A stretch of 64,000 nt of DNA from Nageia nagi. Lineage: Eukaryota; Plantae; Pinophyta. How positions within the stretch are numbered: the first letter of the stretch is position 1; every line of letters begins with the position of its first letter. Where the stretch lies: positions 145,762,001-145,826,000 of the forward strand of contig JBITNC010000001.1 in NCBI GenBank assembly GCA_050084985.1, given 5' to 3'. The notes beneath the pieces are model-generated. The model saw only the letters and a program-made list of their open reading frames with translations, ran no database searches and was not told where the DNA came from. The position numbers and the translations under genes were made by a program. Of the stretch, positions 1 through 64,000 are shown piece after piece.

Positions 1-1143
1 GCTATAAATAGTGATAATTACATGAATAAGAGTAGGAATTAATAGTTATTATTTCATGATCAGTAGTGGGTAGTATAAATCGATTTAAGTAGATGATTTT
101 ACCAAGAATTCTAAAGAAATAGATTATTTAGGTTATTAATTCTAACAAAATCCAAAACTATCCCAAACACTTAGAAATAATCCTAAATTTGAACTACTAA
201 GGTTCCAAATTACAATTTGTGATCAGTAGGGAAAGTTTAGGAAACCTTAGGATCAAAATAGGTACAAATGAAACCCAATGGTAATAAATGGAATCCTTTG
301 GGATAAATATGAATTTTTTAGATAAGAATGTCAAAATATTGACAATAAATGTTTAAGGATAAAACCTAATCTAACTTAGAATTAGAATCTACTTGGTTAG
401 TGAATGAATTGTTAACATTGAGATTTAATGAGTTTATGGTTTACGTAGTAAATTAATGAATGAAATGGGGAACTAAGGTTAGAAAATGTTACCTAAGTAC
501 GTGACCTTACATATGAAACCAAAGTGGGTTATGGCTTTTATTTATTTGCAAGTTATAAAATTCAATTAATTAAATTTACAATGATCAAATGAATATTTCT
601 CAATTGCTTGTACAACAGTCTTAAGGATCGATAATAAATAAGAATCCTAAATAAATTCACTATGATTCCAATGTTTTAGAAAAGGATCCCATATTAGTCT
701 TATGGACCCAAATTTATATCATAAGGGAAATGTTAGGAACCCTTTGAGATTAAATGGGATAATTTGGGAATACTATGGGAAATAATTTGGATTGTTTGAG
801 ATTGTTATAGGATCTAAGTCGTAACATTTTTTGAACATTGATTAACACATAAACTAGAAATATTAAACCTTTACAACATAACAAGTACACCTTCTCAAGA
901 TTAAGGATATGGTAAATAAGTCCAAATAAAACAAGGGTAGAATCATCAGGAGTATCTGCTTGCAAGCAAGGATAAGAATGCCTATGAATGAACCCTTGTA
1001 CTTAGAAAGAAAGGATGAAGACTAAATAAAGTTAATAATGTATCAATATGTAATACATGTGGGATATAAGTCTATTAATAGTAAACCTATTAAACTGAAT
1101 AGATAAGAAAAAAAATTTTAGTCCTAAATTTAGGGGTTTTAGA
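1..1143 (-). mobile_element. Truncated, decayed LTR-like segment (probably Gypsy), same family as 63238-64000 but inverted
   Basis: The reverse complement of 900-1143 (TCTAAAACCCCTAAATTTAGGAC..., CACATGTATTACATATTGATAC, CTTGCTTGCAAGCAGATACTCCTGATGAT) aligns with 63238-63460 (TAGAACTCAAAATTTAGGAAC..., CACATGGATCATATGATGATAC, CTTGCTTACAAGTGGTTCCCCATGATGAT). It ends in GGGGTTTTAGA, resembling GGGGTnTTACA LTR termini. Confidence 0.5.
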
Positions 1144-1168
1144 TAGTGAAAGATGGAGTAGCATTACA

Positions 1169-1412
1169 CCTAATCACTAACCACTAACAACTAATCTTAA
1201 CCAATAACCCTCACCATTAACCCTAACCCTAACAAATAATGAATAATCACTAACCACTAACCACTAAACCTAATGCTAGCTACTAAACCTTAACCATTAC
1301 AAACCCTAACAACTAACTACTAACCCTAACCACTAAACCCTAACTACTAACCCTAATTACTAACCCTAATCACTAACCTTAATCACTAACCCTAACCACC
1401 AACAACTAACCT
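1169..1412. repeat. Degenerate telomere-like tandem array of mixed TAACCC and TAACCAC units
   Basis: About 240 bp of ctaaccactaaccctaac-type units, often alternating 6- and 7-mers. Confidence 0.85.
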
Positions 1413-1919
1413 TAATTTTTTATTTTATTTTTTCAAAATACAATGTAAGTTTAGATGTAGTTTTAGACATAAAAAAGAATGCAAATCTATGTCCACTTTT
1501 GGATCAAATGCAAATAATAACATAAAAATTAAAAAAATTCATTTACTTACCATTTTCATCAGAGACATTTATGTGTCAAAGGGAGTTCAAAACTCATTTT
1601 CTAGTAGGTAAGCACCAAAGAAGTATTTTTATACCTCATTTAACTTCAATCATAGCTAATTTAACTCAATTTTTAGCTGGCGTTTTGAATTTTTAGCATG
1701 TTTTTAATTTTTACTTATAGTGTTTTCCATTTTCTTATAGGAAAGAGGGTTTCTACCTCATTTCATCTTTATTATTCTTCATTTACATAGAGGTTAGTAC
1801 ACTGTAACTTATTTTTTTATTTCCTCATGAATTTGCACTTAATTTGATAGGATTTTCCAATTTTATAGGGGTTTCAAATGTTTATAATAAAAAATCTTTA
1901 AAGGTTTTAAAAGTAAAGA

Positions 1920-2030
1920 CATCCCTATGAAATTCTCAACCATGCACCCATGAAATTATAGTAGGCCATCCATATGAAATTTCTAAAAATCCTGAAATAA
2001 ATTTTCATCCATGCACCTATGAAATAGGTG
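1920..2030. repeat. Short cluster of CC(T/C)ATGAAAT-like motifs, possible DNA-transposon subterminal repeats
   Basis: ccctatgaaatt, cccatgaaatt, ccatatgaaatt and cctatgaaatag occur within about 110 bp. Confidence 0.45.
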
Positions 2031-5000
2031 CAACATAAAAATAAGAAAATAATAAAATGTATCATGGTTTTTTTTTTGCCATAACTCTAAAAATACAGTT
2101 GGTTCTTTGGTTTCTTCTTTTTCTCATAATTTTATTTTTAACTATACAAGTATTGCAATAAAAATAGATTGGAATATTTAGTATGGTAAATTACAAATAT
2201 ATTTATGTAATTATATGGCTCTAAATTGGAGTATTATAATAATTGGTGTGTTTAGCATGGTTATGAAGTTGGGATTACATGGTTTAGTACTCACTAGATT
2301 AATACATAATTTTAATAAATTAATTAAATTCATCAAAATAAAAGAATATTCATGTTAATAGAGTTTTAAAAAATTTATTATTTTTTATTTTACATAAGTG
2401 AATATCCATTTAATTGTAACTTATTTTCCATTTAAAATTTGATATAAGAATTAAATACAAACATATAGCGAGTGAATTGAAATAAATTAAAATAATTAAT
2501 ATTTAAATAATTCCTTCTTATACCTACTGTACATGCAATCTACATGATCCTTAAGGCTCAAAGTGAATAGAACCTACTCTAAGACTAGAAGTTTACCCTC
2601 GAGCTTCCAAAGTATACATGACCCCAAAAGATAATCCCTTCCTTATGTATATAGGCATGTCGAAGATGCACTATTAAACACAAGTAAACCATGCAACTAT
2701 ATGAGAACAATAACCCTTAACTCATTCAAGGTGTTATGTTATAGGTTATTTTCTTTGATAGAACCAAAAAAAAATTAAATCATATGAAAGATAATACTTA
2801 ATCATCCTTCTATAGGATTAAGGAAGGATCTAGCCTCATTTATCCTATGCAATGATATAATGAAGGGTGTAAATAATTTTTAATGCAATTCAATAATAAA
2901 AAAATTTAATGTTAGAAGAAAACTAATAAAAAAATGAATTATTCATCAATTATTAAATAATATCACATCTTAAAATCATAAAGTATATAATTGTACTTCT
3001 ATTTCCATTTCATACTAAAATTAAAATCAAATAATATTTACTTAGAATAAATTGTAATGCAATTAATTGATATAAATATCATATGAACTTTATAAGGATT
3101 CATATTATACTAGAAATACACCAATATATATAGGCTATAATTCAAATGCATCAAAAATTATAACAAACATGATATAGAGAAAATCACCTAACATTTTTTC
3201 AAATACGTCCTACCCCAATATGGTGTAATGAATTTATAACCACCTACAACAACCTCTACCAATTAAATACAAACAAAATTTTTATTAATAATAATTTTAA
3301 TTTTTATTAATGATATAATTAATAGACTTAGAAACCTATATCAAAATTGACATTACTAGCTCTCCTTAAAACCTTATGACTGAGTTCAAATTTCAACAAA
3401 TAAATTACAAGAAACCTATGAATTACCAATTACTAATATAACAACTAATACCCATATAAGAGAACACACATACTAGTAATCTTATATTTTTTAAATAATG
3501 AATTATGATCATAACCCTCCACATTCATACATAGAGGATTTGATGACTTATATAGTTAGTATTCAACATTCTATTCTCAAGAGACCCATTTTAGATAAGC
3601 TATACAAAAGGCATAAAAGATAATATTACAAAAAACAAAACCTCATTCAAATTTATCAAGAAGATATAATATTCTAGGGCACATGGTTTTCATATAATCA
3701 TGTCTCTATCTATAATAAAATAATAGATTAAACTCAAAATAAATGGAAAAGATAACTAAGGTTTATAATCCCTACAATACCCATTATGGTGGAACCCATT
3801 ATGCTCCACCTTCATAAAATTGACTTAAATTAAATATGTTTTATAGAAATCTAAACATAACATGTGTTCCTATAAACCTTAATTATTTTTTGTAATTGAT
3901 TTCATATATTAGTGGGGTTATGAGGATCACTAGTTTAAATTCAAACCTAAATGCAAAACTCTAATTCTATATGTAGTTATTGATGTCATTTCCTTACCTT
4001 AATATTCAACCCCTTCAATTTCCCATGTATAACCTTTATCTTTCAAATCTTCCTTGCAAAGTTATGAAAATACATAGTCTCTAACATTGAAAATACACTT
4101 TCTTATTGGGACATGAAGAAAATACCCTTATACAAAAGCTTTTAAATATGCTCTATAGTCCTAATTTTGATTTATGAATACTAATATTTTTAGTTGTTAT
4201 CATCTTAGGCTTTCTGCCAACAATTAAAAAAATTCTTATGAGATTTAATGTGGTTGAACTTTTTCACCTTTTATTTCCACATAGTAGGTTGGAAGTTTTG
4301 TTGTATTCCTAAATATTTATGAGTACTTATCCAACTTATTAATTATCATTGGTAAGGGATTCTACTTTATGTCAAATGGATCAAGTGAGTGATGAACCTG
4401 TCCATCCTCTTAGTGGCCCTTATCCCTACTAAAATTATTGGTACCTTTGTTATACAAAGCATAAACAAATCCTAAGATACTATCAAGATATGTAAAATAC
4501 AATGAGTTTTTAAATTGATTCATATCACACTAGTGATCCTTATTCATCACTATTAAGATATCCCTATTAGTGAAGAATTCATAATTGTATACCTTTTTTT
4601 TTTCAAATGATGCATATATATAACTTTCTATTTCTATGCCTATATTTTTTTCAGAGTTGTGCAATGGACAATATGTATGGTATTTTTGTATGCATATTAA
4701 GTAGGTCATACATTGTTGTGGATATATTTTAGTGAACTAGAGTAAAATGCAAATCAGATAGTATTTTTTTATTCTATAATATTAACATCAAAAAACTTTT
4801 GTGTGATTTCTTTTAGTGATCACCATTGAGAATATATGGGATGCCAAAAGAAGCATCATAAATATCAAGATAAGAGAAAGAAATAAAAAATAAAGAGTGG
4901 AGATAAAGATGAAAATGACATTATAGAAAATAAAGCTTGTAAACTTATCCATATGTATTATGTAATCTCAACATAGGATCTAATAATACTATATATATTT

Positions 5001-5828
5001 CATTAAGATATGCAATCACTTATTTATTTAATTATGATAATAGTAAAAAATGTTAAAGGGCATTTTATAAATGTTAGACATTTTTTCACCCCTAACAAAT
5101 TTATGAGAATGTTTTTTTGGTAGCGAGACTAAAGGACTTGATGGTGTTAGCACACTACATAGATAAGGCACTACTTCTAGTAATTATTTATAATTAATTA
5201 ACTTATTAAAAAGTGATGAATTTTTTTTTTGAATTTTTATTTTAAAGCATATTATGATGTGATCCATGCATATGTGTAGATTCAATAAATCAATAGTCTA
5301 GGTTAATGATGACTGAAGCATTAAAAAATCTTTAAATTTTTATGATGCTGGATGTAGAAGTCCTAAAAGATGAAACTAGTAATAGTTTATATATGAAAAA
5401 TATAAATTTGCATATTGATTATAAACATATTAATTTTATAAGATAATTGTAATTATTTTTCAAATTCACATTTTTACAAAGCACTCAAGAATGTTGTAGT
5501 ACTAGAATTTATATAAACACTTGATAAGACATATAAAAAGCAAGATGATTTTGGTATGTATATTTTTTTATTACTTGCATCATTTTTTGGTATGTATGTT
5601 TGGATATTTTTTATTAAATATTTCAATACACTAAAACTATTTTTTGTATTTTGCAGAAAAAAATAATAACAAATTTGAAACATGAATTTGGTGAAGGATG
5701 GATTGAGAAGAAAGCACTCCAATAGGTAGGTTTGAATCTTAAAAGGGTTAGAGATCATGTGAGATAAAAAATGATGATGATGAATGATAATTTGGCATCA
5801 TATTTGGTTACCAAGTCCTAAAGGAAAG

Positions 5829-6314
5829 TGATGTGAAGTCAACTATAAAAGGAAAATAGAAATTGAAATCCAATCACAAAATATACAGAAGAAATCCGGA
5901 CCAAATACTCTTCTTATTCCTGAATCCACCACCTTCTCCAAGAGAATACAATCCTTTTTAAATAGCAACAAAAAAGCTAAAAAACCAAAATGAGTTAGAT
6001 TGTGCCCAAAATTTGCATGCGCATCCCTCTTACACTAATTAAGTATTATCTAAAATACCAACACTTAACTAAAAGAAAAATAAGAGTTATTAAAGCCGCA
6101 ACATGCAAAAAAGCCTAAAAAATCGGAAGTGCTCTTAAAAAAGCCTATTTTTAGGACCTTAGATGGATGAATCAGGTCTTAAAAATATAATTTCTTGGGT
6201 ATGGCAATTCTAATGAACTTCCATATTTAGAAAATCTTCATGAGGCCATAGTCCAAAATTTGGAGCAAAACGACATCCGGATCAAAAGTTACAGCCCCGG
6301 TAATGCATGCATCA
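5829..6314. mobile_element. Solo LTR, 486 bp, relatively young
   Basis: Inverted termini TGATG...CATCA. Perfect 5-bp TSD GAAAG at 5824-5828 and 6315-6319. Retains several CG/CCG sites, unlike its flanks. Confidence 0.9.
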
Positions 6315-7079
6315 GAAAGGTTGGATGCTAGCGTAAGTAATTATAATCATTTTAATTAATAAAGGAATATGATTTTGTTAAGTGATATATATATTTTGTT
6401 AAGTTTAATTTTTTATTAATATTTATTTTCTTATTATTTGTAGGCATGTGCATTGCAAATGAATCCATCGTAGGGGTGCATCATAGGTTCAAATAGAATA
6501 ATATGACTTATAGGTGATTAAGCATCATAAGCCATAGAAGGAACCCAATAATATGGTTCACTACAAGGATTTATTTCTATCTGATAATGATGATGATGAT
6601 GATAAGTTTGCTAGTGAGTTAGCTAGCAAGTCAGCTAGTGGGTTAGTTAGTGGCTCAGGTTGTGAGTTAGGTAGTGGCTTAAGTAGTGAGGATGCTGATG
6701 TTGAGTCCTGATACTCATGATGTGAACACCATTATATCATTTCATGAGTATGATATGGATTTTATCATATAGGCACATATTTATATCATTTTGATATATA
6801 TGTATATCATTTTAACGTATATATTTTGATGTTGATGTTATTATTTTTTTGATGTATATGTTATCATTTTGATGTATATAAAAAATATAATAATTATTAC
6901 TATTAAATATTTATTCAAATATAAGAAATATATATATTAATAACCCAACTAATATCATTAAAATTAGATAAATTTTGATTAATAATTATAAAATATTTTA
7001 ATTATTTAATTATTAAAATTAAATAAAATTATAATAATTATTTATGAATAATATTTTTTTTAAAATTTATTAAGAAACT

Positions 7080-7378
7080 GATGTAATAAAGGAATTTAAA
7101 CTATGCAACTTTAGATGCATTAATATGTAGATTAATAGGGGAAAATGTTGAAAAAGGGACACTAATAGATACAAAAATTGGTGCTTTTAGATGCAAAAAG
7201 AGACTCATAGACATGTAAAATAAGACCCATAAAGGACATAAATAAGATGTAGAAAAGGAAACAAAATTTGTTGGGCCATTTATAATGTAATCTGTGTCAA
7301 TATTTGGTGCTTAAGTAACAATACATGCACTATATTTTGATGTAAAGAAGGTTGCAAATACATTCCTTTCTAGTAGTG
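7080..7378. mobile_element. Right end of a decayed CACTA (En/Spm) transposon
   Basis: Ends ...CATTCCTTTCTAGTAGTG (reverse complement CACTACTAGAAAGGAATG). Preceded by repeated TAGATGC/GACAT-like subterminal motifs. No matching left TIR found. Confidence 0.55.
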
Positions 7379-8629
7379 TGAATACTTTTATTTTTTGATA
7401 ATCCTAGTTTTTTGGGTAGACTAAAAGCTTGTTTTAATTTTAATTATGTAGGTGAATGATATTTTGAAGCTATCAAGGAAAGTATACCTCATGAAATTAT
7501 CTAGAAACTAAGTTATTTTTCTTAACAAGCTTGGTAAAAAGATTAGTGTTGGTATCTTAACAAACTGCTTTTTAATTACAAAGTGATGTTGGGACACTTT
7601 TTACATTCATATTAAGAAAATCAATAAGAAATAGAGAATTTATTCTTCCAAATTAACATGCATTCAACACATTAGATGATATGGGAAACCTATCTAGAGT
7701 CCATTTTTGTTTCCAAAGATCCTTCTCTTTCATGTGTTAACTATATGTAATTACCTTATAAAATGAAGAAGTTTAGATCTGTTAATCATTTTCACCATTA
7801 TTTTAAATATATTATATATATATTCTAGAGTTATGATCAAGATCAAGGTGGCTATGAATCTCACATAATTATAAACACTCATCAAGCACTAGGGTAATTC
7901 CCCATACAAAATGAATAAATTTACTTGAGAAAAATTAAATGATGGGATAGATCTAACTCCTAAGACTATCATCATATAAATCCTTATTGTCACTCAAACT
8001 CTTTAATTTATGAATATTATCTATTAACATGCCTAGTATTATTTTTTAACTTGCCTTGGTTTAGTGTTCATCATCAAAACAACTACAAAATCTATTTTTT
8101 GGAATAAAAACCATTTTCTTAAATGTATTTCAAAACCATCATTGGAAAAGGCTTGATGGGCACATATTGGTCATAATAATGATATTCAACAATCCTCAAA
8201 ACCATATAAATATGATAGTGATATATATTTTACTCCACTTAAAATGATTTAATATTGCATGCTCTTTAATTTTGGACCTTCCAATTTTGATTTTTTTAGC
8301 TAAATATTAACACACTAATTAGGTTAGCTCAAAGCTTTCCTATTCAATTATTATTATATCAAAATATATTATTTTCAAAATATTATAATATATTATATCT
8401 TTTCATACATATAGTCATATACATATGCTTTAATAAAGAAGAGATTCATATATGGATAAAGTTTACTCATGCAATTAGAAAAGTCTATTTTTAAAGGTGC
8501 ATTAAAATGTGCATTAACAAAGAAGAAATTCATATATGAATAAATTCCACCTATGAAATTAATAAACTTTATTTTTAAATAACTTTAATTTTAAATAATT
8601 TTTTTGACCAATGTTTGTAAACACCACCT

Positions 8630-9050
8630 ATCATCTTTGGATTTTGTTATACTATGAGATCTACATTCTTGCAATCTTTTAGCCATTAGTGAGTGAGATT
8701 CCATGCATCAAAGGTAGGATGATAACATCAAGGCAAAGGATGAGGTTTTATAGAATGATAACTAGGAAATATTATTAGATTTTTAGCACTAGTACTAGAT
8801 TGAGGTTATATTCATAGCTTCATATTTCAAAGAAGCCCATCATTCATCCTCTTTTGATTGGATTTTCTCACATTTATCTTCATAGGTAAAGTACAAGTTT
8901 GTGTCTTTCATAAATCCAATTTCAATAGGTCAAGATAAATTTGTTCATTTACACCTTTTATGTCATTCATTTCCTATTATTTCCTATTAATATTATGTAA
9001 ATAGCCCTAATTATCATTATTGTCATTATAACAATTGGTGAACCTAACTT
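8630..9050 (+). repeat. Dispersed repeat, copy 1 (copy 2 at 40345-40760)
   Basis: Shares collinear blocks with 40345-40760, e.g. ATTCCATGCATCAAAGGTAGGATGA, GAAGCYCATCATTCA and TCTTTCATAAATCCA. Confidence 0.8.
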
Positions 9051-12010
9051 CTTTTTGATACATTGCTATATTGTTCTTTAGTTGCACCAAAACCCTGGTC
9101 ACATGACTAAAACTAATCAAGTTATACTAAATTTTTGCAATTCATAATTATACATGTCTAAAAAAATGATTAATTTAGCCATAAGGTAAAATCACAAGGT
9201 TTGTAATTTGAGAAACATGAAAATTTTAAGCATCATTGTATCTTTAAACATATTAGGTCAATAATATCTAGCTTCAACAATTTGGTAAGTTAATAAATCA
9301 CCTTAAGAATGAAATTTCCCTTTTATTTATTATGAAATTAATCCAAAATATTTTTAGTTTCATTTTCTTCAAATGCCTTAAATAAATACTCTCAACATTT
9401 ATTCTATGTAAGTTACCAATTATAAATTTCTAAATTTTATACATCAAGGTTATTCAACATTAATATTTGATAGATAAATATCTATAGAAAAATATCAAAT
9501 AATAACTTTGTTCCAAAGGCTATTAATAATTTATTTCACATAATATTAATAAAATTTTATAAACATTTCTTTATCTTGTGATTGGTAGGAGTTAGTGACA
9601 CATTGACACTAACATGATTGAAAGTTGAAAGGCACAAAACTGAAAATGATTGAAAAAATCCTAAGCTTTAGGATCCAAATTCTAATGTTCTCTATAGGTT
9701 ATTTTTTAAGCTCAATTCCTTGGAAATTCTAACAACTAGTAGAATATTTTGAGCAAGTTATCATGGTAGGATGAGGAAAAAGAAGAAGGTTACATTATTT
9801 TATTGAATAATGGTGAATACTTTCAATGTTGAAGTCATTTCCCTTTACTAGAGTTACCATAAATTATTTATTTATTTTTGTGTTCATGTCTTTGCATATA
9901 TTAAGGAAATTTTCCCTATTAAATTTGCTCTTGCTTTTCTTTTGGTGTCAATTGAGTATGGCATTCAACTCAAATTAGCCCTAAAAAGGAGAATTTTTTG
10001 ATAAAATTATGAAGATTTGAACTCAATTGGAGTAAGATAGTTTTTTTTTTTTGTGATTTTATAAAATATTATGCTTGTAGTTTACGTAGAGGTTTAGGAT
10101 TCATGGCATTGTTTGAGAAAAGTCCATGAGGTAGAGATATGGATAAGTAATGCATTTGTTCTAGAAAACTTTTAGTATTTCTTAAGACTTATGAGAGGGA
10201 TGTAGGGTTTATTCATTAAACCCTATTTATTATGTGTTGTATTTATTGTGAACTCATTATTTCCAACCAAATATTTAAGAGATCTATTAGCAGAGTAGGC
10301 ATTTTTAACTATTTGGAAGTAGTTTGAGATCAAACATGATGGTTATGAAAATTAATGAATGCATAAAAAAATTGAAATCCATTTTTCTAAAGGGACAGGA
10401 AGATCAAGAAGAAGAAAAAAATATAAGAAAAACTAAACTACTTGACACTTATATTTTTTGCATACCAAATTTGAAAGTTTATTCTCTTCTCATGATCCCA
10501 CTTAACTCAAGACAAATGTGCCTTAATATGTCCATTAGAATATTGTACATGTTGTACTTGATTTAAAAAAACTATATTATTTCTCCATGATATATGCAAA
10601 TTTTAAGTTGGTTTAATGTTTTAAAATTAATTATAATATGGATCTACATTAACCACATATTTTCTCAAACTAAGTATCATGTCTTTAAATATTTGACTAA
10701 AATAAGTGATGTCATTATTCTTGTATAATAAAATACCAGTACTATATTATAGTCCATAGGAGAAACTTTTCTTCATAAGATAATCTATTTCAAGTTTTTA
10801 GTTTACCAAGTGGATGCCTTCTCTTCCATGCAAATGCAAATGTACTTAGTTGGGAAAATATAACAAAGAAAAGACTAATAGACTCCCATAAAGAGTTAAC
10901 TGATCCATTGAAGCTTTATACCTCAAGCAGTCCTTTGGGTTGGGTGTTCTACTCTAACCTATATCCTTTTTTATTACAATTTTAGTTATTCCCTATTAAC
11001 AAAATCTAAATAGATCACCCTTATTTGCATAGCCAAGTATGTCAAATTTATTTGCAGTTTCTCTTTCTTGAATCCTTCATTTATTAGAATCAATTATGGA
11101 AAATACTTCATTTTTTTTTAAAAATATTATGCTAAGACATATAATTACAAGTTTTTCTTAGAATGATTCAAGAGTAGTTCAATTATCAACCTCACAAATG
11201 TGTATGGGGCATTTTCTAGTCAAAATCATAAGTATCCATTTGTAAAGTACTTTTTGTTTAGAAGGTTTTCCTTTACTCTTACCTGCTTCTAGTTTTAATG
11301 GTAACTTTACAAACCAATCCATAAAACTAACAAGATCTACTTAAATAATGCATATTTTCTTCCATTTCAAGTTGTGGGAACATGCTAATTTTTTATTTTT
11401 ATTGGCTTAAAATTTCTTTTATGATTCCTCTTACATGCCATTGTTTTATCAAGCCTAAGCATTTTATTAGCATTATTCCATGCAAAGGATGTATCAGTGC
11501 TAAGCATGTTCTATAATTCTTGGCAATATGTAAGAACATTTTATAGAAATAAAAATACCTCAATTTTCCTTATGTTTACTTCTTGTTAATTCATTTGGAG
11601 GAGTTCAATATTTTCCCATCCCTTCAAAATGTGAATTTATTTTTTCTCCAATTATGTGTTTCAATATAATCAAAGCATAATCATGATAGAATTTTATTTG
11701 ATAGATTCCTCTATGTTTTATAGCAAGAATTTTCCAATAACCACTTGGTAGCCATGTACCTTCATGACAAGTATGAAGTTTACACTTATCATCGCATATT
11801 TAAGCACACACCAAATATTTTATATTTTTTCAATCTATAATAAACTTTAAACACTTGAGATTTGAATTTTATTCATTAGATGTTTTGGTCTTCCATTCTC
11901 TTCATATTGTGCTCTACATATATTTAATATCCAATCCCATACCATTTTTTCCCAATCTCAAACTCTACAAGTCTATTCCAACAATGGCACTAGATTCTTT
12001 GTCTTGCATA

Positions 12011-12022
12011 TGGTATCAAAGC
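12011..12022 (+). other. Isolated tRNA-iMet-type primer binding site of a decayed LTR element
   Basis: TGGTATCAAAGC lies 2 nt after a ...TGCA. No LTR pair could be resolved. Confidence 0.35.
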
Positions 12023-14034
12023 TAATTTCCCTTTCACATTCAATAGAGCTTGAAAATTTGGAAATGATCAAATTTAACATTGGGGGATTATGGAGTGACA
12101 TCTTAGCTTGTTTTTTAAAATTCATCATCTTAAGGAAAGAGTGCAAAACACATTGGCAAATGCTAGAGTTATGATCATATGATATCAACAATATGATTGA
12201 AATAAATGTAATATATACAAAATAGAGAAGAATTGATAACTTACACTTAAGGGCTACTTCATGTTATGGCCATTTAACATGATAACTTACTAGAAGAGGA
12301 AAAAAATAATGATATGATTACTAAAGTAATTGCTAATGGCATGATGCAACCTTCTCACATAGTAATTCAAGAAGTAAATATCCAAATTATGATAAAAACC
12401 AAAGTATTCTCTATTTACATTTATATAATTAGGTTTGGGCACACCCCTAAAATCTAATTATGCCAAACATTCAATACAATAAAGCCTTAGAATAATACAA
12501 ATCACTTGATTAGAGTGATTTATTTATTATACATACTAGAATCTCCCAAAATAGGAGAATAACATGTCCTCTTTTACAGTTGATAATGTCCTAAACTAAC
12601 CTAATCGATGTGTTAATTTAATTTGTGAGCCTTGTAGAAATTCAAAGGCAGTCAAAGTGGATTTGATCCTAAAGTAGTTTTGGAATTTTAAGCTATTAGG
12701 CTACCCAAATGAGTATGTAGGCCCCCTTCTTAATTTTCAAGGGTTATCATAGTGGATTTGGTTTTGAAATATTTTCATAAATCAAAGCTATCAGGCTAGC
12801 CAAATAAGCATGTAGGTCAAGTTATGTACTTTTTCATTACTTTTAGATCAATGGATATTAATTTTAATTAATGGTGTGCAATGGTCAAAATGGTTCATAC
12901 CAATGACCTAAGTGGTCTCAACCATTAGTAATTGATGGAAACTAGAAACTAAGCCACCTCATCTACCAGTAATATCTTTTTCATTTAGTTGGATAAAGAT
13001 ATATTACTTAGTTGTTAAAACCAAGTTATGTTGCATTTATGTCCCTTATTACAAAGAAAAAAAGAGAAAAAAATATTAATTTCCTTGGGTTACCTGAGTA
13101 AGGTGATGAGACTACAAAAATTAGTTTGATACTAACCAACTATATGAGTCTAAAACTTTGAAGGGTTGATGATACTATCATTATGGAAATTTTATCAATG
13201 TCTAAACATTATTGGGTTTGATGCCAAACTAAGAAATTTGCTATTTCTTGAAATTGTGTTGAAGGTGGAATTTGGTGCCTAGAAAAGGGAAGGATTCTAA
13301 CCTTGTTCTATGTCTTGAAAAATCAACACTATGCCACTAACAAATGCTATTATTGTTGACAAATAATTTGCAAGATTATTGTTGTTGTAAGTTTATTTAG
13401 GAAAAAGTTGCCATAGCTATTTTATTACTTGATAATTTATAAGAAGCATAAACTACCTAAAATAAATGCCACTATTGGAAAATAATTTTGTCAATTATTT
13501 TTTTCTATGATGATATTGGTTTCCTCTCTGATGATTTTTGACACAATTATCATCACTATTTAACATTATACAATATATAGATGGCCTATTCCATAGTATA
13601 CAAATTATCTAAAAAAATGTATTTGTCATTTATTTACATTTCCCCCCTCTTATTCCTATTTAAATGTTGTATTCCTCTTTAAAAATATTTCTCTTTATGT
13701 TTTTCCCATTTTACCCCTATTTTGTTATTTTCTATTTGTTAGCATTGGTACTTTATTTATGGGCCTATTCATCATAAAATGTTAAGTAGTAGACACTTTT
13801 ATTCTGGGTTATCATTGAATAAACTTTATAGACTCAACTATTTACAAATAGTCACATTAATTTGGATCATTTATTCATCACACAATGCTTAGTAAGGAAA
13901 ATACTATGAATGTTGGATTAATTCCAACATCTAAGTGAAAATCATTTCTTATGATTTTTTGATGTATATGCTCTCTTGCAAAGATGATAAGCTAACACAT
14001 GTAGGAAGAACACTTGCAAAGGTTATATAATTTG

Positions 14035-14690
14035 TTATGAAACTAGTCAATTACATTTTTCAAAAATACTTTAAAGCCTCCAAACAATGCTTACTCTATG
14101 CATGTCTTGTAATCATTACATCCCATGAGATTGTATCTTTGTGCTGCATTTCCATGAAAATAAATTCAGTTTTCTTAATAATGTCAATCTATGCATATCT
14201 TGTGACCATTATAGTCCATGAGATGGTTGTTCTATCCCTCATTATTTTAAATAGTTCATGGGCCATGTGCATGAACCCATACTACACGTACATACATACC
14301 AGAGTACTCAACACAACAACATAAAAATGAAAACCACTTCTAAGTATACTTGAGGTTGGTTCCCAATTACTTCATCAAATTAAAGAGTTTAAGAGCATTT
14401 TTTCTATAGCAATGATTTGTATTTCCTCCAATCATTGCATTCCATGAAACTATGATCAGATCATGCATCTTGTTAAACAATTATCAGGCCTTGTGTATTC
14501 TTGTAAATTTTGTATACATGTCTATTAGGGTACTCACAACCATAACATTAGATGAAGAACCATTTTGAACTACTCTTTGATGGATGTCCAGACCTTATTT
14601 TGGAGCTTTGATGATGGCAAATGCTGGAAGACTATTGGAAAGGTTTGTAAAGTTTTGTTTTACACCTGATAATTGCATCTACATAAAAGT
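14035..14690 (-). pseudogene. PLS-class pentatricopeptide repeat (PPR) gene fragment
   Basis: Minus-strand translation gives MQLSGVKQN..., GLDIHQRVVQNGSSSNVMVVSTLIDMYTK, ELFKIMRDRTTISWTIMV and MQHKDTISWDVMI...EALKYF, with stops and frameshifts. Confidence 0.85.
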
Positions 14691-15169
14691 GACATAAAAA
14701 GAAAATTCTTATCCTCTTACAAGATAAATATTATGAACTATTGTTCATTACATATTCCTTGCAATTAAGGATGTCATTTACTTTAATCCTTCTTTCTTGA
14801 AAATCAAACTATTGTTTATTTCTCAAAAACTATCCTTTTATGCTTAGATTTGTCTTATCAACATAAAGCATGGGAGTGAAATAAGGTTTTATTTTTTAAT
14901 ATCATGGGCTAGTATTAAAGCACTTTCATGGGTGATAAAGCTTATGTGGATAGGACTTGGATATTTTTGAAAATGTGAGCAAGAAATTCAAAGTTTGTGA
15001 ATAATTTGAAGTCAATGAGGGCCTCTATTGTGAATTCAGAGGTAATATGAAACCTCATTGCATACTTTCTTTTTGTTTTGGTCTCTACTAAAGGAGACTA
15101 CTTTCAACATTATTTTAGCATTTTTATTTTCAAATTTCTATTTTTTTATTGAAATCAACAAATTAAATT

Positions 15170-18100
15170 AAAATGGAAAGTATAATATTATTGATGGGAT
15201 TAACATCAATGGATGACTACAAAACAATATCATGCATATGATGAGAGAGTAGCCAATGAGATAGACATGGGAAAATATCCATGTCCATGTAAACATTATC
15301 TACATGGAAAGGTTAAAAAAGTAAATGTGATTTATAAACATATGATAAGATATGGGCATAGTGGTATAAGCCCCTAGGATCATAACTATTATTAAGATAT
15401 GATAGAATTGTAGACTATGAGAGATGAAGAGGCAACAAACATAGATGAAGTGGAAATAAACATAAATGAATAGGAAAAAAATGTTTGAAAAAGTTGATTA
15501 AATATTGAATGAGGTTCTAAACAATGATTGGTCCAAGTCAATGGAGGATGCTTTAAAGCTTGCATATGCTAATTGCAAGTTAAGTTATTTGACAACAATC
15601 CTTCAAATTATTCACTTGCAAGTGGTGCATGGTTGGAAAAATGAGAGCATTGATTAGTTATTGGTATTATTAAGTTCATTGCTACTAGCTAACTCTATAT
15701 TACCAACAAAACAAAGTCAATTTAAAAAGAAAATCAATAAGCTAAGTTTGGGGTATTAAATCATCTACACATGTGTGAATGGTTGTGTATTATTTCCCAA
15801 AGATATTGCAAATAAAGGTGAATATCCAAAATGTCATGAAGTGTGGTATAAACAAGTGTTAAAATTAGTTGTGATTCCTAGAAAGGTTCCTTAGCACTTT
15901 CCAATAATCCCATGATTACTTCAAATGTATAGGTGTAGAGACATTGTTGAACTTATGTAGTGGCATGCCCAAAGTAAGAGCATTGATGGAAAATAATGAC
16001 ATGTGTCAGATTCTAATATGTGGATGAAATTTGATAATAGATGGCCTATTTTTCTCATGATCCTCACAATATAAGGTTGGATTTGGCTCTAGTTGAGGTG
16101 AAACTATTTTCAAATCAAAGTACTAAATGTTCAACTTGGCTAGCATTTTTAATAAATTATAACTTACCTCCATGGTTAGAAATTAAACCATTTTTCTTAA
16201 TTATATCATGAAAGAAAAGTGTGACTTTAGATACAATAGATGATTATCTAGAGCCATTATATGATGAGCTAATGGAATTATGGAAAGGAGTTGAGGCAAT
16301 TCAATATTGAAGGGATTGTTATGCAATCAAATTCACTTTAAGAGCTTTCTTATTATTTATAATTCATGATCTTATTGCATATGGCACATTATCTACTCTC
16401 TTTGTTCATGGATACTATGAATTTCCTACTTGCAACTTTTATTATTTTGTGAGACACTCAAGAAGTTTGCATAAGTGAGTTTATTATGGGCATCATGCTT
16501 ACCTTAAAATGGATCATCAGTATCATTAATAGAAAACACTTTTCAGTAGTTAAGAAGAGAATCATGAAGCACCATTTCTAAAAATAGGTGATTACATTAT
16601 TGACAATGTACCAAAAAAAGTAATTTATTGAAAATGATGGGATTGTTGGTAGTAGATATGATCTAGGTAATGAAAGTTATGTTAAATAGTTGTGCATATT
16701 ATATTAGTTTAAAATACTTTAAGGATATAACCATTAAGCATATTGTTGAATTTATGCATACTAAGAAAAATATGGCTTATTCTATCATAGAAACTCTTTT
16801 TGGTGCATTTGATACTATTTCATCATGTGAAAGCTTTCGAGAAATATAGAGTCATCAAAATCTTTGGGTTAAAAAATGTGATAATGAAAAATATAGAAAA
16901 CCTAGTGTTCCTTATGTTTGGATAAAGGAACAATGTACACAATTATTACACTTGATGCCTCAAACTTGCTTTCCTACTAAATATGTTAGTAGCAACATTA
17001 GAAGCCAAAGTGACATTAATAGCTTAAGAGGCCTCAACACCCATGACTATCATATCATAACAAAAAATATTTTACCTATTATGGTAAATATATCATGTTT
17101 GAAAAAGGGTTCAAGATTGGCAATTATAAGGTTGGATGTAATATTAAAGAGAATGAGTTTACATGTATTGGATCCTTTGAAATTTACTAGTTTGAGGGAG
17201 GAGGTTGTTGAAGTCCTCTATCTATTGAAATGAGAATTTCTACTAGCAATCTTTAACATTTCTATGCATCTTTTGGTACATATAGAATATGAATTGGAGT
17301 ATTATGTACCACTAAGAATGAGATGGATGTATCCTATAGAAAGATATATGAAGGTTTTAAAAAACATTTTCCATACTAGGGAAAAACTAGAAGGCACCAT
17401 GTACAAGGGATATTCAATGCAAGAGGCCATGCAGTTTTGCACATAATATATGAAGGATTTTAAAAATGTTAATTGATATGTATGGAATGATGATAAAGAT
17501 GAGAGAGTTGTAGGTGAAGTATTAGAATAAAAAGTATATCACTTCAAGCTATCATGTCAAGAAAGAAGTGAAATACATGCATTTATTCTTCAAAATAGAT
17601 CTTCATTTGATAAGTGGTGAAGGTAAAAAAAATTACACAATATTTTATTTACTCAATTGCATTTACACATTTATAATCTTAATCATACTATTTATACATC
17701 ATTATTCTATGTAAAAAATATGAAGAAGAGAATCAAACTTTGATGCAACATCAACCTCAAAAGCATAGATGTCATGATTTGATTAGAGGTGAATTGTTTC
17801 TAAAATTTGAAGGATAGGTTGCTAATGTAATTATTCATACAAAAGAAGGTCAAGATATAACAAAAGAGGAAAGTGAGCTTTCACATTCTCCACATGTATG
17901 GGCTACACATTTTAGTAGAATGTTGACATATAGTAGTCATTTAAGAGTGTAAGAAAATGACAAAGGAAAGATAAATTATTATTGTAGTGCTGAACTTTTG
18001 CATGAAATTGAGAAGAGATTTTATGTTAGATTCATTCAAGAAATTATTCAAGTGGATTTTGGTGAAAATAATCCTATATTATTAAAATGTAAGTGGATCC

Positions 18101-18500
18101 GACCATCTGGAGTACAAATTGATGAGTACGGATTTGTACATACAAATACATGATATTTTCTATCAGATTAAAATGAGCTATATGTTTTCCCTCTTCAAAT
18201 TAACTAGTCATTTCTAATTGATCATGTGAGAAGCCTAGGTTGGTCATATGTCATTCAAATAGAGTCTTATTTGAAATGAAAATTCATGGAAGTTATTGAT
18301 GTAATGCATGATGGGAAATATTTTAATTTACAAGAAACATTTGAAGAAGTGGATGAAGATAATGAGGGACTATTTGAATAAGGGATTGTTAGAGGGAATA
18401 CATTGTATATCACAAATGATGCCAAGAAATAAAATCAAACAAAGGCAGACACAACTAATCAAGATTCCTAGCAAAATTGCTAGACACATGATATTTCTAT
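15170..18500 (+). pseudogene. Decayed CACTA/En-Spm TnpD-like transposase (transposase-associated domain, Transposase_21, DUF4218, DUF4216)
   Basis: Motifs in canonical order: KYPCPCK; IYTCVNGCVLF; PRKVP*HFPIIP; HVSDSNMWMKFD; DPHNIRLDLA; STWLAFLINYNLPPW; IDDYLEPLYDELMELW; LRAFLLFIIHD; GLNTHDYH; MHLLVH...RWMYPIERYMKVLK; LLKCKW. Many stops. Confidence 0.95.
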
Positions 18501-18969
18501 TTGAGATAGATACGCAAGTGAAATAAATAAAATATGGAAATGTTTAGCACATGTAATATGATATTCACTAGATAAAATAATATGATTATCATATACATTT
18601 TTCCCATGTTATATAGTTTAATATCGGATGTGCTTCTGAAAGTTTCACTACATATCATTAATGTTGTTTTTATATCCTTTCTAAAACTTTTATTCATTTC
18701 ATAATTATAAAAATATTTTTTGTTGATCCAATTAGAAGAAATGACCTAATATTGAAGTCATGTGTGTTATAATACCAAAAGAAAAGCTTTGTTGACGAAA
18801 CCTATGCAAAAGAATGTATTGTATACTACAGTTGGTAATAAATAAAGTCATGAAATGTTCTTTTAGATTTTTTTAGATTTGATGATTGTAAATTTTATTT
18901 TTTCTACATTTAATTGTTAAACCAAAAATATTACAAAATGTATGAATTGCTATTTAGGTTATGCTGTTA

Positions 18970-19550
18970 TAGGGTTGGTTCCCAAATACTTCATCAAATC
19001 AATGACTTTAAGGGCATCCTTGTTGTGGCCATTCTCCTCCAATCATTATAGTCCATGAAATCATGTCTGCATCATGCATCTCATCAAACAATTAGTAGGC
19101 CTTGAGTATTCTTTAGCATTTTGCATACATGTATATTATGGTATTCACAACCATAAAATTTGATGAAAAATCATTTTCAACTACTCTTTGATGGATGTCC
19201 ACATGCTCTTCTAGAACTCTAATGGTGCACAAGCTAGAAGAATGCTAGAAGAGGTGACAGTTTGGTTTTACACCAAACAACTACATCTGCTTGAGCATCT
19301 TCAGAGCCTTTTTAGAGAATCCATTTTTATGCATACCTTGCAATCTTATAGTCCATGAAACTATGGTTGCATCACCACATTTTGCATACATGTCTATCAG
19401 GGTAGTCACAACCATAATATTTGATGAAAAACCATTTTTAACTACTCTTTGATGGATGTCCATAGCTTTTTGTAGATCTCCCATGGTGGTACATGGTAAA
19501 ATAATGTTGGAAAAGGTTACATAAGTTGGTTTTACACTTGGGAAACTAGT
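18970..19550 (-). pseudogene. PLS-class PPR gene fragment, paralogous to 14355-14690
   Basis: ORF 19281-19484 reads MGDLQKAMDIHQRVVKNGFSSNIMVVTTLIDMYAKCG...SW...GFSKKALKMLKQM, followed by a second repeat unit. The GGTTGGTTCCCAA end is shared with about 14355. Confidence 0.9.
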
Positions 19551-20231
19551 GCTTAAAAGAGGCTATAAATCTTCCTTAGAGGGTTTTTGTAGGAGCAAGA
19601 GAAGAAGAAGAGTGGTGGAGAGAAGAAAAAAATGGTGTCTATAGGGCTTCTAGTATGAGAAATCATGATCGCTAATAAAGTAAGCCCAAATTACAATATT
19701 CATTCATGTATATAATTTTATCATTGCATGCCATGAGGTTGTATTACTAAAAATTTCATATGGATTTGGTTTCTGGATTGCATTTATATTGTAATCGAAT
19801 CATGTATTCACAGATGTAAAATAGATGGCCATGAATTTGCTTTATTTTCTCCTTTTTACTTTGAAGGCAAAGGACTTTTTTTTGCTTGCATTTGTAGAAT
19901 CATCCAGTCTCATAGTTACCCAAAATAAAATGCCAATCTCCATATTGACATAAATGTCACTTTCATACAATGTTGTGAAGATAGATGGTTGAAACATAGA
20001 ATGTGTATTTTATTTATTACAACACAATTACACACTATTCTTTGTGTAAATAATCATGTCTCAATAGCATTGGATTAACATAATGCATAACAAACCTATC
20101 CACATGAATGTTAATTATGAAAATTTCATCAAATACATGATTGTAGTATTAGAGAGACACCAATTTATGGAATATAAAATACATATGGAGATACAAATGA
20201 AGGGGCACATAAGAGAGAACATAGAAATAGA

Positions 20232-22450
20232 GGATTAAAACTAAAGTATGCAAACTTAACCAGAGTTCTTCAAGCATGTGTCATCATGAAAGCTTCAAAG
20301 AACATTTAAAATTCCATCAAAGAGTAATTGATAATGGTTTGTCATTGTTTCGTGCATATCGTGCGATCATTGCATTACATGAGTATGCATTTCATTTGAA
20401 GACATTTACCAAACAATTCCAGGCCCTATGTTTTCTTTCTTCTTTCTCATACATATTTGTAAGGGAATTAACAACCATAATATTCGGTGAGAAACCACTA
20501 TCACTTACCTCCTCCTAGAATTCCCACGATGGTATATTGCTTCTGCTTAAAAGTCACTTGCGCCTTCTTTGAAAATGCAATTGAGTAATCATCCTACGAT
20601 CATATCAGTCCATGAAGCCGTATTTGCATCATGCATTTTTTCAAACAATTCTCAGACCTTATGTAGTCTTCTTCATTTCGCATACATGTCTGTCTAGGCA
20701 TTCACAACCATAGTATTTGATAAAAAATCATTTTCAACTGCTCATTGATGGGTATTCATACCTTTTAGAACTCCCATGGTGTACAGTGGATTCATACTAG
20801 CAAATGTTACAAAGTTTAGCTTTACATCTGTCACTTGCATTTGCTTAAAAGTCTGCACGACTTTAATAATCAATCACTACAACATTTAAATTTGGAATAT
20901 ATTCAAGGTAGGGCTGATTCAGAGTTTTTTCTTATGAAACTATCAATGGTTTCATTTAATAATTTATATTAAATAAATAGTTTGTAATATTAAGAAAATT
21001 AGTAAAGGATACAATAAATAGTTTGTAGGCACCACAAGCCATATGATGTTAAATAATATGACATGAAATGGTGATACGATTAAACTGTATTTTCTAAGAA
21101 ACCTTGAGATCCTCTAAACCATGTACATATGCTTTGACCATTATATTCCATGAGGTTGTATCTTTCTAATATACGTGCCTAGTCTAAGGATATCCTGTTA
21201 TCACTATAGACCATGAGACGTTGTCTCTCTGCTGAACTAATTTTATCTTCAAGAACTATTGCAAAATATATTATTGAGGGATGCAAACCACTCCCATCAT
21301 TTCAACACAGCAAATATTTTTGAAGAAATAGGTAATGCTAGATCCAGAGAATCTCAAATAATGATATGATGCATGCTTTCAGTAAAGAATTGAGAATCTA
21401 TGATCATCATACATTAAATATCATATCACAAACTATACAGTAGACATATCATTCTTCTGGTGTGCATATTTGGAGCATACATGGAAATCATAATTCTTAC
21501 TATTGACTTAAATAGTTTTCATCATAGGACTAACATATATGACTATCATGGTTATGAGCATTACACTATTACCTTTCTGCATCTTGCTAAGAGCATAATG
21601 CTAAATGAAGTTGCTGAGGGGATAGGGACTAAAAATATTTTAGAAGCAAGAGTATCTGTCACTGCTTATCCCTAGATTCAATCATTATACATGCATTGCT
21701 GTTCAAACTTGACCATAAAGATTGTATTCAATTATTTGCATGACCAAGTAAAGAATAGGGAATTCCTTTAAATATTTCCTCGAACATCATTCTATTGCAA
21801 TCTTACTTGACAACCCTGATCATACTACTGTTGGTACATTTACATTCATTTTATCATATCAATCACGAGTAACACATCATAATATCTGTATCATTTTAGG
21901 ATGCATCATATGAAGAGTAATCATTTGGATTTCTATTAATTTGTAATGTGAGGTTGGAAATATCCCTTAAGACGCGAGAGAAGGTCAATTTCAAGTGATG
22001 GCTTCTATAAGGGAATATAAGGTAAATATGATTTTCGATACATGGAGTCTCACTTTATATTTCGTGAGATGGTTCTGTAGTGACATTCATAGCATAATCA
22101 CTACCATTATAAACTGACATACTAATATTATCTTACAACAGTAAAGGAACTTGAGAAAGTATGATACATATTCTTGAATATTATGATGGAATAATCCTCT
22201 AAACCCAAATGGTGACTTCAAATGGTGGATTCAAAAGGATGGAAAACTTACGTTATTAAATAGGTTTTCTAATTCTACAGTGTACAGATACATGAATCAA
22301 ATCGTGAGCAAGGATAAAGAAATTGTCATACATGTATTGATCCTTTTTGCACTATTTTGCATTTTTAGTTCAAGTAGAATTTATCTTCTTGCAAGCACAT
22401 CATGAGGAACTTGAGCTGTTGAATAATGAAGATCATTTTAAGAGTTGTAA
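20232..22450. pseudogene. Patchwork of PPR-derived fragments on both strands, CpG-retaining
   Basis: Plus strand 20232-20340: GLKLKYANLTRVLQAC / FHQRVIDNG. Minus strand 20340-20865: FKQMQVTDVKLNFVTFAS, VVNA*TDMYAK, ELFEKMHDANTASW, VVNSLTNMY, NAYSCNAMIARYARN. Short minus-strand pieces KDTTSWNIMV and QRDNVSW at 21110-21235. Weaker pieces continue to about 22450. Confidence 0.75.
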
Positions 22451-22989
22451 ATGAGGGATTGTTTATTAAGGAATCGTAAGAGGATCAGTCCATAGGGGCA
22501 ATGTAAAAAATTAAAAAATCTAATGGAAGGGATCCATCATTTGATAGTGGATGTACCCTGCACCGAGGGGAACCACTATATTTTTTTGTGTTTGACCTTT
22601 TTTTATTTTTTTTATTTTTATTGAATGTTCTTTTGTTCAGTTTTATTCTACAGTCATAATATTGAGTTAATTAATTACACATATGGTACTCTTATCTTAC
22701 TATAAGAATGAAAGATTTTATTTATTTTTTTAATTTTAAGAACATATAATGTTTATTTGTAGTAAAGAAATCTGAAATTTTGCGCATATTAATTCTATTG
22801 TATAGTTTTAAATCTTTAAATATGAACTATGTGAAATTATGATTTCTTATATATATGTCATTGTACTTGCTATTTTTACATGAAGAATATTAAGATCTCT
22901 TGATAAAATTGGTAGATTTATAGCAAGATGTATTTTGGTGATGACTATGTAAAGTCTTGAGATCTCTCAGTTTAGTTGAATGTAATTGA

Positions 22990-23250
22990 TAATCCACCTT
23001 GTCAAATAATTTGTGTACTTTTTCTATGATTTCACATTTTGCATACATGTTTATCAAGGCATTCACAACAACATCTGACAAAAATATGCTTTTAAAGAGT
23101 CTTTGATGTATGTATAAATCCTGTTGCAAATCACCCAGTTGGGTGCATGTTGGTATTTGTTGCATTTGATGAGACAATATCAATGCATATCAAGGAAAGC
23201 CATGCTTTCTTAACTTGAAAATATCATAATCCATGAGAAGACATCTAGTC
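22990..23250 (-). pseudogene. PPR gene fragment
   Basis: ORF 22890-23183 contains CTQLGDLQQDLYIHQRLFKSIFLSDVVVNALINMYAKCEIIEKVHKLFDKV. Confidence 0.85.
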
Positions 23251-23384
23251 TCATATAGTAAAAAATTTAATGGTCCTTCCACCATGGGAGAACATAAGTA
23301 TGTGGGGGAGCTATAGAAGAAGAAGCAATTGGATGAGATGAAGTTTTTGTAGAGAGTGAGGTGCTAAGAGTATCATAAACTACT

Positions 23385-23562
23385 GGGGATTGTTAGAGTC
23401 AAAAGTATTTTCAATTAATCTTTGTTTATCATACCCACAAGACTATCCATAATGATCCAAGAATCAACTAGATGGGAATTGTTAGGGTCATAAGTATTTT
23501 GAATTAATCTTTGTTGATCAAACCCATAATATTATCTCTAATGATCCTAGAATCAACTCTAT
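23385..23562. repeat. Two-copy tandem duplication, unit about 89 bp
   Basis: GG.ATTGTTAG.GTCA.AAGTATTTT.AATTAATCTTTGTT.ATCA.ACCCA...TAATGATCC.AGAATCAACT appears twice in a row. Confidence 0.8.
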
Positions 23563-24399
23563 ATGCAACCATATTCACCATCATAAGGGACTTTAAGGGC
23601 TAACATCTTTTGGGAAGAAATACTAAGGTTTCTGAGGAAGTGGCTACTTCGAATAGTTCTTTAGAAAGTTAGTTGTAACTTACCTCCAATCAAAATTGAA
23701 TATTTTAGTCAAAGGGATTTTCTTCATGGTTTAGAAAATATGGATGTTATGATTGTTATTTAGTGGAAGAAATTATACATATGGAAGTGTGCAATTGAGA
23801 AACATTTAGCCTACAAATATTTACTAGGTGTTCTAACATCCCTTCTTCCATTCTTTATAGCTCCTTAATAGTGTTATAGTTTACAAGTTCTTTATTAATT
23901 CAATTTCCTTTAAATATAATCATCCATCACTGATTTACTATAGTCTCATGTCTTATAATATTGGATCCTTATGAATTACCAGCAACGTAATATATCAAAA
24001 CTAGAAAACCTCGATGGTCAACAAAAATCTAATATTATTATCATGAACATCCACCATTAATATTTAATCAAATTGTATGTTCTTAGAATTATTTTTATAG
24101 AATTCCATTTACACTTTTAACTACATTCATGATCCCATTATTGCAACATAAGGGAGAGTTTATTGTATTTGTATTGTAATGTAAACAATAATTCATACAT
24201 TAGTTCCATAAATCATTTTCAAAATATTCAGTTTGATAATGAGCATGATACTTTTATAAGATATGGTGACATTGGTTTGTATTTCCTATAAAACTCTTGC
24301 CTTATGTAATAAATTTGAGTTGGACTCGTTTATAATTACTTCAGCTTGTAGTTGGACTCATTTCTCACTTGATGATGTACATTACTAAATCTATTTATT

Positions 24400-27120
24400 C
24401 TAGATAATTTAGGAAATATTTTGATATTATAGAATACAAAGGAAAATATATTTTCTTAACTACCTAAAAATGAAGAACTTGTTCCTGGTTGAGATATAAA
24501 TGATGAGTTATATTGATTTTCTTTTCAAGGAGTTGAGGATCACTTACCTTTTGAGTTGTTTGGAGGTATGAAAAAGGGAGTAGCATTACCTTAGGTAATT
24601 ATATCTAATGATTCACTCAATGCAACTGAACCTAAAGTATGTTGCTCAATCTATGTCTTTGGTGCTTGATACTTTTATTTTATTGAAATTTATTCTACAC
24701 TTTGGATTATTTATTATATGTTGTGATGTGTTTGGTATAAATAATTATATTTTGATATAAAATAAATATCTTTTAGGATTTAGTTGTATAAGTACAAAAT
24801 AAGAATTCAACAAAAATTTGGTTTTTTAGAGCCTCTGTACAATGCATGCAATTTCTATTACATTTAATTCTCTCAGAATCAAGTTGCTAATTTATTCATT
24901 CTTATTTTTTTGAACATTAGGAAATGGGGAGAAAAAATTTAAGTTACAAATTAGATGATAGTGATTGTAATGCTAAAATTCCAATGACATATTATGAACG
25001 CTTTCCTAAAGAATGCATGGCCTTGAATAATGAATATTTATCACATCTTGGTTTGTCAAAGTGGCAAGTTGTAAATATGCAATGTAGTTTATTATTTGTT
25101 TAATACTATTGAATGAAATTTTATAAGCAAAATATTTATGTATATATAACATGATATGATTTTTCTTATTTTACATGAAAGAAAAAAATCATACAAAAAA
25201 TGAAGAGAAAAAATATGTAAGTGATGAAAAAGATAGTGCTTTCAATTCATACAAGCTAACGTTTGTGTGATCCAACAAATGTAGTTGGTGAAAAAGGTAG
25301 TTACGATGATATGTAAGCTAATATAGCACATGATGATATTCAAACTGATATACCACTTAGTGATGTGCAACCTAATATAACACATGGTAATGTGTAGCAT
25401 AATGAAATTCTTAAATAGAGTTCACTTGCATCTGATGTACCTCAGAATGCTCCTATTCCTAGTGGTTCAATAGAAGATGTATCCACTTTTGTTAAAATAA
25501 AGAAATTGAGTCAAAATTTATATAGATCTATAGAGAGGTAAGCAAGAGAAATAGTATTAGAAAAGAATAAGCCATTCATGGTTGAGGTATGATTGAGGTA
25601 TCAAGAGATGGTGAACCTATTGGGAAAAATGCTGAAAGGTGGGCCTCCAAGTTGGGTGCAAGATATAGTGTTCATTTGGATATTTGCAGGTTAATTTTTG
25701 TAGAGCAAGATCCATAACAAATGAAATATGTTATACAAAAAAACAAAATACCTTCAACACCATTAGTGAAAAAATCTCTAGGAATATTACAAGAAGAAGA
25801 TGAGACTTTTGATGAACAATTTTAGATACAATTGTATAAAATCAATCATGGAGGGAAAAAAGAGGTTAGAATCTACTCTATCTCCCATACAATGGGAGAT
25901 ATTGAAAAAAAGTATCCATTATGAAGAGTATTTGAGAAAAGTAAAAGAGAGCAAAAGAGAATGTGAGGGCTAGATATACATTTGGTCGAGGTGATTTGCA
26001 AGCCAAAATGAACAAATTTAAAGTAAGTGTATGGATTTTAAAATAGTTCAATATACATTGTGTTATTTATTTCAATTTTTTTATTCAACTGACTATGTGT
26101 TAAAATAACATTGTACTTTAGGTAGAAAATAATAATAGAGAGGCAAGTGCTGAAGATATTATCAATTATATGGTATCACTAGATCCCACTAGATCTAAGA
26201 GTAGTATGAAATGGAAATCTATTTCACAATAGAGATTTCAAAACCATATATTGAATGCCTAGTAAGAGCCATTCCAAATCATGTTAACTCAAATGTAGGC
26301 CACCAATATTTAATGATTTTTTTACATAATCTTATTGAGAAAATTTCATAGTTGACTTTCTCAATTCAGCCTATAATTGCTACATGGAATGATGATAATC
26401 CCACGAATTCAAATTAAGAGTTTTTATTGATGAGTTAAGTTTGGTTCATATTACTATATCTTTTGCATTATTAAAAGTATAATTTTATCAAGATTTATCA
26501 CTTTTAACTACATGTAGAATAATTTGATCAAAGCAACAAAAAATTAAAAACACCTTGATGCTGACAAAGATAATGCCAATATTGATAGTGATCATGAACT
26601 AGTGGAAGAGAATGTGCCACCCAATAATAGTTATGTTAAGGTAATATAATAGTTTCTAAGGAATTATATTTTACTTATGAAACTAGCAGACAATATTTGT
26701 TGATAAAGTTTGAACTAATCAAATGCGTAACAATGATCTCATAATCTTATGTTTCTGGTATGCATGCATGGTAATGATTATTTATATTTGTATCATTATC
26801 ATTTCATAACTTATTGATTTAATATGTCATTCTTTTTTCTTTATGTAGAAATGTATTGATAAACTTAAACAAGGGGATAAAGTTAAGGTATTGGATCTAT
26901 TTGATGGTGATGTTGTGGGTATTGGATGAATTCACTCTATCTTAATTATACATGGAGTCAACTTGAAACGAACAAGAGATGCAAATGCAAATATTTTAAA
27001 GGTTACAAGTAATGTACCCCTTGCTTATGAGAAAAATATAAGTGGAGCTACTCACCTAAAAGAGAAACAGGGATCCTTCACATGATGGTCACTAAAGTAT
27101 TTACAAAAAATGACTGTGTA
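24400..27120 (+). pseudogene. Decayed multi-exon CACTA second gene (TnpA-like)
   Basis: Purine-rich exon-like blocks are separated by AT-rich GT..AG intron-like blocks. EVSRDGEPIGKNAERWASKLG at about 25595-25660 resembles the GxPxG.....LG motif of CACTA ORF2. Lies directly upstream of subterminal repeats and a TAGTG end. Confidence 0.6.
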
Positions 27121-27549
27121 GTTGATCAACATATTTATTATGTACTAGTTGTTAGACATCATGACTCACCGCTTTATGTAGTAATTTTTTTTTATTATTT
27201 AGGGATTATAATTAGAGAGGTATTTTTGGAAGAGTTGGAAACTCTTATACAACTTTGATATTTTTCACTATATTTACATATACACTATTAGATATAATTG
27301 ACATATTATAATTTGATATTTCTATTTCTATTAAAAAAATTTAATTACACATTAGCTTTATTTATCATGATGTTGAATCAATCCTTTAATTTTAGCTTGT
27401 TGTATCTTGTTTGAATGTGTAATATTTTTATTTATTTTTATCTTTTTGGTTCAAGTTTAATATTATTCTATTTTTGCATTATAAAATTTATGGTATTTAA
27501 TAAATTATTTATTTCATGACTTTATTTATTAACAACTAATGGTAATCAA

Positions 27550-27930
27550 TAAATAAAAATGACTAAATTTATGACTAATGCAATGATTACATATATGGTG
27601 AATGCAATGACTAAATATACAATTAAATTAATAACTAAATATATGATTAAATTAATGACTAAATATACAACTAAATTCATGACTAAGCATATAACTAAAT
27701 AAATAAATAAATATACAACTAAATCAACAATTAAAATAATGACTAAATCAATGACTAAATATACTACTAAATTCATGACTAAATCGATGACTAAATATAC
27801 TACTAAATTTATGACTAAATATATTAATAAATCAATGAATAAATATACTTTTAAATTCATGATTAAATTAGTGACTTAATATACTACTAAATTCATGACT
27901 AAATCAATTTCCAAATAAATGACTAACATA
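27550..27930. repeat. CACTA subterminal tandem array, 12-bp unit (ATGACTAAATnn) with 24/36-bp higher order
   Basis: About 30 copies of (A/G)ACTAAAT at 12-bp spacing. Inverted copies (TAGTCA) occur at 27934-28038. Confidence 0.9.
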
Positions 27931-28029
27931 GTTTAGTCAAAAATTTGATCATGAGATAAATGATTGAAAATAAAATACTAATATTCTATGATAAAAAATA
28001 GTCATTTATATATACTTTTTAGTAGTTTA

Positions 28030-28061
28030 GTTAGTCATATATTGCTACTTTTGTACTAGTG
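28030..28061 (-). mobile_element. Right terminal inverted repeat of a CACTA element
   Basis: ...GTCATATATTGCTACTTTTGTACTAGTG, reverse complement CACTAGTACAAAAGTAGC, adjacent to the subterminal array. Confidence 0.75.
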
Positions 28062-28959
28062 TGATAGTGTTCTAGAAGATTGTAACCCCTCAACTTAGAA
28101 AGAATTAGAACATAATCTAGAGGAACTTGATGAGCTCCCATCCAATGCATTATAAGTACTCATAAAAGAATATCTTCCTTTCATTATTCAAACTTTATAA
28201 GAAGTTGATATCGAAGTCAAACACCTCCTAGGCTTTAACCTAGATACCAATCTCGAATATACCAAATAGAGGAAAATGATTTAACAAAATTAATATGATA
28301 TGACCTTAACCCCTTATTGAAAGGTTTCTAAGTATTTCAAACCTTTTAAAGTTCCTTTTTTACATTTTTCTATCACTAATGTTCCTCCCAAACCTCAAAT
28401 TCCTAACCAAACCCTTGGTACTCATAGAACCCTAATGATACCACTAGACCTAACATTGTTGCTCTATTACTTGATCAAAATCCTAATCAATATTTTCTAG
28501 ATCTTAGGATTTTTGTACCATAGTTATTTCCCTCATATGATAAATAATTGGAAGATAAGATTGACAAATAAGATCTACTAATTGATATCTTAGAATATGA
28601 AGAGCCTCAAAAGCCACCCATCCCTAAATCTTTCATGGATGAACTTGATCTAGCAATAGCATTTGGCATGAAAGAAAGACCAGGTTAGTTAGATGCAAAA
28701 TTCAATATATTGAAGAAAGAACTAAAGTTTTGAAGCTTAATAGGCAGTATGTGGCTACTCCACCAGAATACTAATTAGAGATGGTTAACATTCTTGTAAG
28801 AACTTTAAAGTAGTAAAAAGTTCACTATTTTGGTTTATTTATGAGTTTATCAAAGTAAATGAATATAGATATTGTGGACCATTATAACAAGTACCTCTTG
28901 ATGTTGCACTACAACAAATACTATAGTTAAAGAAATAAAATGTTTCCATCATGGCTTGT

Positions 28960-30060
28960 ATCAACAAAGTTACATTTGGAGTTTGAAGAGGTACTGAGAA
29001 CCCCTTTCATTATCATATATGCTAGAGAAGGTATGACAAACAAATAATATTTATGATATTTGATGATCATTCTAATCCTAGAATACATTTGCAAAATTAT
29101 CACTTAGAGGTTGTTTCATTGGAAAATAATGATGATTTGTTGGCTAAGTTATTGATCCCTATTAGTTTAAAAGTTGAATCATTGTTGTGCTTTATTAATC
29201 TACCTAATGAAAGTATTACATATTTTGATGATGTTGGGAAAGGTTTTTTGGATTGATATAACTTGTTTGTATCTCAAGAACCATCTCCCTTATACATGTA
29301 CACCCTAAAAGAGAACCAATTTCAATTTATTAGCAATTTCACTATTGAGTGGCACAAAATATCTAACCAAGTTCACATTCCTACCAAAGAAAAGAAGCAT
29401 GTTCTTTTTTAAGCCTTGTTACCATCTTATAGAAGTGACTTGTCAGATTTCTTGGATTATCCATATGACAAACTAATAGATAAAATTATTAGTAAAGAAG
29501 ACCATCATAAAGCTTTCAACAAACACTTAGCCCACATGAAGTGAAATTCAATCCACAAACCTATTTTTCCTAATAAACCTAGAAAGACACATTATAATGA
29601 GCCTAAAGTTAAAATTATAGCTTGTGTTAGCTATAATGATATAGAATTTTGGAAGCCTAGCAAGTCACATAGGTAGTATAACAAGTTCCATGAGAACATT
29701 AGTGAGATATTGGATGCCTTAATAGCCATGAAACTAGTCCATTATGTGTTAAGGAAAGAGCCCCCTGAATTAAACCTCCAAGCTATCAAGCACACCTCTT
29801 TTGTAATTTTTATAGAAGAGTCGATCATGCAACAAAAGAGTGTTATCATATCAAAAATATAATCCAAGCTTTACATAATAAAGATAGATTTAAATTTCAG
29901 CATAAATTTTTTGATGAGATTTTGTAGCAGCACAAGTTTAAAGTAGTATAGGATGGATCAATACGCCCTCAAAATCAAATATTGAAGATATTAAACAATC
30001 CATTTCCATAATTCAAGATGGTAGAACTTGATATGAAGGAAAGAAGTTACAAACCAATAA
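28960..30060 (+). pseudogene. Decayed Ty3/Gypsy (Tat/Athila-like) gag
   Basis: IFDDHSNPRIHLQNY...DDLLAKLLIPISLK...FINLPNESITYFDDV matches the Retrotrans_gag pattern. A downstream knuckle FCNFYRRVDHATKECYHIKNIIQ lies at about 29800-29868. No pol follows. Confidence 0.8.
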
Positions 30061-31487
30061 TGTGAGTATCCCTCAACCATAACCATAATAACAAGCTCAA
30101 CAACCATAGGTTATAGGTATGGTTCTTGATATACGTGGTATTTAGGCTATTGCATAAATTATTTCAATGTATTTTCTATTTTCAAATTCCTTTTTCATTG
30201 TTTTTCTCAAAATTTGTAGTTCTTAATTTTAAAATTATTATTATTGTATTCTGTTACCCAAGTGATGATGTTGGAATATAGCATCGTTGCTCCATTCTTA
30301 GTCCCATATGATCAAAATATTATCATAATGTCTTAGTTATATAACTTTCATTACAAAAATATGTATGTGCTTATTCACTTCACTTCATATTTTTGAAAAA
30401 TGTTAGCAAATATGATGAATGGGAACCTAGATTGTAAGCCTTCTTTGCCTTTCCATTTCTAGGCCTCTTTTTCTATCAATTAGGTGATATCCTAAATAAT
30501 GTTTATTTCTTGTTTCAACCTTTCCTCCTTATCCAAGCACTTATGTTGTATCCTAGTGCTATCACTCTATCATGTTTATCATTAACATGAATATTTTAAG
30601 TTTGAAAAGATTGTATATGATTGTATTGTCAAAATTAATTATTGTTAAAGTACCTTTTATTTTTTGATCTAGCTAATAACATGTTTCATGTCAATTTTGC
30701 ATAATTTTGTATACATTCATTTTGCTTAAATCTATAATGTTACAATAATATTTTTTATTTTTGTCAAAATTAGTCATAAATTTTTTATCTTATAAATAAA
30801 CATATCATTCATGCTAATAAACAAACAAATAAATATAAATCCAAAAATTCATATTTTTGTATGTATAAATATATATAAAAATAAGTCTATAAATATAGGT
30901 CTCTTATACAAACTAGTTCCCCCATGGGAACTCTAACCAATAGATGGATCATAGGTCCTACTCCTACTCTTAGATCTAGACCAACTAGTCAATGTAGTCA
31001 CCAATATCTTCCCAAATTGAATAAGTTGGCTATCCTTTACCATAATCATATCATAGATCCCCTTTAGTTCTTGGTGATGCATCACATGAGGAAGACACTA
31101 CAAAGTCTCTATTTGAACATCTTTTGCCTTAAATGTTACTTGTAGACTCACCACCTATGCTTATAATGCTTTCACCTCCTGAGTATCTAGCCCTATTTCA
31201 AAAAGGTTACAGTCAATTATTTTTTGTAATAAACCAATTGCCAAATCCTAAGAGTCTATGTATACTAGAGGTGTTTACTAGGGGAGCTATAGCTCCTTAT
31301 GAGGATGGTGAAAATGGGCTCACTAACTATGTAGATAGTAGAAGTTCAACAACATTTGTAGGCTCCTCTCTTGCTATATCCTCCTCCCTTCTCCTACCCA
31401 TATCCTTCTATTCCTCTAAATTATCTTCCTCCTCATCCTTTAAGCCTAGTGGGTAAGACCTCATCGAGTCCCACTATCATTGATATT

Positions 31488-32338
31488 TGTAATGACTCTA
31501 TTTTTAAGAATATCTTGCATTTGGAATTTTCCATAAATCTTTTCTCCTACAAGTCAGATATGGTCGTTACACCTTCAGAATTAGATAGAGCATCTCATGG
31601 CATTTATTTTAAGTGGTCACATGACCCCTTTTGGACAAGAAATAAAGGAGTTATGGCTACTTGAAGTTTGCCAATCGAACCAGTCTTCCATATCGTGCCT
31701 ACACACGAAAATCCACTTAACTTAGTGGATTTTTACTTAAAAGTGCAATGTTGAATTATAATAAACTTTTATGTTATTCTAATATTATTTAAGTACTTTT
31801 ATTTGTAATAAGGCAATCAATGGCTTAGATTAGCTTAGAGGGGTCAATGTAAGATTAGGGTTGGAGTCTATATAAGGAGATGCAACACTCCATTTTGGGT
31901 ATGTTATGTGATATGAGAATTGAATATTGAAACCCTAGAGTTTCCATGAGTTGAGATTGTAGGTCTTGATCATTCCCATAGTGCATTGGAGGTGCATGGT
32001 TGGGGACTTGGCAATATCATTGAAGGTGTTATTGTCCTAAAATATCAAAAATACAAAAAGAGGCATCTGTGAATGGTTCATGGCATTTCTTTTGTGGAGG
32101 GATTCACTCAATTTGGAAAGTTTGTATCTGCATTTTTAGTTTCGTGAGGATTCCATTTGTCCATTCCAACTTTGTATTGGTTTGGAAATATTTAATATAT
32201 GATACTGGCCAATTTCTCCTCATACTAGTGTTATTTTATGAGCAATTTATGAGTTGTTTTATAGCTGCAATTTATTTCTACATTTTTATGTTGAGGGTTT
32301 GCTAGAAATAAAGAAATAAAAATAAAAGGAACATCACA
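31488..32338 (+). repeat. 5' LTR (851 bp)
   Basis: About 95% identical to 36714-37565 by eye (roughly 40 substitutions, nearly all transitions, 3 single-base indels). TATA-like CTATATAAG at about 31868. Confidence 0.97.
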
Positions 32339-33334
32339 AGTGGTATCAGAGCTTGGATCTTGCCAACCTGCGGTTAGATCTAACATTTTTCAAATATTTG
32401 GAGTTAATGTTTTTGCAAAAAATTTAGATCTTCAATTTTTAGCATCTGGGTGTTGAATATTTTTGGGGGATCTAATAGATCAAGGAGGTTTACATTTTAA
32501 AAGCAATTTTTCAAGGTTAAAAGGCATTTTTTAAAGAAAATCTACATTCCTAGACTAAGTCATCTAGGGTTGAGAGATAAGAATTATAGGATTGAAAGCT
32601 ATTTTCAAACATAAAAAGTCTTGATCTATTATTCTAGCTAGTCAAAAAAATTTTGCTCAAGGATTCTAGGCAGAATTGGAGTTTTGAGTAAAAAAATTTT
32701 TGCAAAATTTTCAGATCTAGCATTTTTTAGTGTTTCTCAATTATGGGTATCTCAATTTTAGAGTTTTTCAGAATTAGGGTTGCCAATTTTATAATGAAAA
32801 TATTTTGGGTATTACAGATTCTTGGTAATTTGTTTGGTTGCAGAAAGAACCCCTAATTTCGTGGGTATCAAGAAACCCTATTTTGAGGGGCCATTTGAGG
32901 CCAATTTTGGAGTTCCAGCATCAGATCTAGCATACTAAGCTAAACATCTAACCTTAAGGGGTATTTTTGAACACTTCATATGCAATTTTAAGCTTTTAGA
33001 AGGGTTTTTATAGAGGAAAAACAAGAAGGTGACATTTTTGAAGATTCAGTTAGTTGGAGGTATTTATCGGGTAGATTTGAGCACCCATTAAGCTCTACTT
33101 CTCATTGCCACCTTTAGAAAAAATGTTGAAATTTTTTTTATATGAGATCTAGCATTTCCTATGATTTTTGACCTATTTTTTAGTAATTGTACAAATAGGG
33201 GTTTGAAGGTTGATGTTTGCTAAGAGTGGATCATGGAAATATTCAGGAGAAAAGAGAATTAGTAGAAGTTGGATGCAATGATTATTTTGATGCAAAAGAT
33301 GGTGACATTAGAGGAAGCAAATAGATAAGCAATA

Positions 33335-34912
33335 GTGACATTAAAAAGGGTAAACATGCAACAAAATGGAACCAATGAACCTAAAAGAGAGAAAAGACAA
33401 GTGCAACAAAAAATGACCATTCCCACCTTTAATGGTCAAGATAGTTTATCAACTTTGGGAAAAATAGAGAAAGATAAAATTTTCCATAAAAAAGAAGAGC
33501 TTGAGGAGAATTATGCAAAAAATTTTGAAGTTGTTCCTACCATTGAAAAAGAGGAAAGGGGCCAAACAGAAAATTTTGAAGAAAATGCAAGTAGTGAAGA
33601 CATTTCAGCAATGAAGCATGGTTCATCTAGCATGATTGATTTCACTCAAGAGATTGGTGATAGAGATGCTACTCTCCCACTTGAGGTATGTTTGAAAGAG
33701 AATAAAAATACTTCCTTTTGTACATTTATACCTACACATGTTGAAAATGAATTCAATGAGAAACATGATGCTCATGATTTGGGAAAAGAGTTAGAGAATG
33801 TTTCAAATTTGTTTTTTGCATACTCTATGAAAAAGCTACAAAAGGGTGTTGAAGAATTTTCAGTTTGTGAAAGTTTGGAGAGAAATGGGCTAGAAATCCA
33901 AATTAAGCCCTTAAATAATTATGATCATAATGGCCTTAGTTTTCCTTGTGTGAAGAGTTTTGTGAGGGAAAGATCAATCACATTTGAGAATTATGATCAA
34001 TCTTTAAATGCATGGGATCTAGGAATTCTTTTCATATATGGTAAGAGTTCTTTTGGAGGAAAGAATCACAAACATATTCAGCCATGGTACATGTCTCATA
34101 CTCATCTCATGGGAGGAGGACAATCCTTTGACATTTCACAAATTCTGTTATGTAAAGGTAAATTTACTACAACCATAGTTCCTTCAAACAAAATGTTTAT
34201 TTTTCTCATGTGGATGCATCAACATGGTAGGAGGTGTAGAACACTTCTCAAGTGGGACATTGTAGAAGGAGATACTTTTTCATGGACATATGTGGTATCT
34301 TTTCACTTATTTTTGTGGCTTTCATGGATTTACAAATTGCTAATTCAATTTTGGTATTTGGAGTGGACTTTTGAAGTCTTATATGTGAGTAGAATGGTGC
34401 AAAATTCTCACTTTTTTGCAATCAATAAATTTGATTTAACAATCAAAAAAATTGTAGAAGAAAATGAAAACAATTGGCATATTTTTCATCATACATGTTC
34501 ACATGATACTTTTAGTCTTTTAAATAGTTGGAATAGCCAACAAAGAAGCACCATGATTGGAAAATTTGAGAGAGTTACAGTTGCAAATTTGATGAATTTT
34601 TTGAGCAGAAAAAGGACTGATTCCACACTTGATTGGGAGACTTATGTACATTTCATGTATGGTTTAAAATGTAAATGGGATAGATGGGTTGTACTTTTGG
34701 TTGAACCTTGGCATGCATTGGTTCATAATGTCATCTTGATGATTTTTTATTTCATTTTGAGAATGTGTAATAGTTCCAGATGGAAAGTTAATCATTTCAT
34801 TTACAGATTGTTGGAGTTGGAAGACATTTTGAGCAATTCATGGGTCTTAGAGAAGCACTTGGGTAGTCTTGATTGCATTTTTTCTACTTTTATACCATTC
34901 ATAGCCTTGTAA
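33335..34912 (+). CDS. 525-codon ORF of unknown function inside the LTR element; N-terminus has a gag-like remnant
   Basis: ORF track. KMTIPTFNG resembles the Gypsy gag KxxIPxFxG motif; the rest is unrecognisable and H/W/C/F-rich. The frame stays open past the TAA to about 35062. Confidence 0.5.
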   Translation: MTLKRVNMQQNGTNEPKREKRQVQQKMTIPTFNGQDSLSTLGKIEKDKIFHKKEELEENYAKNFEVVPTIEKEERGQTENFEENASSEDISAMKHGSSSMIDFTQEIGDRDATLPLEVCLKENKNTSFCTFIPTHVENEFNEKHDAHDLGKELENVSNLFFAYSMKKLQKGVEEFSVCESLERNGLEIQIKPLNNYDHNGLSFPCVKSFVRERSITFENYDQSLNAWDLGILFIYGKSSFGGKNHKHIQPWYMSHTHLMGGGQSFDISQILLCKGKFTTTIVPSNKMFIFLMWMHQHGRRCRTLLKWDIVEGDTFSWTYVVSFHLFLWLSWIYKLLIQFWYLEWTFEVLYVSRMVQNSHFFAINKFDLTIKKIVEENENNWHIFHHTCSHDTFSLLNSWNSQQRSTMIGKFERVTVANLMNFLSRKRTDSTLDWETYVHFMYGLKCKWDRWVVLLVEPWHALVHNVILMIFYFILRMCNSSRWKVNHFIYRLLELEDILSNSWVLEKHLGSLDCIFSTFIPFIAL

Positions 34913-35331
34913 AGACTCTTGAGTACACTTGAAGCCTTGTACATCTTCAATTCAGGTTTGATATGGAGCACACTACATTGGAGGATTTTAAGTTGGTATT
35001 TGATCACTGACATACATAAGATGGCATACAATTTTCAGATTGCAGAACTTACAATGAAATAATTTGATTTGTGAGTTTATTTGGGCATACCAAAAGAAGG
35101 TTTTATATATACTTGTCAAATATTAGTACATCTTCCTTCATGTTTTACACTCCACTTTGCAAGATGTTTTGGACTATTCTGATGACAATTAGTGTGGCAA
35201 ACAATTTATACAAATATGATTGTACATTGCATGATTTTTTATGCAATAAGAGTTGAGACTGATATGCATGAGTTGCAAAATTGCATATGTGTTCTTTTGC
35301 TCAACTTGGATAAGGCAAAATAGAAAATTTC

Positions 35332-36864
35332 ATGTGTAAAGGTGCAATGATCAATTATAGGGAGAAAAGGAAGATAAATTCATACTTGGGTAGACATGAA
35401 AACATTCCACAAAGGTACAAGTTGAATTCTAATTTTTATGATAACAGTGCACTATTTCATTTGGGGTATGATGAGGATGAATTTATTTATAGAAAACATA
35501 ATGAGTTTCAGAAATTGGTGTCTTGTGGTGATGCCAACATATTTGGGAAGGTAACTTATTTTCATTTTGCCATGAATTTAAGTTATATACTTTTTGCATT
35601 GGTTGGTTTTGAAAGTGTATTTTCAATTATGGGAGCACATAGTCATGATTGTTGTGGTTTTGAACATAAAAGTGTGAGTAAGTCTTCATCCATGATGTGC
35701 ACATTTAGTTCAAAGTTACTACAACAGTATGAAGAAGTACTGGAAAAGGTGTGCAACATGTTTTTGACTAAGGAAAGAATTTTTGATGAAGTCACTAATA
35801 TTTGGCATGGTTTGAAAGTCATACGGGAGGTAATAAATTATGTAATTGGTTGTGATATTACTACTGTACATTTCATTTTTAGTCATTATTTTCTTGAGAT
35901 ATTTGCTAGTTATCTTTCATTCATGCATGGCACAATGATGGGAAATAATGAAAGCATAAGGTTAGATAAGTGTAATGCATTTATGGCTATTGGAAAGAGA
36001 AAACCAAACATGTTAGACTTTTATTCCAGCCAATTTTCCAAGAGCTCAATCATCATTATTGATGATTTATTGATGCTTCTACATAATGCAACTATGAGGG
36101 ATGGAGAATCACACAGTTTGCCTACATTTTGGGAGTACAAAAACTATGTTTTTACTATTGTTATCAGAAAATCAAACTTGTTATGTATTCATGATGGACT
36201 TGGTGATGAAGAAGCAATATGGACTTTTGCCACATTTAGAAGTATCACTTGCTTTCATGAACACCATTACTTTGATTTGGGTTTGAAAGTTACTATTTTA
36301 GTTTTGGCTAGTTTGAGAGATGCAATTTCAGCCTTTGAAAGCTTGGGTTATATTTATTTTGGGCATAAACATAATATGAATAATAAGTTTCAAATTTTGA
36401 TATGCACACTCAGTTCAATTTTGAAATAGCAGTATGAAAGGACATGTAAGCAATCTTCATTCATTGCTGTATTAAAGAAATTAGACCTATTTCATACTTA
36501 GTTTTGGCTAGCCTATGTTAAATCAGACTTAACTTCACTCAATTTTGAGGCATATGGAGGCTTGAGAGAGATTTGGGAAAGTTTTGGTAAAGTTCTCTTT
36601 GGTAGAATTATTTGGGATCCTGGTATCAAAGATGATTTAAATTTGTTTCAGCTGAGTAGGGTAGAGTTGGTGTTGGGATTGCTTGAGGACAAGCAATTTG
36701 AGAAGGTTGGACTTGTAATGACCCTATTTTTAAGAATATCTTACATTTGGGATTTTCCACAAATCTTTTCTCCTACAAGTCAGATATGGTCATTGCACCT
36801 TCAGAATTGGATAGAGCATCTCATGGCATTTGTTTTAAGTGGTCACATGACCCCTTTTAGATAA
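35332..36864 (+). CDS. 365-codon ORF plus in-frame continuation (two internal TAG) running into the 3' LTR, unknown function
   Basis: ORFs 35332-36429 and 36562-36864 share a frame, separated only by TAG at 36427 and about 36499. It reads IIWDPGI...LLEDKQF just before the LTR, resembling the end of Gypsy pol. Confidence 0.5.
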
Positions 36865-37565
36865 GAAATGAAGGAGTTATGGCTACTTGAAGTTCACCAG
36901 TTAGACCAATCTTCCATATCATGCCTACACACGAAAATCCACTTAACTTAGTGGATTTTTACTTAAAAGTGCAATGTTGAATTATAATAAACTTTTATGT
37001 TATTCTAATATTATTTTAAGTACTTTTATTTGTAATAAGGCTAATCAAAGGCTTAGATTAGCTTAGAGGGGTCAATGCAAGATTAGGGTTGGAGTCTATA
37101 TAAGGAGATGCAACACTCCATTTTGGGTATGTTATGTGATATGAGAATTGAATATTGATACCCTAGAGTTTCCATAAGTTGAGATTGCAGGTCTTGCTCA
37201 TTCCCATAGTGCATTGGAGGTGCATGGTTGGGACTTGGCAATACCATTAAAGGTGTTATTGCTCTAAAATATCAAAAATACAAAAAGAGGCATCTGTGAA
37301 TGGTTCATGGCATTTCTTTTGTGGAGGGATTCACTCAATTTGGAAAGTTTGTATCTGCATTTTTAGTTTCATGAGGATTCCATTTGTCCATTCTAGCTTT
37401 ATATTGGTTTGGAAATATTTAATATATGATACTGGCTGATTTCTCCTCATACTAGTGTTATTTTATGAGCAATTTCTGAGTTATTTTATAGCTGTAATTT
37501 ATTTCTACATTTTTATGTTGAGGGCTTGCTAGAAATAAAGAAATAAAAATAAAAGGAACATCACA
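36714..37565 (+). repeat. 3' LTR (852 bp)
   Basis: TGTAATGACC...GGAACATCACA, a direct repeat of 31488-32338. Confidence 0.97.
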
Positions 37566-40344
37566 ATATTCTAGAGTGTGTTGATGTTGTGGGGTAGTAA
37601 CCTTAGGGGTATGGTCCTCTAATGCAACCCACTCTATATATCATATTATCAAAATCATCACCCTTGGTGGAATTGATTGATATTGGTAGTACCAAGCTAT
37701 AATAGGTCATACCCTCACTAAAATCACATCATGTGATATGCTTGGCTAATAAAACTCAATCACCTATCTATGACCCTAGATATTATATGATTTCATACTC
37801 CATTATAACTCAATTTTGGACTCCTCCCATATTGGCAAGTCAAAGTATGGGTCCCATATCAAATCATCCTCATCTAACAAATCTTTGACACTACTTAACT
37901 TCCCATGTCATCCCTATCTATTGTGTGGTCTTCCATCAAAATAAATGGGATATGTTTGCCCATATCACATGCAAAGATAGGTATGATCTATTCTAATATG
38001 CTCATAATCCCAAGCTTATAAGATAAATGAATAGGCCATATTCATGCCTCCCTTCTTCATAGAAATAAAGCAATAAAGATCCTTATATGGCATGGAAAAT
38101 TTGCAAGGTGACCATGTGTCCTTATCCCTATGAGGTCATATCCCTCTCATTATGTGAATAAAACCAATGTGGAAGCATTGGTGGTTCTTATCACTACAAA
38201 TGCTAGTGTTAATAAGCACCACAACATACACTCTAAAATATTAAGTGAAGTATATGTCCTCTAGGGGAATGTATATTGTGTCATGAATGGGCATACCCTT
38301 CTTTTATTATTGGTAGTATAGAACCCTATCAACTAATGGAAGTGATCCTCCATCTTTTCGATATATAAATTAACCCTTTGAATTAATGTACCCTTAATGA
38401 GTGTTACAAGATGTAATGAATATCAATAAGGGTTATGGTCATCTCACCTATAGGTAAGTGGAATGTGTTGGTATCATCATAGGATGTGCATAATGCCCCT
38501 CATGTGATTAAGTTCAAATGACTCTACCCATCCCTTATCCTTCGTAATCAATATAAAATCCAAAGCCACATCCATAGCTAGACTGCATGGCTCACACCTC
38601 ATCAAGTAGGCCTGATCCTTCATGCAAATCAAACATGAAAATATATCACTAACCAAATATCAAATTTAAAGTATCAAAACTTAAAATATACTATTTTTTC
38701 CTAATTAGCAATTTTTATGATGAGTTTTTCCAAAATTGTAAAGTACAAGTGTGTTTAACAATCTGTAAAGATGTTGTTTTATTCATTTTTAAAAAAATCA
38801 TCCTAGTGGTGATGATAGGATTCCAATAGAGCCATCCAATTTTAGCCCCCAATTTAATTTTTTTTGAAACCCATCAAATTTATCCTAGATTATATGATAA
38901 AAATTTGTTATAATTCCTATCATGCATGTAAAAATCTACCCCTACTTTTTTACCTCATATGTTTCGAAAAAAATTCCAAATTTAGCAAAAACATGACTAA
39001 TTTAAAAAAGTAAACCATCAAAAACCTTCTTATCAATGTATAGAATAAGAATATAAGGAAATTTTTAGTACTTGGTACCCCTTAGGGAAATAATGAATAA
39101 CTAGATACCACTGAACTTATTATGAAGTAAAATTAGCAAGCTATATCTGCAATAAATGCATCCAACAAGTCAATAATACCCTCATAATATCTTGAAAATC
39201 CAAATAGGCTAAAAGAGACCTTAACAACTAGAGGTAAAGTTAAAAAATATGAATGTGCAAATAAAACTAAATTTTGCCTACTTATAAACTCTTTGGAAAT
39301 CCCTTTTCCAATTTAATCCCCTATCCTTGGCAATGCACCAAAATTAACCTCTTTTTATCATTAAATACATGTATGCCTATCTTTGGCCTCTTAATTGAAA
39401 CCTTAATTCACATTTAATGTCATGTTATTAAGACCTTTATTTATTAAATTTTATCCTGCATATGTTCTTTGTTTGCACATAATAAAAAGGTGAATCACTA
39501 TCTATAATAGCATATAAAATTGTTAAAAACCCTTTTTGGGGTAAATCAATAAAATTAAGATGAAATGATCATCAAATTTTGCTTTGATTTATATGTTCCT
39601 ATAAATTAATATTCTTTTTCACTTCATGAATGTAAAATAAAATGAGAAGCTTTTTACTTTTAGAATTTACCTCTCTTCTTATAGTATCAATTCTACATTT
39701 CTAGTGGTATCGTTGGGTGAAAGCTTCCAACTTTCATTTCTTTTCATTTTGTTATTTTTTATATACACCTAAATAAGAAAAAAATTGTGTATCTTGTATT
39801 TATGTAAGGTAATTGATCAATATTACTTCCTTTGCAATAGCTTATCATATTTCAAAGACATGTTTAAAATATTCTTTTCAGTTTTTACATCATAGATACA
39901 TATTCATTTCATACATATCAATATACATTATTATGGTATTTCAAATAATACTTTTTTAAATACAACTTTCTTAACTTACTTATCAAATATTGGTTACATT
40001 TCTTTTCAAATTTTCTTATCAATTAATATTTCTAAAAATTTGCATGATTGCTTATCATATATAGTGCTTATCGCAACTTTATCATATCTTGCTTATCATG
40101 CTTTGCTAAAATATGTTTGTATAATATTTTCTTATCACACATTTCTTATCTTATCTAATATTATGCTTATCATATCTTATCCTATGCTACAAAGTATTTT
40201 TCATATCATTTTTACTGCTCATAACATTGGCCTCCTTGAGGGATTATTCATAATCAAAGATATGACATTCCATGATATAATATCGAATCCTTGATAGGTG
40301 GTAATATACTTGTGTCATTCTTGACTGGTATTTCTTAACATCAT

Positions 40345-40760
40345 CTATCATATCTATATTTTGTTACACTTTGAGCTCAACATTCCTATGATATTTAATC
40401 CATCCATGAGCTATATTCCATGCATCAAAGGTAGGATGACAAAATCGATCCAAAAGGTGAGGTATTATCAAAAGATGATCGAGAGACATTGTTGGATTCC
40501 TAACATCAATGTTGGCTTGAGGTCATATTCATGGCTCCATATTTGAGAGAAGCTCATCATTCAACCTCTTTCAATTCTACCTTTTCCTTATTTATCATCA
40601 TAAGTAAAGTACACATTTGTATCTTTCATAAATCCATTTTTGATAGGTCAAGGTCAATTATGTCATTTTCACATTTCATTTTGTCAATTTCTAATTATTT
40701 CATGGTAAATTAGTTAAATTAATATTTTATAAATAACCCTAACTAATATTATTTTGGTTA
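40345..40760 (+). repeat. Dispersed repeat, copy 2 (copy 1 at 8630-9050)
   Basis: Collinear similarity to 8630-9050. Confidence 0.8.
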
Positions 40761-40892
40761 TAACAAAATGTACAATAGAAAAATTAATCAAATAATTGAA
40801 TAATAAATTTTATAATTACAAAAATAAATCCTAAAATAATAATAAAATAAATATCTAAACAATATATAAATGTATTGTATATTTATTTGTAT

Positions 40893-41130
40893 CCCCAAGG
40901 GATATTGTGATGGTTAAGTGCTTGGATTTGCCTTTTGGAGATCTTAATTTTGAATCTCACTTACTATTTCATTGTATCATAGTGCTACTTTGCATCGGCT
41001 ATGGTTTTTCTATAATCATTCTATTATTTACATCCACTAAGTGGATAGTGGAGACTTTAAAAGATTTACCCTAATTGGTAGTCATGAGGGGACTCCTAAA
41101 ATAGTTTTCCTTACTTTCAAAGGATATATA
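40893..41130 (+). mobile_element. Possible decayed tRNA-derived SINE
   Basis: A-box-like GTGATGGTTAAG and B-box-like TTTTGAATCTC at tRNA-like spacing, followed by (TA)n. Absent from the paralogous 56500 region. Confidence 0.3.
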
Positions 41131-41173
41131 TATATTATATATATATATACAAATTTATTTTTGAATTACAAAT

Positions 41174-43768
41174 TTTTATGATCTAGCCTATAAAATTTAG
41201 ATCTTGAAAGCAAACTCTTCTAATAATAAAAGTAGAAACTTATTAGAATAGTATAAGAAAATCATACAAGATAAAAATAATACAAGCATATAATGTAGTT
41301 CACTCGATGTGGGTTTCTCCACCAAGATATTTGATCATGGCAAATCCCTAATAATTTCTCATTCTCTGATTACTAAATTTCTACATCTCAAAGGGAAAAA
41401 GTATGCAATCATAACCATTGCAAGCTCTTTTTTGAATACAAAGTATAATCACACATGTTCTCTTCCTTCTCACTCCTCATACAAATTAAGAACTCATACA
41501 AATAATAATCTCCTATGAATTCATGCTAATTCAGAGTCATCAATCAATAAGCATTCTATCGATTCTTCATAATGAATCTCTAACTCAATTATGACACCAA
41601 AGGGATCCATATATAATCAATACAAGTGTACTTATACTCTTCTTTTTCCCTTGCTCCAATCTACCTTGAAGCTCCTTGGTGATTAAAGCCTCTTATTTGG
41701 TCTACATTTAAGATTCACCTTTCTTATCTCTCTAATGAAGAAATTACATATTTGTAGAACAAGAAACCTCAACCATAAATGCTAAAATAAGCATCCTATA
41801 ATTAACCTATTCCCCACTGAAGGCCTAGTTCAAATGTAAAAATAAGAAAAAGCTTAATTTTAGCCAATTCCAAAATTAACTTTTATAATTAGAAAATAAT
41901 CCAATTTTAGTGAATTCTAAAATTAAATTTTCTTTTTCTTTTTCTACCTCTAGTTCACAATTGGTCATCTATTTATAGATATGGAAATAGATAATTTTCT
42001 TTTCAATAGTTAGACTAGGTTAGACATCAAAACTAACAATCTCCTACTTGGATACTTATCCATAACAACTTTAGTTTTGTTGCATCCATTGAGGCTAAAT
42101 GTTCAACCAAATAAGAAATATCTTATCATTTACAACAACAACACCATTTTTGCATCTGTTGAATCCAACTCTTCAACAAAATAGGAAATGTCAACCCCTC
42201 CAAAGTTTTGTATTCATACTTTTTACTATGCATCATAAACAATAAGAAACCAAGTAATCCTACCTATCACTCCTTTATGATACTTCACATATCCATTGTT
42301 GTCCATGCACCATGCTAATACAACCATCACCATATTTAACAAGATTCATATACTATATTTGCATATATAGTATGCTCATACATAATGCAACTTACCACAA
42401 CCTCATCATGTGATCCATATTAAACTTATGTGATAGCACACATTTCATACCCAAACCTTTGATAATATTTTCACTAATCCCACTACTTTATTAATCTCTT
42501 ATCATTCATAATTAAGAATAATACATTTGAACCCTTTCTAATATAATGTACATCCATAAATATAGAGGAGATAAAGGAAATAGAAGTGGTTAACTAGCTC
42601 ATTTACCATGTATCCAAAATCTTCCAAAATAATGAATACAAGCTTAAACCAGGTTTTCTATTCTAACAATCTTGCAAATAGTGATATAACCATGTTCTCT
42701 TCATAGTTAATATATCCATGATCTTCAAAAGATATTAAAACCTTTAGTAACATATCACTTGCTACACTTTCTTTTCATCCTTCTCCTTAATCTTTGTTAA
42801 GAGATCATTGGATTATAGGCCCACCATAATTTCTCTTTTTTTATTCTTTTATGCTCCCACTCAAACCAAAAAATCCCTTATTTCTTTCCAAGATATACTC
42901 CAACATGACTTTGATACCATTGTTATGATCTAGATCTAGCTTATCAAAATATGATCTTGAGAGAAAAGCCTTCTAATAATTAAAGTGGAAACTTATTATA
43001 TGAACATGAGAAAACCATCCAAGATAAGAAGAAAACAAGGATATAATCTTATTCACCTAATTTGGGATACTCTACCAAGATATTTTATCCTTATATTAAA
43101 TCAATAGCAAACTTCAAAGGAAATAATCATGCATTCATAATTGTTGTAACCTCCTCTTTGAATATAAATTATTTTTGCACATCTTCTATTTTGTCTCACT
43201 CCTTACACAAATGAATAACTCTTACAAACTATAATAACTAATGAATTCATGCTAATTGATACCAATCAATCAATAAGGATGTTATTTGTTCTTCACAATG
43301 AATATCCAATTCAATTTTTTGCACCGAAGGTACCCACCTATAGTTAATAGAGTTGTACATATCCTCTTCCTTTTCACTTTTTCCAATATACCTTGAAGTT
43401 TCTTGAGGCTTAAAGTATCCTCTATGATCTATATTAAATATTCCCCTTGCTTACCTCTCTAATAAAAGAATCACATGTTTATAAAATAAGAAACCTCAAC
43501 CATACATGCTAAAACAAGCATCCCATAACTAACCTAATCCCCACTGAAGGCTTGATTAAAAAAAAGGTTATAATTAGAAAAAGCTTAATTTTATCTAATT
43601 CTAAAGTTAAATTTCACTATTAAAAAAAAATGCCCATTTTTATGCAATTCTAAAATTTTCCTTTTTTAGTTTTTAATTGCTAGTTCAAAATTATTCTTCT
43701 ATAGATTGATTTGGAAATAGAGAATTGCCTTCTTAATACTTAGATTAGATCAGACTTTAAAACTAACA
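41174..43768 (-). mobile_element. Old non-autonomous Copia-like LTR element (LTRs 42921-43768 and 41174-42038, interior about 880 bp)
   Basis: Two diverged direct repeats both end in AACTAACA. Minus-strand PBS TGGTATCAAAG at 42909-42919. PPT-like CAAGTAGGAGAT at 42039-42050. TSD CAAAT/AAAAT. The empty site is visible at about 56612. Confidence 0.88.
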
Positions 43769-44096
43769 AAAATCTCATATAATTTTCTAACCTATAATAG
43801 AGAGTAATCAATATCACTCAAAAATACATAATAGCAATGTAAATGAGCAAAGCTTTGGGTTTGGAATTTCTTATTCTTCTTATAAGCATTATGATTCTAC
43901 AACTAGTTTCCATCAAATTTTTGAAATAAAAGAGTGCATTGTAGAATTATAGTTTTAAATTTATAATCTTTTATAAATTTATATTTCCTATTATGATTTT
44001 CTCTAATAAACCAAAAGAATACATAAAATTACATTCCAAATTATATGACCTACTATATATAGCCATGTTCATAAACCATGATAAAGATTACAAATA

Positions 44097-45863
44097 TTTT
44101 ATCTAGTAGGGTGGGTGGGGAGAAGAGCAACTCATATGAAACACATGAGTGAAAAGTATGGCACATATAGAGGAGCATGTGTAAGGAATTGGCATGCCTA
44201 ATATCTATATTATTACCATGAATTGAGTAGTGTATATACATAGATAGGAAAGATATATGGAAGGATAAAATTTGAATCCTAGGGTGGCAGCTTAGGAATT
44301 ATGATATAGAGAGAAACACCTATAGCTCTTTAATGTTTTGGCTACATACAAAGAATACAATGAGCTAGAAGCAACTATAATCAACTATAGGAGATGAGTT
44401 TATATAGGAACAAATTATCTAATGAATCCTATGTAAAAGGGGAATAGAAGGATTTGTAGATACTTTAAATGGCCATAGCACCAATTGTTCAAGACAAGTT
44501 GTAGTGATATGGATTGGGGTAGACTTATTGTAGATGGGTGCCATTTTGTAATCAATTTTAAATTGGTTGAAGTTCCTACAAGTATGTTCAATAATGGCTA
44601 TAATCATAATAGGGAGATGTGAAAACCAATATTTTAAGTGTAGTCTTTCTATAGGTAGAGGGTGCCTCTATTAAAGATAAGTAAATTGGCCTATCCAATC
44701 ACCTCAATACAGTACCCCTAGTACAAGGTGGTGAAGGTAATTATTAAATTATTTAATATGGAGGGTATATATTTTGAACTATTTGGGATCCATTTTATTT
44801 TATTGAACAACTTCAAAGGAATGTATATAATCAATTTTACCTACTTTCTATATAATTTATTGAATATATGCCTAAAACTTAGGGGAGGGGTGTCTGTTCA
44901 TCGAGGATTAATCAAGATTATTATTGATCATGAGCACACTAATGTAAGAAGGTTGAGGCCTTTAATACAACATATTATCAAACCTCTTTTAGTTGACCCA
45001 AAAACCATAAAGTCTTCTAATAGGAGCTCAAGACTATGGCTTTCTCTAATAGTGAAGCCTATCACACCCTCAATAATTATTTTCTCTTCAAAATTTGAGG
45101 GCTTTTATTAGAATATGGATATAATGAATTCATTAAGAGAAAAATAAGTAAATTTATAGTGGATTCTAAAGATGAAGATGAAGATGAAGAGGATGAGGAT
45201 GAGGAATCGCCCCCCCAAAGAAGAAACTCACCAGTCTTTACTAGCAATGGAGGAAATGGATATTGAAGGTAATTCTCCTATGAGAACCCAAAGCTAATAG
45301 AATGAGGTTGCTCATAAAAATATCCAATCTCCTTTAGAGAAATATATTCCTTAGATGGATAGCTATGAGAATGACTTTGAAGGCCCAAGTAAGCTGATGA
45401 CTCTTATTCTAAAGATGAAATTTTAGAAAATCTCTAGGAAGCAAAGGTATTTTTAAGAATGGGAATGAATTGGATAGCAAGGAAGAGAATGGAGGAATGT
45501 TATATTGGTTATAAAGACAATGAAGATCATTCAATACCTATGTTAGAACAAATAGAAGCTCTATTGGGATTGATGAAAGGTAACTCTAGCCTTCACATAA
45601 AAGGAAATCCCTATGGCTATTCTAGGATTACTTTAACAAGAAAGAACTAAACTTTGAGGTATATTGAAGCTCAATGGTACAACTAGTGTGTGGAAGAGAT
45701 AGATTCTCATAGGATTTTGTTTAAACTATGGGGAAATTTTGTTATAGTTTCTTGCATCATATGTAATAACATAAAATATATATACACTAATGTACACATA
45801 GATTTTGGGATCCTATATTTTGGAAAATATGTTATAAATTTTTACCCTTATTGAAAAAAAAAA
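44097..45863 (+). mobile_element. Poly(A)-tailed 1.77-kb insertion containing a decayed retrotransposon accessory ORF
   Basis: Absent from the paralog at about 56960. Ends in A10 (45854-45863). Flanks are AAAGATTACAAATA / AAAAATTATAAATA. Encodes IIKLFNMEGIYFELFGIHFILLNNF...INFTYFLYNLL...HRGLIKII followed by an acidic tract. Confidence 0.6.
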
Positions 45864-46292
45864 TTATAAATAATATACTTGGATCTCTTCATAATCCATC
45901 AAGGATAATCTTTGAATATACAAAAAATCATCAACATGTAAATGTATAACATCATTACAAAAACAAGTTAAATAGGATATCAAATCTCATAATAGATAAA
46001 ATTAGATCCTAATCTTGATCAAAACTAAAAAAATAATATTGCATATTAGAAACTCATTATAAATTTCATGTGATGTTATTGCATTTGGATAAGTCTTTGA
46101 ATCCCTTTCTTAGGTTTTTGGGTCTTCCAAAAATAATCACTTTATTATGTCATCCTCTTTATTAATGTCATCCATAGAATATTATAGTTTGACATCTATA
46201 TCTCCTATTCCTTCCATTTTATACTTCTTTTCTGTAATAAGAATAAACATAATTCAAATGATATTATATTTACAACAATAATAAGAACTCAC

Positions 46293-47253
46293 TTTGGTAA
46301 TAAAGTGTTCACATACTTTTGAAAAGATGGTAATACACTTGTGATCTTCAACTTGCAATGCTCTTTTAGAAATCAACAAATATTTTATGAAGAAAGAATC
46401 ACTGAATGCACACTGTGGTCCTTATAATTGTTGCACTAATTTGATGAGGAATATATTAAGGAGAAATTGGTATTCATTAAATAGAGCTCTATTAAAGTTT
46501 CAATTTTTCTAGATACCTCATTACTTTTACATATGCTAATGAGAGGACTTGACATTCTCCCATATTTTTTAAATTACTTTAGATTTAACAATAAAGAGGT
46601 TATTAAATTTGAAATATAATATTTTCTAAGTTAAATTTAGTAATAAATTTTTTTTTGATGTTTAGATTATGTATTTATATATTTAATAAGAGATATAAAT
46701 GATTATTTGATTGTTGTAGAGGATGATATGTTTTCTACCAAATTTCTAGTATTTTAAAAGAGTAAGCTCTAGATATCATTGATGTTTGAAATGAGATTTT
46801 TAATTTGATGATGTTGAAAGATTATTGTAAAAGTGATTTAGAGTGATTTTTAACTTCACAAAGGTGTTAATTTTTGGGACTAAATTATATGCATTTTGGG
46901 TCTATGGTATTAGAACATAAATATTTTAGGAGTAGGGTACTAGATTAAGGATATTTTAATATAGATGCTTAAACATAAGTGGATTGGTTTATGTCCATGC
47001 TTTAAGATATGTTTTATTCAACATAGTTATAAGTATATGATATTCAAAATAATAAAAAAAAAATTAATTTGGTAACAAAGTATTCACATGCCTTTGAAGA
47101 GAATGTAATACACTTGTGATCTTCAACCTACAATGCTCTTCCAAAAATCACCAAATATTTTATGGAGATAGAATCAATAGGTGTACAATAATTGTTGTAA
47201 TAATTTGACGAGGAAGAGATTAAAATAAAATGTTATTCATTAAGTAGAGCTCT
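46293..47253 (+). repeat. Local direct duplication of about 190 bp (46293-46490 and 47068-47253)
   Basis: Both copies share TTTGGTAA.AAAGT.TTCACAT, GTAATACACTTGTGATCTTCAAC, CAAATATTTTATG and TAGAGCTCT. Confidence 0.85.
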
Positions 47254-50200
47254 AATATTTATTTTTGTAGAAAATTTAAAAAGAACATATTTTAACATAT
47301 AAAAATACAAACTACACTTATTGTGTTAGGTTTGTTAACTATAATATATCTTGAGATACATGATATTCATTTATTTAAAAAGATCCTTATTTACATTATT
47401 ACTAAATTCTATTACTTAAATATGAACTTTTAAGTGATGATATAAGGGGAAAGCAAAGTAGGATCGAGTTTCCCTTCAAATATTTCTCTCACTTATCTTT
47501 TGGTTAAAATTTCTTACTATATTTTGTATTTATCCTATTGTACTATTATTTAGTGTATTCTAATATACAATGCCTCTTCTTATATAATTGTTGCAAATGT
47601 TATAACCTTATTTTCCTTTTATATTCTTTTTAAATTATATCTTTAAGTGAACCCCTAATAGAACATATAAACAATTATAAAATAACCACAACCTCCTTAC
47701 ACTAAACTAATGAGAAAGTAATTACACCTATTTAAATTTTAGTGTTGGTCTCATAAGACCATAATGAGAAATAGTAGCTAAGTATAGGAATCTTTTACAC
47801 AATTAACTACTATTTTTAATAAAATATTAAACATTTTATGTTTTATTCCTTTCTCTAGATCACTTTTTCTAAGTATAATACAATCTTTTTTAATTTTTAT
47901 TCAATATAATACTTCTTACAAAATGTCTTCAATTCCTTTGTTATAAATTTAGTTCCATTATCCATTGAGTTGGAATGAAACCCTAAATCTTATGATAATG
48001 TTATTATGATGAAGTTTATAATATATTCAACTATTTTAAATAATGCTAAGTGTATTTATTATGCCCATTTTATAAAATATTTATTGTTATTATGTTAAAC
48101 TCATTAATATCCTATAAGTTGATATTAACCATTACAATGATATTTATACTATAAATATAAAATAAACACAAACAAACTAGATATAGTTAAGTTCTTATAT
48201 AGAAGTGTACTTAAGGATTAATTCTTTTTGGCATTTTCATACATTCCTATGAAGATATTATAATCTTGTTCTATGATGAGATAAAAATATGTATTTGTTA
48301 ATAATATTTGAAATATCATTTTTACACTAATGTTGTAAATATAAATTATTTTATGGGTGTGCCAATTAATATCATTAATTTTATTTATTGAAATTGGTTG
48401 TAAAAATTTGGGTGTAATATACACCACTCAAAAAGTCACAACCCAATTTCTAACCACCATAATAATTTTTTTGACATAAACTGAAAGCAAGAAACCTTAA
48501 ACCCCCTTATAATCATTTTCTACCATTTATCATAATATAATAAATATGTACATATTGTTAAGTTAAAAAATTTAATAATAATTTATTTTTCATATAATTA
48601 ATGTCTTTCATTATCTATATAAACATAACATACATATGGATAATAGGTTTATTGTAATTTTTTTATAATTATTTTTTTACAAGAATCAGTATCCCCTTTT
48701 AATTTTTGGTTTACAAATCAATGAAATACAACAAATTGGATTTTGAATTACAAGCTCACTACTAATAAAATTTTACAATGTAATTATAGCATACTATTTC
48801 TACATATTTTTTGAAATCCAATCATTGGATCACATAAACCTTCATTATAAGTTATCATAGTTCTAAATATATTTATACTAATAACTTGTTTCTATGTAAG
48901 TATATATTACAACTTTTCTTTGAAAAACCCAAATAAAATCATCAAGTTCCTTATCCAAATAGTTATTCATCATATCCATAACTATTTAATTTCTCATTTA
49001 ACAATTAAATAATTAGTAACTTATACACATGAAAGGATAAATCATTAATTCAAATAAATTACTGGATAGAGTTCATCCTTCCATGATAACCTAGTTATCT
49101 TATGACCAACAAGATAGTGTATGGTATTATTAATTCAAATATTATATTCTTCCGCATTGGATATCATTGGAGCTTATGCCTTGTGCACATACATCATATA
49201 ACAAACAATCAAGCATAACCTTGATGATGTCAAACACATAGTCCAAGGGGATCAAGTATTCCTAAGCTCATTCAATTTTAATCAAAATAGATTTAATAAA
49301 ATGGTATACTATAAATATTAATAAAACATGTCAATTTCCTATTGCTAAATTCCTAAAGGAACTCGTATCCTTACTAGTTTATTCACAAACTCAACCTTGT
49401 ATATACTTTATTTAAAAATAATTACATGTGGATACAAAACTAATTTTACCATAATTGTAATGAATTTTAAAATCCAAATAAAATCCCTACTCTAATACCT
49501 TGATATTCACTTTAAAATTTTAACCCAAGTTTTTACTTTATTTGAAGAAAGACTAAAGATATGGAATCATGAATAATTTAACTGAGTTGAAACAATCTTA
49601 CGAGATCCACATAATAAACCTCATTCTTAAAAAAAGCAACATTGTATTCAATTTTAACTTAAAATTAATTATGTTTTAATTTAATTGTAAATAAAACTCA
49701 TAAAAGAAATATTATAATAGAATTTACAAAACTCATGTAAGGATATAACACAATTGAGAATATTGAAAAATCTTAATCGACTAGTTGTATCTATCCTTAT
49801 AGAAATAGTTTGAATATAATATCCTAATAAAATTTCTTATGTAAATAAATGAAGGTAATGTAGGATAGGAAAAATAAAAATAACAATATTAAATAATCCT
49901 AATGCCTACATAGAGAGAAGTGGACAAGGATAAAGGATAGTGAAAATAAATTATATTCAATGAGTAATAAACTAGTGCCTATCAAGATGTGAAATCAACT
50001 ACATACATGTGATACTTACTTGGTACTAATGAAAGGAAGTAAGATATGAACAAATAATGGTAATAAAGATATAACACAAAATCATAACTCATCGAAATAT
50101 TAGAAAATTATCATTGTCAATCCTCAATAGGCCATCATCCATTCTTAGTAGGCTATTAGTGAGCCTTAATGGGCCACCATTATTCATTATTTGGAAAACC

Positions 50201-53200
50201 ATGTATCATGATCAACTTCAATTATTTTTTCACTTGATTGAATATCAAAAATATGTATATTAATGATAGAATATCTTGTATAATATATATAGAGTATCTA
50301 AACATTTTTCTTAATAAGGTAGTGTTGAATAACATCTAGAAGGAAGCATGCAACTATCAAGATAAAAGTTCATTTCCAAATATGTTTTCATAGCTGAATT
50401 ATATTTATAATGGATTTATAAAGGATTCCATGATATAATCTACTCCTTGTGTCAGTGCCTACACCTTAGGCCAAGTATCACCTACAAAACATAATATACA
50501 TTAGTCCATAATGTAACAATTGATCTATTCCCAAATTTACAAACCCTAAAATTTTAGACCTACTTTTTTATTTAATTTAAAAACTCAAATGGTCTAGGAA
50601 TGGAAAAGGTAATCCATATGAGCATATAAACCTTTTAACCAATCCTACTCAATATGTTTCTAGTGTTCACTTCTAAATGTTCATCCCATTGGAAAACACC
50701 ACATAGTTTACCCCACCATTTTTTTCATAAATTGTGCAATAGAAATTTTGTTCATGGTGTAGTGGTTTCCTACTTAGGGCCCATGTCACCTGACATAACA
50801 CTCATACATAAGGTTATACATCATTCCTGATGGTAACCCTCCAATTCATAGGTGTAGATAGATTGTCCTAGGCAATCCTCCATATTAAATGGGTAAGTAT
50901 AATCACCTATGGAATAATTTTCATATTCCCATTTTCTAAAATGTAGACAGTATGACTACTTGTTACCTATTGGCTAGGCTCACCATGAAGTCTAGCATCC
51001 TTGTGTGCATATCTTGGGAAGCCATGGGTATTAGAATAATACCCTTGAGTAGTTTGTATATTCTAATAAGTTTTAAGCAAGATTATAAAGAAAACCATCA
51101 CCACTCTAACATCCCTAGAAATAATTGATCTCAGACTAATTCTTAGCTTTATTGGGTTTCATGTTTGAATAAAGTATAAGAATGTCCTTACAATCTTATT
51201 AAAGAAATGATGTTTTATATTAATAAATATATTTGATATACAAAAAATAGTAAATTCATCAATCATGCATAAAATTTCCAAATAATCTTTTTCATCAAGC
51301 CATCAAATAATATTCAATACTACTTTACTATAAATATCTATATGCATGATGGGGTACAAAGAATGTTACTTTCAAAGTATATCATAGGCTAGAGTAGAAT
51401 AACAAGCCCTGAGATATAGCTTAAGGTGAATACTTATGACAAGGGAGTGTGATGTAGAGTATAACATACCTAGCAAATTTATTTTGGATGTCATTTAACA
51501 AACTTATGACAACAAAGGATTGACTAAGTTTTCTTTTTAAATAAGTGTCTCTATAATTATATAATCCATAATTTCTTAGCTAGTTTTTTAAAATAATTTG
51601 TTTGTATGCTCTATAAATCATTTAATCATCTTCTAATATTGGTTTAAGGTTTATATTATCTTCTACTTTCCTTCTAGGGTTTTATCACCTTGATTAGGCT
51701 TTCTTGAAAGATCATCTAAAAACCCTAATATTTTACTTAAGTTTGAACTAAGACATTATCATGCTAATCCTGTCTTTATCATTATAATCATTCAAAGTTG
51801 TACATTTTCTCAAATATAACACCATAGATTCTTTAATATTTATTATCATTATAAGATATTAATTATTTTATATCCCATACCTTTGATTAAATATTCCAAG
51901 TGTGTTCCCCTATTATGTGAGTCTTATCCATGTGTCATAATAAGGTTCCATATATCACCATAAATAGGTTAGAAAATTTAATGTAATATTTACTATGTAT
52001 CACCAAATAACTATTTTCATATGATCACATTAGGGTTCTTGTTCCATTGTTTATTTAACTTCCCAAGATATTATTTATAGTCTCATAAATAGTTTTTATA
52101 CATTTAAGAACATAACATAGGGTGAAAAAAATCAAACTTGTATCCTAGATTATCAAAAATGAATTACATATGGATACTAGATGATCTTATTTGATACATA
52201 AATTAATACTTACTTACATTTGTTATACAAATGAATATATATCAATGGGTAATAGCTTCATTTCATACCTTAATGTGTTTTATGATGATAATAATATATC
52301 AAGAATTAGGGTAACCTAATTTATACATCATCATGTATGACACATTTAATTACACATAGGTTTCCATACAATCAATAGAGGGAGTTAACATCATAATTTT
52401 GTAGAGATTTATCATAGAAGGTCTTCATTACATCTTCATCCCTTTATAGCTTCTTGCCATCTTCTTCTTTCACATTCCTCCCAAGAATCTAAGATTTATT
52501 AGATTTAGGTACTAAGAAAGGTCTTAGAGTATTTGAGGATTAAGATAACTCTTTTTATGAACAAAATGCATCCTACACTATTACTTTACATACAATTAAT
52601 TGACAATCAATAATTAATACCTTATTCCTCGACCTCAAGAGGTTTTATATTCTTACTAGAACTACCTCCCTTCCTTGGTCATAGGGTAAAGTTTTGCAAT
52701 TTAATCATTTCACATACATCAAATCTATTTCAAAGGAATACTATTTAATTAATTGAAAATATCACTATTCTACAAGGTTCATCCTCAAATAGTTCCAACA
52801 TGGTCTATTCTCAAGTTGGTACTACTATTTAAATACAAGATTCTCCCTCAAATAGTATTAATAATCAATAAATTATGTAAACATCATAATATTAATAAAA
52901 TTCAATTAATCAACATGGTTCACCTATAAAATTATCATAATCTATTAATTCTCATAAGCACCATTTGTGGGAATACATACATACTCTACTAAAGTTCATT
53001 TTGAAAACATTTATATCAAATAATTTCTTCTTTTAAACTCATATAAAGGAAATTCAATATAATTTATTATAGAGTTTTCATTTGAACAGCCTTATCATCC
53101 ATCTATACAAATTTATTTCAATAAGTTTATTGTAATCCTTTTGTAAATTAAAAAAAAATATTTAAAAGAAATATTAATGGAGGCTTTGCATAGTGAGTAA

Positions 53201-54232
53201 ATGGCAAGGTTTCAAAACCATGGTGAAAAATGATTGGAAAGAATTCTTTTCGACATAGAGACTTATTTACTCTCCCTACTTCTTTACCTTAGGAAGGATT
53301 ACTAAAGTTTATTAGCACACTTGTTATCTCAATCCTTATTTTCTATATAAAAAGATATCAATATAAAGGGAACACAAAATAGATAATTTACAAGACATGA
53401 ATGTAAACTTACGTCATGGGTAATACCCCTCTCAAAGTGTACATTTGATCCAAAATCCATCAGCATGCTACTGTGGGATTATTGTTTATCTCAAGTCACA
53501 TTTTTCAAAGGTAATATAAGTGTTTTAACTTCAATGCTATAAGAAATGCATAAAAAATATCATTTGACATCTTTGGAAGTGTATACTAATTAATAGAGTA
53601 AGTAAAAAACAAGTGTAAGCATCATAGAGTGATTTTTAGTGGAGCCTTGTAGGTTTAGGAATACAAGAGAGAGAGAGAGAGAAAATGTAGAAATGGATGG
53701 AGAGTAAGCATAATGTCATGTAAACTCATACGAAGACCATGAGAGGGAGAGAGCATAGAAATAAGTGGGGAATAAGCATTACAGTATACCAAGACTAGGA
53801 GAGGAAGAAAATCTACTTGGCGGCTAGTCTTCTACACATCCTAGTACAATATTCATTCCTAAATCTCATCCATCCATAGGAAATCAAGTGGTTTATCAAG
53901 GAGAGGAATTTCTAATACTAGTTTGAAAGATGGTGTAGTAATTCAAAGTCCAAAGTGAGTAGGTTTTAGAGGTTTAAATTTTACTTATTTGAAGACTTAC
54001 GAGCTAGCTCAAATGAGATAATAGGATTCATGGTAACACCAAATTATAGAGGATATAAGTGTCCTAATGGAATCAATTGGAGATGAGTTTCTTAGATGCA
54101 CTTTACCATAGTAAAACATAATTTAAAAGAATCAAAAGTGATGTTTCTAGTACACCCCTCCTTTCTAATGGTTTTGAGGGTGTCTTAGGCAAGATTGGAT
54201 TAATTAAAGATGGGTATCAATGTGTGGTTCAA

Positions 54233-54242
<10 letters not shown>

Positions 54243-54331
<89 letters not shown>

Positions 54332-54343
54332 ATGTACGTATAT
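54243..54343. repeat. Compound microsatellite (TA)n(TG)n(TATG)n
   Basis: Read directly from the sequence. Confidence 0.98.
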
Positions 54344-57300
54344 CCCTCATGGTTTGACACCTATGAACTAGCAACTCTTCATAAATATCATAATTTTTAA
54401 TTTGTTCAATATCTACTATAGATATCTACATATAGGTATGGACAAAGTATGTCATACATTCACATGCAAAGCTATCAAATGAATTCAAATATTATGCTCT
54501 CATGATTGAATAAACACCATTAATAACAAAGAATCCTATTATTATTATTACAAACTTCTTAATTAAGAAATCCATTCTTCAAATACACTTAAAAATTATC
54601 AAATAAAACTCAAAGCTTAGACTAAGCATTTTGGCACTAGTGGGTAAAATGTTAGAAAAGCACCTAGAAAAATGAGAGATATTCCTTCCTTCATGAGTTT
54701 CTACACCAAAATTTGGGAATAGAAGAGGAGTAAATGAATGATTTATTTTAGTAAGGGTTAACCTAGGTATTTATAACCAAAGGTTGCTATAGTCCATCCA
54801 AAAATATAACTATTTGTCTACATCATCATTTTTATTTGTGAGGGATAGGGAGGTTTATCATTTTATCATAGGATTTTGATAAATTTGTTTGTAAGTCCCA
54901 AGTCCTATAAAATATTTTGCATACCTCATATTAGGCATCAAAATATATAGAAAAGGTTTATTAATTATATTACATACCTAACATAAAACACCAAAATGTA
55001 TGGTAATATTCCCTCCATTATTTTTGCTAAACATCAAAATAGCCTTTAAACTATTATAAAATACTACAATAGTCCCTCATCCTTGAATGTTATTTTCACC
55101 TAACCTTAGAATTTATTATTTGTAAAAACTAAAATTCTTTGATGAAAAATTCAAATTCAAATATCTAGAATATTCTTTGCAACATTAAAAAATAATCAAT
55201 TAATTTTCCAAAGCAAATTCATGAATGCGCATCAATTTTTTAGCACACAAGTTTACCTATAAGGACTGCACATCCTACAAGGTAAATTTTATTAGTGCTT
55301 ATACAAGTATTATACACATCACAAGGATTGAATATCATGCACAATAATTATGATATGTAGGTATTTGATTTATAAAGGTTCCTATAGGCTTCAATGAATA
55401 AATGCCAATCATTTTCTCACTCTTACCAATCTATTCCCATAACCAACTCATATTTGGTTCCTTTAAGTCTCCAAACTAACTTTCATGCTAAGTTAACCTA
55501 TAACCTTTGTCACAACAACCTTGAAGACAACATCAAATCGGCACAAATATTGCATATAACCATTCACAATTAGTCATCTCATAACACATAGTCTGAATCC
55601 CATTCAAATTCTTGAAGGCATTCTAGTAATAATAAATGCAATTGGCTAGGTGGTTACACACTCTTGTAGACTATAATAATATCGATAATAACAAAATGAT
55701 ATAAAATAAATATTTAGTGATTATATTGGAATTACGTAAGTTAAATCTATGTAACTACATTTTCCCTACATTAAAAGCATAATTAAAAAAATACAAGTAT
55801 TTATAAATTATGCATTCTAAAGTAAAAGACAAAGAAAAATTCCTTGAATTTTTTGTTGATTTCATTCGATGATGATCACCCACTATGTGCCTCCTTTTTG
55901 ACTTGGATACTCTTTCACAACAAGATAAGAAAATAGTATTAAAGGGAAAATTTGCAAAATATTTTTTTCTTGGGAAATACAATCATCTATCCAAAGTAAC
56001 CATGGATGGGAATTCCTCATGGCATTTTTGCATGATTTTATGGAGTAAAGTCATCTACCAGATGACTCTCTCCTCGATTTTGTGTATAATATGATAATAA
56101 AAAATGATAAATACGAAACAACTAAAATGAGAATACATGATTCATTTGCTTGATTTTGTCAAAACAAACATGTTCAAAGATAAAAATGATCTTAGAAAAC
56201 CCTAAGAAAGCTTCTTCCCAAAATAAGACTATGATTATGTATGAAAAAGAGGATCTAGGATGATCCTTTTCATGATTCTGTTTCACCTAAAATCATTTTA
56301 TGAAGTAGATATCAATGCATGCATTGTGATTCTTGCTTCTAATTGTGATTCAATTTGACACCATGTAGTTGAAGCCCTCTCAGATGACTATCTTTAATAA
56401 GATTTTATTAGGAACCTCGACACGAAACACCAATGTTACGAAAATTGAATAACAAATCTTATAATCTTAAAAATCAATCCTAAAACTATAATAAAATATT
56501 ATATATATATGAGATTATTTTAATTTTATAATCAATTTTACATACTATTTTCTAGTCCTTTAGAAAATACCATCTAGACGTGAAAAACTCAAAGAATTCA
56601 TTTTTGACTGACAAATCACATATAATTTTCTACTCTTTAATAGAAAGCAATCAATATCACTCACAAATAAGGAGAAGCAATGTAAATGATCAAAGCTTTG
56701 TGTCTGAACTTTCTTAGTATTCTTATGGAGAGTATGATTCTACAACTGATTTCCATCAAATTTTTGAAATATAAATTTACAGAATTACAGTTTTAAATTT
56801 CTAATCTTTCATAAATTTACATTTTCTGATGTGAGTTTCTTCAGTCAACCAGAAAAATACACAAAATTACATTCTAAGTAAATGATCCACTATATACAGC
56901 CAAGTTAATAAACCATGAACTATATACAGTCAAGTTCATAAACAATGATAAAGAGTACAAATACAATATTTGTTTTAATAAAATTACTTGGATCTCTTCA
57001 TAATCCATCGAGGAAAATCTTTGAATTTACAGAAAGTCCTCAACATGTAAAGCTGTGACTCTATTCCCAAAACAAGTTAAATAGGATGTCAAATCTCATA
57101 ACAGATAAACTCAGCTCCTACTCCTGATCAAACCAAATAGACAACATTACAAATTAGTCTTCCAATCACTTGGGGATTCAGACTGTCAACTCTTCACAAG
57201 AATATTGAATTAACTAAACATCACAGCACACAAAATCATAACTGAACCATACTCAACCTACTGACCAGAACTTGTACAGATAGAGGCAACCTTACCATTT

Positions 57301-57475
57301 TCACTAGCATGCTACATTAAGCACCTTTATTTTCAGTATAAATCTGCCTCTAGATTATGGAAATAACTGGATGATGTTCTAATATAGAGGTAGAGCACAT
57401 GTGTCATAAGAAACCAATTCTTAGTTTAGAAGAGGCTACATCTTTGAAGACACGCATCGAATTTGCTTGTGCAGT

Positions 57476-58743
57476 CTAAACATTTTTGTAGATAGATGGT
57501 GGTAAAATCAGTTGATCTATATTGAGATTAACTGAAGACCATGGACATAGTGCCAAGCGTTCGGCAGGAGCTGATGCCAGAAGTTTTGGTAAATGTTTGG
57601 CAGGGTCTGATGCCAAACGTTTTGATGTGGAAAACCTCTGGGTCACCTAATTAAAAGCCCTGAGATGTGAGATTCCTGGATCCACGTTGCAGCATCCAAA
57701 TGTGTTAAACCTTTGGGTCACATAATTATATGCACGCCCACATCCATATCTGATATCAAGTACTGCAAAAGAACCCTTGAACTGTGCAAAATCGTGGTAG
57801 TTTTCCATTCGTAAACACCACAAAGCCTTAGGAAATTCAACAACTTTTTCCATAATAAATCCCCGAACTTCACCACCAGGGGGAAAAGGGTTCAACCGCC
57901 ATAGACTGATTCCTCTTCCAGTTGCGTTATTGTGTACTCTACGTTTTTGAAGGAACTCATCATAAACAGCTGGTTTTTGTAGGAAAACAAGGCAGGACTT
58001 GTCTGCCTATATCTTTGTTGATCCTCTCTTGTCAACCACATCCACTCAATAATCACATTCTCATTGTTTGCGACATTCAACCGACGCCAACTCTCTCCAA
58101 ATTTCCATATATGAAGAGGGTTTTGCACGCCATGGTATCGATCAAAACCTAGACCGTAAATCTCTCCATCTTCTCCTTTTTGCAGCTTGAAAAGGGGAGA
58201 AATTCATTTCCTATCCCCCGAGAGAGACTCTGGTTTCTTTTCAACCACACAGATCCACCTCTGGTGTCATAATATACGAAATCATCTTATGTGAATAACT
58301 CATGTTTTGTGTATGATACACATAACCTGCCAGTATAACAACAAGCCTCTCATGAATACAGACAATGTTTTTAAGGACGAGAATCTATTGCCATAGGCAA
58401 TTTTGAATTCGGAGCTTTGTCTCCAAGGATGAAAAGTTAGGAAGCAATTTGAATAGATGAGGTTATAACACAGGTATCGTCGGGAGCATGCCACAATCTC
58501 ATCCATGTGACGAACCCCATTTGTATCATCGGAGTTGTGCAAATGTTCCATGGGAATGTAGGGAAGGGGCATATATTTGCGGTTGCCGTTCTCCTGCTCC
58601 TCTTGGTTGTTTAGAAGAAGATTAGGACGCCATGATGTTGTCCCGTCATAGAGGAGACCTCCTGGTAATTCTTCCTCTCTTTCTTCTTCGCAGAGTTGGT
58701 GTTGGTTTAAAACATGCAGAGAATTTGGATCGTCGATTTCCAT
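57476..58743 (-). pseudogene. Disrupted F-box-associated kelch/beta-propeller-like gene; no F-box motif visible
   Basis: Start in good context (gccATGg, 58743). Motifs spread over three frames: LLYDGTTSW...LPYIP; EIVACSRRYLCY; LVVILAG; FVYYDTRGGSVW; PALFSYKNQLFMM; GISLWRL...MEKVVEFP; RAYNYVTQRF. This follows the motif order of plant F-box/kelch C-terminal domains. Needs at least 3 frameshifts and has a TAG at 57647-57649. Confidence 0.65.
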
Positions 58744-58786
58744 GGCTGTGGAAGAAGAAGCTTCGCCTTCTTGGATTTTAACAGAC

Positions 58787-58844
58787 GATAGAAAGGTGTA
58801 TGATCTGCTGAAGAGGATAGAGAGGTGCATGATCTACTGAAGAT
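58787..58844. repeat. 29-bp tandem duplication in the putative 5' UTR
   Basis: GATAGAAAGGTGTATGATCTGCTGAAGAG followed by GATAGAGAGGTGCATGATCTACTGAAGAT. Confidence 0.9.
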
Positions 58845-58937
58845 TTCTGGGGAATGGAATGATCCCGTTGAGCAGCGCCGTCTCCCCCTTAGCGTCTATA
58901 TTGGCGTCATGGGAGAAGATCAAGAACAGGACTAGTG

Positions 58938-58948
58938 CTTATATAAAA
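58938..58948 (-). promoter_or_regulatory. Putative TATA box of the kelch-like locus
   Basis: Minus-strand TTTTATATAAG about 200 bp upstream of ATG 58743, followed by a pyrimidine-rich tract, within a CpG-retaining island. Confidence 0.55.
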
Positions 58949-60049
58949 TGGAGCACTCCACAAAACAACAATATTGACGGATTGCAAAATATGAAACGAT
59001 TCAAATTCCTGTAGAATATGTTACATATTCAATATCGTCGGAGTTGCACTTTCAAAATGTTGTCATGGTAAGATGAATGCTCAAATAATGAATACAATTC
59101 TATCCAGCGGGTAAAGGAGCTTACACCGATGTGTACTTTGGAATTCCTATTTTGAATTTATTAAATGTAAATATTTAAGTAAAAATGTCTATGACGTAGC
59201 TACGTAATGGTTTCGTTAATATATATAAATATAAAACTAATTTAGGAATTAGTTGGTTTGCTATCTTTAATTAGAATTATGCTTATCACTTCTATTATAA
59301 CTTTTATCGGATTGAGTTAATTGTTAATTGTTTTCATTAAGTCAAGAGATAAAGAGTTATGTATAATATTGTTAATTATTTTACATTTATTTTTATATTA
59401 ATTTATAAGGTGATGTTCCTAGGTGAAGTTTATTATCAAAATTATTAAATAAAGAAAATGAAGTAGTATCTTTTTTATGAAAGTAAAGATGATTATTATT
59501 AAATTTCATAAGATAAATATATTGTTGGATTCTTATTGAAATGAATTTTCTAATAATGTATTGAATATGAAAATAAGAGTAATTTAACAAAAGTTATCAC
59601 ATCTAAAAGTTTACAACATTTGAAAGATAAAGGGATAAAAAAAAAAGGTTATATTAAATTACCCTTCCTAATATGCACCATGATTTGTCTTTCTAAGTTC
59701 TTGAATTTGTCTATTAATGGTTACTAACTTTTGTGATTAAAAAAAAAGAAGTCTTAATTAATAGTTATTTATTTTAATGAACATTTACAACATAATTATT
59801 TTATTGAAGTAAAATGTAAATTAATTCTTATTTTATTAAAATTACATAAAAAAATGTTAACGAGTTTTTACAATTGAATTTTCTTCTCCTTTATTAGTGT
59901 TATGCATAGCAGCAAATATTTCTAAATCATCGATTATAGGAATTTTAGGTATTTAAATATTCAAAATATATGAACTTTGAATATACCACCCTTTAGCCTC
60001 ACATTCACAAGTATAAAAAAAATTCTAGTGAATCTCAATACAATTTTAA

Positions 60050-61510
60050 CTTCTTTTATAAAGATAAAGAGAAATATGCACTTATATGATCAATATTTTT
60101 GTGAGCACTTTCCTTGAAATGATAAATAATTTAATATTTATCGATATAATCATTGATTATACCCAATATATACACTTTTGTGATACAAATATACCTGCAT
60201 CTTAAGTGCTCAAGATACTTTAGATCAATGAAAAATATATATTTCTAAAGACAATTAAACTCAGTACAAATCATATTAGGATACACCCCTATGGATAATC
60301 ATCTCTTTTTCAATAAAGATACTCATCTCTAAGTAACAATTGTGTCTAAGTAATTAGATGCAATAATCTACGAAATATTGTAGATGATTATCTCTGTAAT
60401 ATTATACATTATCATCTTAGTAAAATTAATATTATAGATGATAATGTTTGTAATATTATAGATGATCATCATTCTAATATTGCATACACTCATATATATT
60501 TTTTATCTTTGAATTTATCCATTATACAAATTGATAAACATAAATTAGTCATTTTCTAAAGGCCATTAATTTTATCATAGGTCCCAAACTAATGTAATTG
60601 ATATATTATTGGATAGCTCTCAAAATGATAGATGATCACCTATAGTAAAATGGAGATGCTCATCTATATAAAAATGCTAACGAGTTTTATGCAAAAAAGT
60701 ATTTGTAATCTATTGTAGATGATTGTCCATATTTCATTACACACTATAATTTTAATTTTTTTATAAAGATAAATAGAAATAGTCAATTATACCCCCTATA
60801 ATTTTTTAAGCACTCAACTTGAATTGATAAGTTATTTAATATTTATTGATATAATTACCAATTATACCAACTATATATACTTTATGTGATGCAAATATAT
60901 CTACATCAAAGGAACTCAAGACACTTTAGATCGATGGAAAAATTAGATTTTTAAGGATGATTAAACTTAGCAGGAATCAAATCTAGGATATACCCTATAG
61001 ATAATCATCTCTTTTTCACTAAAGATACTCATTACAAATAATTATATTTGAGTAATGAGAGATGATCATCTATGTAATTTTATAGATGATATTTTCTACA
61101 ATAAATTATATATGATCATTTGTAAAATTATAGATAATCATCTTTGTAATATTTTAGATAATCATCTTTTTAATAATATGGATTATCATCTTTTTAATAT
61201 TGTATATTCTCATATTCATTTTAAACCTTCAAATTTATGAGATACACAAATTGTTAAAAATGAATCAATCACTCTCTAAAGTCTGTGAATTTTATCATAG
61301 GTACCAAATCAATGTAAATGATATACCATTAGATATATCTAAAAAACTATTTAAAATGAGTAGTTATATGACCTCTTTTGAGCAAGGAATGAGTTATCAA
61401 AGGTAAAAAATGTAGACAATCATCTATGGTAAAATGTATATGTTCATCTGCATAAACTTACTGATGAGTTTTATGCAGATGAGCATCTACATTTTACTAT
61501 AGATGATACT
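60050..61510. repeat. Tandem duplication of about 0.7 kb (60050-60720 and 60755-61510), each copy with a 24-bp TAGATGATCATCT-type array
   Basis: Shared blocks CTCAAGA.ACTTTAGATC.ATG.AAAA, GATAATCATCTCTTTTTCA.TAAAGATACTCAT, TTTTATCATAGGT and GAGTTTTATGCA. Internal 24-nt periodicity at 60355-60485 and 61055-61215. Confidence 0.85.
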
Positions 61511-61699
61511 AAACCTTGTTATTGATCGATCTAAAGTAAATACAAGATCACTATATAATGGACCTCATTTACTTTAAACCATCAAGCAAACCCCCAATTT
61601 AATGAAGATACCTATTGTTAACAATAATCAAAATAATAGTTTAATATCAAACCAAGAAAAAATCGATCAAGAAGCCATAGTAAACATTGAAGAAGGTAG

Positions 61700-63130
61700 T
61701 CAAATGAAGTTGGAGGAGCTTCTACGCTACAAAGAAATTCATATTTTTTAATTATTTTCACTTCTTAGAATAGTAGAGGACTTCATGATACCTTGAAAAT
61801 TAGGATATTCAAAGTATTAATATGTTCTATTAGACTTATAGTTCATATTATAGAATAATAAAAATATCAATAGGAAAAGAAGGTAAGTGTAATTTTATTT
61901 TTTTGGTAAAGAGGATCATATTTTGCTATAAATTCAAATGGAAAACCAAGTGGTCTCATATCTCTTTGGGATAATTCATAGCTAGAATATATACTAGATT
62001 AGATTATGCAACTGATAAATGGATAGCAATAACATATAAAAGCCATGCTTAAAGATTAATTTTTGGTGTTACAAATGTCTATGCTTACCAATAATTTGCA
62101 TTGTAGGTCAAATGTTAGAGATAAATATCCAATTGTCTAGTTGTATATATTGATGCCCACTATTTTTTGGCAAGAGATTCTAATGCATTAGATTCTTGTT
62201 TGAAAAACTAGGAGGTAAATAACAGCTATAGAAGAAAGATATTCTATTTAATGAATTCATTGAAAAAAATCAATTTCTTGACTCACTTTGTAAACAAGGT
62301 AACTATAATTATATGAACAAATAAATAACTCATTATAAATTATGGAAAAATTAGATAGAATTCTTATTTTGTCTTAATATATATATGTAAAGGGATAATC
62401 TCTCAATAGGAAGTGTTGGGTCATAGTGGGTCACATAATTTTCCAAAAATAGTAAATGTTGATCTTCCATCCAAAAAAAGAGGCTCTAAATTCTTCTTTG
62501 AGAGAATATGGCTCTCCCATCCATCTTTTGGAAAACTTGTAGAAGGATAGTGGAAGTAAGGACTTACTTTACAAGGCAAAAATGTTTACCTTTCCAATTA
62601 AACCTAGATAACTCAAAGAAAAGTGAAAATTTTGGAATAAGCATTCTATTGGTAATATTTATAAGAAGAGGGTAAGCGTGAAATATGAATTGTAGTAGGT
62701 GGCTTTAAATTTACAAAGTGAACATAATGATATACTTATGTCCTAGGAATACATTCTCTCTCGATACCTTGATACAATATATCTTCAAGAAAAATATTTT
62801 ACAAGAAAAAATCTAGATTAAAATGGTTAAGGGAAGGTGATAAGAATATTAAATTATTTCATATATATATACACAATAGCTCATAGGGTAACAAATAGGA
62901 TATCTATTATGTCTAAGTTGGATAGAAGCATTATCTGATTTTGATATGAATTAGATGATCTTATTTACTCCTTTTATCCATGGTTATTAAGGGAGGAGGA
63001 ATGAAAATATGACCAAGAAAAATATATTTCTTTGATTTAGTACCACAACTTGTAATCATAACATAGAATTGTAAGTTAGAAATCCAACATTCCATTGAAG
63101 AAGTTGAAGAAATTGTATTTCAAATAAATA
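61700..63130 (+). mobile_element. Decayed L1-type LINE ORF2 (endonuclease C-terminus and linker), truncated before RT
   Basis: IMEKLDRILI; GSHNFP (cf. SDHxP); FFFERIWLSHPSFGKLVEG*W; FWNKHSIGNI; KSRLKWLREGDKNIKLFH. Confidence 0.88.
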
Positions 63131-63237
63131 CCTTTAGTGTACTAGGGTCTAGAAATTTTCCACCTAGGTTCTATTAATAATTTTGGCCTCTACTTAAGGA
63201 TGAAATGTTTGGTGTAGTCCTAGTGTAATGCAACCAA

Positions 63238-64000
63238 CCTAGAACTCAAAATTTAGGAACAATTATTTTTGAAAATAATCCTTGAGGATAGAATATTGCT
63301 CATAAATCTCTTGTCACACATGGATCATATGATGATACCTTCCATACTTTATCTAGATCTCATCTTCCTAAGGTAAGTACTAGAGCATATTCACCATGCA
63401 AGCCTATCTTGCTTACAAGTGGTTCCCCATGATGATCGTGTTCTAGTTTTGTTTGAGTAAGGATTTTACTATTACAGTGAGATAAGCTTGATCTTCAAGG
63501 AAACCTTCCAATATAACCTAATGGATAACATTAATATTAGGTTGGATTCCCCATATAAGATTTTTCCTATATTGATTATGTTTAAATCTTAGGTTTCATT
63601 AGGTAGTGTTAGGAATACTTACCATATTGGAAGTTTAGTTATATACTTGGGATTCTTACAAACCATAGTTTAGGGTTAATTCACAACATTTAGACTCATC
63701 CATTTATTTAATGATAACTTCATCAATAAATATATTGAGATCAAGATAATTTTATACCTTATCATGTGGAAGGAATCATTTTCTAAATCATTAATGTATT
63801 CAAAGATAATATTATGGAATTCAAATAATTTAGTTTAGTGATACAATTATTAATAAATACATTAAAATCCATTCCTTATTCTGTAAAACCCTAAACAAAG
63901 AGAGATAGATTTAGTATATCCTAGGTTTACCCCTTCAGATATTTATTTTAGATTCTTATCAATTAGTAGATTAGTTTTGTATTGACAATGCAATAGTTCA
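63238..64000 (+). mobile_element. LTR-like segment related to 1-1143, runs off the window
   Basis: See the alignment blocks listed for 1-1143. Confidence 0.5.

What the first reader, a model, noticed from the sequence alone, without database searches (positions are those of the whole stretch)
20232..22450. CpG-retaining patchwork of short sense and antisense PPR fragments: candidate TAS-like/phasiRNA locus
Seen: unlike the neighbouring TE DNA, this stretch keeps CG and CAG/CTG sites (e.g. TTTCGTGCATATCGTGCG, GACGCGAG). It is not one decayed gene. A plus-strand PPR piece (20232-20340) abuts minus-strand pieces (20340-20865). After that come short scraps of the most conserved PPR motifs (DxxSWNxMI, LIDMY, TFxxVL, YAMxG) in mixed orientation. 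Established: PPR families are regulated by phased siRNAs from non-coding TAS1/2-like transcripts that carry PPR-complementary segments. Inference: this may be a transcribed, unmethylated non-coding siRNA generator targeting an expanded PLS-PPR family.
Basis: partly seen in the sequence, partly recalled or inferred. Interest (0 to 1): 0.7.

Follow-up and report, generated by a model that had tools for sequence, protein, structure and literature searches.

The report
CpG-rich mosaic of dead PPR genes
This stretch of likely conifer DNA holds broken pieces of RNA-editing (PPR) genes in both orientations and keeps CG sites that its neighbours have lost; it is most likely pseudogene debris beside a dead transposon that probably escaped methylation, and a role as a small-RNA source is possible but untested.

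Summary
The stretch holds pieces of a conifer-type PLS-DYW PPR family: plus strand 20232-20344, minus 20347-20864 and 21004-21234, a plus-strand DYW scrap 21236-21306 and a weaker plus-strand L2/S2/E1 scrap 21621-21722. Beyond 21722 nothing rises above noise. The minus pieces are collinear, like one deletion-riddled gene; only about 280 nt are inverted. Three more minus-strand relics lie nearby (13926-14690, 18971-19538, 22995-23251), around a decayed CACTA transposase. CG retention is real and specific: 13 CG/29 GC in these pieces against 1/40 in two sister relics (p=7e-4), at equal decay, and 6 of 10 CGs sit in codons foreign to the family. This points to long-term low methylation over about 20347-22990. 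But nothing TAS-specific was found: no excess of family-matching 21-mers over the sister relics, no site for 7 spruce trigger miRNAs, no long hairpin, no RNA data. Best reading (0.55): rearranged pseudogene debris, probably CACTA-associated, in a hypomethylated island. TAS-like siRNA source: about 0.25. Small-RNA and bisulfite data would decide.

The parts
20232..20344 (+). PPR piece, end of P motif and most of L motif, one frameshift; inverted relative to all long relics; 0 CG
20347..20864 (-). Main PPR relic: P-L-S-P[deletion]L[deletion]S-P, 5 stops in 143 aligned codons, 10 CG
20865..21003 (.). AT-rich spacer with an imperfect palindrome (20937-21024), no PPR signal; stands where about 70 codons would be expected
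21004..21234 (-). Shrunken S-end/SS/P/L-start stretch with internal deletions, collinear with the main relic and with relic A
21236..21306 (+). Scrap of the DYW domain end, head to head with the minus piece; core 21268-21306 28 bits, 36 bits with the upstream part under a cheaper frameshift penalty (no null run for that setting)
21621..21722 (+). Likely L2/S2 scrap (21621-21703, 24 bits, borderline) running into an E1-like scrap (21693-21722, 21 bits per 10 codons)
21723..22990 (.). CG/CWG-retaining sequence with no detectable PPR or Rfam match; GC-rich stem-loop at 22545-22578; candidate splice-acceptor-like tract near 22628-22654 (plus)
20347..22990 (.). CG-retaining island (24 CG/63 GC; 40 CWG/38 GWC); boundaries set after looking at the data
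13926..14690 (-). Sister PPR relic A (P-L-S-P2 joined to L-S-SS-P-L), CG-depleted
18971..19538 (-). Sister PPR relic B, CG-depleted; ends at the same P2 position as the first half of A (76% over 329 nt)
22995..23251 (-). Sister PPR relic D, CG-depleted
15150..18400 (+). Decayed CACTA ORF1: Transposase_21 (E 6e-33), DUF4218 (E 4e-17), weak Transpos_assoc and DUF4216
13325..28071 (+). Possible extent of one CACTA element holding all four relics: weak terminal match (13325-13344 with 28050-28071), 12/24-bp array 27558-27926, decayed plus-strand reading frames at about 25.3-27.1 kb without Pfam hit; suggestive only

Best explanation
The stretch is a mosaic of dead PLS-DYW PPR gene pieces in both orientations beside a decayed CACTA transposase, most likely functionless debris that probably stayed low in CG methylation. 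Shown: family, orientations, collinearity of the minus pieces, decay equal to three sister relics, CG excess. Inferred: one or more PPR genes of a tandemly expanded conifer family were copied into or invaded by a CACTA element; repeated deletions shrank the copy, and repair with template switching inserted three short inverted pieces at abutting junctions. Inferred: a promoter or residual Pol II transcription kept about 2.6 kb low in methylation, so newly arising CGs survived. Any siRNAs would be a by-product, not a selected output.
For: Minus pieces are collinear and align with relic A. Sister relics A, B and D show the same internal deletions and junctions without CG retention, so scrambling is a property of the whole neighbourhood. 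Decay is the same: 84 of 170 conserved codons changed in the island against 152 of 345 in A/B/D; identity to the family consensus 0.44-0.49 against 0.38-0.55. 21-nt windows within 2 changes of a family coding sequence: 16.5 per 100 nt in the main relic against 16.4, 22.3 and 23.6 in A, B, D. CACTA ORF1 lies between A and B. Gymnosperm TEs hold about 400,000 captured gene fragments per genome, about 20% transcribed, and about 26% of TE-mediated pseudogenes of Platycladus are transcribed (PMC13477047). CACTA elements carry captured fragments, also upstream of ORF1 (PMC8978399).
Against: The CG island is unexplained by passive decay: 24 CG/63 GC against 22/247 in the surrounding 12 kb (p=1e-5), 0 of 491 other windows reach it; captured fragments in Platycladus TEs are not less methylated. 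All identifiable pieces come from one family, and two inverted pieces abut their neighbours within 2-3 nt, which also fits a selected assembly. The single-element CACTA model rests on a terminal match scoring 13 against a runner-up of 12-13 and an imperfect target duplication; ORF2 has no Pfam hit.
Confidence: 0.55

Rival explanations
1. A TAS-like/PHAS non-coding gene derived from PPR pseudogene pieces: a Pol II transcript is cut by a 22-nt miRNA or by PPR phasiRNAs, copied by RDR6 and diced by DCL4 into 21-nt siRNAs that would damp the expanded PLS-DYW family.
For: CG island with de novo CGs; in Wollemia, transcribed TEs and genes without intronic TEs are the low-methylation class (PMC10473749). 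No ORF over 80 aa. 30 windows of the main relic are within 1 change of a family coding sequence (a lower bound from proteins of other species). Precedents: litchi TASL1/2 from GID1-like non-coding copies, TASL2 without its own miRNA site (PMC10955497); PPR PHAS loci and 606 non-coding PHAS loci in spruce (PMC4651229).
Against: No enrichment of target-matching 21-mers over neutral sister relics. No site for 6 spruce triggers (ungapped; best score 8.0) or for 2 with one bulge (best 9.0) in 19.5-23.5 kb; only 7 different of 43 listed triggers were tried, from another conifer family. Known PPR siRNA sources are mostly P class, not PLS. Over half of the interval has no detectable PPR origin.
Confidence: 0.25
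2. The island is a promoter, enhancer or first exon of an unrelated transcript (lncRNA or a distant long-intron gene); the PPR pieces are incidental old substrate.
For: The CG zone extends 1.2 kb beyond the last PPR scrap; CG and CWG levels approach those of the gene-like region at 56.5-59.6 kb; donor-like sites at 21330 and 22019 and an acceptor-like tract near 22628 lie on the plus strand.
Against: Such splice-like motifs are expected by chance in AT-rich DNA (no null was run); no coding exon found nearby.
Confidence: 0.12
3. A young MIRNA-type inverted duplication: the plus L piece folds back on a minus L piece and yields PPR-targeting small RNAs.
For: Inverted PPR pieces lie within 0.5-1 kb; folding z-scores -2.07 and -1.80 (20 shuffles each).
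Against: The plus piece is only 64% identical to its minus neighbour and closer (70-72%) to relics A and B; the predicted folds show no long duplex between them; no Rfam match at E up to 1.
Confidence: 0.05
4. Assembly chimera.
For: Abrupt junctions; no read or second copy could be checked.
Against: Pieces are old (stops, 57-79% mutual identity) and too short and diverged to be confused by an assembler.
Confidence: 0.03

Closest known systems
TE-captured gene fragments and TE-mediated pseudogenes of gymnosperms; Pack-CACTA capture (PMC13477047, PMC8978399, PMC13317346)
   Same: Non-coding host-gene pieces next to a CACTA transposase, several pieces per element, sometimes transcribed
   Different: All pieces here come from one family and lie in both orientations; element ends are not proven; the core retains CG, whereas captured fragments in Platycladus are not less methylated
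Litchi LcTASL1/LcTASL2 (miR482/2118-TASL-GID1; PMC10955497)
   Same: Non-coding copy of the gene family it would regulate; TASL2 needs no miRNA site of its own
   Different: There transcript, phasing and cleavage are shown; here none is; here the copy is scrambled and about half its conserved codons are changed
Arabidopsis TAS1/TAS2 (miR173) and eudicot TASL-PPR modules (miR7122, miR1509; Xia et al. 2013, seen only through citing passages)
   Same: Non-coding DNA with PPR-complementary segments
   Different: Eudicot trigger family; targets are a small PPR clade and PPR siRNA sources are mostly P class; no trigger site found here; PLS-DYW family in a likely conifer
Conifer-expanded PLS-DYW PPR editing factors (Cryptomeria japonica XP_057865965, XP_057854690, XP_059067325; PMC9545813)
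   Same: Motif types P, L, S, SS, P2, L2, S2, E1, DYW; 34-57% identity in the best aligned pieces
   Different: Broken, deleted and partly inverted; no protein can be made

Membership tests
TAS/TAS-like (PHAS) locus | Pol II transcript | not testable with these tools
   No RNA holder listed, no genome held
TAS/TAS-like (PHAS) locus | No protein-coding capacity | tested here: met
   Longest ATG ORF in 20100-23100 is 80 aa; stops and frameshifts
TAS/TAS-like (PHAS) locus | Site for a 22-nt miRNA trigger (or two miR390 sites) | tested here: inconclusive
   0 of 7 spruce triggers score 7 or better in 19.5-23.5 kb; 36 of 43 listed were not tried and the species' own miRNAs are unknown
TAS/TAS-like (PHAS) locus | 21-nt phased siRNAs, RDR6/DCL4 dependent | not testable with these tools
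   No small-RNA reads available
TAS/TAS-like (PHAS) locus | siRNA-length segments complementary to trans targets, kept by selection | tested here: inconclusive
   Near-matching windows exist (30 within 1 change) but are no denser than in sister relics; computed from proteins of 85 relatives, not from the species' own mRNAs
PLS-DYW PPR pseudogene | Homology to PLS motifs of an intact family | tested here: met
   tblastn and codon-profile hits
PLS-DYW PPR pseudogene | Disabling lesions | tested here: met
   Stops, frameshifts, deletions
PLS-DYW PPR pseudogene | All pieces collinear with one gene | tested here: not met
   Minus pieces collinear, three plus pieces inverted and out of order (L, DYW, L2/S2/E1)
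Pack-CACTA capture | CACTA transposase domains | tested here: met
   Transposase_21 and DUF4218 above cut-off
Pack-CACTA capture | Fragments enclosed by matching CACTA termini with a 3-bp target duplication | tested here: inconclusive
   Weak reciprocal terminal match, duplication 2 of 3
Pack-CACTA capture | Further copies of the element carrying the same fragments | not testable with these tools
   No genome held
MIRNA from inverted duplication | Long, well-paired hairpin between the inverted arms | tested here: not met
   64% arm identity, no long duplex

The most novel reading that the evidence does not exclude
A conifer TAS-like gene assembled inside a CACTA element from sense and antisense scraps of PLS-DYW RNA-editing factor genes, kept unmethylated and diced into 21-nt siRNAs that tune the whole expanded editing-factor family: an origin of a PPR tasiRNA module independent of the eudicot miR173/miR7122 line, caught midway between pseudogene and TAS gene.
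Probability: 0.2. Interest if true: 0.65.

Novelty: new member of a known kind. Interest (0 to 1): 0.3.

Why it matters
As debris it is one of very many conifer gene fragments, with a modestly curious CG island. If it yields phased siRNAs, it would extend PPR-directed TAS-like modules to gymnosperms and to PLS-DYW editing factors, link siRNA control to organellar RNA editing capacity, and show how a TAS gene can be built from its target family. The three CG-depleted sister relics give a built-in control, so the question is cheap to settle with existing types of data.

Tried and rejected
No whole genome is held. No RNA holder was listed; this is no evidence either way. An exact 23-nt junction pattern found 0 stretches in metagenome contigs. 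Rfam: 0 matches in the window at gathering score and 0 at E up to 1 in 18500-24500. Pfam on 6 frames of the finding: 0 families. k-mer and DNA alignment tests of 21311-22990 against the in-window relics: a weak minus-strand 8-mer excess (115 against 77 in shuffles, p 0.01; 9% of control windows reach it), none at k=10, best alignment within the null: inconclusive. Mutation spectrum: C-to-T/G-to-A share 24 of 61 in the island against 58 of 120 in A/B/D, p=0.27: no added support for low methylation. Helitron-type 3' ends: no convincing one. The bacterial promoter scan is irrelevant to a plant and was not used. The protein atlas could not read the ORF2 candidate; Pfam gave 0 families for 6 pieces of it. 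Earlier scan notes: 5 look-ups, 2 unrelated PPR pseudogene notes. Xia et al. 2013 is not held.

Full report
Setting. The window is 28.7% GC with CG O/E 0.144 and CAG/CTG O/E 0.37, the signature of heavily methylated plant DNA (own knowledge). No genome is held. A search with the relic at 19029-19562 returned 11,011 proteins at E up to 0.001, 150 listed. When all 154 proteins then in hand were run against the window, the best matches of the long relics were mostly P0006, P0012 and P0026, named as Cryptomeria japonica PLS PPR proteins; a search with P0012 listed 120 relatives, mostly Cryptomeria, Ginkgo and Taxus. The source is therefore likely a conifer of the cypress-yew group; the species was not established. 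Lineage-specific expansion of PLS-class PPRs in gymnosperms is published (PMC9545813, passages).

Map of the pieces. Pfam saw no PPR family in any of the 6 frames of the finding, but did in the relics at 13.9-14.7, 19.0-19.5 and (weakly) 23.0 kb. I built codon-level profiles from 85 close relatives (487 P-L-S triplets, 91 SS motifs, 73 C-termini) and ran a frameshift-aware local alignment on both strands. In the finding: plus 20232-20344 (P30-L32, 29 bits); minus 20347-20864 (188 bits); minus 21172-21234 (38) and 21073-21168 (26); plus 21268-21306 (DYW end, 28); plus 21621-21703 (L2/S2, 24). In 150 dinucleotide shuffles of 20865-22450 the mean number of hits of at least 23.5 bits was 0.13, the maximum 2, against 4 observed; taken singly, 0, 2%, 1.3% and 10% of shuffles reached 38.1, 25.6, 28.4 and 23.9 bits. 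Outside the PPR zone the whole-window scan gave 8 hits of 21-30 bits, the two of them in low-complexity tracts included, so single scraps in this range are not safe on score alone. A fixed 10-codon scan adds an E1-like scrap at 21693-21722 (21 bits; background 0.14 per kb at 20 bits) and nothing of 18 bits or more from 21723 to 22990. The DYW scrap has an in-register upstream part from 21236, so it starts 2 nt from the minus piece; the first plus piece ends 3 nt from the main minus piece.

Order. Read on the minus strand, 21263 to 20347 runs S-end, SS, P, L-start, an AT-rich gap, then P, L, S, P, L, S, P, with internal deletions of about 10-70 codons (my reading of the alignments). 21263-21004 aligns along relic A's second half with score 104.5 against a null maximum of 80.5 in 60 shuffles. 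So about 750 nt behave as one shrunken gene, and about 280 nt are inverted and out of gene order. The plus L piece is 64% identical to its neighbour and 70-72% to relics A and B, so it is not a simple local fold-back. Relics A, B and D also carry deletions or junctions, and A and B break at the same P2 position.

CG retention. The finding has 21 CG (O/E 0.367); 5.7% of all sliding windows reach this when the finding itself and the gene-like region are included, and 0 of 984 when they are left out. The best control is the same family: 13 CG/29 GC in the island's PPR-bearing parts against 1/40 in A plus B (Fisher p=7e-4); D has 0/9; CAG/CTG does not differ (p=1). For 20347-22990 against the rest of 13335-28061: CG 24/63 against 22/247 (p=1e-5), CWG 40/38 against 57/130 (p=0.002); 0 of 491 other windows reach the CG ratio, 10 of 491 the CWG ratio. 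The region was chosen for this trait and the borders were set afterwards, so the p-values are optimistic. The island is no younger than its sisters: 84 of 170 conserved codons changed against 152 of 345. Of 10 CGs that fall in aligned codons of the island, 6 lie in codons whose residue occurs in about 3% or fewer of the family motifs, 1 is ambiguous, 3 fit the consensus; most therefore arose after the gene died and were not erased. Inference: long-term low CG methylation. Against: the share of C-to-T/G-to-A changes is not significantly lower (24 of 61 against 58 of 120, p=0.27). In Wollemia, CG and CHG methylation are 78% and 65-69% genome-wide, while transcribed TEs and genes without intronic TEs are low (PMC10473749, passages), which makes transcription or a promoter the likely cause.

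Tests of the TAS reading. If siRNAs from here were selected to hit PPR mRNAs, target-matching 21-mers should be denser than in neutral relics. Counting the fewest base changes needed to encode any 7-residue stretch of the 85 proteins: windows within 2 changes number 16.5 per 100 nt in the main relic, 5.7-19.6 in the scraps, 16.4, 22.3 and 23.6 in A, B, D, and 2.0-3.5 in controls and in 21311-22450. No excess. Six triggers from the spruce table (43 rows, PMC4651229 section 6) gave no ungapped site of score 7 or better in 19.5-23.5 kb, best 8.0; a one-bulge scan with miR4376 and miR3627 gave 9.0 at best there; a published cut-off is under 4. The species' own triggers are unknown, so this is weak. 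Folding of 20225-20870 gave z -2.07 and -1.80 on 20 shuffles without a long duplex of the inverted arms. Longest ATG ORF is 80 aa. Transcript, phasing and methylation were not testable.

Transposon context. A decayed CACTA ORF1 lies between A and B (Transposase_21 E 6e-33, DUF4218 E 4e-17; weak Transpos_assoc and DUF4216). Downstream of D are decayed plus-strand frames at about 25.3-27.1 kb that look like a CACTA second ORF by recall only (0 Pfam families), a 12/24-bp array (27558-27926) and a CACTA-like end near 28061. Its best match in the window is at 13321, upstream of A, with score 13 against 12 for the next; in the reverse search it ties with another site; the flanking triplets match at 2 of 3. 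One 14.7-kb element enclosing all four relics is plausible, not shown.

Mechanism. Shown: a scrambled, non-coding set of PLS-DYW pieces with a CG-rich core near a CACTA transposase. Inferred: capture or invasion by the transposon, shrinkage by deletion, insertion of inverted scraps by template-switch repair (mechanism from own knowledge; capture models reviewed in PMC13317346, passages), and protection from methylation by a promoter or residual transcription. I give this 0.55, a TAS-like source 0.25, an unrelated regulatory element 0.12, a hairpin 0.05, an artefact 0.03.

Literature seen. Passages only: PMC5902766, bioRxiv 2025.07.20.665670 (36) and its journal version PMC13612597 (55 species, no mention of gymnosperms, mostly P-class sources), PMC10827316, PMC9545813, PMC8978399, PMC13317346, PMC10473749, PMC12807265. 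Passages plus named sections: PMC4651229 (supplement file 4, 31 of 103 'pentatricopeptide' rows; file 1 not searchable), PMC5846777, PMC10955497, PMC13477047 (abstract, passages, section 11; 61, 62, 66). Xia et al. 2013 is not held and may describe TASL genes made of PPR fragments; unseen supplements of the spruce and Cryptomeria papers may list relevant loci or triggers. Searches (listings only) showed no paper on a PPR-derived TAS-like locus in a conifer; the library lacks most subscription papers.

Verdict. Real mosaic, real CG island, no positive sign of a TAS pathway. Filed as a new member of a known kind (rearranged, probably TE-associated pseudogene fragments); interest 0.3, with a testable upside.

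Noticed in passing
window 13325-28071: Possible single CACTA element enclosing all four PPR relics, with ORF1 at 15.2-18.4 kb, unidentified decayed frames at 25.3-27.1 kb and a 12/24-bp subterminal-like array at 27558-27926; termini match weakly.
   Followed up: partly
window 22545-22578: GC-rich stem-loop (-13.4 kcal/mol) near the right edge of the CG island, closed by TAGTG/CACTA; it holds the two best (but poor, 9.0 and 9.5) one-bulge matches to spruce miR4376 in the window.
   Followed up: partly
window 14354-14680 and 18973-19288: Relics A and B share 76% over 329 nt and break at the same position of the P2 motif, suggesting a common truncated ancestor; A continues into an out-of-order L-S-SS-P-L piece.
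   Followed up: partly
window 31487-37557: Element with 95% identical 840-nt direct terminal repeats (LTR-like) and internal ORFs of 527 and 371 aa with no Pfam hit; CG-depleted but CWG partly kept.
   Followed up: partly
window 56500-59600: CG- and CWG-rich gene-like region on the minus strand with ORFs of 177, 103 and 119 aa; no Pfam family; one unnamed relative at 35% identity (P0282).
   Followed up: partly
window 19705-19748 and 20147-20177: Two further possible PPR motif-start scraps (minus and plus) in the spacer between relic B and the finding, at noise level.
   Followed up: no
window 54627-54659: Isolated minus-strand match to the L motif start (26 bits), far from the cluster; may be chance or another scrap.
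   Followed up: no
window 1169-1411: Degenerate 7-bp array resembling an interstitial telomere-like repeat (resemblance by recall).
   Followed up: no
window 60287-61520: Interleaved 24-bp arrays with direct and inverted copies 720 nt apart, possibly a small DNA transposon.
   Followed up: no
window 41180-41834 and 42933-43561: Tandem duplication with a period of about 1.73 kb at 76-79% identity.
   Followed up: no
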